DNA from: Syncephalis fuscata S228
Lineage: Eukaryota > Fungi > Zoopagomycota
Reading direction: 5' to 3'
Length of the DNA stretch: 64,000 nucleotides
Assembly: GCA_025786725.1 (NCBI GenBank)
Contig: JAHLTZ010000011.1
Coordinates: 310,001 to 374,000, forward strand
Shown here piece by piece: positions 1 to 64,000 of this stretch (its first letter is position 1; every line of letters begins with the position of its first letter). The notes under the pieces are model-generated. The model was given only the letters and a program-made list of their open reading frames with translations. It was not told the origin of the DNA and made no database searches. The position numbers and the translations under genes are program-made.

Positions 1-2067
1 TTTTTAGCTGTACGGCGTTCCTATTATTATTATTATTAAATTATTATTATTATTAAATTATTATTAATGTCACTTTATTGGTAATTACACTGATTACTTA
101 CTCGTTTAGCTTCTTTGGCTGCTTCTTTACGTAATTTACGTTCTTCTTGTGATTCAGTCTTGGATCGAGCAACTCCCAAATTCACACCTATATAAATATA
201 AATATGTAGTAATCTAGTAAATATAAATCATACCAGTCTTTTCCGCTTTACTTGTTGTTGTCGTCTCATCATTTCCATCTTCTACAACAATTGGCATACC
301 ACTTTTACGACTAAGACGAATACGACGATTAACCTCTTGAATTAATCCAGGATGATTCTCAAGATTAGAATAGGTACCTAAATATTAATGTTAATATTAC
401 TATTAAATATAAGTTATAATTACTTACTTAGAATCGATTCACAATCCCATGCATCTCGTTCCTTCTCTTGTGGATACAACATATCAATACTCTTTGCTGC
501 ATCGATAGTTGAACGATAAGCACGCTCATTTAATTGAGCCGTTGCCTCTTTGATTCTACCCGCATCGGTATCGTCTTCATCAACTAGAAGGGCGTGACGA
601 TAAGCACCGAGTTTCTCACCGGCACTGCCATGCAACATAGGCAACATCTTCTTGCCAATAACCTCGTATTTATCCAAGAAATCATCAAGAATGGCTTCAA
701 AATCTTCACGTTGTTTAATTGATATATGAGTGCGTCTACCAGTTTTAGGATCGATATCTGCATCATCATCATCATCATCGTTCTCTTCATCATCGTCATT
801 TCTTTCATATTCCTCTTGAATCTAATATTATATTATTAATAACTGACTATAGTATAACCAATTAACTTACTCGATCAAATTGTTCATCCAACATTGTCAA
901 TTTCTCATTACGGAACATAGCCGAGGATGACATTGAGAATCCAGTGCCTACTGAACCAGTTTCAAATCGATCACTTTGATTGTCATCTGCTGCTGCTGCC
1001 CTTAATTGCTTAAATCTATTAAATAAAAATGGTTAATATTAATAATAACTAAATACTCTATATCTATATATCTATATATTTATATATTACTTTAAGAAAC
1101 GTCTCTCCCATCCACCTTCATCATCATTTTCATCGTCATCGTAGTCATCTTCATCACTTTCTCCTACTACATCAAAATCAAATGCATCTTCATTCGAATC
1201 AGCATCAGCATCGAGTTGGGCAATAAAATCATCATCAAGTGTATCTTCAGCTTCTTCGTCATCTTCTTCTTCATTATCACTTAATTCAAGTGCTTCAAGC
1301 GCTTCTCTTAATTCTGGATCCATATCTGGCTGTAATCCTATTATTTACACACACACATATATATATTACTATTTAATATATATATATATATACATTTCTA
1401 TTCACTATACCTTGTACTACAGCTGGTTGATTCATTAGACCAATAGGCATTTCATAGACTGATGGCAATACTTCAGCTGGTAATAGTGTTTTTGATGGAT
1501 TCCGTGGTGATTCATCCACAGTTGATACATCATCTTTAATCTATATTAAATTAATATTAAAAAATGTTTATTAACATAGTACACTACTTACCTGGACACT
1601 GCTCTTCTTCTCTTTACGTTCACGAGTGGGTGCTTCTAAAAATATAGCACCTTGATTGCCTATAGGACGTAAATGCTGTGTATAGTCATACTCGGAGTCA
1701 TCAAAAGATACACCGAATAAGGCTGCTTCACCAGTATGGCTGAAATATATATATAACAATTAGGTTGGTCAGTTCAGTTACTCACTAGTGCTACAATGAA
1801 TATAGAATGTACTTACTTCTCTTCATCATCGCTACTACCAATGTCAGACAAGTGATTGGCTTGTCTATTGGCCGCTCCATGTCCCTAGTATATAGTTGGT
1901 TAGTATGAATATACGCCCTATTTCCTCATTCTTGTTCTTACCCGTGTAATTTCCTTGAATACACGGTCTGAGGCTTCTGCATCAGCAATGAGCGGGTCTC
2001 TTTGTGAGCGATGCACAAGATGAAAGTGGCGGGCACTCTTCTTCTCAATAAACTTCTTCTTAACCAT
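1..2067 (-). CDS. LTV1: LTV1 40S ribosome biogenesis factor, multi-exon; 3' end runs off the window
   Basis: Start MVKKKFIEKKSARHFHLVHRSQRDPLIAD; GEAALFGVSFDDSEYDYTQHLRPIG; GLQPDMDPELREALEALE; WDCESILS/TYSNLENHPGLI; GT-AG introns. Confidence 0.93.
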
Positions 2068-2204
2068 TGTTTATAATTGAGTTCAAATAAATTGGAATAA
2101 AAAGTGGCAATAAAAAAAGCAAAAAAATAAAATAAAATAGTTACAATTTAATAATGGACCCACAATAAATATAAATATATTTTAATTATGACTATTTTAT
2201 AATA

Positions 2205-5200
2205 TTAATTAAATGGCAAGACACCCTGATTTCTTTCGGGATCTTGTAGTTTAAGTACACGTACATCTGGTCCTAATTGAATATTACTAGTGACATAATA
2301 GCATTATTAATAAACATATATATATATATATAATAACCGTTAATATATCTATATTCACTTACTCCATACTTTGTGGTGTAATAAGAATAAATTGTGTTCG
2401 TTGAGCAAGTCGAGCACTATCGATGATCATACGTGTACTAATAGATCGATTAACTGCATCCATAAATACATCGTATTCATCTAGTCTATATATTATATTG
2501 ATGGCATTAGCTATAGTATACTATTTACTAGTAGTAATTACCCTCGAATAGGACAGCCCATCGATTCCCATAGAGCAAGTAATAAACAAATAGTTGAAAA
2601 TGACTTCTCACCACCTGATAATGACCGTGGATCCTTTTCAGCTGTACGATCTTGTACATGTTCATCTGTTTGTACCTAGCAATCAATAGAATAAATATAT
2701 GAACAGGTGTATAAAAGTATAAGAGACGGCGTTGGCTTACTCGTGGTGTCAATCGTCGTTTCTCGTGATCAAATTCGAGTTTGCCTGCATAGCCACGTTG
2801 TGACAAGTTCCATAAAAAGTTATGACGAGCTCTTCTAGCTACCAAATGCTTATACGCTTCAAGTCGCTTTAGTCGAGTTGCTAATGCATGGTTTAATAGC
2901 TACAATGGATCATGATTACTATCTATGAATAGTGTTTATAGACTGTATACTATGGATTACCTCTACTTCTTGACCTATACGTTCAAGGTCCTTTTTTGCT
3001 CTTCGATAAGCATCTTGTTTCTGATTCACTTCACTAATCACTTGATCTAATGTGGCACCAATACTAAATCAAATAGTGTTACAAATATATTAAAATAATG
3101 ATAAAATACCCACGTTCTTTCGGCTTCTTCAAGTCGCAGTTGAATTTGATGAATTTCTCGATCCAGTTCACCGGGTGGTTTAGTTACTTCAACGCGTTCT
3201 GGACAGTAAGAAGCTGCTTGTTGTCTTGCTGCCTATAAGCTACATGTTAGCACTAAATATAAATAACTAGATTAATACTGTCATACTTCTACTTTGGCTT
3301 GATGCTGTTCCCGTTCATCATGGACAGCAGCGATACGTTCAAGTTCATCACGTTGTTTACGCATCCAGTGTTGAATTCGAGCATCACATTTAAGTTGTTC
3401 AGTACGCAATTCATCAATACTTTCCTAATAGATTAAATAGATCAGTATATGTTATTCTTATTATCTATATAATGTACAATACTTACATTAATCTGACTTG
3501 TTTTCTCCTTGCCTGTCGTTAATTCCTCACGTATTTGTGCCAACTGTTGCTTTAATTCCGTTTCTTCACTTATAACACGATGCCTTTCCGTAGATAGTTG
3601 TGCATATTGTTGTTTTGTCATATCAATTTCCCGTTGTGTTCGCTGTTTCTCTTCTTCAATTACTGCGAGATTGGCCGGTTCAATTTCCTAGTAATCAATC
3701 GTTATTAAATTAGTGATATGCTCTATAGTAGATTATTACTTGTAATTTATCTTGCAGCTCTTCTAATTGACGACGAAGTTGCTGAATGGTTCTTCGGCCT
3801 TCATTGGTTGTTTTCTATCAAAATATTAGTCATTATATAGTGATCATTAGTGATCAATTGTTCAACTTACTTGATTTGTACGAATCTGCTCGTTTATTTC
3901 TCGTTGTTGCTGTCTAAGTTGCTGTGTATCTACTTCAATCTCTTGTAATTTCCCTCGATGTACTTCTTTCTGCGCTTCACATTGACGTAATTTCTGCTGA
4001 ATATCCACTGTAAATCGAGGTGGTCCAGTGTACTGAGACATAGCAATAGTGGCTGATCCACCCGATCTATACTAGCAACTTAATAATGTATATATTATAA
4101 TCTACTATCCATAAACACTTACCGTGTGCCAATACTAAATCCTTCCCGTGTATAACATGCAGTGACATTGGAGGGAAATCCATTGCTCATAACACGTTCA
4201 GCCTCAATACGTTCTTCAATAAGTACAATTTGTTCAATACGGTTTTGAATGACCAATTGACGTGTTACCATTGGATGGCTAATCTATTAATATGAATCAA
4301 ATAAATGCTCTAATTAGTGCTAAACTAATTAAATAATAGTCTAGTTACATTAAGAACACGTAATACAGTTAGAAATCGACTATCTGGTTCACCTCTTGAA
4401 TGATCATGAGTGGGATCATCTGGCGTTACATAAACTCGAGATTTTCCACTACAATAAATAGTAACTATTAAACAATAGTAGTAATAGCAATATTATTACT
4501 GACCATTGATGTGCACGTAAAATGTGCATTAAACGTTCTTTATCGGCATGATTTGTAACAATAAAATCACCCAATGTATTGCCTAATAACGATTCAAGTG
4601 TATCGGCCCATTTAGATTCAATTAATTTTACGTAATTTCCTAATCATTAATTAATATTAATATAATAAACCATATTTACATTTTATTTACTAACCCAATG
4701 GTCCAATAGGTACTTGATGCCATCCTTTATCCCGTTTAATAGCTGCTAATACCTGTGGCACTGTTCTGCCAAACGCCTTTATACGGTCTGTTTGTTGTTC
4801 CCGCATCGTTGTAATATATCGTTGTAGCTTTTCCACCTCCTCATTCTCCTGTTGAACATCTCTATTATGCCTTGACATTTGTTCGCCTAATTGATTAAGC
4901 TTTATTTTCAACTCTTCTTCTGTTTATAACACTGAATTTCTTCTTGACGTAGTTCTGTAATACTTTCTTGGATCTTGACAATATCATCGTTAATTCGATC
5001 ATTATTGGATCTATTATTCTATAGTTAATATATTTTATATTTATTTCATTTGTAAATACAATACTTACTGGCTATTTTGACGTAATTTATTCGTTTCTTC
5101 TTCAATTGTTTTTTGATGTTCATTAAAAGCAGCGCGTAATCGAACAATTGTTGAATTCATATCACGTTCTTCATTCTATCATTACATTATATATTTAACT

Positions 5201-7046
5201 TTTAATTTGTCTATATATATATTTATACTTACTGTCAAATCCATTAGCCGATGTTTAATTTCCCGTATATTATTAGAGATACCTTCGGCTTTCTCTCGTA
5301 CAGGCTGCATACTAGTTTCATGGGCATTAACTTGTGCAATAAGATCGGTCACCTTAGTTTGGATATCTGCTTTCTGTGCCTATTATTTGTATAAATATAC
5401 CATTCCAATACTAATAACAGCATATCTATTCATCTTACATTCTCGGTAGCTATATTTTCATCAAGTATTGGTGCTCGTTGTTCAGCTTTTGCTACACGTT
5501 TATCAATTTTTTTCAATTCCTATGACTAATAATTAATACGCGTATATTAGCTTTTGTCTAATCTACCTTTTCCAATTCATCAACTTGAGCCCAGGCCATT
5601 TCATTCTTTAAACCATCAAGTCTCTTTTCCAATTCACGTGCTTGCTGCATATCATGTAGACGTAATTCTGCCTCGCGTAGTCCACGACGCATATCTGGCA
5701 GTGCTTGTCGTTTTGGTCCTAACAGTCGCTCAGTATTCTCCAGCGACTCACGAATAAGTGCATATTCTTCACTAAGCTGTGTTAACTGCGTTCCACGAGC
5801 AAAAAACTATACTAAAGGTTATTACTAATATAGAAATCTGCCATGGATAAACCACTACCTCATATTTATCCTCCGGCTTTGAACTACTTAGAAAAGCTTT
5901 AGCTGTATCTTGAGATAGAATATTCATAGGATTATCTACTTGAATGCCCATATGATCGCACATAGCAATTAAGTCTTCACGCTTAGTCGATATAACAGCG
6001 CGCGTCTCTCCATTTCGTAATCGATATTGGCTCGATGCATCACGTATAATACGTCGCTCAACCAATATTTCCGATCCAAATTCACTTTGACGGAATGCAT
6101 CTGCACCACGGTTACGTAATCGAATTATAATCTCTGCAAAACTATATAGTGTATTACATTAAATAATAACATCATTAAATGGCGCAATCTACTTACTTTG
6201 CCCCTTCTCTTATAAGTGATTTCAAGTTACTTGCTCGTTGTGTGACATTGGCTTTTGCACCCAAACAAATAATAATTGCTGTAAGAATGGCACTTTTACC
6301 ACCTTATCTTTGATTACTTATAGTGTCGGAGTACATATATAATCTACTTACTGCCATTATTACCAACGACAAAATTGACATGTGGACCAAATCTCATGGT
6401 AAGTCGTCGATGACACATAAAGTCTATAATATCCACCGATTCAATGACTCCCATTTCTGCAGCCACCGATCTCTATAATATAAATATAATTAATATACTA
6501 TCAATGTCAATACTAGATACACACCATACTATTTTGTGTATTATTAGTCATTGGCGATGACACCATAGACATATCAATTGGACCATTTAATCCCAAAGTA
6601 TCATTATTATTATTATGTTGTTCACTAGTACGCCGATGCTTATTAGTAGGTTGTTGCGTATACTCTTCCTCTCCCTCCTCTTTTTCAAATATCGTATTGC
6701 TATACTGAGAAGAAGTGGCTATTGGTATTGATGGTGTTGCCGTTGTTGTTATTACACTTTTACGTGGCCGTTTACCCGTCTGTTTTGGCTGTATATAATA
6801 ATAATAATAAACTATTTATTCTACCTTATACTATACTGATCAATTAAATACCTTATGGTATTGACTACTTGGACTAGTCTCCTGGCCTGGTTCCAATTTA
6901 ACGTTGGCATTCATTGTTTGACTAGAAGCCAGTGGTGTACGAGATTTAGAGCGACACTTTGCAACGTTGCTACTGGTACTATCAAGTAACGTGCCGTCTT
7001 CTCGATCAGTCGCAGTACAAACGGGACTTTTATCGTTTGTTGCCAT
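2205..7046 (-). CDS. SMC6: Structural maintenance of chromosomes protein 6, many exons
   Basis: Walker A region [33 protein letters not shown]; [19 protein letters not shown]; hinge PIGPLG; signature [18 protein letters not shown] and Walker [14 protein letters not shown]. Confidence 0.93.
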
Positions 7047-7404
7047 AATCTACACGCTATGTTGCGTGTTTTATTCAAGCGGTACAAAAGAATACAATAT
7101 TATAGATTGTTTATGAAAAAGGAAAACAAAAAGAAGGCATAAATATACCGCGTTTTTAAAACATTATATTTAGTGTTATTGTTATTGTTATTATTAGAAT
7201 ATGACAATTCTTTATTTATATATTTTATTGAAATACTAATTCATTGATATAGCATAATAGTAAAAATGATGCTAATAATGGTCTAAACAGTGACGCAGCT
7301 ATTTTATAAGCAATATTATGCTGCGACAATTGTATTGGCCGGTATGCTTTCTGCTTTTTCGAGCAATTGCGTTGTTTCTGCTGCTTTTTGCGCCGCTTGA
7401 CGTG

Positions 7405-7968
7405 CTACTTGGGCAGTCGTTCACGATCGAGAAATTCAACTTTTACGGGCATTTTATGGGCCGCTATCCGCACTGCCTCTTTAGCAAGTTCTGGTCGTAG
7501 ATCTTCCGTCCCGCCTAGTTCAAATATAACTCGACCGGGCGGTACACGGCACTCCCAATGATCAAATGCACCTTTACCCTTGCCCATACGCACTTCGTTA
7601 CCTTTACGCGTAACTGGAATATCGGGAAATACGCGCAAGTAAATTTTAGCACCTTTGCATGGCTTAATCTTTCGCTTGACTGAAAGTTGAATTGCCGATA
7701 GTTGTGCGGCTGTTAGACGTGAGCCTGTACAAACACGCATGCCATAACGACCTATTGTAAGGGTTGTGCCGGCCGTACTGCCACCTGTCGGTAGAGATAT
7801 ACGGCCCTTTTGTGCCTTGCGGTATTTCGTTCGGCGCGGTGCTAGATGAGATCGATGTCGACGCGCTATTGATTGCGTAAATACACTTAAAAGAGACGTT
7901 GGTGTTTTACGCGACCATATTGTTGGCTTTATACCATAATGGCTACTCAGCAATAAACCAGTGCTCAT
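7405..7968 (-). CDS. MRPL16: Mitochondrial ribosomal protein uL16m, intronless
   Basis: PRRTKYRKAQKGR, RMGKGKGAFDHW, IFEL motifs; N-terminal presequence-like segment. Confidence 0.95.
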   Translation of the reverse strand: MSTGLLLSSHYGIKPTIWSRKTPTSLLSVFTQSIARRHRSHLAPRRTKYRKAQKGRISLPTGGSTAGTTLTIGRYGMRVCTGSRLTAAQLSAIQLSVKRKIKPCKGAKIYLRVFPDIPVTRKGNEVRMGKGKGAFDHWECRVPPGRVIFELGGTEDLRPELAKEAVRIAAHKMPVKVEFLDRERLPK

Positions 7969-8509
7969 TCTGGTTAAATCGACGTATATTTGGTCGATAA
8001 CCGTAGATCCAAGAAAAGAAGAAGGGAAGAAGAGGAAATTGACGAATAGATAGCCAATATACTAATATTTATGGTTAAAAATCAAGAGTTATTTCACTTT
8101 AAATTTCTATCCTTAAACTGGGAACAAAAAGATCCATAACTCAAATAAACCGTCGATCAGTTTTTACTACTAAAAAATGCTATTTGTTGGAGCAGTGCAC
8201 ATCTCCAATTAAATTAATCAGTGTTTAATTAATCGACACTATTTTCAATATTTGATATTAGCAGTAATAAATATTATAGTATTCCATGTTACTTACAATA
8301 AAATATAATAAATAGATAAATGTTGATTCATATTATTGTTGTGTCAGTATTCAAAGCATTATAATTTATATTTAATGTCACTCACCATCCAGTTCCATGT
8401 TTAGTAGAACAATAAATGTGTAGTTCAATCAAGTAAAGGATGTCAATTCTGGTCTTTTGACACTGGAGCAAATAAGTCTACTAATAAATTAATATATAAA
8501 AGTTATACG

Positions 8510-10100
8510 TTGGCTCTCACATTTTTTTTATTTATTTCACTCTTCTTTTTTATCACTATTTTATCGTTCTATTCAGTAATATATTATTTGATAATGTCAA
8601 ATATAATAATATAAATGGCATGTGTATTTAAGCATCAATACAGAACATTATTTAATCTCTAGTTTTTATTTCTCTCATTGTCTACCAAACTGTTTGAAAA
8701 GCTATGTTTATTAGTATTGAAAAACTGATGATTACCGCTGATGAGTTTAGACTTGTTGGCAATTGCAAGTTTAAGAGAAAAATATTGATTCAACAAGATT
8801 ACAGTTTATTTGTTCTCATAAAGACCGTTTCAGCAAGTGTCAGTTTGTTTTGGCTGCCAGAAAACAAAAGACTAGTAAAGATTGTCCAATGCAATTTTAA
8901 CCATATTAATGATTGTGCATATGATTGTGGTAATAATACTATTAAATCTATTACTAAATCTATTACATATAATATTACTACATTCTTAAATATAAAACCA
9001 AAAGATGTACAAGTAAAAGTATTAAGTACATATTTAATTATTCAATACACACCAACAATTATAACAGCTCAGCAGATGTTATTATTTCTTATCACAAAAC
9101 TTGATCTGTTTTAGATTTGATAAAAAGACATTGTTACAATATTAGTAATAAAATGATGTATCATTGACCAGGCAACCAAAGGAGGAAAAGAAATAGGAAT
9201 AGTAGCTTAGCCAAATGTTTTAATATCAATTAATAAAGAATAACATCAGTATTAAATGATTTAACCTATAACAATAGCTCAAATTAGCATATTTATAACA
9301 AAAGTCGTAACTGTATAGATTCTGATAGCAAACTAAAATGAATTGGATTATAAAAGTCATTTTTATTATTATTTGAATAACAGTATTGTGTATTTACAAT
9401 ATTACTAAATAATAAAAGTTACAAAGCTAAAAATTTCTGATGGGAAAAAGTTGATTACAATAGTTGCAACAATTTTAATTTAAAATCTTATTCATGTAAT
9501 TAGTTGATTATAGCAATATTAACAGCAATGCCAATCGTGTTTTATTTGCTAAAAAACTTTTAACGATATACTTGTGACAAATGCAACTAAAGAACGCAAT
9601 ACAAGAACACGCTCTGCAAGGATTAATATTAAGGATATTGAACTAGTAGTTAATACTGAAATAAACGTCTTTATTAAATAGATACAAACTAATAATGAAG
9701 CAACTATTAAAATAAATAAAGTGTAATGCAAACAAAAATGATTTAATTAGTAAATATTTTCAAATTTAAATTTAACCACAAATAAAATTAGAATATTTTA
9801 TTCAGAGTGTTTCAGATATCATATTTAGCAATTAAACAATTCTGAATTACACGAAAGTAGTATTGCTTTAATTAACTTGAATTAATTAGCTGATGTATCA
9901 AACAAGAGTGAAGATATGCAAAATAATGCCGTCAACATGGCATTTATCATTGGCAAACTAGAACAATCTACTCGTAACATTCATTTTAAACATCGCAGTA
10001 GTCGCTCCGATGTCATAATTTAGAAAAGCCGTGGAACATGGCGAAAGAAGCTTAAAAGGGTGTTATGACGGATCATTTAAACCACTTGATTTGTATTAAA
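8510..10100 (+). mobile_element. Highly decayed transposon relic, possibly Fanzor-type
   Basis: 8510-8680 is similar to 15670-15840 in direct orientation; broken frames with a Cys-rich start and NMAFIIG(K/N) near 9935 loosely resembling the Fanzor FIIGNW segment; GATCATTTAAAC at ~10071 also occurs at ~16384. Confidence 0.35.
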
Positions 10101-10988
10101 TCTTATGATATTTTAGCAACTAAATAAAATAACTTTTTTTACAATACTAGCATATTATTGATTGTTTAATGTGATTTAACAGTTAAATAACTATAATAGC
10201 CACACATTTAAACGAAATATCCGTGTTATTGAAAATGAAACTGGCTGCTGGGTGTCATTGATTATTAAGCTATTTATTTATCATTATTATTGTACTGTAC
10301 ATATCTATCTTGTATACACATACTATATTTTGTCTATATCATTAATATTGTAGATTGTAGAAACTATATTAACAAAAGCTAAAGTTTATTGCTAACTGTA
10401 TTATTTAGTAGATTTTGATTTATTTTGTTTATTACGCTTGGTTAATTGCATACAGTATAGTTTCACTATCACTATTCACGTACTTGTTTTGTCTATTTAT
10501 TTGGTTTATAATATTGTATACTTTATTGCCCTGTTTTATTAAAAAGTGCCTTTATTCTAATTTCAGCATAATATTATTTGGCTATATGATAATAATAGCT
10601 TTGCTACTATTATATCAATCTATGCTTATAGCTTACATGATATAATTATACACTTTTGTTGATTTAACTATTTGATCAATAATTGCATTATTGGATACAA
10701 ATAGAACATGATTATAGATTAGCATTTGATTGTATATATTTAAGATGAAGCCATAAGTTTATTACTATAAGCATGCACAGTTGAATAGTACAACTAGATG
10801 CAAACATGTTGGTAACATAATGATTCCATTGGTTAAAGACTGGATAAACCGGAGCATTGGCCAAAACTTGATATATAATAGACTGGACGGCGTATTTGTC
10901 AAATTCTTGATTTTCACCAATATATACCTAAATGTATTGGAATAGTGGTTCGATTGCACCACCAATGCTAATGTCTTGAAGCCATCGA

Positions 10989-13844
10989 TTATACTGTATT
11001 TACAAATAAAGATATTATATGCCATAATTAATGTATAAGCCATCAATATACAATAATACTTACTGCCTATTAATATTAAGTTATTGATACACATAATACA
11101 TGGTATATAATTAATTTATAAGCTGTCAATATACAATGCTACTTACGACCTATTAACATTAAGTTATTGATGCACATGGTGCATAACATTTAATTAGTGA
11201 GTAATCAATTAATATACAATACAACTTACATACTATTAGTATTAAGTCATTGATATACATGGTGCATAGTATAAATTAGCGCATATTTAGTTAATGCATA
11301 ATACAACTTACTGTCTATTATATTAAGTTGTTGATGTATACGACATATGATACATAATTAGTGAGTAGTCATTTAATAAAAATACAACATACTAGCTATT
11401 ATATTAAGTTGTTAAAAACAAAATACATAGTATATAATTAGCAAGAAGTTAATCGACACATAATACAACTTACGTCCTATTATATTAAATTATTTATACA
11501 TAAAGTACATGGTATAGAATTAGTGCATATCTAGTTAATACATAATGCTACTTACCGCCTATTAATATTGATTTGTTGATGCACACAATAAATAGCATGT
11601 GATTAGTGCATATTTAATTAACATACGATAAAACTTACAATCTATTAATATTAAATAGTTGGTATCATCAGCAAATAGCATAGTCAATGTATAGTCAGTT
11701 AATATATACTCTCACTTACTATCTATTAATAGTAAATAATTAGTATAATTAGTAAATAACAGGCAATGTATATTCAGTTAATACACAGTATCACTTACTG
11801 ACTATAAATATCAAACAATTGGTATAATCAGTAAATAGCACAGTTAATGTATAGTTAGTTAATGTATAATATTACTTACAGCCTATTAATATTAAACAAT
11901 TGATATAATCAGTAAATAGCATAGTTAATGTATAGTCAGTCAATATATACTTTCACTTACAAACTATTAATGTTAAACAATTGGTACAGTTAGTAAGTAG
12001 CATGATTAATGTATATTCATTTAATATACAATACTACTTACTAGCTATTAATATTAAATAATCAATACAATCATTAAATAACAGTTAATATATATTCGAT
12101 TAATATACAATACAACTTACAATCTATTAATATTAAATAATTGGTATCATCAGTAAATAGCATAGTTAATGTATAGTTAGTTAATATATAATGTCACTTA
12201 CAGGCTATTAATATTAAACAATTGATGCAGTTAGTAAGTAGCAGCTAATATATATATATAGTCAATTAATATACAATATCACTTACCGACTATTAATATT
12301 AAACAATTGATACAATCAATAAGTAGCATAGTTAATGTATAGTTAGTTAATGTACAATATCACTTACAATCTATTAATAGTAAATAATTGGTACAATCAG
12401 TCATTATTATAATTAGTGTATAGTCAGCTAATGTACAATATCACTTACGTTCTATTAATATTAAATAATTGGTACAATCAGTAAATAGCATGGATAATGT
12501 ATAGTCAATTAATATACAACATTACTTACGTTCTATTAATATTAAATAATTGGTACAATCAGTAAATAGCATGGCTAATTTAGTCAATTAATATACAATT
12601 TCACTTACCCTCTATTGATATTAAATAGTCGGCGCAATTAGTAAATGGCATGATTAATGTATAGTTGGTTAATATACAATATTACTTACTCTCTATTAAT
12701 ATTAAACAACCGGTACCAGCAATAAATAACATGTGATTAGTGAGTAATTAATTAATATGCAATACAACTTACGACCTATTAATATTAAGTTGTTGATGCA
12801 CATAATTCACAATATGTAATTAGCTAATAGTCAATTAATGTACAGTATAGCTTACATTCTATTAGTATTGTTATTAATATAGATGGTGCATGGATATAAT
12901 TAGTGAGTAATTAGTTAATATACATACAACTTACTAGCTTTATATTAAATAGTTGATGCACACAGTACACGGTATATAATTAATACATAGTCAATTAATA
13001 TACAATACAACTTACCAACTATTCCATTAAGTTATTGATACACATAGTGCATGATACATAATTAATTTATAAGCCAGCAACATCAAATACCACTTACTGC
13101 CTATTAGTATTAAGTTAATGATATACACAAGCATAATATATATTAGCTAATGCCCAATTATTATACAATATAACTTACATGCTATTAGTATTAAGTTATT
13201 GATATACACAACGCATGGTATAAAATTAGCGCATAGTCAGTTAATATATAATACGACTTACCAGCTATTAATATTAAATTGTTGATATACACAATACATG
13301 GTATATAATTAATTTATAAGTCATTAATATAAAATATCACTTACCGCCTATATAATATTAAGTCATTGATACACACAGTACACGGTATATGATTAATGCA
13401 TAGTCAATTAATATACAATATAACTTACAATCCGCTAATATTAAGTTATTGATGAATACAGTACACGACAAATAATTAGTATGCGTTCTATTGACATGCA
13501 ATACGACTTACGAGCTATTAATATTAAACAATCGATACAATTAGTAAATAGCATAATTAATGTATATTCAACTAATATATATTATCACTTACTGACTATT
13601 AATATTAAATAATTGATACCAGCAGTAAATAGCATAGTTAATGTATAGTCAATTAATATACAATACAACTTACCATCTATTATAATTATGATTTAGAAAT
13701 ACTGTTAGTAAACAAAATGTTATGACATATTTATTAATATTGCAACATACCACGACGAACTAAGGCTGGCTTAGCATCCACAATGGTTGTAGCGGCCACA
13801 AGCGCGACAACAATGGTGCAAACGGCAGCAATGGAAAGCTTCAT
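10989..13844 (-). CDS. Micro-exon gene encoding a 66-aa secreted Cys-rich prepropeptide (35 exons: 94-nt first coding exon, 33 micro-exons, terminal exon)
   Basis: Exon 1 13844-13751 (signal peptide + KPALVRR + G, donor GTATG); 33 AG|exon|GT units from 13676 to 11064; terminal acceptor CAG at 10996-10994, then A|TA TAA. Spliced ORF has no stops and gives C-x2-C-x3-C-x10-C-x3-C-x4-C. Confidence 0.88.
11059..13690. repeat. Tandem array of 33 units, period 79-85 bp (homologous introns, each with a micro-exon)
   Basis: Recurrent plus-strand CTTAC-NNN-CTATTAATATTAA; the central NNN differs between most units. Confidence 0.97.
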
Positions 13845-13979
13845 GGTGATATTGATTTGTTAAGACAAACAAATAAGAGAGATAATAGAGTGTGGTTGGT
13901 GTAAAGTGGAGAGTAGTGTGTTTAGTAAAAAGTAGAGTATGATGATGATATCGTAGTTGGATGTGTATATTTTGTGGGC

Positions 13980-13987
13980 TATTTATA
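13980..13987 (-). promoter_or_regulatory. TATA box (TATAAATA) of the micro-exon gene
   Basis: Canonical TATA ~136 nt upstream of the ATG at 13844, followed by a C/T/A-rich leader. Confidence 0.55.
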
Positions 13988-14189
13988 CTTACAGCTATGC
14001 TGAGATACTGGTATACTACAGTATACGAGATATACCATTGATGTGTAATATGAACCAATAAAGCAATCCAAATAATGGCTTGAGGTGCACATGTACCAAT
14101 AAATTCATGGCGTGACAGCATGCTTTCTAGTCTTGATTTCGACCTGCTCGGCATTTACACAAATGACACGGCAATTTTAATGAGCAGTG

Positions 14190-14592
14190 CATATGCAATA
14201 GAGATAGGCATATCATTCTATATTTTTTTGTTACAAGGTCTAACTATTTGGTAAAAACAAGTATATTGTTTGTTTTGTAAAAACGATAATGATGCCTTTA
14301 CTGTCGCTTCCACCGAATGACTCGGGTCCCAATATTTGCATGCATACAAAATAACACATAACCTGCCCGGTCTTTACTTCAATCTGCTACTCGTTTACAC
14401 GAATAACACAATAATGATCATAATCCAGTACATATGCGATAGATATAGGCATATTATCCTGTATTTTCTATTACACAATCTAACTATTTGGTGAAAACAA
14501 GTATATTGTTTGGTTTTGTAAAAACGATAATGATGTTTTATTGTCACTTCCATCAGATGACTCGGGCCCCAATATCTGCATGCATACAAATA
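14190..14592. repeat. Imperfect direct duplication of ~160 bp (14190-14351 and 14431-14592)
   Basis: TAACTATTTGGT(A/G)AAAACAAGTATATTGTTTG...ATGACTCGGG(T/C)CCCAATAT(T/C)TGCATGCATACAAA occurs twice, ~240 bp apart. Confidence 0.9.
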
Positions 14593-15669
14593 GTGTACAA
14601 TATTGACGCAAAAACAAGTTTAATGTATCAAACTAGTATTTTATACAGGTTTTTACTGCCATACATAAGCCAGCTGTAACTTTTTAAATTATAAAGTGTA
14701 TTGATTGGTACATGTATGCATTTCATTCGACACTATGCCCATTTTTATGGGGCAATCATTGCTTTGAATTCACAAATACAGCACATCAAGACATATTATG
14801 CCACATGCTGTGCAACTGCCATCATTCAAATGACGGCTAATCCAAATTACCTGAAATCGACTATACAATCAGTACTGTTTGTAGCATGATGCATCACAGC
14901 ATTTTGAGCAATAGAACATTCAACAAGTCATTTTCGTCATCAGTTTTCAAATGTAAACCAAATTTCATCGGCTAAATTACACACAATACAATATGCAGAC
15001 ACTAGTTAGACACAATAGAAAGTTCTGCTCAAATATCAGCAATTTCGAGTACATAATGTCAATGGATTGCATATAAACCGGTAATCATCCAAGGTCTAAG
15101 TGCTGCTTACATTTCTGAAACCAATCCCGACAAGTTAAACAAAATGGAATATAGAAGAACAAGTCAGAGCAGAAACCAATAGAAAAACTATTAGCAGCTT
15201 AAATGCTTACTGGTTTAATCTATAGCAAATCATTATAGCTATGCTAAGCTGAACTACATTTATCAAAAGTGGTTGTTACGGATGCGATTAGAACAGCAAC
15301 AATGTTAAACCGAGATAACTCACAGAAAACAGAGAGATGTAAATAAAATTGAATTAAGTTTAGTAGTCAAATAACTTATTATTGTCACTATACTTTATAA
15401 TTCTGGTTGTTTGTGCGGATAAATATTTACAATCACATTGTAACATCTTATATACTCACATTTACACGACCACCAACTAAGCCAACTATTATAAAGCTTA
15501 ATCTAATTATTTATCAGAGTAAACAGCTGATATTATACATTATTGCAATGATAGAAAAACAGATTAATTTCATTTATTGCTCATTAATAAAAGCTGTATA
15601 GCTACATATTAAAATAAAACAAAATATTGGATTGAGCGCATAATATTTATATGGTCATGTCATTTTTAC

Positions 15670-16400
15670 CTTGACTCCACATTTTTTATTCATTCATTTC
15701 ACTGATTTTTCTATTGCCATTTTATTTTTCTATTCAGTATTATATTATCCGATAATGCTGAATATAACAATATAAATAGCATGCGTATTTGAACAGCAAT
15801 AAAAAACACTATTTAATCCCTAGGCTTTATTTCTCTTATTTACATAACACCTGTTCAAGTAACCTCAACAACATGGCGTATATTCTGGTTACAACTGTCG
15901 CCACAAGATCTTTCTGGTGAAGACACTCAGTTTACCATTATTGCTATGATGAAGATCATTTGCTTTATCAATGATTGGCAAATAAACTGCGCCTACCAAG
16001 TTGATAGCAAGAATGCTCAAGAGAATGGTGAACATCAAAAATGCTAATCGTTCTTGCGAATATGCCCAAATGCAACATTAGAAAATTGGAAAATAAAAGA
16101 GCCCATTCAGACGCAACAATCCATGCTGTACATAGATGCAACAGTAACAAATGCGAAACGATATGGGATCGCGATCAATGGTTTCTATTAATATTTTATC
16201 AATTTTTCTACACATGGCCAACAATAATAATTGGCCTCAAATGATCCAAAGAAATCAAATACTATGTTACATTATTTACTTAAATGCTTAAAATAGCAGC
16301 TATCGATACAATGTTCTGTTACATTTAATTCTATTTTATGAAAATGATAATGTTATTATATTACATTAATGCTTATTGTAAATGATCATTTAAACACAAA
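15670..16400 (+). mobile_element. Internally deleted Fanzor/TnpB-like element relic (zinc finger plus RuvC-III end)
   Basis: Broken frames APTKLIARMLKRMV; PKCNIRKLENK...IHAVHRCNSNKCETIWDRD; after a shift MVSINILSIFLHMANNNNWP, matching the Fanzor W-N-R-D-x-M-A-S-x-N-I C-terminus. Confidence 0.65.
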
Positions 16401-16558
16401 TTAATCCAATCAACTCGTTAACTATTTAAATCATTACGATCGATTGCGTAAAATGATTTGCTGCCTTGGGGTATTAAAATAAATATCAATCAATCAAGAC
16501 ATCATAAATTTTTGTCTCTCTTATTTGATTTTACTTGTTTCTTTGATTTTGCCTTGTA

Positions 16559-16910
16559 ATGGATAGTATTAGCCCACAATGTACTCCGCTTAAGCGAGAG
16601 TATGAAGCCTGCTTTACAAAATGGTATCAAGAAAAGTTTCTTAAAGGTGACGCCTCTCCTGAATGTCAAGAACTATTTGTCAAGTATAAAAGCTGCGTCG
16701 AAGTAAGCTATTATGAATTAGTGTAGATTTACATATATAGCCAATTCTAATCTATACACAATTTATTATTAGGCAGCATTGAAGGAACGCAAGTTGGATA
16801 AAATGTTAGACGAAGCACGTAAAGAACATCCATTTGATTCAAAAGCTCGCCAAGAAGGTGGTGGTGAAGGTGATGCGTCTACTGGTAAACTTCGTAATAT
16901 GATAAAATAA
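16559..16910 (+). CDS. MDM35: Mdm35/TRIAP1 twin CX9C mitochondrial protein, 2 exons
   Basis: MDSISPQCTPLKREYEACFTKWYQEKFLKGDASPECQELFVKYKSCVE|AALKERKLDKML; intron 16703-16772. Confidence 0.93.
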
Positions 16911-17038
16911 ATAGTAAAATGAATCAATTAAACTTTAACAAAATGGTCAATTTAAAACACTAAAAACACTAATAATTATAGTAATAATAAATCATATTCA
17001 ACTTGAAATTTACTGGAATAATGGTCAAGAAATTGTTT

Positions 17039-19236
17039 TTACGTTGATAAAACAGATACTTCTGCAGATACTGCTGGTAATTCGCCCTGTATACGTTTGT
17101 TAGAGTGTGGACAGCGTAGAACCAGTTGCGTGGCGCCGCTTTCGCGTATAGTAACATCGAGGTAGACACGTTGGTTCTCATCGGTTGGTAATCCAAGATC
17201 GGCCAGTGTAAGTTGGGCAATAGCTCGGGTCTCGCCTGTGTTAGAGCGTTCATATAAGCGAACACGGCAATGTTCGGCACTTCGTTCGATCAAACGATGG
17301 CGTTTAACGGGTAGTGGTGTACCTGCTGGAATAATTGTTTCGAATCGATCGGCTGCATCAATAATACCAATTGCCTGTGAAAGATGTGGTACAGTGCTGG
17401 TTCCAGGTAGACACGCATAGCTGAACGGACAGCTGCATCAACTGTAGCGTTGACAGGTGTTGCTGTACCACTTGGTGCAGCACTAGGAGCAGCACTCGTC
17501 GCTGGCGTCTCTTCAGTACGTTTAGGCGTTGGTGCATTGGATGATTTAGGACCTTTACCGCCCTTGCCGCCCTTACCACTTTTACCTTTACCGCCCTTCT
17601 TGTTGCTACGTGACGGAGCAGGAGAGGCAGGTACCGGTGTAGAGGTGCCGCTTGCTTGTTGGCTTGTAGCCGGCGTTTCTTCTCTAGCTACAGCTGATTT
17701 ATCAGCTGGTAGAATCATTGATGCACATGCTGATGTATTGGCCAGTAGTGCGGCTTGAATAGCACAGCCAAGAGCGGCAGCTTCATCGGGTTCAACCTCG
17801 GTACGAATAATAACCTGGTCATTGGTTTTGTCTTGCTCTTCACTCGTAGCTGCAAACAGCTTGTTTAGCTGCGTGTGCAGTAATGGTAAGCGGGATGCAC
17901 CACCTAATAAAAGTATTTCATGCGGCTTTTGTGTGCCGTTGGCACCGTCCTTTGACCAGCCCACCAATGCAAGCACTTCGTTAACAATATCCATACAGCG
18001 TTGGACTAGTGGTGCAACTGCAGAATCGAATACAGCACGATGTACGTTAATATTAAGATCAATACCATCGGCAATTGACTCGACGGAGCAAGGTGCACTT
18101 GGACGCATACCAAGCGAACGGCGTGTTGCTTCACAGGCCAGTACAAGTTTGGCCACCGATCGTGGTCGATCGCTTAGATCAATGCGGTGACGACGTGTAA
18201 ATTCACGCTGTAAATGAGCAGCTAATGCACAATCAAGTGCACGTCCACCAAGACCAGTTTCGTTACGGGACACTAGGCGGGAGTAAAGACCGCCACGTAC
18301 ACCATAAGCATGAACACGTAGTGCAGTGCCGCCCAAATCTATTATTATACGATTGATGTCTGTAGATGCAGCCGTTGGCCGATTGACCGATGCATCAAAT
18401 GCTAATTGGGCTGCAGCAGGTTCACTAACAACTTGGTAGACAGCAAGACCGGCAAGCTGTGCCGCTTTACAAAGGCCGGCTCGCTGAGTTGGCGAAAAAT
18501 GAGCTGGATACGCAAGAACAGCACCGCTCACCGACTGACCAAGAGCAGATTCGGCACTTGAGCGCAATTGACGCAATACAATAGCCGTTACTTGTTCTGG
18601 AGAGTAATAGGTCGGTCCAGCTGCTTCTATTGGCTCACCATCATCATCCCATTGCTCTTCAGCAGGCACTTCAAATTTCAATTGGCCATCTTCTTCGGTT
18701 AGTGCAACTCGATTGCCATGGCCACGAAAAGCATCCACTGCCGGGTCTTCTATGCTATAATTATTTATATATTAGCACCACTATTCATGGGTGTAAATCA
18801 CACTGTTGACACCTACCTGGTACAGCCAAGAAGCTCATTAAAAGCAAGCGTGACACGATTTGGCTGGCGTACACTTAATTGTCTAGCCTGCACGCCAACC
18901 AACTAAATAAACATAAATGCAAAAATAAAAATAACATAACACAATATATAAGTGTCATTGCATTATCAATATATATTTGTCATTTACCTCCTCTGTACCA
19001 GAGAATGCCACATAGGCTGGCACCATGCGATCACCATCTTCATTGGCTACCAGCTGTGGCCGACCATCCTATTTGAACATAGTAAATATACTGTTCTATA
19101 GTTATTGTATATATAGATTGTATCTTACCTTATCAAGCACAGCGACTGAGGCGCGTAGCGTGCCCAAGTGAATACCAACGACATTAGTGCTTCCATCTAC
19201 GCCATTCGCGTTATTTAAAGTTGAAGTGTCAGCCAT
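17039..19236 (-). CDS. SSZ1: Atypical Hsp70 of the ribosome-associated complex (Ssz1/HSPA14-like), apparent frameshift near 17400-17440
   Basis: VVGIHLGT, ANEDGDRMVPAYVAF, VSEPAAAQLAF, IIIDLGG, LLLGGASRLP, EPDEAAALGCAIQA; C-terminal TVPHLSQAIGI...TIIPAGTPLP lies in a shifted frame. Confidence 0.8.
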
Positions 19237-19707
19237 AGCTAATAAACAAATTGCAACTAAAGCCTATTAGTTCAGTCAATAATAGTAAGTTTTTTAATGT
19301 TCAACTGTAGAAAGCAATCCTACCAAGGGTCTACTGTTCAACTACCGCGAAGAGAAAAAGAAAAGAAGATAGGTGTATGTAGTAATTTTTCTTTTTTTAT
19401 CATTTTTTTTGTGAATTGAATTTTTGAGTATCAACAACTCCGTCAATGTAAACCGGAATAGTGTACACATGTTTATAAATATAATGTTTGCACAAACTCC
19501 AATATATCTAATTATTTAATTAAATTAGTATCAAACTGAATGCGCAATTCACATTGTATTACATCCTTCATAATAAAATAACAAATATAGGTTAAAGCAT
19601 AATTTATTTAATTTGTATAACTACTGCGTTTATCTGTATATAGCATATGTAGATTGTAGCAATACTACATTTGACTAACTCAAATGGATTAAATCAACTG
19701 CGCCTGC

Positions 19708-20877
19708 TTATTTCCGATACATCGGCTTAATGTTTACAAAAGAACCTGTCGATTTGTCCGAAATACTTCTTCCATTAAATAATAAGCCCTCGGTATACAA
19801 TTCTACCGCTTGTCTTAGTTTGATAGTTCCAAAACCGGTCATAACAAGTACTTGATGAAAATAATATTTCATATTCTCATCATATTCCTGAGTGTTGAAT
19901 CTCGTGTTTTTCTTGTTGGACTCATATTTTGCATTGTATGTACCTTCAATACATCTGATAGTAACTTGAAACTTGTCGTTAAATACCACACCTAATCAAC
20001 TGTTAGACTATTAATAAATATACTATGTTTATAAAATTTACATTCAGGTTCAAGCTTATAGTACCATCCTAGCTTCTCTGCAAATAAAATACCTAATTTA
20101 TGGATACATTAGAGTTGGCAATAGCTATATTTAAAGCACGTACTTTTTCTCAATTGATTAATCAATATATAAATAGGCTGAATATTTTTTTGAAGTATTT
20201 TTCGAAATTCTGGTGAAGGAAACTGATAACTATTACCTGTGCTTTTAGTCATATAGCAAATATGTCCAGATTTTGGATTATATTCGTCGATAAAGCTAAA
20301 ATCAACACTACGAAAGATCGACTTGTCTTTCACTTGACTATACTGTGTATAAAGATCCTAGTATACATTTGTATGAATAATAATGGCGTATTTGTAATTG
20401 TATAAAATACCTGATAAAGCAAAAATTTCCTGTCCATAGACTTCCAATCCGACGGTTTTTCAACTGTTCTTATGGTTTTAGTTACGTGACCACATAGAAT
20501 GTCAATGGCTTGATCTGCTTGTCCATTTTTATCGAGAAGATATCCGGAAGCATAGGAAATTTCATTATTACTAGTACTGCTTTTTTCAAGTATTAGTTTA
20601 TAATTCCCAAATGCAATGTTCTGTCCCAGCGGATATCCATAAAAATCTTTGTTTTATTAATCATAATACAGTTAATCTAAAACTTAATAAAATAACATAG
20701 CTTACCTTTTTGCCGTTTAGTTTGCTTGGGTTTAAAATACAATGCAAGCTGTTGAGCACTGTCTTTAATACTGGATGGAAAGATTGCTTGCACTTTGGTA
20801 ATATCCTGGATACTTGACACGAGCAACAACGCGGCAGCAAAAGTGCTAATCGTAAATGTGTTGTGGAAAATCATCAT
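19708..20877 (-). CDS. Secreted protein, 5 exons, probable degenerate kinase fold (pseudokinase-like)
   Basis: Signal peptide (TFAAALLLVSS...VQA); exons join in frame; HICYMTK...LINQLRKSILFAEKLGWYYKLEPECVVFNDKFQVTI resembles the kinase hinge/alphaE/catalytic-loop region without HRD or DFG. Confidence 0.6.
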
Positions 20878-21991
20878 GATAATTTTTAACTTGTCTAGTA
20901 AATCAAAGACTTGTTCTAAAAAAGTATTCGTAAATAATATTGAGGATGGTGCAGTTTAACGAAAACGTTAGCCAAAAGTGGAGAGTGAATATTGGTAAAA
21001 AGTTTCTTAAGCCTGCGCGGTATTTTATAGCAAATTTCTACCTCAGAAATTGCTGTATTTATGGGTATGCGGCTGTTGCGGAGTCATGTACTAGGTTTAG
21101 TGTAAGGCGGATATTCAACTAACACGGCAATTAGTCTAATGAGGTAATTGCCATGATGGTATACAGCCAGCATAGAAAGCGCAGTTGCTGAATTTAAAAA
21201 TACAAAATTACTTCAAGGTTAAATCGCCATTGCCACATTTATTATATACATCTCTAATAGCAAATCGTGTGTTAAAACACTTATGATTTAAAATAACATA
21301 CACGATCAACAGATTTTAAATATGTCAAGTTAGTCAAGTTGTAAATATAAAATTTAACACTGTTGATACAAAATAAAAAATACTTGATCACAGTCTACTA
21401 CTATGGATCAGTAACGTGTATGGAAAATCATAATTTGAAAACAATCTGAATTTTAATGTAAATCAGGCGATAGTTTAAGAACAGTTTATTTGAACATAAC
21501 AAATGGTATATCCAAACGAAACACTAAATTGTCAATGACCCGATCCAAATTACACACTCAGTTTAGCACTGCGCTACAATCTCCTTGTATAATTTCATCA
21601 TGTAATTGTTGCTTAGTCTAGAGTACATGAAATGTATATATATATATTGCGCAAGTATTCCTTGCTATTTTCACCTAAAAATTAACTTATTATGATTAAA
21701 AAGCAAAAGTGTAGCAAAGTAGCTAGTATAGTAATTAGTCATAACTCTACTTTTTTGTTGTAAAAGCAATACTGTTAATGAATTAGTAAAATAGTGCTAA
21801 ACAAAATCTGCAACCAGCAGATACGGCAATGCCGTTGCGGTTATTTGAAGGTACAAAATGTATAATAAAATGAAGAAAAAATGTTACGAATGTTCATAAA
21901 TATTGGTTAAAAAAATTAGTAACGGTCATTAAAAATGATCATTGTTATTATGTTGTTTAAAATCGATAAACTCCAAGGTAAATTAGCTTTT

Positions 21992-22840
21992 TCAAAACCG
22001 ATCCGATATAATACCACTCAATTATAGACTATCAAAAATATATTTGAAATTCAAAACAGCAGCCAAGTCGCAATGCCACAATCTTGCACCTGTAAAAAGT
22101 TTCATAAGTTTTCTTACAATTTTGGTTTGTGCGCCTACAAACAATCTAGATGTTAAAATAAAATATTCATTTGTATTCAGTCTATAGGTTATAGTACCTT
22201 AGGAGGCCATGACACTTTACTTTTGGGTGATTGCGACGCTGATACAGACGTGGATTATCGATTATTTTAAATGTTTCTAAACTTAGAGCTTGACAAGTAG
22301 GACGGGTTTAGAGCTGTTATACTCATCAATTAAAAGCACATTAAGACCGCTCTTTTGAAGCATACGCTTCAAGTCAGCACTTCAAATAGCTTCTTGAAAC
22401 TTTACATGACTTACAGTCCAGTTACCAAATATCAAAGTAGCATCACTATCAAACTTGGATTTAAACTTATTGGCAAGCTTTTGATCAGCTTGCTGTCGTC
22501 TAATGTACGAAGATGGTTTTAGTTTTCTGAACAGCCAGTTTTATTTGATAGAATGTATATTTGTTTGATAGGCGTAATATGGTGCAAGATATTGGCTGGC
22601 AACAACACGAATGGCGAGATATTTTTCAAAATTAGATAAATTAATAGATTTGGTTTGACATTAAGACAGCAATTATTTTTTCTTTAAACATCGGGGCACT
22701 TTGCTTTCAATTCCAATTTGATTATGCGATACCTCTTGCCTCGGTATCAAAATGTTTTTGATTTGAAGTATATCTGTAGGGCATTGACTCTTGAATGATA
22801 CTGAAGTTATAGTGTGCGTATAAGCAAGATGACTATAAAA
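21992..22840 (-). mobile_element. Fanzor1 (TnpB-like RuvC nuclease) pseudogene, 5'-truncated, with a spliceosomal intron
   Basis: YRYTSNQ..GKRYR; KSINLSNFEKYLAIR; SYIRRQQADQKLANKFKSKFDSDATLIFGNW; MLQKSGLNVLLIDEYNSSK (RuvC-II E); CHGLLR|RTNQNC; RLWHCDLAAVLNF (RuvC-III D); internal stops and frameshifts. Confidence 0.85.
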
Positions 22841-22949
22841 ATACAACTATTGAACCATTGAATTACATTGAATAATTAATAAGTTGTATAATAATTCATT
22901 AGCTGATTTATTATAAAAAGCTGCGCTTTTAATAAAAGAACAAAATAAT

Positions 22950-24991
22950 ATTAAATATAATATATATCTAATTTGTCTGGTCTTTAAATGTTCCTTGATA
23001 CGGAACATAAACAGCATGATTTGATGGCGACCCATTGGCTCCTGAATTAGGATCAAGTATAATATACTCGGAATATGACTATATTTCATGCTTTTGTATA
23101 TCCGTCGGTGTACTAATTTTTATAATAATCTCGTCTTTTTGATAAGGCTGTAAAGTGATTAAATCTGGAAGTGAAACGGTTGTAATTTTAGATAGTTTTG
23201 ATGATGTACCAGTATTAACCATCCTCTGTATTAAAGCCCCAGCAGCTGAAAAAAATGTGAAAGCTTATACGATAATAATGTGGATGATAGAGATGAAATT
23301 TGATTGATGCATTTGCTGTTGCCATGAGTCATTCCTAAATCAATTAAAGACGGCTCAACACAAATGTTTTTAGCATTTACTAATTTGTTAAGATTAATCA
23401 TGCCAGCACCTTAATCTTTTACAAAAGAGTACTCATTTAGATTGTTGTTTTTAATTGGAATTGCATTGTTTTGCAATATAGTTTTTATAGAGTTAACATC
23501 GATTGAACTGTATCGATTAAGTGCAACTGTTAATGCAGCTGCACCAGCGACATAAGCAACAGCAGCCGAGATATCGTTAAAATGACGTTTACTTATTTGT
23601 AAATTAGTAGCGGTAGTGTAGATTTTGTGGCTTAGAGTCAAAATGTCGGAATAGGAAGGCAACATGAAAGGTTAATTCTGCGGCTCAGCTGTATCAACAG
23701 CGAGATTGCCATTTTCAATGTAGACATATTTGCCTGCAAAAATGTATTTGTATCCAAGCTTATTTCTATAATCTTTTTTATAAATAAAGCATCAACTTCT
23801 TTAATACTGAATAAAGGCACATTGCTTTTTTTTTAGAAGGGCCGTTTACAATGATAAGCCCAGCCATTCCAGTTGTTTTTAGCATGCTTTAACAAATAAA
23901 ACATATTTGTGCTATTATACCAAACAAGCTCAATACCTTCTTTTTTAAACTTGTCACAATGTTCATTCAAGGTGTTTTCAGGATTGGTAAGAATGATATT
24001 TATTTTTTTGCTAAAGTTGTATTTCATATTTAAACATGTAGACGTAAACTGAATACAATGTCCGGCTGTTTTTTTTTTCAAACCAATGCGATAAATGATA
24101 TTCTTGTTTGGCACCACCAACGCTCAGTACAGAAAGGTTTTTGTATGAAAGATATGCTTGATACTGAAAATTATGTGGTGTTGCCGCAATAATTATAACC
24201 ACACCTTGTCTTGCGGCATCTTTTATTGCTTGTCTTAGCTTCGTGGTTTTTTATCTATATCAATGTTTTCCGGTAATAGATTTTTTGTTTTATCCTTGGT
24301 TGCAGCTATTATAGCTTGCAATACCAATGAAGTTGAAGTTCGACCTTTGCAGTAAAATATGCGATAGGTGCCAAGTGTCGCCTCAGGTGCAACTCCAGTA
24401 AAATAATTGGTTTTGCAACAGCAATTCCGGCTAGACTTACGCCACGATTATCGCATTTAACTGGACCTACAGTTTTGCTATAATCAAGACTCAAGGTTGC
24501 GATAATATTTATAATTTTCTTTAAATGCAGCAGTGTTTAAATTAATACCAGTATCAATAATCCCAAGTTTCACTTCTTTTCCTTTAAAGCCCATGGCATG
24601 AAATGCTTCAACACCGGTGGACACATAGTAAGGTGTTACATAAACTTGTTTGCCGGTGATTTTGGAACTAATATGAGGGCGTTCAAAGTTGGGTGTTTTA
24701 TGAAAATCTTTATCATATGGTTTGACACTGTCTACAGCAAAGTGTCATGTTGAACAAAGTAGCAACACTGTGAGAATTAACTAATTTTGCGCTTGTCTTG
24801 CTATCATAATGATAATTAACTGCTGTATTAAAAATAATTGCATAAATCAATTGAATAAAAAGGTGTTGACAAAAAGCAAATAAAAAGACGTTGTAAATGG
24901 GGTATAAACATTTTAATAAATGCTTGGCGACCACTTTCAAATTCAGATGACATGATTTTATAAAAGAATAATAGCATGTTTTAGATACCAT
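22950..24991 (-). pseudogene. Subtilisin-like S8 peptidase pseudogene (large type with a C-terminal extension)
   Basis: TGVEAFHAMGFKGKEVKLGIIDTGIN* (catalytic Asp motif); CDNRGVSLAGI (HGT motif degenerate); LSVGG; QANMSTLKMA (GTSM degenerate); *GAGMINL; VYVPYQG; many stops and frameshifts. Confidence 0.8.
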
Positions 24992-25435
24992 TTTAGATTA
25001 TCAAATATGATGTTTAAAGCATGTGTTTATAATAATACTAACAGTAATGCAGTAGTTAAATAGAAGCCACTAATAATTCAATTTTTGCTTGTTTAAATTC
25101 TTCATTCTAGTAACTATCATGTGCTGTTACCTCTTCATTAATTAACCATCATTACTTTTATATAGTTTTATCAAACTAGCTAAACATGACATTATACACC
25201 AATATATATATATATATAGTTTAACAATCGTTGTATATATATTAAATGTATTAAAATATATATAGATTGTTACATGTCATTTCTATGCTTGTTAAATAGC
25301 AATGGATATAATAAAGAGCAATAATATAAATTAAGCGAGTGGCTTTGATTATTTCAAATGCTATTACAATAAAGTTATAATTAATGAAATTAAATGCATG
25401 TTTTAACATATAAACATAATAAAAATTTTATTTAA

Positions 25436-26135
25436 CCAATATCTTGCACCATATTACGCCTATCAAACAAATATACATTCTATCAAATAAAACTGGCTGT
25501 TCAGAAAACTAAAACCATCTTCGTACATTAGACGACAGCAAGCTGATCAAAAGCTTGCCAATAAGTTTAAATCCAAGTTTGATAGTGATGCTACTTTGAT
25601 ATTTGGTAACTGGACTGTAAGTCATGTAAAGTTTCAAGAAGCTATTTGAAGTGCTGACTTGAAGCGTATGCTTCAAAAGAGCGGTCTTAATGTGCTTTTA
25701 ATTGATGAGTATAACAGCTCTAAACCCGTCCTACTTGTCAAGCTCTAAGTTTAGAAACATTTAAAATAATCGATAATCCACGTCTGTATCAGCGTCGCAA
25801 TCACCCAAAAGTAAAGTGTCATGGCCTCCTAAGGTACTATAACCTATAGACTGAATACAAATGAATATTTTATTTTAACATCTAGATTGTTTGTAGGCGC
25901 ACAAACCAAAATTGTAAGAAAACTTATGAAACTTTTTACAGGTGCAAGATTGTGGCATTGCGACTTGGCTGCTGTTTTGAATTTCAAATATATTTTTGAT
26001 AGTCTATAATTGAGTGGTATTATATCGGATCGGTTTTGAAAAAGCTAATTTACCTTGGAGTTTATCGATTTTAAACAACATAATAACAATGATCATTTTT
26101 AATGACCGTTACTAATTTTTTTAACCAATATTTAT
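25436..26135 (+). mobile_element. Inverted duplicate of the 3' part of the Fanzor relic; intron 25834-25896
   Basis: Reverse complement of 21896-22595; carries the FGNW, IDEY, CHGLLR and WHCDLAAVLNF segments. Confidence 0.85.
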
Positions 26136-27550
26136 AAAAAATTAATACTGCATTATCTTTAATACACTTTAATTGTACATATTAGCAAGCACTTGCCATT
26201 ATTTAACAATCATACTAGCCAATAAACAATTTTATTTACATGTATATCATTGAAACAAGTACTCACAGATTTATTATTGCTCGTGACTGCCAATTGTTTT
26301 CTTTTGCCCAATTCTTATCGCCGTCTTTCAGTTTTACAATCCACAATATAACTTCTTGCCTATTATGTATAACATTATACTTACTTGCGGTCAATCTTGT
26401 GCAAACTTGGTTTTTGGCCTTATTTCACCACTACCCCTTATTCTTGTATCCCCCATCGGATTACAGCCGCCTGCAGCAACAGCCAGATCGATACTTGAGT
26501 AAGGAGACAGGTAAGATGTTAATGCAAATGGCACTTACACTACCGCAGCAAATAGCCATAAATTATACTTTCTAAATATTTAGTACTATAATTAATACAT
26601 TCAGCCATCTTTATGGTTTAAAATGCTTTTATGTAGGTACGTACATATGTGTATACATACATGATAACGTACCAATGACAAGTATTAATTTGGCAATAGG
26701 CCACTCACGTCGTGCGCCTACTTGCATCATTACCTGCTTATTTTTCAAGTTATTAGCTTGGCAAAAAGTATTATTAATGGCGTGTTATGGCTAGCATAAT
26801 GATTATAAGCCATTCAATATTTGCTATTCATAATAAACAACACTATTAACAAAGCAACAAAAGCATTTTTATTATTATTATTAGTAGTAGTATTAGTAGT
26901 AGTAGTAGTAGTAGTAAATAAACAGTATTCAATAGGCTTTTGCAGAGGCTTTGGTCATACGACCTTTTTTATAGCCACACGCAACAAGTTTTCGATCACT
27001 GCACCTCTCAAGCGTTTTCATCCTCCGCCAACTGTCTTTTGTCGAATTCTTCTTCCGCTTTTCTTTACCGCCATCGTTGTTCGTCACCGAGTCGCTTTCC
27101 TTGGAATAGTTGGTTTACCATTCGTTTCTGGTTGGATAATTAAGCACGCAACGTGGTTTCTAGTCTTTATTAATACAGTTTATTTATTACTATTGACTCA
27201 TCAGGCATTGCGCCGTTATTTGGCCGTCAATACACCTACTCTTCTACTCGCTCTCTCTCTCTATTTCTCTCTCTATTTCTTCTCCTAATCTAATATTTCA
27301 AAAGCAACTGAATGTGGTACGAATCTATCTAAACTGGTTCGATAGAAGAGGCTTATCTATTGTCTGGGCCTGCGAAGTGTCCCATTGATATCCTGTCCCT
27401 TATTAGTCATCCTGCGCAAGTCATCTGTGTCCCAACGTATACTTTTGTAGAATCTCCTTTATATCTAATACTAAACAACTCCATAGTCTACACGTATATA
27501 GCTACTGGTAGTCTTTAATCTTTTCTTTATTCATTGACCTTGCCGTATCA

Positions 27551-29020
27551 ATGGATTTACTAGTGGAGCTGGCAGGGTCAGATCCTGATCTCAACGGCCC
27601 AGTAGCATTGCCATTGTTTATTGTATGGACGGTAGCTACGCTGGTGTCCATCTACTATCGGCGACGCTATGGCCCGAATATAGGCTATTATAGCGCACTA
27701 GCCATGGCTGCCTTTACCATGGCCATTTTTCACTTTGTTTTATTTTTAACATCCCATAGGATACCATCAGTAGCCATGGCACGCCAAGTGGTGACTGCTC
27801 TTGGCACTCTACTGCTCTGCTGGATATTGATTGCTGTGCTTAATAGCTGGAGCGAGTCCAGACGTGTTATGCGTATACGTCCCGAGGCCGTTAGTCCTAT
27901 TTACCAAGCCAATGGAAAAATCAGCGATCGACCACCAAGATTACCAAAGCTTTCGTTCTTATCCACGCCTATGAATGAATTAGAAGTAATTCATCCACCG
28001 ACTCAGCGTCTTTCTCAGCTTATACCTGAAGCTACTGCACCTTATCGTGTTACATCCTCAGACACTGAGACATTCCCAGCCTACCAGCCACACTATTCGC
28101 AGCCTCGATTCCGTCACTTTACAGCGGCCCTTCAAGTAGCCAATACAACATCATTTGTCGCAGCTATCACTGGTCGTCTCGTGGCCATATTCACCCAAAA
28201 CCCGGATATTGAGCTACCATTTGTTATTATAGCTTGCATTTTTAACGGACTACTTTTAGCCGCTATTCTTGCGTCTTCAGCGTTGTTTTGGCGGGCTAGT
28301 CGTGAAATGAGCCTATTAACACGCCGCCCCTTAATAATCTTGTTTCTTTTAACACTACTACTAATTCCACGTTGTATTTCTCTTGGACTTCGTTCACTGG
28401 ACATTGGCTGGTATCTTGGTTCGGAAGTATTTACAGCAATCTGGCTATTTATTGCTTTATGGCCAGGCATGTTAAAAACAGTGACTGAATTCAACAGCCA
28501 GGAGGACAACACTTTAGAACGGCGCGGTCTAGTGCGTGTAGACCAGTTTTCTACCATCGACACAACATCCAAAGATTTTGAACCCATTAGATTTTCTACA
28601 CGAAGTATAATAGACGGTACAGATACTGGATCACCAATCGATCTACCAACACCTGTATCACCGCGATTTAATGTCACGTCACGACTAGCCCGTACACAGT
28701 CGATGCTCTATGATGCACGACGTACATCATTTGCTAGTCTAAAACGTGTCTATAGTATGGCAGTACCATCAGTATTTACCGATGAATCAGTCGAAGACGA
28801 TGTCAAACCAGAAGAACAATTAATGAAAGAGCGTAAACGGTGGACAATTAATATGGACATAACACAAGGCGAAAGCTTGATAGATATGCTGCAACGCGAC
28901 TTGGATATAGTTATAGATAAAGATAAGATGAAGACAGAATCGTCGGTACAACGACCGCCCACTGCAGCAAAAAGAACAAAGTCCAGAACCAGAACTAAAT
29001 CAAGAACTATACGCGTTTAA
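27551..29020 (+). CDS. Multi-pass membrane protein (~7 hydrophobic segments) with a long polar tail; function unknown
   Basis: 489-aa intronless ORF with several hydrophobic helices and a Ser/Arg-rich tail. Confidence 0.75.
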   Translation: MDLLVELAGSDPDLNGPVALPLFIVWTVATLVSIYYRRRYGPNIGYYSALAMAAFTMAIFHFVLFLTSHRIPSVAMARQVVTALGTLLLCWILIAVLNSWSESRRVMRIRPEAVSPIYQANGKISDRPPRLPKLSFLSTPMNELEVIHPPTQRLSQLIPEATAPYRVTSSDTETFPAYQPHYSQPRFRHFTAALQVANTTSFVAAITGRLVAIFTQNPDIELPFVIIACIFNGLLLAAILASSALFWRASREMSLLTRRPLIILFLLTLLLIPRCISLGLRSLDIGWYLGSEVFTAIWLFIALWPGMLKTVTEFNSQEDNTLERRGLVRVDQFSTIDTTSKDFEPIRFSTRSIIDGTDTGSPIDLPTPVSPRFNVTSRLARTQSMLYDARRTSFASLKRVYSMAVPSVFTDESVEDDVKPEEQLMKERKRWTINMDITQGESLIDMLQRDLDIVIDKDKMKTESSVQRPPTAAKRTKSRTRTKSRTIRV

Positions 29021-29060
29021 TTGAAGATTTCATTTATTTCAAATTAATAAACCTTTAAAA

Positions 29061-29684
29061 TCAATGGCATTTATTAGCCGATAAAAGTGCTTGAAGTGTT
29101 TTGTTCATATCACCATTGTATAAGCATAATTTCTGTTCAGCTACTGGCCGGGTCAATTCAAATTCGTTCATCTATACAGCACATATTATGAATACGCAGT
29201 ATTAATAGCCATACCATCTACTTACTATAAATTCAACCGCGCTATCTTCAAGTGTTTGCTTATTTACTTCCACTTGACTATATCAATTAAGCGTTATTTA
29301 TAATTAGTTAAATAATCACCTATCTAGTTTCTTATTTACCTTTGCATACGTGCGGCTTTACGTTCACGTTCTGTATTGCGAACATCTTTTAAAGCCTACA
29401 CATACACATACACATATAGATTGTATGGTTAGTAAGTGAATCCGTCATAGCCTTACACTTCTTTAACCTACCTTTTCGGTCTTTGACAGTTCGAGCTCGC
29501 CCGATTGCATGTCAGCCAATAAACTGACCATATCGCCCATATCTTTGGTGGCTTGCGCGCCATGTCCCTTCTGTTCAACCTCTTGCTCATCAGCCTGCAC
29601 CGATTGATCTGCAGTAGAGGCTGCTTCGGGAGCAGCAGCTGCTGGCGGTGCAGTTGATTTCTTAGACTTGGATTTTCGAGACAT
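29061..29684 (-). CDS. HYPK-like protein (NAC/UBA-like C-terminus), multi-exon
   Basis: MSRKSKSKK start; ATKDMGDM; ALKDVRNTERERKAARMQ; EDSAVEFI|MNEFELTRPVAEQKLCLYNGDMNKTLQALL. Confidence 0.7.
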
Positions 29685-29757
29685 AATCAAAAAGAACAAA
29701 ATAAAACAAATACTTGATAGTTCAATTTTCTGACTAGTGTCTTTTCTCTTTTTAATT

Positions 29758-31577
29758 ATGCCTACTCCAAAAAAGCAACCTTCTAAAAGTAAAACAACTC
29801 CTAGAAGACGAGGCCGACCACCAGCAACTAAGCAAGATGAATTACCACTCACTGGCCCGTCTATTGAAGTAGAGGATAAATCAATAACTGAACCAGCAAC
29901 GTTGACAGAACAACACTTATCAGTCACCACAAGACGTAAAAGAAAATTAACCATTACTGAACATGACGAGACAGCAACTCAAAGTACAACATTAAACACT
30001 GCAGATAAAGTAATAGTGACAGAAAATGAAGATCCAGTACCGTTAAAACAATCTATTAATTCAAATCGTGGTTGTAAACGTACAAAAACCATAAAAGCTA
30101 TTCAATCAATTGATAAAGAGATAGAAAAGCCGGTAACTGTACATGGTAACGAGAAAGGTAAAGAACATGGTATTCAAACTAGACGACAACGACGACAAAG
30201 CAAAGAGGCCATAGAAAGTCAATTAATAGACAGTAGTGTAGAACATATTATAAATAATGAACAGCAACCATCTAGTAAACAAGTAATTGATAAAGAAGTT
30301 ATAACATCTGGTGTAAAACAGTCAACTAAAACTATACGTAAAAGAGGACGTCAATTAACACAAGACACAGTTGTAGAAGAAGAAGAAGAGGTTGTAAAAG
30401 ATAATAATAATAATAAGTCTATTACATCATTAGTTAATAATAAGCGTGGTCGTAAACAGCAATCTACAACAATTGATAATAGTATTACAAATATTACTAT
30501 ATCCAATGAAGAAAATGATAACAATAACAACAACAACATTGATAGTATCAATACTGATACTGTTAATAATAATAAACAAAATACATTTATTACAGCACCA
30601 ATTCAATCTTCAGTAGGAATAGGACCAAATTATCCCATATTATTACCAGCACCATTACCATTGTCGGTATGGTCACCGGAAACATATAAAGAAGTTGATT
30701 ATTTCTCACGCGATCTACCAGTCCATAGTGTACAACATACAGATCCATTTCGTTTCCGTAAGTAATTATTAGTAAATAAGCAATATAGATATAAATATAT
30801 TCATATAAATTATAGGTAATCTGGCTCATGGTATACGTAAAATGAGCCTATATGGATCAACTGAACAGCGACAGGCCGCCATGTTAGCCTATAAATCGGT
30901 AAGTTATCTATTTATAATAAATATAGAGTAGTAACTATACGCCAATGAATAGATTATAGAGACGTTGGCTACAGATATTGCCGGTAAGTCTGTGATGTTT
31001 ATAGACTACCTTATTAATATACTGTATAATAAATATAGAGGATGATCCAGAAAAAGAAACACTAAAGCGTATTTACGCCTTTCTAAGTTGGACATTTGAA
31101 CCACATGCTTTTAAAAAAGAAGCAGGTCTACCTATGCCTATGCTTATTGATGATGGTAAATATTAGTATTGATATTATGAATTACCAATTAACTAACCAA
31201 TCAATATAATAGATATAAAGCTATTACAAGTATTGTTATTACAAATTAATGCTGAATTACATCATACTGATATGGATGTACAACGACGTCAATTATATCG
31301 ACAATTAAACCGAGTCCAACTAGATCCAACTACCAAACGATTGGTGGATTTAAGTCGACGGAAAGAGGATAATTTCTTACCTCAAGTGGCTAATCCACTA
31401 GGTATTTACGAACAATCTAAGCGGAAATTAGACACATCAATGACACAGACATCGCATAAAAGTATGGAAACATCAACAACAGCATTAAATCAAGGTACAA
31501 TTGAATTAGAAAATAATAATTTAATTAAAAGCGATGTTGACACGGATGACGACAATAATAGTGATGATTCTATGTAA
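29758..31577 (+). CDS. Hypothetical, probably nuclear, protein: AT-hook-like RRRGRPP, long disordered N-terminus, helical C-terminus; multi-exon
   Basis: Long first exon, GT-AG introns, last exon ORF ends at 31577. Confidence 0.65.
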
Positions 31578-31659
31578 TATAATATAATATAATAAATTTA
31601 TTGTTACCATTATTATTAATACTGTTACTTTATTACTTTAATACGATTATTATAACTAG

Positions 31660-33135
31660 CTATCTACGACGACGATCGTGATATCTATCATTATCGTCGT
31701 GTTCTCTTCGGTTTCGATGTCGATTAGACGATGGACTACGTTCACGACTATTACGACGACGAGCATGATGTTGATGATGACGCGGTTCATGTTCATAAGA
31801 CCGTGGCCGTTGATAATGATGACTTGACTCCGATCGGCCAAAATGATGATGATCTCTTTTATCTTTTGACTTTTGTAGTTGATGTTGTTGATCGCGGTCA
31901 TTCGACGTCACTTTATGTTCATTATCTTCTCTTGGTGTTGCCTTAACTGTTCTACCATCGGCATGCTCAAATACCATTTCGTATTGATCGGCATCTTGTC
32001 GACCTTGTCGTTTCATAGCCAATCCTTTTCCGACATCGTCACCGGCGGCTCGTGCTCGACGTGCATTGGTCCAATCGCCGTGTAGTTTACTTACAGATTG
32101 TGAAAAGTCCACTTTAATACGTCGATCATCCACGAGTACATTATCCATTTTAAAATACGCTTCTTCAGCGTGTTCACGCTCTTCAAATTCCACAAATGCA
32201 TAGCATAGCGATTCATTAGTGCGACGGTCACGAATGACTTCACACGATGATATGGCGCCGAATCGAGAAAATATTAATTCTAAATCTTCATCTTGCGTAA
32301 CTGGATTCAATTTACATATAAATAGTACGTTTTCCGGCGGCTTAATATCGGCAAATGGCAAATCACCGACCATTTCAAGGGTAAGTGCGCGGGCCTGTGC
32401 TTCACGTTGTCGTTGACGTGCTAATAACTCCTCTGGTCCCATACCTTCAGGATCATCAATCGATTCATCTTCGCCGAGTCTAACTGTAGCCAGTTGTTCG
32501 GCAGTTGGCATAGGCGATGCATCTGGTACACTAAGACCATGAGGATCGGGAAATGGATCATCCAGTATAATGGTATGTCTAATACGAATATCTCGAAACG
32601 GCTGATGATTATCGTCGCACTGAGCGTCATTAATAAGATCGAGTACTTCAAAGCCTTCAACGATATGACCAAATACTGTGTAGCGGCCATCAAGATAGTC
32701 AAGTTCATCGCCCAGTGTAATAAAGAACTGTGAGCCACTAAGTGCTAATGAAGTGCTTGTATCGCTAGTTTTATCGGCTGTTGTTGTTGCCGTCGTATTA
32801 GTTGAATTATGTTCAGTGGCTACAACAGCCATAGAGACAGTGCCTCGCTTTTTATGTTTAAGTTTTGGATGTATCTCGGCTGGAAAGTAGCGCTTTGCTG
32901 CTCGTTCCTCTGCTGACAGTCCTTCTAATAGACTGAATACGCTTTCACCGCCCTTGCCACTTCCTGTAGGATCGCCAGTTTGAGCGGCAAAATCCTTTTC
33001 AACGCGAAACATTGAACAAAAGTTGTAGTATTTAATCTTGCATAGTTTTAAAAAGTTAAGGCAAGTACGTGGACAACGATCTACTTCGAGATCTATAACC
33101 AAATCGCCTAAAGATGTTTCAAGTAGAACGCTCAT
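31660..33135 (-). CDS. PPIL4: Cyclophilin-RRM peptidyl-prolyl isomerase (PPIL4/Rct1 type)
   Basis: [34 protein letters not shown]; [17 protein letters not shown]...YAFVEFE; RS/H-rich tail. Confidence 0.95.
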
Positions 33136-33349
33136 AATGGAATAAAGACAAATACAGAATAATAATAATAATAACAATTGTAATTGATGTTTACAACGCG
33201 TATTAATTGGTTTATTTTTCTTTTCTATTTCAACTTTCTAAGCCACTTTCTTATTGTTGTTTATTAGTGACACTATTCACTATAAACGATATTGATACTG
33301 GTTTAGTGCACTTCAGAACAAAAGGTTTCTGTTTATTTACTTATTCAGT

Positions 33350-35140
33350 ATGGATTACGGACGACGACAGTCATTACAGCCCATGAAGGCTTCTTATATA
33401 TTTCCAACGTTAAAAACCCAAGAAATTCTTACATGTCTTCATGAATTGCAAATACCTTTCTCAGAAGACGACCTACAACGACCTTCACATATGCGTATGA
33501 TGTCTGTATATGAAAGTATTTGTTATGTCTTTATGGGTGTATCGCGTGAAGATATTGTGTCTATTGACAAATTTACATCGAATATGTCATATCCCGATCT
33601 ATACCAGAATGCACTTGTATCCATGTCATTTTATCGGTATTTGTAAGTTGTTACTTAATTACCGTTATATTTACTTATTAATATTTTATTTAGATCGCGG
33701 TTTATGCAAGCGATAGGTATTGATGATTTTGGCTTTAAAGATCTGGCTAAACCGGAACCAGGACGTGTTCGTCGTATTATGAGTGCTGTAATCAATTTTG
33801 CCAAGTTTCGTGAAGAAAGAATGGATGTATTAGACCAATTTACTATTAAATCAGTAAGCAACACACTATGTTATTTCTAGCACTAATATCATTGGTAGGA
33901 AGAGCTACTGGATCAACATGCATTATTGCAACAACAGAATGAGCAGCTAAAAGAACATTTAAAAAGTATAAAGTAAGAATAAGCAGGTATATAAATTTAA
34001 TACAGCTTACATTAATGAATAGAATACAACAAGAACGTGAATTGGCACAAGTCCAAAAGCTGGAAGAAGAGAAATCAGGCATTCAATCTGAACTTCGTGA
34101 AATGAACAAACAACAAACACGGCTTAATGCAGAGATTGAAGAACAAAAACAAGAGAAAGGACAACTTTCTGATAAAATGGTAAATCATAAATATTTCAAT
34201 TTACAACACTTATATTATTGAGTATAGACAAGTGCCCAATTTGAATTAATTGAGGTCAAACAAGAGATTGGTCGATTACAAGCCCGTATTGTTCCTAGTC
34301 CGGAGAAATTACAGGAGGTAAATGGAATAGATAGCATTGATTAAATAGAGACTAATGATCGTTTTAGTTGATTGATAAATTGAATGCAGACTTGGTTAAT
34401 ACACGTCAAAAGATTAGTGTTGAGGAATTAAAAGCCCATGAGTTTCAAAGTAGAATTAGTAATATTCAATATTTAGCTCAGGTAACTATTGATATGGCCA
34501 ATCATTGAATAATACAACTAAGACTGGTATAGGATGTTGAAGCGTGTAAACAATTGATGCAAGATTGTTTAGAAGAGACAGAGAATTGTCAGAATATTAC
34601 ACGAGAAATTACTATTCTTTGTGAGAAAGTGGAAAAAAAAGAGCTTGAAATTCACGATTTAACCTATAAACTTGAGGTAAATAGATATATTAACAATAAA
34701 CTGTATACATATGTGTGTATTAATGTTCATTATAGTCTCAAGAACGTCAAATTACAAAGGCCAAAGATATGCTAGAGAAATTGCATGTACAGCACCAACA
34801 ACAGCAAGAGATAATTGCCCATAAAATGGATCGACTTCATGAAGATTATGGTGAATTGCAACGAGAAAGTACTGTTTATGCGCAAAAGATTATTGAATAT
34901 CAAGAATTAATAACCGAGAAAGAGGCACAAGTAAGTATTGGCCATAATTACTTTATTGTAGCAACTATGTTGATCATTTACGTATTTAAATAATCACTAT
35001 TCTAGATGGCTGAACTACATAAAGATGTCGAACAAGAGATATCAAGCATTCAAATGAGCTATATGCGACTTCGACAACAAGTAGAAGTGTATCTAGTCAA
35101 AGTACAACGTCATTTAGTAATACCAAAGGAACATGAATAA
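33350..35140 (+). CDS. NUF2: Kinetochore Ndc80-complex subunit Nuf2, multi-exon
   Basis: FPTLKTQEILTCL; DFGLKDLAKPEPGRVRRIMSAVINFAKFREE; RIVPSPEKL; coiled-coil tail. Confidence 0.92.
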
Positions 35141-35404
35141 TGATAATATGATGATGATTACCACTATTATTATTAAGATTCTATTGATTTATAATACATT
35201 GTTATTTAGTAAAATATAAATTGTTAAATGACTTATTTATACAAATGTTTTTTATTATTATCAAACAAAATATACCGATATTACATTTCAAATGATTTAT
35301 AACAACGCTACTTATTATTATCATTATTGTTATTAGTATTGCTATTATTAAACTAATGGATATGGATAGGTAAAAAGTGTTGTAATACTTGTAATAATAG
35401 TAAA

Positions 35405-38187
35405 TCAAGTTTCCGTATCGCTATGTTGTCGTTTACGTGATCTATTTGATTTAGATGCACCATGGATATTCCGAGAAGAAAAGCGCTTTTTACGTCCAGC
35501 AAGTAATGCTTCACATTCTTGCCAGGCATAATAAAGAATTGCATTTAATTGGAGGATATCCTGTTTACGTCGATGATCTTCACCAAGTCGACGGAATTCA
35601 TGGGTGAGTTGTGCACATCGACTTACATTCTCTGGTGATACAAAATCCATGGCCACTTTAATACAAGAAGCGTAATTACATACTTGATGTGCACAGCCAG
35701 CTGGCACAAATACTGCATCACCGGGATTTTGAAATATACGCCAGCCTTTAACGCCGTATTCCTGATACAGACGTTGGCGTAAGCCACGATCAAGATAGAA
35801 TGTTTGGTCGTGTACTGGATCATCAACTGATATATTGCGTTCACGGGCAATATGAGTTAAAAAGTCACGTATTTTTGGTAGATCAGCCAGTGGAAATATA
35901 TCCCATACGGCAGCAGCGGCAATGCCTGGTGGCCGTTCTGTAAACGCTAAACTATCATGACAAATAGGATATCTGGCACGGTTTTCTTCCGGTGATGGTC
36001 GATGATGCTGTCCATTGGATGATGATGCTGTTGGTGGTGCAGTATGTTGGTTAGTTGAGTTCATTTTCTTTTGAATAAGCTGTTCTTGCTGCTCGATCGG
36101 TAGGTTATCAAGATAGGATGCATAAAGCATAATATTAACAGCATCAGCCATGTCAAGATGTAGATTTGTGGTACCGGCACCACCTTCGCCATCATTTGAT
36201 CCATAAGCATTATACATCTTTGGCCCTAGATCGGGCCAGATATAATGATTTGATAAACGATTGACTAGATTTAGATCGCCTTGTAGATGTGTATATGGCT
36301 TAAATGGTAAAACACGCATAAAATCGTGATAATGGTCAGGGAATTTGTTGCGGAAATCGTCGTTTGACGGCCAATCCTACAATAAATACACTTTATTAAT
36401 GTTACTTGTTATATAATTATGCAATACGTACCTTTAATTTAAGAATCATACAACGACTATTCTCGTCACTAGGCCGTACTGTAATATCGGAGAAGCCTTG
36501 AAAGAATTGACCAACCGTCATGTCGACAAGTGCATCACCTGTACGACAATCGATCATTTCTGTAACTTCATGACCGTGATATTCAATAAACCAACTCGGT
36601 GTCCATAATGAACATGTAAATTGCGATAATAGATTTGGTACAAAACATGCTTCACCTCGCGCCCAACAGGCTTGGAACTGATCAAGTTGATCATTTAATG
36701 GAGTAACATTCAATATCTGATAGCGTCGAAAGTGGGCAACCGAGTCAAATGCCGCATCGTCCGTGGGCAGTGGTGGCTTAGGTAGTTGCGGGAATTGCCA
36801 GGCCATAATTGTTTCCTTCATCCAGCGAAGTTCGGCTAGGCCATAATTACGCATTCTTACCATATGCTGATGGCCATGACGTCTGCTATAAGTGCACCGT
36901 TTGATACGGCAGCATCTGGACTTGCATCCCATTCATCGTAGCAATCCATACAAATCTCAAGACCACAAACACCACACATCCAGAATCCACTTAGAATGTT
37001 GGTCAAGCAAGCATCGCATAGTTGGCGCTGTAAGCCTAGTGGTTCACGTCGGTAGCATGGTTCATGTTCGGCAAACGATAGTTCACGATCGACAATATAT
37101 CTTACAGCAGAAATAATTCGATGCAGTATGAATCGTTCTGGTGAACCAAAATGATAATGAATTTGCGGATCTGTTTCTTCAACAGCGGTACTAGTGGTAG
37201 TAACAACACTAATAATTGATTTTAATAGATCTTGTCTTGTCCAATCAATAATACGCCCTTCAGACGACTCTTCAACCGCCGATTGAAAGAATGGACCATA
37301 AATAAGATCGTCGCTTGTAATATCACTTCGTTTTTTGCCTACTGCGTCAAGTTTTAGACCAAATACACGTGTACGAGCAAATCTACATGAGCCAGCATTT
37401 CTAGATACGCACGCTACGCATCGTTCAAATCGACTAACTACTGGGCGCTGGCATTGTGAAGTTTGCCAAAATACTGGACCATGACATGTACGCATTTTCA
37501 CCTTTGATAGATCGTCATGCACCCAAGTACGTTCTGGTGCTGGTTTTGTTACACGAGACTGGCGCGATGTTCGACGTGCTTTGCCATAATTACCGTCATG
37601 TGCTTCATCATCGTCTGCGCCGTCGTTATCCTCATCATCGCTCCTTTTACCATTGTTTAAATCAACATAGGATCTAATTTTGGTGGCAGCTCGTTGAGGA
37701 CGACGATAGGGCCGAGTTTCATTAGGTACGATGGATTCTTGTTTAACAAGTGGCTTTCGAGCAAGACGAAGGCGCAAGTACGCATCGACTACTGCCTCGG
37801 AAAGGCCCGTCATATTTGCACAAAACTTTAGCTCTTCTGGAGTAGCAGGTCGTGCATGAGCCTCAAGTTTTTGATCCAAAATATAGGCCGATTCTGGTGG
37901 AATCATAGCTAACGAGAATGACTCGTTTGTACCTTTATATTATACTTTTAATTAATAAACAATAACTAAGGAGTATGTATAGATTTACCTGATATGTTAC
38001 CATTGCTATTTACTGTCGACCTCTGGTCACTTTCTTCGCTATCGCTATCGCTATAAGAGCTGCCATTGGTTTTAGGTGAATTAGACGCGAATTCCGACGT
38101 TAATACTTTGTAATGAACCGACTTTACACCGTCTAGTCGGCTAGTTGTCGTCTTTTGGGCCAAAGATGGCGATTTTGCTTGTAGCAT
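35405..38187 (-). CDS. JmjC histone demethylase, KDM3/JHDM2 family, with zinc finger
   Basis: CDACLTNILSGFWMCGVCGLEICMDC; LKLK|DWP; PDLGPKMYNAYG; TTNLHLDMADAVNI; GDAVFVPAGCAHQV. Confidence 0.92.
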
Positions 38188-38699
38188 AGTGAAGCAAATC
38201 AATGACTATATGCTTGAATGGATAAACGCTTTTTCTAAAAGAAGTGCACACTAGCTGCATTACTGGCAGTGTATACAACTAAACTGCTTAATCGTTGTAG
38301 ATTCAACATATAAACATACTTACCAGTGTCCAGTAGTTGAGTATAGAAGAAGCAGAAGAAGCACGCCACGGGATCGGAGTAGTAGACAAAGGTAGATTAT
38401 AAGGAGAATAAGCAATTATGAACAGCGTCTTTCTACAAATAGAGGAGAACCGTCACCGCATAACTTTGTGCAACCGATAATTTGTACTCGATTCATGCAT
38501 TATAAAGTTTAATTATGCCGACGTCGGAAGCTGGCATTATTTTCATGCAGTCCCACGTTTCAAATAAATTCCTAATAATATTGATATTGCACGCTACTGA
38601 TTAAGGGCCCAAGTGGCAATAACATGAAAATGCTACTTATATACCACGTGTGGAACATTCGCAGACAATCTGCCATTAATGGCAAGTGTATAATGGACT

Positions 38700-39010
38700 A
38701 GCAAGAGTTGACAAACATTTTGTTGAGTATTTTTAATTAATAAAAAGCGTAAGAATAGCAATGGTAAAGTTGGTGTGCATATATACATGCGAAAATGAGT
38801 GGAATATATTAAAGTATATAATAAATATAATATGTTTAGTATATGATGGAATGACATATATACATATTGGATAATAAATCTACAATGATGAGTATTTGAT
38901 GATTAATGCCACTCACCACCCTGAATCATGTTTAATAGATTGGGCGTTATTGAATATTAGCCATTTGACCACCAAACTATACTAATTGTTAATTATTTGT
39001 TAATAATAAT
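38700..39010 (+). repeat. Partial copy of the MITE-like element (right part plus terminal repeat)
   Basis: Similar to ~58150-58500; GGATAATAAATCTACAATGATGAGTATTTG...TAGCCATTTGACC. Confidence 0.65.
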
Positions 39011-39315
39011 ATTAAATGACGTATTTATTTAATTTAATTAATAAATATCAAAGTCCATGTACTTTAAGATTAAAGTTGTAACAATGCACAATATACAGTT
39101 ATTAGTGCAATAACATTAAAAAAGCTAACTAATACAACTAACTAAACAGCATATATATTGATCTAATAAAATACGAAATAAAACTAAAACAAAGCTATTA
39201 TCAAATGCCCGTATTTAGTTTAGACAATCTACTAGCTATCTTGGTGTATACATCAACATTGCATAATGATTGGCATTGCAGTAATGAACTGACTGATATA
39301 CAACTATAAACCATT

Positions 39316-40655
39316 TTAAGCACGGTCGTTGCATTTGACGCACATATAACGATTACAGCGATTGCATACCCAACTTATATCCGTTTCAGTTGGCGAGAGA
39401 TTACAGCGAACACAGCATGAAATACCACAATCATTGCAAAGTGTAACGCCTGGACGACATCGACAAACAGAAGTTTTGTTACAAGTGACACAGATCCATC
39501 GACCGCATCGTCGACAGTTTATATTGTTCATTAGTGGGTTTGAATGCTCTACCATTTTGTGCGTGTGGCAATAAGCAGGTATTTCCGTACACTGGCAGCT
39601 TCGCTTTGAATGGCATGAATTACATAGAAATCCAACAGGATGGTCGGCACCTGGGCACATGATAATTATAGTGGCGATGACCGACAATCATTGCAGCGAT
39701 AGCTGCCGCATCCTCCATAACAAGTGAGTTTTTGGCAACAGTTTTTACAAAGATAGGCGGCTTGACTGCATAATTCACACCAGTGACGTCGAAAAATGCA
39801 ATAGCCATAAGAACAAGCATCACATGGCATTGGCCATACCTCAATAAGTTGCTCTGCACCAGTAATGGACGGTAAACCAAAGGTATTATGGCTGCTATGC
39901 CATACATTATCGCTTTGTTTAAGAAGACTGCCATTGCTGCTGCTGCTGCTAGATGGCAATAATTGATTAATAGATTTTGTGCTTATATTTTGTTGTTGCT
40001 GTTCCTGTCGTTCTGATGCCATTGCTTGTAAAATCTCTAGACTTTTAGTGCTATTTGTTGGTCTAGAGTACAGTGAATTGAACTGCCAGTCGAATCTTTG
40101 AGTTGTATGATAATGCATAACCGTATCGTATACATAGCGCAGTTTTAGTAATTTGCCTTGATCAAAAAGATCCGTAAGTATATTGCTTAGTTCATTGCAA
40201 TGGGATCGGTCCGAATGTCGCAGCGAAAGCCATTCAAGTTGCGGACATCGTGCCAGTAGTATAGTCAACACATTGCTTGTCATTTGATGCCGTCGAGTCT
40301 TATACGCTTTACAGCATGCAGTGCACTGGCATCAAGCCAGCCATTGAACAGCTTTATCAAATGCGATTCCAGTATTCTTGAATAAAATATTGGTTGATTT
40401 GCTTCGTTTGTATTAATGGTAAACGTAGGTACAATCTCATTTCCAATGGCTGGATTCGTAGATAGTATGTTGTTTATAGAACATGCTTGGCTTTCTTAAA
40501 TTAGCATAGTGCCAAATAACGCCAGAAGTAGTTATCAGTTCGTATGTATATCGATTGACGAATATGAACTGTCTAAGTGTGCTGATATCCAGCCAAACAA
40601 ATACGCGTAATAATACTTCTTCTGGAATAATACAAAATCCAGGATCTCTTTTCAT
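39316..40655 (-). CDS. F-box protein with LRR-like middle and very Cys-rich C-terminus; broken by several frameshifts (pseudogene or sequence errors)
   Basis: IPEEVLLRVFVWLDISTLRQFIFVNR (F-box); LARCPQLEWLSL; many CxxC pairs spread over successive frames. Confidence 0.65.
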
Positions 40656-40918
40656 ATTCAATAAAATTCGACTAGAATAAAAGGTTTGATTCACAAGTAA
40701 ACACGCCATCGCTTCTGGAAGCATATTATACAATGCGTAATCTATGCAGTAGCAAAGGCGACAAAATATCAATACTCTATGAATGATACGAACACTAATA
40801 ACAACGCACACAAATTCTGCAGTCTCATTGGATATGTGAATAGCTCGTGTAACCATTTTGCTTTATTTTTTAATTATTTAACGAAATATAATGTATTGCT
40901 TTATGTATCATTTTGTCA

Positions 40919-41941
40919 TTAGACAATTATTGGTTTATTTGGCAGGAGTGGATGGCGTTGTTGATGCAATATTTGTAAACGAGTCTGCCCATACGCTTTC
41001 CGATTCCAAGTGTATGGTTCATCGGCAAATGCTTTGGATAATACGTTCAATACGGCATTGCCAGCTTCCAATTCTAATTCAGACAACTTTGCTTTTGGCA
41101 AAGAAGCGTTTGTTTGACGCTGGAATACAACAATCATTGCCGCTGCAGCTCTAATGCTAGGCAGGTTCGATTCAAGTGGTGTGGCACAGCGTGCCAAATG
41201 GAAAAGCATGAAATTCTCCATTTCTAACGATACAGCATTAGGATATTGCGCGTGGATCTGTTCAACATGCTCGTCATTCCGGTCAACAAATGCTGGATCC
41301 ACGCGGCCTTGTGCGGCATAGAATGTATCTGCCGTAATATTCGTGCCAGATACCACATGATTTAAACCTACTTGCTGGCTCAGTTGCTGTTTTAATGCTT
41401 CAGTAAGTTGAGTATCGGCAGCAAATACACTTGAAAAAGTGTAACATTCCTTTGGCTCGCTGCTGCTTAAGCTAGAAACGGCAGACTTTGTTGTGGTGTC
41501 TGTGCCACTATCGATGGCCAAATCTGCAAAGGCGTCGAATCGTCGTGTTACCGCTGCCGAATCATCAGGCACAATAATATCGCCAGCATCAGCAATGGGC
41601 GCAATAGCACCACAAGTACCAATGCGAATAACACACAATGGGCCATCGACAACAGCACGTACCTCACGAAGCATGAAATCCATCATTGCCATTCCCATAC
41701 CAATAGCTATAATACTAACTGGGTGTCCGGCAAATCGACCGGTAATTGTAAGAAAGCCGCGGTGACTTTCGCGTTCAAACTTTGGTGCATCAGCATCAAG
41801 AAGGGTAGCAAGACGTCGTGCACGTTCTGGATCGCCCACTGTAAGGATGCGATTACACACCTCGCCTCGTTTTAAGCCTACGTGATAAGTATGGCCCTCA
41901 GCATCCATAGGAAAGTTGGCGTTTTTCATATCAGAATGCAT
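40919..41941 (-). CDS. Uridine/purine nucleoside phosphorylase (PNP_UDP_1 family)
   Basis: ILTVGDPERARR, HRGFLTITG, GMGMAMMDF, IRIGTCG, ADTFYAAQGR, LEMENF. Confidence 0.92.
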   Translation of the reverse strand: MHSDMKNANFPMDAEGHTYHVGLKRGEVCNRILTVGDPERARRLATLLDADAPKFERESHRGFLTITGRFAGHPVSIIAIGMGMAMMDFMLREVRAVVDGPLCVIRIGTCGAIAPIADAGDIIVPDDSAAVTRRFDAFADLAIDSGTDTTTKSAVSSLSSSEPKECYTFSSVFAADTQLTEALKQQLSQQVGLNHVVSGTNITADTFYAAQGRVDPAFVDRNDEHVEQIHAQYPNAVSLEMENFMLFHLARCATPLESNLPSIRAAAAMIVVFQRQTNASLPKAKLSELELEAGNAVLNVLSKAFADEPYTWNRKAYGQTRLQILHQQRHPLLPNKPIIV

Positions 41942-43504
41942 TGTTGATAAATCAATGTTATTCAGTGATTAGTGATGGTTAACTCTAAACAGAAAAAACA
42001 AAGACAAACAAATCTGTAACACGGGTGCTATGGCAGATTGTTGCGAATATTTCCACAATAAAAGAACGAAATAAGTTGTAAAATTACTAAATTCTTACTA
42101 TTGGTCAATGGCGCGTGTTTATATCGTTCTGTCGGGTTTCGCTAAAGGTATATAGCCGAATAAAGGACACGAATAAAGATAGTAGGTAAAGAAAAGGAAA
42201 GACACAGTTGTATAGATTCAAGGGAACGAGTGCGTGAATTGGGAAGTATTATGCAACAATGGGCATCACATTGGTTGCCAAGTAATTGCTAGCACATGTT
42301 GGAGCTTAAAGCGGAGAACATAATAGGACGATTTTTTACAAAAAAAACCGAAGGTGGATGGTGTATACTTAGTTTATTAATTTTTTTAATTTTGCAAATT
42401 ATTATGCCATTATTTTCAACGGTGTTTTACTATTGTTTTGTATCTGCAAAATAGGCTGGCTTGCCACCTCTTAATGAAACATGCTTGTTGAACATTAGAA
42501 GAAAACAAAAAAGATAAAACAGTCACATGGCTGTAATAAGCTGTAGGCCATATGATTCATCGACCCTATAAACTAGCTTTAAAACTCCGTTTTATAACTA
42601 CTCATCTGCAATGAAATTGAGATTTGTTATGTAAATAATAACTACAAAAGCTGCACTAGACACCTATGTTAAATTATTGCAATTTATGCGATAATAATAA
42701 AAACAACAATAGTAACAATAGTAACAATAGTAACAATAATATTCATAATATTCGTAATAGCTGTATGAAAATACACCATTGATGTCTTGTTTGTTCGTTT
42801 GTTATTTTGATAAAATTTTTTTGTAAAGTAACCAGTATGTTACAGGCTGATACATTCATTATTTAGACATGGGGCGGAACGGGGAAACTACACGGCAACT
42901 CTACACAATTCAAAGGCCCTTACCGGTAGGACGAAACAAGCTGCATTAGTTCGGTCTAAACGACCATTCTAATTTGCCGGCAGCTCGCGTGCCTAGCTTA
43001 TCAGTAAGCGCTTGGAACATGCCAAGAAATGATTGCTGCTCCCACCACTGTCATGTAGCTTATTCGTGGCCATAACGAGCATCAAAGCGCTTGGCCAGTG
43101 GATGTGGATAGGCCGGTGCACTTTACCGAGAGCGGCATCCAAATTGATGTCATTGACGTTAGATCTACGCCATTCCTATTTTCTGATAAGGAGGACTATC
43201 ATGGTGCTTCTGTAGGACCAGTCTAAAAATAGACATCTCAGACATTTTTCGTCATGAACTGTATCACACCCATCCCTTCTGCCCTTGCAGCAGCTTTATT
43301 CAAAAAAGTCGCCTTTTGCTATAAAATAGCCACAACTTTAGCGGCCTATTCTCACAAGTATCTGCTTTCATACTCATTGACTTCACATCACAGCAATTTC
43401 GTGACTTTTGCATCAACCATTTTCTGGTTACCAAACATCTTTTGTTCTCTACGCTATCACACACACACACGGATTTTCTGCATTCTACTCTGAATAACAT
43501 CAAC

Positions 43505-43972
43505 ATGCGTTCCTTCGCCGCTATCGTTGCCATCATCGCTCTTGCCGGTGCTACTGCCGCTGTGCCGCAGCAACAAGGAAGCGTCACTATTCCAACAGCT
43601 CTACCATCGACTCTTCCACCAGGTTTCCCATCCAATCTACCCTCTGGTATCCCATCCAATCTACCATCGGGTATCCCAACTAACGTCCCAATCAGTGGCT
43701 CATCGACTGCACCACAGTCTAACTCGGTATCAAACACCAATAGCCAGTCTTCTCCTGCTTCCAACGGCTCTGGCAGCAGCACTGACAGCGGCACGACCGC
43801 CCCCACAAACACCCCGACTGGAACAGACACAACAAAGCCTTCCAACACAAACAAAGACTCGAGCAAGTCCGCACCATCTTCTACCGACACCAACGCTGCA
43901 TCAAGTCGTGTCGCTGGTGCAAGTGCATTGGGTCTCGTTGCCGGCATGGTTGGTCTATTAGCTGTCTATTAA
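43505..43972 (+). CDS. Secreted Ser/Thr/Pro-rich, probably GPI-anchored surface protein
   Basis: Signal peptide MRSFAAIVAIIALAGATAA; PSNLPSGI repeats; NAASS omega-like site and hydrophobic tail; TATAAAA at ~43320. Confidence 0.85.
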   Translation: MRSFAAIVAIIALAGATAAVPQQQGSVTIPTALPSTLPPGFPSNLPSGIPSNLPSGIPTNVPISGSSTAPQSNSVSNTNSQSSPASNGSGSSTDSGTTAPTNTPTGTDTTKPSNTNKDSSKSAPSSTDTNAASSRVAGASALGLVAGMVGLLAVY

Positions 43973-44569
43973 ACCATTCATGATGTTGGTTTAACCAGTA
44001 ACATGGTTATATTCAATTATGGTACTATCTCTTGGCTGTGAAGTTCACGAGTGACTACGTTTATTTGCAATAAATATGAACATATAACTATTTAACTAAA
44101 TAACGAAACTGGTATTACACGTGTTTTAATCAGTGTAATTGTTGTGGGTGGATGTGTCTGTAGTATAAGTAAAGAATTAGTTCTAAATATAAATACAACG
44201 ATGCTGATTAACAATGGATTGCTTAACAGTGATCCGCTTTGTTAATTGTTCCTTAGCTCCATTCAAATATATTGTACTAGAGCAAAAATGTTGTTTCAGC
44301 TTTTTTATCGGTTTATTTGTTTTTAATTTTAAAACATACAGATTCTATTAACTATTTATTAGTTCAATATAGTGTATTATTCACTTGAAACTATATATGA
44401 TTTATTATTTATTAATAATGTATATTAATTATTTATTGTAACTTAATAATTAAATGCCTAAATCTAATAACATTCGAATTCGGATTTATTAGCTTGAGTG
44501 GGACAACGGTCCGTAGGACCTAACCGCGCATTTGCAGCATTTGTCTGCCACCCCGACTAAATTTAATGA

Positions 44570-44800
44570 CATTTAATTTATCAAACATAATGATGGATGG
44601 TAATGACATCAATCACCAAAATCCTCATTATTATAGAGCTTCATCTTCATCATCTTATAATCATACTGCCATACATTACTTTATTAAATGGAACAAATGT
44701 CTAGCTCAATTGCTCGTGTACTATCAATTGTAGTCATTTAATCACCAAACCATATTAAATTGCTTAATAATGTTGAATGCATACAATATACCATGTAATT
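44570..44800 (+). repeat. Decayed left-end copy of the MITE-like family
   Basis: GATGGTAATGACATCAATCACCAAAATCCTCATTATTATAGA resembles 57823-57861. Confidence 0.45.
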
Positions 44801-46451
44801 AATACATTTCAATCAGCTTAATGGGCCAATAGCATGCCTCACGTGCTTTTAATTAAAAGTTAAACATGAAATGATACACGATACACATCTATTGTTACAA
44901 TAACATTAACAGAAATAAATAAGACAATAAACTATTTATGTCGTTGTTAAATGGCAACGTGATGAGTTGTATCAACTATAACAGTTATAGCATACTAACC
45001 ATGGCAAAAAAATGCTATTTTTAATTAATTGACAAACAAACAGCAACAATACATAACAGCATCAAAGGCTGTGTTTTAAATACCGGTAATTTGTCATGGT
45101 TCTTCTTGACATTACTACAACTAGCTACTTCTTAGCCTGAGAATAGCTTTAAATTAATGTAAAAAAAGCACATTGGATAAAAATAAAGGCACTAATTGTA
45201 CACCTTTAGAAGTTCTTATTCTACATTTAGCCATCGGCACTAATTATTGACAGCGTTGTTGCATTTGCGTAGTTACAATACGACTGGCAACTATATGAAA
45301 ACTCCGCTGTTTGATTTGTTTTCGTATTATGCAAAGCCATAATAGGCTGTAATCCAAGGTGAGCTGAATTGATTGGCGCACTAGAATGCTTGATGTAAAA
45401 TCGATTGGTTGTTCTTCATTAGCGGAATGTTCATTTAACTTCAGATTTGATACGTTCTGCCTCCCCTTTGCATTGTCGCATATCATCATACAACGCAATA
45501 GAAACACCACCGAATAGGCGGAAAGGAAGACGACATATAAATGGATACCACCCATTCACACATGCGCCGACACAGACAAATACGCACTCAATACACACAT
45601 CTGCACATCACACCAGTTTTTTCCTTGTCCTGTTTTTTCTTGCTTCATTATTACTTGCTTTGCTTTCTCTCGCTCTTCTTCTTTCAATCAATCAATACCA
45701 AACTTTTTCTCTCTCCCTTTCCCGCTACTTATTAGCACGTTGACTTTTATTCGTCTACTCGCCTACCAGCTTGTCCAACCATCTATCGTTTTTTGTGCGT
45801 CTCTCCCCTTGATAACAGCCATAGCCTGTTGACTATCGTTCCTCGAACCTGCCTATAATATTTTAAAACTTTACCGTACTATTCGCCTGTGTTTCTTTTC
45901 CTTTCTTTACTCACAATCACTCGGCCGCATCCACACTCTTATCCCTCTTTCTCTTTCTGTCCCACTTACTCGCTCTCTGTCTCTTTATTGAACCATATCA
46001 GCTCTTTTTACTTCGCCTACTGCTACTTTGAACTACTTCTCATCAGCCTTACTTCTTGTCAGCGACAAATACATACCTGTGCTTACTATCGTCCTTATTC
46101 TACTTGTTTGAAACCTACTTGCTCGTCAACAACCGTTCTTACACCCACTGTCGATACACTTGTTTGCTTTTCTCTATCGACGGTAGCTTACAGATCTGCT
46201 GGGTTACCGTTTCTTGATTTTTTAGTTTCCATCTTTGCTTTCCTTTCTCTCTACCATTTTAGAGGACTTTTTTCTTTTACAGCTCTTTAGCTTAACCATA
46301 AAATACTCTGAATTATAGAGTATTGACGGTTATTTGTAGATCATCGGCGTCACTTGGTTTCCTGCGTCGTCTATCCCTTAAACGAACGATCCTAATCGTC
46401 AGTGTCCTTTTTCTCTTTACTTCAGGGCTTTTTCCATTTTCTATTCTATCC

Positions 46452-48383
46452 ATGCCGCTTTGTGTGAGCGCTGCCCCTGGAATGTTGGAACAGACGCAGT
46501 CACCCCCGCTGGCGCAACCAACGGCCACTATGCGTCGACATCGTCGTCGTTCTAGTCATCATTTGTTAATGTCACTGCCTATGCGGCCTGTATCCACCTC
46601 ACCATATATCCACCCATCTTATCCTACTCATAGGCCTAGACCCGTCACACCCGATGACGATCAAGAAGCATACACCGATATGGCCACTGTTGACTCGTTA
46701 ATGGACGATGCATGTGGCCCTATTCTTCGCAGCCAATCGGTACGCTTAAACCGAGAGACCGATGGTGGCGCACCTTTACGTCCATTGGACATTCTTGCGC
46801 CATGTCCCAAAAAAGCCGGTGGTCGAATTGGCTCTGGCTGGCAGCGTTGGATGGCAGCATTTCCAACAACGACAACTACAACTACTAATAGCAGTACAAC
46901 GGAAACAGAGTCACGCCAGACTGGACGTATGCTTGCTCGACCATTAAGCTTTTGTTTTGGTGAAGACTTAGATCTAGATGGCGACCTTGATGAGGTGGGT
47001 CGCCGTATGGCTTCACTACAGCGTGAGTTTAGTAATGCTCGTCAAGCACGCGTAGAGGCAGAGGCAGAGGCAGAAGCCTTGTCGCCGGTCGTCGTGGATC
47101 TAGCCTTAACTGCTTCTGCACAATCATCAATATTGGATGACTTAATGCGTGTATCGACGCCGTCTACTGCACCACCACCACAACAACAGCCATCGTTAAC
47201 ATCAACAATATCTGCTTTAGAATCGGCCAATCGTCCAAAAGTTACTATTCCATCACATCAAGAAAGACGGGGCCATCGTGGCCCTATATCAGCTGCAGGT
47301 GAATCAGCCGCCATGGCTGAACTTATGGGTATATTCTCCAATCCTGGCAGCTCACCTACCAGCTCTATCAACGAAATACCTGTATTGCCGCCTCTGCCAT
47401 CATTAGCAGAGCTTGATGATTTACAACCAACTGGTCTACAAGTTGCATTACCAGCTACAACACCTGCACTTACAGCCATGCTGGAGGCGGCAATTATGGA
47501 TGGTAGCGACAGCAGTAGTAGCAGCTGTGGTAGTAGCATTAATAACATTAATGATGATACAAAAATGGAAATGACACAGGAGCCAGATCAAATGATTGAA
47601 ACGACCAACAATGAATCATTTACAGTAGAAGTGGACGAACCGCCTCGTAAAACACGTAAAATTCCACCTCGTCTTAGTGTCAACACGTCCATAACTGAAT
47701 CTAACGATAACAGCTCCATTAGTCCATTATCAGTATCATCACTTTCCAGCGCCATGTCAATTGATCATGTATCTCCTGTAATGCCTGGTGTTGCTTTACC
47801 TTTAGATGCACCCACCGTTATTGCTCCAATTACTGCAACTGAAATGGAAGATGAAGATATGCTAGCGCGTGCCACAACACCAACGGCAATACCTTCACTA
47901 ACTATGTTACAGCCACACTTGGACGATAGTGTTAATCCAAGTGATCTTGGCCGATCGCCTATTGTACGCACTACTAATCCAGTGCCACTAGATTGGTCAT
48001 TTGTCACAACACCCCGTGTTCCAAAGTCTATGATGCCCATTGGACCGACCGATGTTGCTGATGACGACGATAGTGATTTAATTGATCATATGGGCGGTGA
48101 AATATACAATACCAATGCGCCACAGCCACTTGAAACTATTGTAGATGACGACGATGTTGGTCAAACAGCTGCCGCTGCCGCTGCTACTGCCAACTTTCTT
48201 AATATGGCACCACCTGGTCGTCCAAGTGCACCACTTAACGCAGCCTCGCATGCCATTTACGGTGCAAATACTAATAGCGGTGGTGTCCCACCGGCTGGCT
48301 ATCAACGCCCCAGAAGCTTTAGCGTAAGTGTTGCCTCGGCACGGACAGCAACAATGAATCGTCTTGGCCTTCGTCGTCTTTAG
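46452..48383 (+). CDS. Long low-complexity, probably disordered protein of unknown function; start uncertain
   Basis: Uninterrupted GC-richer ORF of ~640 aa after a long pyrimidine-rich leader. Confidence 0.7.
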   Translation: MPLCVSAAPGMLEQTQSPPLAQPTATMRRHRRRSSHHLLMSLPMRPVSTSPYIHPSYPTHRPRPVTPDDDQEAYTDMATVDSLMDDACGPILRSQSVRLNRETDGGAPLRPLDILAPCPKKAGGRIGSGWQRWMAAFPTTTTTTTNSSTTETESRQTGRMLARPLSFCFGEDLDLDGDLDEVGRRMASLQREFSNARQARVEAEAEAEALSPVVVDLALTASAQSSILDDLMRVSTPSTAPPPQQQPSLTSTISALESANRPKVTIPSHQERRGHRGPISAAGESAAMAELMGIFSNPGSSPTSSINEIPVLPPLPSLAELDDLQPTGLQVALPATTPALTAMLEAAIMDGSDSSSSSCGSSINNINDDTKMEMTQEPDQMIETTNNESFTVEVDEPPRKTRKIPPRLSVNTSITESNDNSSISPLSVSSLSSAMSIDHVSPVMPGVALPLDAPTVIAPITATEMEDEDMLARATTPTAIPSLTMLQPHLDDSVNPSDLGRSPIVRTTNPVPLDWSFVTTPRVPKSMMPIGPTDVADDDDSDLIDHMGGEIYNTNAPQPLETIVDDDDVGQTAAAAAATANFLNMAPPGRPSAPLNAASHAIYGANTNSGGVPPAGYQRPRSFSVSVASARTATMNRLGLRRL

Positions 48384-48957
48384 AATGACTATTTTCACCA
48401 CGGAATAGTCAGCACCATATCTTCCTTTACCCTCCTACCGCTCATCTCTTTATACTTGGCGCTCTCTGTTGTTCTTTCACTTTTCGTATACGATTGGCCA
48501 TGTGTACTGCGGGTCAGTCTTTGGTTATGTGTTGTATATATTGTAACAATCTGAGTATTTGTACGCGAAAGGTTGTCTTTCTGTTTAAAGGCACGGTCAC
48601 TATTGTCCATGCCAGTATATCAATTGTGTTTGTTGAATTTGTTCACAGATGCGATAACATTAACTGAACAGTAATTTCTAGTTTTTATTCTATACAGTTC
48701 AATTATATTAATGCTATCGTTTATTAATCATTCTTTATAAAATAAAATATTCCATTGGATATAAAAAAGCATAATTACCCATATAAACTAATATAATAGG
48801 AACACCATTAGTAGCAATTAAGTTATGACCAAATAAAAACTGTTATTTATTTGCACTACTTTGTTATGCGTACTTGTATACAAATGAATAATAAAATAGT
48901 GCGTTTGTCTGCTATCTATCTATAATATAATCTGATATTCTCGTTATATACACCAGC

Positions 48958-49760
48958 CTACTCTTCACTAGATGCCATACGTTGTGAGCGTGATCGTGTA
49001 CTTATTCCTGCGGTTGGTTCGATTGAAGAGCTACTGCTCGCTTTGTCTTTCGGTAATTGTGCTGCCTTACTGCTGGCCCGAATGGTTGCAAACGATTTGT
49101 ATGGCTGATCCCGAGATGGAACGACAGGGGCAACAACTTTGGCAGGTGGTGCGGCAACTAGCATGCCACCGGCCACCATTAGTGCCGCACCGAACCACCA
49201 ACGCATAGCAAGGGGCTCGTCAAAGCAAAAGTGGCCAAATAGCGCCTAATTATTAGTAATCATCTATTAGTAAAATAAATAGCGTAGATAGGATAGCATT
49301 ACTTACGGTAAAACAGAAATTGGCACAACTGTTTATCACTGTTACACGGGCTGACGATTGCGTTCGGCTAAGGGATTTGGTGAAAAAGGCCCACATGGCA
49401 GCATTTGATAAAATCATAGCACCGGCAAATAAGGCGCGCACCAGCCAAAGAGTCTACACAAGCACGATGACATCAATAGTATCGATAAGTATATTGTTTG
49501 TTTGCTTGTTCATTCACTACTGTACTTACACGGTCCAAATCGAATACAAAGTCAAGGTCTAGCTTACGTACAAAATAGTGCACATTACTGGCCGCAGCTA
49601 CCGTACGCTCTTCCATAGCAAGTTTGCCAAAAAGACTGGCTGTTGCCGCGCTTAGACCGGCCAATAAAGCAAGTAGCACCTCGGAACGCAATGGCTTTCG
49701 TGTAGGCCGCTTCCCATTGGGAAGCGTAGCGTGGTAATTATCATAATCAATAGGTGGCAT
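48958..49760 (-). CDS. TMEM42-like small membrane protein (EamA-like), 3 exons
   Basis: ALLAGLSAATASLFGKLA; SNAAMWAFFTKSLS...VINSCANFCFT|ALFGHFCFDEPLAMRWWFGAALMVAG. Confidence 0.8.
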
Positions 49761-50207
49761 GTTGTAATGTAGAGTGTCAAGATTTAAACAACCAAAAATG
49801 AAAGGAGGCTTAATAAGCCAAGAAAATAATGACGAGTGTCTTTTGTAGACAAAGTTTATCTGTAGGTAAAGAAAAAAGGAAATTTTTTAGAATAAAGGCT
49901 TTTTAAAGCCTATGGCAATTTTATTTTTATATCATTCACTCGTTAACTGGTGGGATGCTGCATCGTTGTGATTACTCAGAGAGATAAAGCCGATGTGTCC
50001 CGATCACCAAGTTTTTCCGTCCCGAGCTGAGCTTCAGATAAAGGCATGCAATAGCCATAAGCGACAAAAACTACGAATAATCCTGACTGATCATTTCTAC
50101 TTTTGTATAAATCTTACTAATAGGCACAATGATTAGAGAATAAATAATACTCAAAAACTGTTTATTTTAAATGTCAAAAGCGATGGCTTTGATAATAATT
50201 GCTTATA

Positions 50208-50430
50208 TCATTTAAACTGCGATAACATACTTTTATAATTTGTCCGCAAATCGATGAGAACCCGCTCAGAATTAGCTATTGCTGCAAATCCCAAGTCCAC
50301 AGTCTTGGCAATATAAGATTTACATTGAATTCTTGGCAATTTGGTTTGTGTACCTATAATCAACAATAGCCTGCATGGTTGAATTTTACTTTGACTTCCA
50401 CATTTGGGCTCCAAAGCAAAATTCAATCGT
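50208..50430 (-). pseudogene. Possible decayed protein-kinase fragment
   Basis: KIQPCRLLLII...AKTVDLGFA resembles D-I-K-P-x-N-I-L...K-I-x-D-F-G-F-A; no intact gene nearby. Confidence 0.3.
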
Positions 50431-51599
50431 CTACATAATACAATGGCTATTAAGCAAGTGAAACTGGCTAACTAAAACTGTAAACGTAGTTGCTTCGCCT
50501 TATGTATTGCAATAGATTTACTTATTTGTCAAGAATAAAATTTACTTCAGCATTTTTTACTGTTTGCTAGTATGTAATGTTGCTTTTAAAGTGTCTAATG
50601 TTGTTTCATTACTGGCTTTATAACTATTTAAACACTTGGGGTATATTGCAGTAACAAGTAAATAATTCTACACAGATACAACAATAGACATATTTAATGC
50701 TAGCTAAAAACAATAAGTCTAATGAATATATCTGAGCTGACCTGGTAGACGCAATCTGATATATTTGCATTGTCTTATGAGCAAACAATTGATAATATGC
50801 CTGACTAAGTGTAATGCTTTATTATCGAAAATATTACTATACAACAGTCAATCATTAATGTTGACAATGGATTGGTGGTAATAAGATCTAACCAATAGTG
50901 CTAATATATTACTAACAAGCTTGCATTCAGCTTATTAAACATTTTATAACTGGTATGTTTATTCTATTTAACATAATGATATTCATGTTTGAATATTTAT
51001 TAAATTATATATATAAGTGAGTGAAGTGTGTGTACCAGTCGATAATAACGTAGGAAATAAACAAAATTGCTGTAAAATAGAAGCAAATGAATAGAAGATG
51101 GAGCAATATGAGTGAGAATAAATAAATGCCATTAGAATGGATAAATGGTGTGAAAGTGGCCAACAGTCATTAGTCAATATACTTTTTATAGTCTTTTCTT
51201 ATATTTTGATATAATTATCGCGGATGTTTAACACAATGTAAACTTCATACCTGATATTCTTTTATTATACATTTTAATTACACCGGAGGTACAACTGTAA
51301 GCTAGCAATCTAAGCTTCTTTTTCTTTCGCTGTGCTCTGTGTTTTTATTAATGTATAGCGATATACTTTAATTATTTGTTATAATTTCTATAAGCAGTGT
51401 GTTTGATCACACTATTATTTCTTTCAACCATAAAACGGCATACAATTCAATTATCATGAATTTTAAAAGTATTGCCGAGATTAAAGTGTCATTTGATCAC
51501 TAATGTTTACCAATTTAGTTTCAAAAGATTAACTAAGTTATTAGATGCATAATATCGAGTGTATTATTAAATGCTATATACAGTGTTTTTTGCTTTTTG

Positions 51600-53440
51600 T
51601 GCTTTATTTCTGTTCAGTACTGTTGTTCTAGTTGTATCAAAATTGCTTGAATTTTTACTAAACTTGATCTAACAGCATGATCTTAATGACTTGCTTTTCG
51701 TTTATTAGCTCAATGGTAAGACTAGATCAATCAATATTTAGATAGTCAATTGCTTTCATTGACCTATGTTTTAGTCGGTTGTTCTGCAAACAGTCTCGCT
51801 TGGTTTTTTGTCAAAGCCGCTTTTAGAAACATAGGCTATCAGCTAAACCTCAAGTGATTACTGCTTGGTGTGTGTTCTGTTGCTACTACGCATCCAAGTT
51901 TGACTTTATTTGAATAAAGCTGCCTGGCGTGCATATCCTATTAGCCACAAATTGTATTACATGTAATCTGATGAATACAAGCTATTTCTCAGTCAAACAT
52001 TCGATGGTACGAATAATTAAATGTAATAGTTTACTCTTAAGAATGCTGTGATGCATTCTACTACAACAGTTTCTATTGTATAGACAATTCTCAGTCAATC
52101 TTGTTTAGTTGTCATCTCAAATACCGAAAGTTATACAGTGTGTGGTATCGATGCGCTTAGGAATAATTTCTTTGTAAATTTAATGCACTGCTTATTCTTG
52201 TAAAATTTCCATAATGTCGAGTTGAATACACGCATGCACCAGTCAGCATATTTTGTAACTAAACGAAACTCGACTAATTTATGTATAACAGTAAATAACA
52301 GTATAAATACTAATCTGATGTATTAAACTTGTTATTGCGTGTTTTTTGCATGCTACTCGGTATGCATGCAGATATTGGGAACTGCACGAGTCAGTAAAAG
52401 CAACAACAAAAGATAACAGCATTGCTTTTACAGAGCTAATCAATTTTCCCATTCTCACCATATAGCCAAATTGCACAATAAAAATACAGGTTAATATACA
52501 CATATCTATCGCATATTTACTGAATCAAGTTGGGTGGGTCATTATTATTGCCGCACCATCCGCGTAAATGCTGTGCTATATAACGTGCATACCAATAAAC
52601 TAATATTAATAAAATGCGAGTGAGAATTTATATTAACTAGCTATAAACTAATTGCATCCCATATATTTTATGTATGAACAAATAAATGTAATATCAGTAA
52701 ATGACAGTTTATATGCAATAACTATACACTAATTACATGCTATGGTCTGCGGGTGTCAGCCACATAATACTAGTTGTTAAGTACTATTATACATTAATTA
52801 GTTATTTAATAATGGCGCCCATTTACTTTATATTAATAGCATAACATTAATAGAAAGTAAGCGACATTGTGTAATATTGATTATTCATTAATGAAATGCT
52901 ATTTAATTCATATATCAATAGCTTAATATTAACAGGATGTAAGTTGCATTGTAGTTAATTAGCTATGCGCTAATTACATGTTATGTACTGTGTCTATCAA
53001 CAACCTAATATTAATGGGTTGTAAGCTATATTTTAGATTATCAGTTTATGCATTAATTATATGCCATGTAATATATTTATTTATAAATATAAAATAGTCG
53101 GCGTTTTAAGACACTAGCATTATTGATAGCACAATTTAAGATTATTCCAGTACACTTTAGTATATATTCGGTGGAGGCAAGAACATTTGATAAATATGCC
53201 GTTCAGTCCATTCATATATCAAGTCATGGCTAATGCATCGGTTTATCCAGTGTTTAATCAATGGAATCATTATTTTATCAACAGGTTTGCATCTAGTTGT
53301 CTCTATTCAACTGTGCAAACTAGTAGTAATAAAATTATGCTTTCATTATAGCTATATTCAATCGAATTTTATATTTATAATCATGGCTTATTTGCATTTA
53401 GTAATTAGCAAATATTAGTCAAATGGCTGAATTAATAACA
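51600..53440 (+). pseudogene. Decayed, internally deleted paralogue of the micro-exon locus (inverted relative to it)
   Basis: 52040-52520 matches the reverse complement of ~14425-14910; 53100-53440 matches the reverse complement of ~10660-10990; residual units TAG|AAA|GTAAG (52854-56), CAG|GAT|GTAAG (52936-38), TGG|GTT|GTAAG (53018-20). Confidence 0.8.
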
Positions 53441-54053
53441 GATTGCTAGTATTATAATAATAAATCAGCATTTGATAAACACAAAACTTGGCACCTAGTT
53501 GTTGTTTATTTACGTATATATAATTGTATTATATACAATTAGAAATGACACTAAATTCTGTTTTATTAATTAAATTCATTATATATATATAAAACATTAA
53601 AACATTAAGATCATGGTATTTAGCAAACATTGTATGCTTGGTACACTTATGCTGTTAAACACAATAATATTTTATTTGAATAATTAGATATTTGTGTATT
53701 GAATAAACCAAGTGTGTAAAACAGTCAACAATAATGTTATTAGATATAAACAAGATTATTATGATACAGTGTAGAGCAATTAGAAGACGAAACAAAATAA
53801 ACAAAATACTGGCTGTTCAATATTTAATAGAGTGCTAAATATTTATAAACTTTTTTGTATTCAGAAAAAGTAAAAACAAACCATCAAATCAAATCGTCAT
53901 TCTTCCACCTTAGTGCTTCGCGACTTTAACAACAATAACAACACGACCGCCACTCCATTCACATCTTGTCGCATCACTAAGCCCAAACCCAAAGGGAACA
54001 GATATATGTTGTTTTAATATAATACACATAACACAGCGATTTATACTGGTATA

Positions 54054-55983
54054 ATGTTTAGTGGCAAGTGTAATACTAGCGCGATGATTATTTGTTAATC
54101 TAAAAAATACACGATGCATTTATAGGATTTGGCGGTAGTGCAGCGACAGCAGGCCAGCCCACGACATCAGGCGGTGGATTCACATTTGGTGCTCAGCCCG
54201 CAACAACAACGGCACCAACGTCGTTTGGGGGATTTGGAGGCCAACCTGCAACGTCGGCAGCACCAGCGTCGTTTGGTGGGTTTGGAAGTCAGCCGGCAAC
54301 ATCGACGGCAACTACTGGTGGTGCTTTTGGCTTTGGAGCGCAGACAACGCCAGCTGTGTCGAGTGCAGCGGGTGGATTTGGCGCTACACCCGCTACATCA
54401 ACGGCAGGATTTGGTTTTGGAGCACAAACTGCGACAACAAATACCGGTGGCGGCGGCTTTAACTTTAATACGCAAGCTCAAACCACCGCTTCAGCTGCAC
54501 AGCCAACGACAGGTCTATTTGGAGCGACACCAGCAACGAGTACGGGTGCAGCTACCGGATTTGGTACAGGGGCGGCACTAACGGCAAATAAACCAGGTGG
54601 ACTATTTGGATCGACGACCGCTACCAATACAGCGGGCGGATTTGGATTTGGTGCACAGCAGCAGCCTGCAGCATCTACAGCACTCGGTGGAACAGGCAGT
54701 TTATTTGGAGGTGGACAGACAGCCGCTTCAACAGCAACAACAGGTGGTCTATTTGGCGCTAAACCGTTGGGAGGTGGGTTTGGTGGATTTGGCGGTCAAG
54801 CTGCGACAGGAACAACTGCGACAGGATGGCCGGCTACACAGCAAACAGCATTGGGCGCCACAACAGGAGGTGGTTTTGGTTTTGGTGCGGCCAATGCGGC
54901 AAAACCTGCAACAGCTGCACATCTTGCTTCTTCAGCATTACTTGGTATTTACTAAATGAATTAATCGGTAATGGCTATTAATTAATATATATATGTGTGT
55001 GTGTGTAAATATAGGCTCAACAGCAGCACCTACACCGCAGGAACAGTTAGAATCGCTTAAAGTATCATGGGATACTACAAGCCCACTTTGTCAATTACAG
55101 GTAAACAAACTGTATATTTTAATGATAAATGACTAATTTACAATCAGCATTATTTGTATAATCTTGTTCATCCAAGTGAAGTACATCTTTACCAATGTCC
55201 ACCTAATCAAAACGAAACACTATGGCGACAGGCGCAACGAGACAATCCTGATCCCTCATGGTAAATAGATAATTGGCTATATATACTATAATTAATATTT
55301 TGTACTCGACAGTCTTGTTCCAGTATTGGCGGTGGGATTTGGAGATTTAGAAAACGTTTAGACCAACAGCGAGTACAAACGGTAGCCCATGAGGAGAAAC
55401 TAAAAGTAAGCAAAATGTAGTATTGACGAGAATAATATTAAATAAAGTTATTGACAACAGGAAGTGCGAAAAAAGCTTGAAGACTTACAACAAGCCCACG
55501 ATTTAAATACATCGTCAAAACTTGCCGAGTTTCGACGTCGACAACTTGTGTTAATGCAGCGTGTTTTGGATGTAAGTAGCTAATGGCTAATTGTTAATAA
55601 TACATATCTAAATAATAATGCCAAATCAAATATACTAGATTATGCGTAAAATACATTTATTACGTTCACATGGCCGATCACTACGGCCAGAAGAGGAGGC
55701 ATTGCGGGCTCGTTTGGAGCGTTTACAACAACGTCTCGTACGGCCTGGCCAATATCGCGCACGACTTCAAGAGCTTACAGTACTACTGGAAAGAACCGTC
55801 GAGCATAGAAAGCTCGAAGGCAGCTTGGCATGGGGCATACCAGATGGTGATCGATTGGCGCGAACACAGCGTGCTCTTGAGGAACAGCAACGAGGCATTG
55901 CTCACTTAATTGATGTGCTCGAGTCGGACAGTCGAGATGTCGAGGTTATGGAACATGGCCATAATATAAATCGAATGGATTAG
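54054..55983 (+). CDS. NUP57: FG nucleoporin Nup57/Nup54
   Basis: GFG/GLFG repeats; HYLYNLVHP..LWRQAQRDNPDPS|LVPVLAVGFGDLEKR; LRPEEEALRARLE; LEEQQRGIAHLIDVL. Confidence 0.9.
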
Positions 55984-56359
55984 ACGATTGTTTTTCTTGT
56001 TAGTTAGCGCGCAGTCATTTCTATAAAGTTAAATCCTTTATTATTATTATTGTTGTTGTTGTTATTGGTGTTAAGTGCCACTTAACACAAGTAAAAGATT
56101 TTCTATGCTATCATATGACAATAGTGTTTTATAGCAATTATTACTGGTTAATTACAGCGATCTTTATATGACTATTAATACAATAAAAAGAGTAAATAAT
56201 AATAAATAAAGCTGGTTGTTTTAAAACAAATGCAACTATAGGACAGATTGTTAATAAAATTATAATTATAGATATTGTTGTTCTTAGCAACACGCCATAT
56301 AGTTAAAGTTTGTACAGTTGCTTTTATTCTGGTCTAGCTTTGTTTTAAACTAAACAGCC

Positions 56360-57695
56360 ATGGAATCTACAGCAGATGGTAAGCAGGACAACGTAGCTGC
56401 AACAACACCTAAATGGAACCACGATCTACGACAATTCCAGCTAAAACGCGTATTAAACGAAGGTAACGATGACGTCTATATACAATTTTAGACAAAAGCT
56501 TATGGTCTATTGCTACACAGATTCGTATAGCAAGACACTATTTCTACTAGGCACTCTTCCGTGTCAATCAGTAGCCGGCCTCAAACCAGTTGATGCTTTG
56601 CTTATTGTAGAAAAGCTGCACTTTTCACCAACAGAAATTGAACGCTTTACTAACCAGCGCTTAATACAAACACACACGGTTGGTCAAAATGATGTTTACC
56701 ACTGGTTGAAAGGCAAGATTGGACATCAGCTTACATCGGAAACGACAGCTTATTTGATCAGCGTCAATGATAGTAACGACGATGATAGTAAAACAACAGC
56801 TCGTGGTGAAGTGGTCGAGTATGATTGGTGGGACGTTAAAATGACGGTCGTCTATCCAGCTACTGAGGCAGTAAGGCATTGATATAGATCATAGTACAAT
56901 AGAATTAACGAGTATCATTTAAAGCATATTCGCAAGTATACATACCAAGAACGGCGAATGATTCGTGAAACTGCTGCCATCTACAGTGCTGTCATCGAGC
57001 CATACATTGCCTCGCTGTCAACTGCACGAATTCAATGGGTCTATAATATATTGGAGGGTAGTCATGAGCAAGAGAGTATTATTTACCGTGACAATGATCC
57101 AGAAACTGGCTTTGTTCTTATACCAGACAGGTAATTGATATTCAACCATTATTTAATTTGATATAGGATTTTTATTTAATATGATTATGATTATTGTTAC
57201 TATTATTAGTAAATGGGATGGTCAAACAATAGAAAGTCTTTATCTATTGACGCTGTGTCAAGATCGATCCATTCGTTCATTAAGAGATTTAAGGGCACAA
57301 CATTTGCCGCTATTACGCAATATGCGCAATAATATATTAAAATCAGCTTTGGAACGATTCAACGTGCCAGCACACCAGCTGCGTCTTTTCTTCCACTATC
57401 AACCTACTTATTGTGAGTCATTGATTAATTGCGATTTAAAAATAGCTTATTTTATTTTGTGTAGACCATCTTCACGTTCATGTAACACACATACGAAATG
57501 ATAAACTGGGTGGTATGACAGTCGGACAGTCCTATTTACTCGATAATGTTATTAGCTCACTGAATGTATGGATGACTTTTATGCAAAATGTCAATTACAT
57601 ATGCTTTAGGCGTAGATCATCCACTTTATGATGAGCTAGAAAAACATCATGCTGTTGTATCAGTAGATCCTATTGAGACTGCAGCCAAGTCATAA
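56360..57695 (+). CDS. DCS1: Scavenger mRNA decapping enzyme DcpS; apparent indels near 57560-57590
   Basis: QNDVYHW, VYPATE|HIRKY, WVYNIL, GFVLIPD|KWDG, IRSLRDL, FFHYQPTY|HLHVH (HIT-like motif). Confidence 0.92.
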
Positions 57696-57770
57696 AATAA
57701 ACAAAAGTAATAATAGTAATAATAATGTTTTTTATATAACTAATTGATTGATCTTTTAGTGTGATTTGTG

Positions 57771-58454
57771 AGTTAAATAACTATTTTTAATAACATCCAA
57801 TCTATTGAACGTGATGTTGGATGATGGGTAACATCAATCATCAAATACTCATCATTATAGATTTATTATCCAGTATGTATATATCATTACAGTATGTGCT
57901 ATTACTATGTATACCCGTCACTTTGCTTGATTAACATTAAAATCATAATTAATTGACATTATAATGAATACGCAATATTGAACAAGATTAGTAATGTTCA
58001 AATTATTGAGCATATATGCATGATCAATGAGCGAAATTAGTCGACATTTGTTAATAATGATGCTAGAACAAAAATAAAAACAGTTTTAGATAGAGCATGG
58101 ATAGACAATTATAGAATGATGTATAAAATGTTGAATATACGGTAAGAAAACATAAAAGCGATGTTAAAGTTATAGTGCATATAACGCAATCAGTGGAATG
58201 AGTAAAGTTTATTAGAACATGTAAAGAATAAAATGTGTCTAGTATATCATTCTATGCTATATAGTAGTGTGGAATAGAATAGAAATGCTATATGTGAATA
58301 GAGTATATACGTGTACTGAATATATGCATATTAGATAATAAATCTATGCTGATGAGTATTTTAAATCCTGATGTAAATTACTCCTAGTTTCATGTTCAAT
58401 AGAAAGAAAGCTTAATTTAAAAGTGTAACTATTATTAAATGTAGTCATTTGACC
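57771..58454. mobile_element. Non-autonomous MITE-like element, ~0.7 kb, with ~110-bp imperfect terminal inverted repeats
   Basis: AAATACTCATCA(TT/GC)ATAGATTTATTATC occurs at 57843 and inverted at ~58335-58363; right end TAGTCATTTGACC; related fragments at ~38850 and ~44580; no TSD seen. Confidence 0.6.
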
Positions 58455-58665
58455 AAAACAAAACAATAAAATGGTTAATAAATTGTTAATAAAAATATAA
58501 TTTATAATATGTTAAATTGCGCACATTTTATGTAATTAGAATGTAAAACTACTGTGCCGTTTAGAAGAATATTTTAAATATTGTTTATATACTAAAATAA
58601 TAATTTATAAAATAGATCATTTCTCTTCAAATGTATCGAGTTCTGTCACCCATTTCCAATCATGA

Positions 58666-61519
58666 TCATCGTAGTGCGGCTGCATCAATAGGCGTAACAT
58701 CACATATGTCCCAAACGCGACACGACATTAGTGTACCTAAACAGACGTGCCATCGCTTTAAAAGTATTATATTAGTGACCTCGGATCCAGATGTGACCGG
58801 TAAAAGAACAGCCAACCCCACAGGCGTAATTCGATCGACCTTTTGCATTTTAAGTATACGTTGCGTCACCTGCATCACTCGTCCGAGTAAATGGAATCGA
58901 GCAGTGTCGATTTGTAAAAGCATACGGATGGTATTAATTTCCGATGCAGTCGGCTTCCAATCACCCTCGACGCGTACGGCTGATGGCATAAGATGGAGTA
59001 AAGCATCACGGATAGGATCGGTAATTAAGCCATAAGGGAACTGTTGGCATACATATTTTAAATGAGCGGCCACAAGACGTGGGTCAATCATTAGCCTAAT
59101 TGTTGTATCCAATGTTTTGTCTTCGTTCGACATTTGCGATTTGTCTTTTCCTTCTTCTGTAATATTACTGCTATCGGGCGTATTTTCCCTAGTTTTTGTT
59201 AGTTCACTTGCCATCGTTTCGCTGCTTTTATTGTTTTGATAACGAAGCAGAATGATTTGTGCTCGATAATTAACCAATCCCATAGCGTTAATCTTGCGTA
59301 GCTCTGTACGATCGGGACTTTCTCGTAGCCAATGACTGGCAATTGCTATATCTATTACATATTTAACATCATCATTACACTATTCGTTATTAACTCTACT
59401 AACCAGATGGCTCCATATCATCGTCTAATAAAAAGTTTACACAAATGTCTAATTCGTTCTCTATTTGAACGTTGGGTACTAAACGAATTTGTGGTAATTC
59501 GTATACAAGTCTTGCCATAAGATTGGCTGATAAAAATGCCAAATTACTTTCACTAAAAAATGTTAATAACAATGTGCAATCTACACAGAATGTATTACCG
59601 TTGAAGTGTGTGCATAATTTGTTGAAGTATTCGGATACGAGTACAGCTATTGTCTTCTGCCCTCAATTTTTGCTCTGATTCCAATTCTTGTAATGCAGGA
59701 TCTTCGTCGGTCGATACAGACTTTGCAACCGAAAGGTCATGTGATGAACGAGTTGGCGAATGCACTGGGCCAAATCCATACGCAGGCATGGTTCCATGGC
59801 AGCTCTGTCATTAACTATTCTTTTAATGTCTTGTAAATGTTTTGGTGCAGGAGCAGCGTTTAATGAGTTAAGCAGTAGACTAGCACTGGACGAACTTGCC
59901 ATGGGAAGTCTTGCTAAAGGATAAGCAGGTGGTACTATGTCCAGTGACTGTTTAAATTGTAATTGATGAGAACGATCACCAAGAACCGTGGATGTAATGG
60001 ATGGCGCAGTGGAGGAAGAGCACAGCGATATTGACGGAAATGCTGGCTTTGACTCGGATACAGGAGTAGCAACAGATGATGATGACGACGAATCAAACGA
60101 CTCTGGAGAAATGGAACTATTAAGGTTTTTTGAATAGTAGGTATTGGTACGCTAGTGCGACGATTTGACGTTTTTATATTTGGTTTAGATCGCATTACAT
60201 CCATACTATTGTTGCAATGATTATTGTCATTATGACGTCTTAGACTAATTAAATGAGAGTGAAAGGTGCTTCTTGTTACTGCATTATCGCTATTGCTTGA
60301 CAGCAAAGAATTGCCATAAATATCCTGAGTATGCATTGTTGACCATGGCCTATTTTCCATGGCACATGCCAACGTGTAGGCATTGTTATCTAATAGATCG
60401 CACATTGAGGGTAATGCTGCTATAATACGCAAATGTTCCAGCATTGCAGTGTTATACTAGAAAAATGGATTATAATTAATTAATTATTGCATATTAAACA
60501 AATGTTTACTTACTAAATTAAGTTCAGTAATTACAAAACCGTAAATAACGCAAAACTGCTGAAGTAGCCAGTCACATTCGTAGGTTTTAAGATACTTGGT
60601 GATTTAGCCATTGTTCTTAGGTAGTCCCATGCTACACCAGTCACCTGCTGGACGTATTGCATGGGCAGTAATTGTTTTTTGTTTGATCTAGCTCCCTACA
60701 TGGAATTATATGCATTAAAATATTTGTTTAACAATAAACGATATGCGAGTATTTCTTACATAGTCAAGACTAAGTTGGCTGCTTTTTTTACGGGCAGACC
60801 GATAATGTACATCTACACCAATCCATTTCATGTTGGTCGCCATACACAATGCATTGCGAGCCGTATCCGTTTTAAACAACTGCGCAACCAGCTGAAGTAA
60901 ATAAAATGACACTATAACATCATCAGCTGCGTATAATAGTTTATTAACAACTTACCGTACTCATAGTAATGTTTTGTGCGTGTGTCGTGTAGTTCATTTG
61001 TCAAGTCAAGGCTTAAAAACTGTAGTTGCTCCTTAATGAATACGACATTCAGGGGTAGCTGTAATTCCTATAATGATAAATAAATGTATCATAAATAATA
61101 TGATCTAATGATGGTTATTTGCATACTTTTATTTCACCACGCTGTTGATTACTTAAGCCACCATTATTGATCCAAGTACGAACAGCTTGCTGCATTTTTG
61201 CTGTGCGGTTAGCCACTAATAAAGCCATGCGCGTACTACGCTCTTTTAATAGCTGCAAAGCAAATCTTGGGCTATGAGTTGGGTTGGTTTTTAAAAAATT
61301 GTCTCCTGTGTTATGTATGGTATTTGCACGCTGGCGTACGCGTGCCTGAATTCCATTAGATTCCATTGAGACTTTTGCTGGTGCATCATAAGTAGGCAGA
61401 GATGGAAGCATGGCCTGGCCTGGCTTTTGGGCAGATGACTGTCTGTTTTTGGAAGCAGAGCTCATTGATCCAGTAGATAAGTATATATCTGAAATCACAA
61501 ATGGCTGAGCCGTCATCAA
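58666..61519 (-). CDS. Multi-exon protein with a divergent C-terminal RhoGAP-like domain
   Basis: VAAHLKYVCQQFPYGLIT...LLQIDTARFHLLGRVMQVTQRILKMQKVDRITPVGLAVLL resembles RhoGAP VAxLLKxYLRELPEPL...NKMTxxNLAIVF; exon structure only partly resolved. Confidence 0.5.
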
Positions 61520-63069
61520 ATATATATTTAGAACGTAGCAGCGTTAAAATAAAACAAGTAAAAATGCTAAATAGTCTGGCTGCTGTCTACTAATAAAATA
61601 AAATAATTGAAAGGATTGGTAGGCAGATAATAAATTAAATAAGTGTACGACAAAAATAAATACAGTGTATTAAATTAATCTTTTGTGATAACGAGCAACA
61701 AGGGACTATGAAGTAAACGCGATATGGCAAGATAATAGCCTAACCATTGTTTGGCAATCACTGTAAACGGATACATTTCTTTGTTGACAATTATACATGC
61801 CTACTGAGTGGTGTTGATAAGGTGTGTTACGTCCCTTGGTTGCTTGGCTTTAAATGCGGCTTGTATGGTAAATGTATCCTAGCGACATCCTATGTAAGCA
61901 TAAACATTGTACCAAAATACTGGTTCGATTATGTACTTTAACGCAAACTTATTTATAAATTGGTAGATTGTTGGTAGCAAAAAAACGAAAGTTTTAGTAA
62001 AAAAACACGTTTAATTATCCTGCAATTCATTTTTATTATATAAAATAAAATTGTTACAGGGCCAGTGATTGTTATTAAATAATACACGTTGTATCCATGG
62101 CCAAAAGAAACAACATTGCTTGTATAAAAATAGAATTTAAAAAGATAAACAAATCCAGCATAGTAGTTTCATAACAGCCAGTGCTATGACTGCTAGAAAT
62201 AGTAAACGTATTCCGATGTGCCACGCCATGACATTATTGTGTTGTTTTCCGTTAATATATATGGAATAAAAACGATCTACAAACTTGCAAATATTTTTTT
62301 ACTAAATTTTATTTTATTTTATAAATTGACGTGAAACAACGGTGTACTTGTAGCATAGGTCAGTTGCCTATTCCATCTAACTTTTGATACTGAGCTTACA
62401 CACTGAGTGACAACACATTAACATTCCGTTTTAAATAAATTATTAGCTGAATTACTTATATACATTAACTAATAACTACCAATGTTTACTATGTTATAGG
62501 GTGTTCTTGTATATAAATAGTAAAATTATTTGACACTGTTTATATTTATAGACAATTCATATGGCTCTATTAGATACTTTAATATAGTACTAGTAAGATA
62601 TTGTAACAAAAAGGCGTAGACCTTACACTACGCCCATTTTCTTCTCCTTGATCTGACAGATCTTATTCCTTAATGCCTTAACATCCAAGGTTCTTCCTAC
62701 GTCTTATCTCTTTTATTTTATTTTCTTCTCGTTTTCTTTTTTCTAAATATCAGACCTATGTGGCAGGCTAATATTTTAGATCATGCATCTATAAAAGAGC
62801 GCATATTATTGTTCACCTAATAAACATATGATATGTTGGTGTTATTTAATATTATAATACAACTTTATAGAAAAACGGTTTATTAACCATTGAATGTGAT
62901 TTAGCGGTCAAATGACAATGTGAATTAGCATCATTATATCTAGCAGCTGTGATCGCATAATAATAACAAATTAATACACAGCCATTGTGGCTAAAGCAGT
63001 GAATCTATCTATTTATTTTTTACTTATGGCCCTGTTTATCCACATTCGGTTTATACAACGGAGCATCTA

Positions 63070-63854
63070 ATGAGTATGCTCTAAGTGCAGGTAGCCGCTC
63101 CATCTTTGTTACGGTAGGCTCAACGGGCTTTGACGCGTTAGTGCGTACCGTCACGTCGGCGCCATTCCTGCACGCTGCAGTACGCGCTGGTTACCAACGG
63201 CTTACTGTACAGTATGGCCGCAGTAAACCAACATTCACAACAGCACTGTCTAGTAATAGTTCAAACAACGCGCTACACTATCATTACAACCCAGTTACTG
63301 ATGAAACACTAATCCAATGGGTAGAAAAAGAATATGATAGCAGTAATAAAACAGAGTATGAGTTGACAATTGTCATCTCAGATACGACTATCGACCATCT
63401 CTGGCTGGCGATTTACGAATGGCCGATCTAGTGATCAGCCATGCTGGTTAGTTCATGATGAATATTGCCATAGCAGCAGTGATGTTAGTTATTGAAAATA
63501 TGATTAACTGGATAACTAGGTTCAGGGTCTATTTTGGAAACATTACGCTGGAATAAGCCCCTTATTGTCGTAGCCAACACCGACTTGATGGATAATCATC
63601 AGGCGGAACTGGCAGTTGCTCTTCATAAAGAGGATTATTTGGTTGCAGCAGAATGCGAGTAAGTACTGCTGTGCATGGTTGTGTATTTTTGCCACACGTA
63701 TACTTGGTCTTACTCTATCTATAGTGAATTAATTACCGCACTAAATGAGCAACGACACATGGGACTTGTGCCATTTCCGGCCCAGGCTCCTGAGCGATTT
63801 AGCTCTATTCTTGAAGGTGTTATTCAGTTCCCTGAATCTAAAAAACAGCAATAA
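63070..63854 (+). CDS. ALG13: UDP-GlcNAc transferase catalytic subunit Alg13; start uncertain, frameshift near 63380
   Basis: [15 protein letters not shown]; LTVQYG; YDYRPSL...ADLVISHA|[32 protein letters not shown]. Confidence 0.9.
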
Positions 63855-64000
63855 AGCTAAATGTGTATAACATGTTTAAATTTGAATTAATAAATAGCAG
63901 AATTTAAAACGCGCTTGCATGTTGTATCGTTGTTTTGAATAATTAAAATTAAAATGCTTGAATTATTATTCAAACATATGCTCAATTTTAATATATTGCA

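Follow-up and report, generated by a model that had tools for sequence, protein, structure and literature searches.

The window analysed here is a 64,000-nt stretch of one contig of Syncephalis fuscata S228, a member of the Zoopagales (Zoopagomycota) and a mycoparasite that develops as a haustorial parasite of other fungi. A neighbouring HSP70-like protein has a 99% match in S. fuscata, and locus L001 (contig JAHLTZ010000011.1 of GCA_025786725.1) equals window 7039-29236 at 100% identity. Between a UPF0203 gene and a ribosomal L16 gene, the public annotation contains zero genes over a gap of 8.6 kb. This gap harbours an array of 33 micro-exons, preceded by an exon that encodes a putative secretory leader and followed by a terminal exon, and a decayed copy of such a gene lies elsewhere in the window. 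The features are as follows (labels such as L010 denote loci retrieved for comparison):

8107..16285, no strand: duplicated module of ~8.2 kb including the focal gene, ~82% identical to the L010 locus
13979..13987, - strand: TATA-like box, shared by all array paralogs and L005 but missing from the retrocopies L004a/b and L007
13845..13951, - strand: 5' UTR of ~107 nt, its presumed start being placed from the 5' end of retrocopy L004b
13751..13844, - strand: coding part of exon 1 (94 nt), i.e. putative signal peptide, a short propeptide whose final RR forms a putative Kex2-type site, and one more base, which leads to phase 1
11064..13676, - strand: 33 micro-exons (32 of 3 nt and one of 6 nt) with homologous introns between them, encoding 34 residues of the mature peptide
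13429..13434, - strand: the 6-nt exon, which keeps the frame as a new AG exactly 3 nt upstream stands in for the usual acceptor AG, now lost
12690..13347, - strand: exons 6-14, matching the intronless retrocopy L004a exon by exon (21/27 bases, 5/9 trimers identical)
10742..10993, - strand: terminal exon, with the last two coding bases, the stop codon (10991-10989) and a conserved 3' UTR
52042..53441, + strand: decayed paralog with upstream flank, six eroded units and terminal exon, exon 1 being deleted

In S. pseudoplumigaleata, 300 bp separate the UPF0203 gene from the L16 gene, and in Thamnocephalis 450 bp separate the HSP70-like gene from the L16 gene; these short intergenic distances indicate that the focal gene is a lineage-specific addition at its site. 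The whole module (8107..16285) is missing between the same flanking genes in both fungi. Direct repeats of ~640 bp bracket it (window 15664-16285 and 8503-8679; L010:7301-7946 and 15173-15815); their identity is 97-100% in L010, whereas the window has lost some of their length, and part of their sequence is dispersed elsewhere. These repeats, whose ends display no clear TG...CA, may be how the module moves. A 240-bp tandem repeat in two to three copies is located just 5' of the promoter (window 14130-14590; L010:9020-9626). The window also carries a 703-bp direct repeat (21893-22595 and 25436-26138), 99.9% identical and 3.5 kb apart, which is either an LTR-like pair or a recent duplication. 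A search of window positions 8000-16500 against Rfam gave no match.

The list of 33 exons proposed by the first-pass annotation, with its coordinates and its donor and acceptor counts, was recovered exactly. The micro-exons extend from 13676-13674 to 11066-11064 at a spacing of 71-87 nt with no missing unit, so that no unit has been picked or passed over. All 33 are of phase 1-1 and are separated by mutually homologous introns of 70-82 nt, with 32 GTAAG donors and one GTATG, and 32 TAG acceptors and one AAG. Exon 1 ends in phase 1, directly before GTATGT, and the stop codon falls in the terminal exon, as had also been proposed. Exon 1 is conserved in at least 16 annotated proteins of S. fuscata; its signal-peptide and Kex2 roles are inferred from its sequence. 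At the 5' side, the homology between L004b and the focal gene ends at -107, ~30 nt past the TATA box. At the 3' side, the terminal exon carries AATAAA at 10763-10758, with cleavage near 10742, where the retrocopies end in an A-run.

The stop-free reading with six Cys that had been deduced for phase 1 was reproduced junction by junction: the junction codons specify 35 residues and 0 stops, and the six Cys are spaced 2,3,10,3,4. Among 100,000 shuffles of exon order, the probability of no stop is 0.107, that of at least six Cys 0.0013 and that of both 0.0005; thus shuffled trimer orders, which had been named beforehand as a refuting test, give a stop-free six-Cys peptide in only 0.05% of trials. 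The other phases yield no Cys (phase 0) or three stops (phase 2). The conservation pattern is equally uneven. Indeed, the AG and GT are 100% conserved across units versus a majority of ~77% at the neighbouring intron positions, units differ by 0.74 per base in the trimers versus 0.36 in the intron flanks, and GC content is 42% in the trimers versus 18% in these flanks. This combination of invariant splice sites, intron bodies conserved at ~77% and near-random GC-rich trimers is unlike a neutral satellite. Only in the arrays and in the decayed copy do neighbouring units of this type recur at a spacing of 65-95 nt.

Exon 1 used alone as a query retrieved seven hypothetical proteins of S. fuscata and a profile search 15 clusters; among the matches found, no homolog of exon 1 belongs to another organism. 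Seven family loci were retrieved for comparison. Four of them (L006, L008, L009 and L010, with 16, 40, 28 and 35 micro-exons, respectively) share the focal layout, i.e. promoter, exon 1 with its phase-1 donor, array and the same terminal exon. L008, L009 and L010 each specify exactly six Cys in phase 1 (shuffle P 0.0007, 0.0001 and 0.0011), and the phase-1 reading of L006 is open and Gly/Phe-rich. When the arrays are pooled, internal junctions include 0 stops out of 145 versus 9.7 expected, a value never reached in 20,000 shuffles. Over the five array genes (focal and four paralogs), 146 of the 152 micro-exons are 3 nt long. Five are 6 nt long (one each in the focal gene, L008 and L010, two in L009), and each of these results from loss of the AG and use of a new AG 3 nt upstream. 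The only 2-nt exon (L008:13806-13807) falls within a run of G, and its twin unit at 13967 carries three G; this exon is probably an assembly error rather than a recent true frameshift.

None of the 152 units of the five array genes has lost its splice sites, a count for which the detection of paralog units leaned partly on splice-site similarity, with a regular spacing that shows few gaps. The decayed copy of the window has lost the canonical sites in four of its six units and in the terminal acceptor (intact sites 152/152 versus 2/6, Fisher P=6e-7). Splice sites therefore decay once a gene is dead, which implies that those of the intact copies are maintained by selection. Five related, transposon-like inserts of 330-830 bp are all located within introns. 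They map at L006:11246-11580, L008:10186-11010, 11501-11880 and 13091-13495, and L009:10746-11250, share a T-rich 5' end and occupy a nearly identical position in the repeated intron; they possibly correspond to a site-preferring non-autonomous element. As regards existing annotation, reconstructing the public model P0014 (predicted or transcript-based) from L010 demands two consecutive 3-nt exons, which fall where the present analysis places them. Another model, P0008, was dropped as evidence, its exon structure having no fully canonical solution. P0010, P0013 and P0015-P0019 are further family members, several of which resemble mis-predicted array genes.

Other family loci are intronless. 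In L004 (two copies), L005 and L007, exon 1 leads directly into the mature region, then into the common 3' UTR. L004a and L004b are devoid of promoter and flanks; in addition, the 5' end of L004a is truncated. Both terminate with six successive A ~15 nt past AATAAA, precisely where homology stops; L007 ends likewise. Lack of introns, lack of promoter and an A-run end at the poly(A) site are the hallmarks by which, on their sequence, L004a/b and L007 are identified as processed copies. L005 retains the promoter and has 1 kb of downstream sequence in common with L008, as expected for a putative intron loss in place. A later tandem duplication of the L004 pair blurs the ends of the retrocopies. 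A diverged family-like ORF (L004:9514-9820 and 10784-11090), with a similar prepro region ending in RR but Lys-rich and without Cys frame, has been duplicated in tandem along with them. At L007:4357-4434 (- strand), a diverged segment resembling exon 1, with a matching piece of 3' UTR at 3221-3443, is probably one more processed copy.

The order of the codons in these intronless copies follows that of the micro-exons. Along 22 consecutive exons of L010, L004a agrees at 46/66 bases, with five successive trimers identical (score reached by 0/400 shuffles); it also matches L009 over four exons (15/15 bases) and the focal gene over nine exons (21/27 bases, 1/400 shuffles). L005 matches L010 over 14 exons (36/45 bases, 0/400 shuffles). 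Shuffled orders thus reach the match scores in 0-2 out of 400 trials. The Cys spacing 2,3,13,3,3 is common to L004a and L010, and the retrocopy nearest to the focal gene derives from a paralog, not from the focal gene itself. The ordered match between L004a and L010 means that trimers spread over 1.7 kb of repeat appear joined in an mRNA-derived sequence. Such copies act as fossil cDNAs and are the strongest evidence for splicing at the DNA level.

Taken together, the four paralogs, the colinear retrocopies, the decayed control, the 6-nt exons that keep the frame and the inserts confined to introns make it highly probable, on genomic grounds, that the focal locus is a real spliced gene. These genomic lines support the inference of the first-pass annotation that a secreted Cys-rich peptide would be encoded here by a spliced gene. 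Under the reading that we favour and hold very likely, the gene would be functional and constitutively spliced, and would belong to an S. fuscata family in which the prepro exon is conserved and the mature region hypervariable. The spliceosome would remove 34 short introns and join 33 phase-1 micro-exons, each codon consequently associating one base of one exon with two bases of the next. Splicing would presumably proceed by intron definition, since an exon of 3 nt has no room for factors at its two ends, and since the introns combine small size with strong donors.

The alternative that survives best is inspired by the micro-exon genes (MEGs) of Schistosoma, with which the locus had been compared from the outset. 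MEGs have 10-20 exons, mostly of 15 bp, and introns of 0.1-5 kb (10.1101/2023.06.21.545858), have been reported only from flatworms and are missed by automatic annotation (10.1101/2023.06.21.545858; PMC4350168), and diversify by alternative splicing (PMC4350168). The comparison holds for the architecture. Indeed, as in MEGs, an exon for a (here putative) signal peptide is followed by mostly very small symmetric exons (33 of 3 or 6 nt here), in a parasite multi-gene family that has a predicted secreted product and is missed by automatic annotation. Unlike MEGs, the focal gene has exons of 3-6 nt only, mutually homologous tandem introns of ~78 nt and a fungal host, and it displays no sequence similarity to them, all the homologs found being from S. 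fuscata. The array might nevertheless serve an isoform library by exon skipping: every exon being symmetric, any skip would be frame-neutral, as in Schistosoma (PMC4350168), and the public models P0014 and P0008 end in intron read-through that may reflect partial splicing. However, there is no sign of selection on skip isoforms. The junctions that would be created by skipping one, two, three or four exons include 6/140, 10/135, 9/130 and 6/125 stops, versus ~8 expected, i.e. stops occur at chance rate, in contrast to their absence from the full-inclusion junctions. Selection would therefore act on the fully included product and not on the pool of skip isoforms. Furthermore, each Cys requires two adjacent exons and the retrocopy match runs gap-free over 22 exons. 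Combinatorial splicing is thus unlikely.

Two other scenarios are less probable still. An intronless ancestor could have been invaded at every codon by an introner-like mobile intron, the intronless paralogs then being ancestral. The homology of the introns, the near-identical introns that flank different trimers, the promoter and downstream flank of the intronless L005, and a family tree that fixes no direction (the trees of the 5' and 3' parts are unresolved) would all suit this scenario. However, it needs insertions at exactly each third base and always in phase 1. Moreover, L006, L008 and L009 display units duplicated in tandem together with their trimers, and L004 and L007 carry the ends of processed copies; we regard it as very improbable and, even if true, it leaves the gene spliced. 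Alternatively, the family could have been spliced in the past and the focal copy be a young pseudogene that has fallen silent or is spliced wrongly. A decayed copy does exist in the same window, the focal gene is unannotated and one of its acceptors is AAG, but no damage is seen in any of the 34 introns, the TATA box, the start and stop codons or the poly(A) signal despite ~18% divergence of the module from its closest paralog, which leaves this explanation just as little credence. Lastly, a neutral satellite whose unit contains AG and GTAAG by chance, as the 81-83 bp array reported by Tandem Repeats Finder might suggest, can practically be dismissed, being contradicted by invariant splice sites next to hypervariable GC-rich trimers, by stop avoidance in five genes and by ordered matches to intronless coding sequence.

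For the constitutively spliced gene, a mode of evolution can be proposed. The array would grow and change as complete units, each an intron with its trimer, are duplicated or deleted without any effect on the frame; such duplications are seen in the paralogs, with identical trimers (GAG three times in L006, ACG twice in L008, a four-unit block in L009). Reverse-transcribed mRNA has occasionally yielded intronless copies, namely those whose retrocopy hallmarks are described above. One-to-one orthology of units between paralogs is not readable from the introns. Short gene conversion would homogenise introns, or swap or retain trimers between near-identical arms, selection on the peptide acting as a filter. 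Indeed, units whose flanks are at least 95% identical (2.7% different) still differ by 62% of their exon bases (15 pairs), and conversion is preferred because point mutation alone is unlikely to give diverged trimers in near-identical flanks. As trimer reuse is weakly above chance, this step stays an inference, and we give conversion-driven swapping of codons an even chance.

The 66-aa product would be secreted and cut after RR, releasing a 35-aa peptide; the hydrophobic N-terminus and the RR site are conserved in sequence across the family. The mature product is probably a Kex2-released, disulfide-bonded peptide folded as a helical hairpin, which three disulfides would lock. Folds were computed on the intronless paralogs P0012 and P0006: the mature part of P0012 is predicted as a two-helix hairpin (helices 5-19 and 25-39, pLDDT 85) and that of P0006 as helical (pLDDT 84), so that a hairpin appears likely from these models. 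Foldseek with P0012 gave nigellin-1.1 and vicilin-buried peptides as top matches, all weak (E 3.2 or worse), and no match of the paralog models had an E below 3; Pfam searches of exon 1 and family proteins gave nothing significant, and a sequence search of the PDB no match. The peptide might act at the interface with the host fungus or with microbial competitors. This role, suggested by the association of a conserved prepro region with a hypervariable mature region, is somewhat favoured.

Plant alpha-hairpinins and related disulfide-bonded helical hairpins, among them nigellin-1.1 and vicilin-buried peptides, are precursor-released peptides of 30-45 aa with CxxxC motifs on two antiparallel helices (PMC7191063). 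Their C-x3-C-xn-C-x3-C pattern is contained in the focal reading (spacing 3,10,3), but with six Cys instead of four, and an alpha-hairpinin-like helix-loop-helix is predicted only for the intronless paralog P0012. The focal family differs further by its fungal origin, and neither sequence nor structure comparison scored significantly (E 3.2 or worse). Alpha-hairpinins are plant defence peptides with measured antimicrobial or inhibitory activity, whereas the focal peptide is the putative product of a fungal gene. The array family also resembles conotoxin-like precursors, i.e. multigene families with a conserved signal and pro region and a hypervariable mature peptide framed by Cys, in its contrast between prepro and mature regions; no homology is claimed, and the conotoxin-like mature peptide sits on one exon.

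Arrays of the same kind are not restricted to Syncephalis. A metagenome scan with a two-unit pattern gave 11 loci, 10 of which are runs of 5-40 3-nt units (L021 overlapping L019); the eleventh, L020, was discarded as a chance match with no array, and viral contigs gave 0 occurrences of the pattern. L011-L019 and L021 belong to metagenome contigs WNFZ01/WNGA01 and Ga0137367, in which the arrays are unannotated. At least four of these arrays run in phase 1 into the exon of a kinase whose best named relatives belong to Funneliformis geosporum and Rhizophagus irregularis. In F. geosporum itself (CAMKVO010001265.1), at least 18 unannotated units precede a kinase exon (L022:46-1870). The 140 adjacent junctions of the mycorrhizal arrays include one phase-1 stop versus 6.2 expected (P=0.003) and 41 phase-2 stops; phase 0 has no stops, but the link to the kinase exon sets phase 1. 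These arrays often read as Asp/Tyr/Asn-rich stretches. The mycorrhizal and Syncephalis arrays may or may not share an origin: the 5' halves of their introns look alike but are very AT-rich. We slightly favour the view that tandem arrays of introns and 3-nt phase-1 exons are a general gene-building device of early-diverging fungi, used for peptides in Syncephalis and for kinase N-termini in mycorrhizal fungi. Under this view, introns would serve as homology arms, so that residues could be singly added, removed or swapped without frameshift.

From other fungi, only isolated 3-nt exons are known (PMC12230235). The Coprinopsis cinerea annotation includes 27 exons of 3 nt in 26 genes, and fungal spliceosomes handle exons of 1-3 nt (PMC12230235); this is about one micro-exon per gene versus 32 consecutive 3-nt exons that make the whole mature product here. 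Searches of the literature on micro-exons, Syncephalis and mycorrhizal genes, in which subscription journals were thinly covered, turned up no account of consecutive arrays of 3-nt exons. We rate the focal gene as an extreme, independently evolved new form of micro-exon gene, and its tandem codon-unit mechanism stands a fair chance of being new in itself.

Such a gene pushes exon size to its limit, with 34 splicing events for ~100 coding bases and splice sites three bases apart, and makes intron definition and the order of splicing across consecutive micro-exons directly testable. It amounts to exon shuffling at single-residue resolution, in a hidden family of candidate secreted peptides of a mycoparasite that public annotation has missed or mangled. 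The kinase-gene arrays of mycorrhizal fungi furthermore suggest that the proteomes of early-diverging fungi are systematically incomplete. If the general device is real, it would give Syncephalis a library of secreted peptides and mycorrhizal fungi variable N-termini of their expanded kinases, and would reveal a hidden coding layer that annotation now discards as satellite DNA.

Follow-up and report, generated by a model that had tools for sequence, protein, structure and literature searches.

Several described systems come close to the gene reported here: (i) the micro-exon genes (MEGs) of schistosomes, reportedly described by DeMarco et al. in 2010; (ii) the ratchet points of recursive splicing, known from long introns such as those of Drosophila Ubx, where 0 nt are left and a very long intron is removed piecewise; (iii) introners, of which those described lie scattered among unrelated genes and, in fungi, have predicted stable folds; (iv) conotoxin/defensin-type superfamilies and fungal Kex2-processed peptides; and (v) the bicycle genes of aphids. 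The exons of schistosome MEGs measure 6-81 bp (mostly 15 bp) and number 10-20 per gene, their introns measure 100-5000 bp, and splice-variant proteins are documented for them (PMC10526429). Aphid bicycle genes have about 17 exons on average, which are unusually small but longer than 3 nt, in phase 2 (PMC9168663).

The gene found in the window (the whole 64,000-nt stretch of Syncephalis fuscata DNA that was analysed, from contig JAHLTZ010000011.1 of assembly GCA_025786725.1) is the most extreme micro-exon gene that could be found described anywhere. Single 3-nt exons are known as rare curiosities, whereas here 33-38 of them occur in one gene, and a full-text literature search retrieved no description of tandem 3-nt exon arrays. 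The interval very probably is the central part of a gene that is intact and encodes a small secreted peptide, a reading that jointly comprises predicted in-order splicing, evolution of the family by units and the existence of intron-loss copies.

Layout and splice signals of the window gene

In this minus-strand gene, a 94-nt exon 1 precedes 33 micro-exons, of which 32 measure 3 nt and one measures 6 nt. The features of the gene, together with a decayed relative, are the following:

13845..13987, minus strand: 5' UTR and promoter-proximal sequence, compared by alignment with its counterpart in 10 paralogues
13751..13844, minus strand: exon 1 (94 nt), comprising the start codon, a signal peptide that is hydrophobic, and a pro-piece with Arg-Arg at its end
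13677..13750, minus strand: intron 1 (74 nt; GTATGT...TACTAAC...TAG), a distant member of the array intron family
11064..13676, minus strand: micro-exon array, with 33 micro-exons and 32 introns of 76-82 nt that belong to one sequence family
First bases of micro-exons 1-11, minus strand: 13676, 13595, 13514, 13434, 13347, 13264, 13181, 13100, 13018, 12937, 12858
First bases of micro-exons 12-22, minus strand: 12775, 12692, 12611, 12532, 12451, 12370, 12289, 12204, 12123, 12044, 11963
First bases of micro-exons 23-33, minus strand: 11882, 11801, 11722, 11641, 11558, 11476, 11395, 11314, 11232, 11149, 11066
13429..13434, minus strand: the only 6-nt micro-exon, with a homologous 6-nt exon in L121 and L125, directly before the first Cys codon
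12449..12532, minus strand: recent single-unit tandem duplication, i.e., adjacent units with the same trimer (AAC-AAC), the preceding introns being 91% identical
10994..11063, minus strand: last intron (70 nt; GTAAGT...ACAG), homologous over its 5' half to those of the array
10989..10993, minus strand: start of the last exon, with 2 nt that complete the final codon and then the TAA stop
10600..10988, minus strand: 3' UTR and flank, the first 300 nt 92% identical to paralogue L121
52574..53460, plus strand: decayed paralogue without exon 1, with about 6 array units, several destroyed splice sites, the last intron and a conserved 3' UTR

Exon 1 also carries the first base of the following codon; since its length is 3n+1 nt, the whole array runs in phase 1 and codons are split 1+2 across introns. 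An earlier note on this DNA had described this architecture (an array of micro-exons that are all multiples of 3, introns that are all in phase 1, and a split in nearly every codon) and is confirmed in each respect: there are 32 x 3 nt plus 1 x 6 nt between 13676 and 11064, phase 1 is found in 34/34 introns, and 34 of the 35 mature codons are split 1+2 over an intron. Its remark that no exon ends in AG stands for the window, where the chance probability of such an outcome is 0.27, but fails in the paralogues, which have AAG exons; one of these (L121 10250-10252) serves as a 3-nt exon in the public gene model.

Upstream, a TATAAATAG box at 13987-13979 in the promoter-proximal region/5' UTR is kept in paralogues, and the ATG context motif of the gene occurs once within the window. 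Downstream, the stop position matches that in paralogues L121, L125 and L129, an AATAAA lies at 10763-10758 inside the 3' UTR, and the 1-2-nt indels between the 3' regions of the window gene and L121 indicate that this region is non-coding. A 76-codon open frame in the 3' UTR (10992-10768) was discarded as spurious, having no Pfam match and being broken by indels in the paralogues. When the array and its flanks were read for bacterial-style ORFs and Pfam domains, nothing emerged, and the gene seems to lack a public protein model.

The pattern AG-NNN-GTAAGT recurs 32 times (and once more with 6 nt) from 13676 down to 11064, at a spacing of 77-85 nt that is mostly 81. A 22-nt junction motif with 3 free positions has 25 matches in the window versus 0.01 expected, 24 of them in the array and the other in the decayed copy at 52.9 kb, and 20/20 matches to the intron 5' core within the 64-kb window sit inside the array. 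Among the 34 introns of the gene, (i) the donors are GTAAGT (31), GTATGT (2) and GTAAGC (1); (ii) the acceptors are TAG (32), AAG (1) and CAG (1); and (iii) the lengths range from 70 to 82 nt, with a mode of 78. Within the 81-nt repeat, column variability is highest at the three exon positions (pairwise identity 0.24, 0.31 and 0.23, versus a mean of 0.73 and a minimum of 0.30 in the intron columns), and GC content is 42% in the micro-exons versus 23% in the introns. Read in order, the trimers yield a frame with 6 Cys and no stop; when the exon order is shuffled, 6 or more Cys arise with a probability of 0.0013 and a frame free of stops with a probability of 0.10. At 40462/40539 on the plus strand, a further micro-exon pair was rejected as a chance match without the repeat. 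Intronic small RNAs were rejected too, the sole Rfam match being a sub-threshold let-7 (E=0.13); no stable fold was found in the eight introns folded, which do no better than shuffles (z from +0.5 to +1.8).

Being short and uniform (about 78 nt), with perfect GTAAGT donors and a conserved TTAATATTAATAG branch/acceptor module, the introns would presumably be recognised by intron definition. As two spliceosomes cannot fit 3 nt apart, the introns would be removed one after another, and inclusion of every micro-exon would be the normal outcome. A run of 33-38 tandem 3-nt exons represents a spliceosome limit beyond current models of exon and intron definition, and a gene of this kind would suit the study of sequential splicing.

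The predicted peptide and its paralogues

Conceptually, the gene encodes a precursor of 66 aa; the mature part has 35 aa, and its six cysteines follow the pattern C-x2-C-x3-C-x10-C-x3-C-x4-C. Exon 1 would supply a signal peptide (M-K, a core of about 20 hydrophobic residues and small residues in the cleavage context, as judged by eye) and a pro-piece with a dibasic (Kex2-type) site, and each of the 33 micro-exons would add one codon's worth of sequence. The mature part lies entirely in micro-exons save for its last 2 nt. In the window gene and most paralogues, the final two codons of exon 1 specify Arg-Arg, and the layout is that of a Kex2-type precursor: signal peptide, pro-piece, and dibasic site directly before the mature peptide, with cleavage predicted. 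A role in host interaction is plausible for the secreted Cys-rich peptide of a mycoparasite. Searches for fold and function used an intron-free paralogue as query, standing in for the window peptide: this paralogue gave sub-threshold noise only against Pfam (E up to 10), no relative among PDB sequences and, in both, no similarity to described Cys-rich families (such as defensins, knottins and hairpinins). Its AlphaFold model (pLDDT 60) is too weak for a fold search.

In S. fuscata, the family has at least 12 members, at least 7 with micro-exon arrays and four intron-free. All arrays share a single intron family; they contain 33 micro-exons in the window gene, 35 in L121 and about 28-38 in the others (the automated exon parses of L125-L129 are approximate, and the 9- and 33-nt exons of L128 escaped the parser), and their trimers are largely different. 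A counterpart of exon 1 stands at the head of P0121-P0129, with 66-84% aa identity, and 12 paralogues conserve this exon; a phmmer search from the exon-1 frame retrieved 8 small proteins, every one of them from S. fuscata. The signal exon and UTRs are conserved across the family and the mature part is hypervariable, with the Cys framework kept in phase 1 across the array paralogues. L121 had been considered as an orthologue from another species; it belongs to the same assembly as the window and is hence a paralogue, which shares with the window gene a segmental duplication of at least 7 kb.

The public models of the paralogues are partial and end inside a retained intron, and thus these genes appear in databases as truncated read-throughs that show retention, not skipping. 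Standard annotation can therefore miss a whole family of secreted peptides, here of at least 12 genes in one mycoparasite genome.

For a splice model obtained purely by computation, the intron-free paralogues are an internal control of a rare kind. When spliced as predicted, L121 (35 micro-exons) gives an mRNA with 75% identity to L123:4752-4961, a contiguous gene without introns, with a 66-nt ungapped block and a 20-nt near-identical run across 7 predicted junctions, and both have the KDPAK and NYPYPS motifs and the Cys framework in common. A match of the same kind is found between the intron-free L124 and the array gene L128. This collinearity of intron-free genes with predicted spliced mRNAs validates the splice model. 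The public model P0121, too, already contains two 3-nt exons. In the closest intron-free paralogue, the mature part comprises 39 residues versus 37 in the full-inclusion product, with which it is collinear. At the sequence level, the near-perfect consensus sites and the collinear intron-free paralogues point to constitutive inclusion.

In a tree of the flanks, the intron-free genes do not form one clade (AU p=2.4e-8) but two separate clades beside array genes, L124 being sister to L128 with a support of 100/100. The most parsimonious reading is that the intron-free members would be cDNA-mediated intron-loss copies, i.e., fossils of fully spliced mRNA, where the direction from array to intron-free rests on parsimony. 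These copies also represent a clean example of wholesale intron loss.

Turnover of the array and competing explanations

The window gene and L121 show differences at 19.7% of intron sites and 50% of micro-exon sites (Fisher p=1.8e-5), with identities of about 87% in exon 1, 83% in the upstream region and 92% in the 3' UTR. The comparison of trimers with their flanks among paralogues, advocated in the earlier note, was carried out on 94 micro-exon pairs (flank mismatches <=4/60): trimers differ by 62% and flanks by 5.0%, i.e., about 12-fold. The same note had postulated that crossover or conversion between introns changes the units, and comparative support comes from duplicated units (ACG-ACG, GGA-GGA and GCT-GCT in L126; a 4-unit block in L125) and from mosaic introns of crossover type in L126. 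In this latter gene, three intron pairs are 100% identical and have unrelated trimers on both sides, which leads to the rejection of simple tandem duplication plus point mutation as a full explanation; 189 intron pairs at >=90% identity have a trimer identity of 0.32-0.34. Strong concerted evolution between the window and L121 arrays was discarded, as within- and between-gene identities are similar; the nearest neighbour lies within the same gene for 36/66 of their introns. The arrays of L126 and L129 are strongly homogenised internally.

Comparison shows that arrays of this type change by the duplication or loss of whole 81-nt units, via exchanges within introns, and that the introns are kept alike (up to 100% identical) while the intervening trimers stay different. 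Such sameness of introns beside differing trimers could result from short conversion tracts plus selection, or from an RNA-mediated process, and identical introns next to unrelated codons pose a testable question on intron homogenisation or movement. In the mature region, synonymous sites are raised too (dN and dS are both up), which may reflect misaligned or non-orthologous units.

In the earlier note, the split-codon array was regarded as a possible adaptive diversification device, in which skipping isoforms and selected crossover or conversion would generate variants, as proposed for schistosome MEGs. Its arithmetic is correct: with phase-1 introns and 3n exons, every skip, unit gain or unit loss stays in frame and makes hybrid codons, so that each unit change or splicing slip would amount to a one-residue change. 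Moreover, unit number and trimers both vary among the paralogues rather than being fixed, with visible unit duplications, and this DNA-level part of the claim is supported by comparison. The word device, nevertheless, exceeds the evidence, and nothing in the sequences shows that one-residue changes are the purpose of the design. Trimers are indeed far more variable than their flanks, and the mature region is hypervariable, as in toxin/effector families, but it diverges just as much between intron-free paralogues; the array is thus not needed for diversification, and the variability belongs to the family. Some paralogues have weaker donors (GTAGGT, GTGGGT, GTAAAT and GC-AG), whereas the 31/34 GTAAGT donors and 32/34 TAG acceptors of the window gene are the signature of constitutive splicing. 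Skipping would usually delete or displace a framework Cys, the closest intron-free paralogue is full-length and not shortened, and the public models speak for retention. Finally, similar one-codon exon arrays in at least 41 runs of metagenome contigs are mostly in phase 0, which indicates that split codons are not essential to the architecture. On balance, an adaptive device is unlikely.

The metagenome scan suggests that the one-codon-exon architecture is common in uncultured eukaryotes. No close relatives of the window introns were found among 120 metagenome loci, and the attempt to place the metagenomic arrays taxonomically through exon 1 of L030 matched only the same metagenome protein. 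If the architecture is common, fungal and protist proteomes miss an unknown number of small secreted peptides, which matter most, as a class, for host interaction, antimicrobial activity and signalling. A broader proposal would join (i) widespread, unrecognised one-codon-exon genes for secreted peptides in microbial eukaryotes; (ii) propagation of introns at the RNA level; and (iii) intron-free copies made by reverse transcription. Introns would be copied or homogenised exactly between splice sites by reverse splicing or by exchange between partly spliced RNAs, followed by reverse transcription, and the same reverse transcription would write spliced variants back as intron-free paralogues. If this holds, the array and the reverse transcriptase would make up a natural generator of peptide variants; taken jointly, however, these three elements are distinctly improbable.

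Intron invasion would reverse the direction of events: the intron-free genes would be ancestral, and a mobile intron would have reached nearly every codon in some paralogues. The invading intron could be introner-like, or could have spread by reverse splicing, then reverse transcription and recombination. Identical or near-identical introns between unrelated trimers are what insertion without exon duplication is expected to leave, array genes and intron-free genes have homologous coding sequences, and the 6-, 9- and 33-nt exons may mark sites that the intron had yet to reach. Set against this is the need for more than 30 insertions at exact 3-nt spacing, in one phase, in the mature part only and in at least 2 clades, whereas the alternative needs a single cDNA event per loss. 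In addition, trimers and half-introns are clearly co-duplicated, the intron family is absent from other genes within the 64-kb window, and the introns lack the stable fold of described introner-like elements. Invasion is thus very unlikely as the origin of the arrays, and intron loss through cDNA is preferred.

A reading of the array as a non-coding satellite with an 81-nt unit, or as a dead gene, with exon 1 running into a retained intron or with intronic small RNAs as the product, is hardly credible: Tandem Repeats Finder does report a plain tandem repeat, the public models of the paralogues do finish in retained introns and a decayed copy is present in the same window, but the joined trimers reproduce a contiguous coding sequence elsewhere in the genome, paralogues keep the Cys framework in phase 1, all 34 introns have intact splice signals whereas those of the decayed copy are broken, the hypervariable columns of the repeat are the trimers only, and the introns have no accepted Rfam match and fold worse than shuffles.

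Comparison with known systems

As in schistosome MEGs, a signal-peptide exon is followed by symmetric micro-exons that hold the bulk of the coding sequence for a small secreted protein; the products change rapidly in evolution, the design allows exons to be skipped in frame, and annotation pipelines overlook the genes. But while the introns of MEGs are long and mutually unrelated, here they measure 70-82 nt, are mutually homologous and stand as head-to-tail copies; furthermore, the window gene has 33 micro-exons of 3 (once 6) nt, it belongs to a zoopagalean fungus, and there is no sequence similarity.

Aphid bicycle genes share with the window gene secreted, fast-evolving, Cys-containing products, many micro-exons nearly all in one phase, and a gene structure better conserved than sequence. 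The differences are that (i) the phase is 1 and not 2; (ii) bicycle introns are not tandem copies of each other; and (iii) bicycle genes belong to an animal lineage, whereas the window gene is fungal and no CYC motif occurs in its conceptual product.

The resemblance to ratchet points is mechanistic only. In both cases, a 3' splice site stands beside a strong GTAAGT donor, and, as the acceptor adjoins the donor, neighbouring splicing reactions must be sequential, each one regenerating an exon end next to the following donor. Unlike at ratchet points, 3 or 6 nt always remain between AG and GT, so that each step adds 3 coding nt, and the introns are minimal.

With introners, the arrays have in common many near-identical spliceosomal introns in one genome, including identical copies beside unrelated exon sequence. 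Here, by contrast, the copies stand in tandem at 3-nt spacing inside one gene family and fold no better than shuffles.

Finally, conotoxin/defensin-type superfamilies and fungal Kex2-processed peptides display the same conserved signal/pro region, dibasic site and Cys framework, along with the hypervariable inter-cysteine residues and the raised dN and dS in the mature part. What sets the window gene apart is that none of them is known to encode its mature peptide codon by codon in separate exons.

Structure and predicted product of the window gene

The stretch at 11064-13676, scored by Tandem Repeats Finder as an 81-nt tandem repeat, can be read on the minus strand as a series of units, in each of which a short intron leads into three free bases (...TTAATATTAATAG-NNN-GTAAGT...). 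In total, the array contains 32 units with a 3-nt micro-exon (trimer) and one with a micro-exon of 6 nt. The following parts complete the gene:

13844-13751, minus strand: exon 1 (94 nt), with an ATG in good context, a typical signal peptide and a short pro-piece up to Arg-Arg, followed by a GTATGT donor
13434-13429, minus strand: 6-nt micro-exon, from the junction pattern
3' end at 10994, minus strand: last intron (70 nt), downstream of the array
directly 3' of the intron ending at 10994, minus strand: last exon, 2 nt and then a TAA stop

The 3n+1-nt length of exon 1 places each of the 34 introns in phase 1 and leaves 34 of the 35 mature codons divided 1+2 by an intron. The donors comprise 31 GTAAGT, 2 GTATGT and 1 GTAAGC, the acceptors 32 TAG, 1 AAG and 1 CAG; intron lengths range from 70 to 82 nt, and the junction motif was counted 25 times in the window, where chance would give 0.01. 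The array of phase-1 introns, multiple-of-3 micro-exons and split codons described in the earlier note is thus correct. The accompanying observation that no exon ends in AG holds in the window gene but is broken by paralogues and, with a chance probability of 0.27, carries no weight.

When the pieces are joined in order (by local scripts only), the conceptual precursor has 66 aa, with a mature part of 35 aa and six Cys (C-x2-C-x3-C-x10-C-x3-C-x4-C). When the exon order is shuffled, six or more Cys arise in 0.13% of trials, and 10% have a frame without stops. The GC content is 42% in micro-exons versus 23% in introns. In an alignment of 32 array introns, the exon columns are the least conserved of the unit (0.24, 0.31 and 0.23; intron-column mean, 0.73) and the splice signals are nearly invariant. 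The array introns match no family in Rfam, and no stable fold was found for them.

The neighbours in the window are ordinary housekeeping genes:

7405-7968, minus strand: mitochondrial-type ribosomal protein L16
17290-18738, minus strand: Hsp70-like protein
31660-33177, minus strand: cyclophilin-RRM (PPIL4-like) protein
35405-36319, minus strand: JmjC protein
40919-41941, minus strand: nucleoside phosphorylase

All five have long uninterrupted ORFs and, therefore, the extreme intron density is restricted to the micro-exon gene family.

Array and intron-free members of the family

With the exon-1 frame (window:13737-13859:-) as query, a first search returned a hypothetical protein from Syncephalis fuscata (60 aa), and phmmer against 1.84 billion representatives returned eight small proteins sharing this signal and pro exon, all encoded in GCA_025786725.1. 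The window belongs to that assembly too (contig JAHLTZ010000011.1, about 310-374 kb), and its PPIL4-like gene likewise indicated Zoopagomycota. Neither search returned a protein model encoded by the window gene, which in consequence appears to lack an annotation. At least 12 members make up the family (L121 to L129 are loci of the same assembly):

Members of the family
Window gene: array, 33 micro-exons
L121: array, 35 micro-exons
L125: array, 28 micro-exons (automated, approximate parse)
L126: array, about 38 micro-exons (automated, approximate parse)
L127, L128, L129: arrays, about 28 micro-exons each (automated, approximate parses)
Window 52574-53460 (52.6-53.5 kb), plus strand: decayed copy
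L122 157-366: intron-free gene
L123 4752-4961: intron-free gene
L123 6001-6234: intron-free gene
L124 6001-6261: intron-free gene

Phase 1 and one intron family are common to all arrays. A segmental duplication of at least 7 kb (window 9347-16282 versus L121 7301-14623, 75-82% identity) places the window gene and L121, with their flanks, on different contigs; L128 lies on the window's contig, about 10 kb before the window start. Across the family, conservation is highest in the 3' UTR with its AATAAA:

Window 10600-10988, minus strand: 3' UTR
L121 13006-13400: 3' UTR
L122 367-720: 3' UTR
L123 4962-5220 and 6235-6490: 3' UTRs

Between the window gene and L121 it is 92% identical, above the introns and exon 1 (about 87%; the upstream region reaches 83%). 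It carries 1-2-nt indels that break the reading frame, and has no match in Rfam.

The intron-free genes share both UTRs and the signal exon with the array genes, and in the mature part they are homologous to what the arrays would encode after conceptual splicing. The mRNA predicted for L121 is 75% identical to the intron-free gene L123:4752-4961, and the alignment contains an ungapped block of 66 nt as well as 20 nearly identical nt across seven predicted exon junctions; both products have the KDPAK and NYPYPS motifs and a C-x2-C-x3-C...C-x3-C-x3-C framework. L128 and the intron-free L124 match in the same way, and the public protein model of L121 (P0121) includes two 3-nt exons before a retained intron. 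At the sequence level, the micro-exon reading of the gene can be considered established. The intron-free relatives have no known homologues, and their predicted structure model is weak.

The decayed copy consists of about six array units followed by the last intron and the conserved 3' UTR, without exon 1. Only at 52854-52856 and 52936-52938 are both the AG acceptor and the GT donor kept; elsewhere either the acceptor (TGG for TAG at about 53016) or the donor is mutated. The copy serves as a natural control, in which splice signals erode in a dead gene. Donors in the paralogues are not always of the strong GT type: one unit of L121 (10908-10916) and several units of L125, L126 and L128 have GC donors (GCGAGT, GCAAGT) or weak ones (GTAGGT, GTGGGT, GTAAAT). 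In L121, inclusion of the GC-donor unit restores the C-x2-C-x3-C spacing of the family, and this GC-AG intron is therefore probably functional.

Regarding the direction of change, in a tree of the conserved flanks the intron-free L124 adjoins the array gene L128 (support 100/100), and the remaining three intron-free genes nest within a clade formed with the window gene, L121, L125 and L126 (100/99). Monophyly of the intron-free genes is rejected (AU p=2.4e-8), and the tree requires two or three state changes. In fungi, one-step loss of all introns via recombination with cDNA is a known process. Because the arrays share one intron family and phase, and such loss takes a single step, we infer that the intron-free genes are derived; if so, they would be fossils of mRNAs spliced fully and correctly. 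In the opposite direction, introns would have invaded nearly every codon, and more than once, which needs far more events than intron loss.

Evolution of the arrays and peptide diversification

Divergence between the window gene and L121 is 19.7% of sites over fourteen positionally matched introns and 50% in the thirteen micro-exons that follow matched array introns (Fisher p=1.8e-5). Since the order of intron sub-types differs (window, BB-A9-H-B13-H-A6; L121, BB-H-A9-H-B12-AABBAABBA), the two arrays are separated by several whole-unit indels. Unit duplications are found in the window gene (AAC-AAC at 12532-12449) and in L126 (ACG-ACG, GGA-GGA, GCT-GCT), and L125 has a duplicated 4-unit block that gives the string C-E-R-C-V-E-R-C. 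The segment duplicated is half an intron, a trimer and half an intron, boundaries as would be expected from exchanges inside introns.

Three intron pairs of L126 are 100% identical over 78 nt with different trimers on both sides. Among 94 non-independent micro-exon pairs, chosen for 30+30-nt flanks with at most four differences, flanks differ at 5.0% and trimers at 62%. These data fit intron homogenisation by short exchange tracts that halt at trimers, either (i) because three adjacent mismatches may block heteroduplex extension; or (ii) because selection may remove tracts that change the peptide. They also fit the copying of introns by an RNA-level route with the splice sites as bounds. Duplication plus point mutation as the whole story is ruled out by such identical introns beside unlike trimers and by the 5.0% versus 62% divergence.

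A repeat element of about 400-500 nt, absent from the window, lies inside array introns of three paralogues:

L125 6761-7240
L126 about 6190-7010, 7520-7870 and 9110-9560
L127 7250-7570

Each time it starts about 20 nt past the donor, and the L125 copy shows a target duplication of about 15 nt; it resembles a transposon that prefers the array intron family as its target. Separately, in each gene the two residues ahead of the second Cys co-vary with the two ahead of the third (E-R/E-R, K-E/N-E, D-K/D-K, N-Q/S-Q, A-A/A-K; window gene, L121, L125, L122, L123:4752-4961), intron-free genes included. This fits exchange between units four apart; a helix-face constraint could be the alternative.

The earlier note had suggested that the split-codon array could be a device for peptide diversification through exon skipping and unit exchange. 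Its in-frame logic is sound, as any splicing slip or unit change costs one residue without a frameshift, and its DNA-level predictions are borne out: unit number and trimers do vary among paralogues, and trimers diverge far beyond their flanks in the 94 pairs. Nevertheless, four points speak against a dedicated device: (i) the splice sites are near-perfect; (ii) the closest intron-free copy is collinear with the full-inclusion product and of similar mature length (39 versus 37 residues); (iii) the sole transcript-like evidence has intron retention; and (iv) the mature part is also hypervariable between two intron-free paralogues. By the Nei-Gojobori method, dN is 0.35-0.89 and dS 0.46-1.24 in the mature part, several-fold above the signal exon (0.05-0.16 and 0.13-0.43). 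Because both are also raised between the two intron-free paralogues, hypervariability of the mature peptide is, on these sequences, a conotoxin- or effector-type trait of the whole family rather than of the array. It is safer to state that, given the in-frame design, a splicing slip or a change of units can be tolerated.

Arrays in metagenomes and known systems

A generic pattern (three ATAG-NNN-GTAAGT junctions, 60-85 nt apart) matches at least 120 metagenome contigs, some of which are putative constant-trimer satellites. Among the matches listed, there are at least 41 variable-trimer runs of at least eight units, with flanks more conserved than the trimer in 41/41 (median 0.64 versus 0.36), two stop-codon trimers in 508 versus 20.7 expected (Poisson 2.4e-7), and frame 0 open in 40/41. 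Examples of one-codon arrays are:

L019 1454-3088, minus strand
L030 2799-3737, plus strand
L029, L067, L086 and L108

L019 and L030 have a recognisable first exon, from a signal peptide to a basic residue (-E-A-R and -E-K-R, respectively), followed by phase-0 one-codon exons. Phase-0 array contigs among the matches listed come from many uncultured organisms and have GC contents of 16-49% and variable, stop-free trimers; none of these matches contains close relatives of the Syncephalis introns. The general architecture is therefore one codon per unit, with the split codons of Syncephalis as a special case.

The same junction pattern occurs with constant trimers among the matches listed: GGA x33-50 (L002, L022, L045), CCT x6-10 (L007, L035, L052, L079) and TAA (L046, L088, L089). 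These arrays could be plain satellites with chance splice-like junctions. Poly-Gly (GGA arrays) and poly-Pro (CCT arrays) would be the products if splicing took place.

A full-text literature search found no description of tandem 3-nt exon arrays and, according to a 2024 paper, functional micro-exons in filamentous fungi were previously undescribed (PMC11121469). The closest concepts are (i) schistosome MEGs; (ii) aphid bicycle genes; (iii) recursive splice sites; (iv) conotoxin-type families; and (v) introner-like elements. None of the five combines long runs of 3-nt exons with tandem homologous minimal introns.
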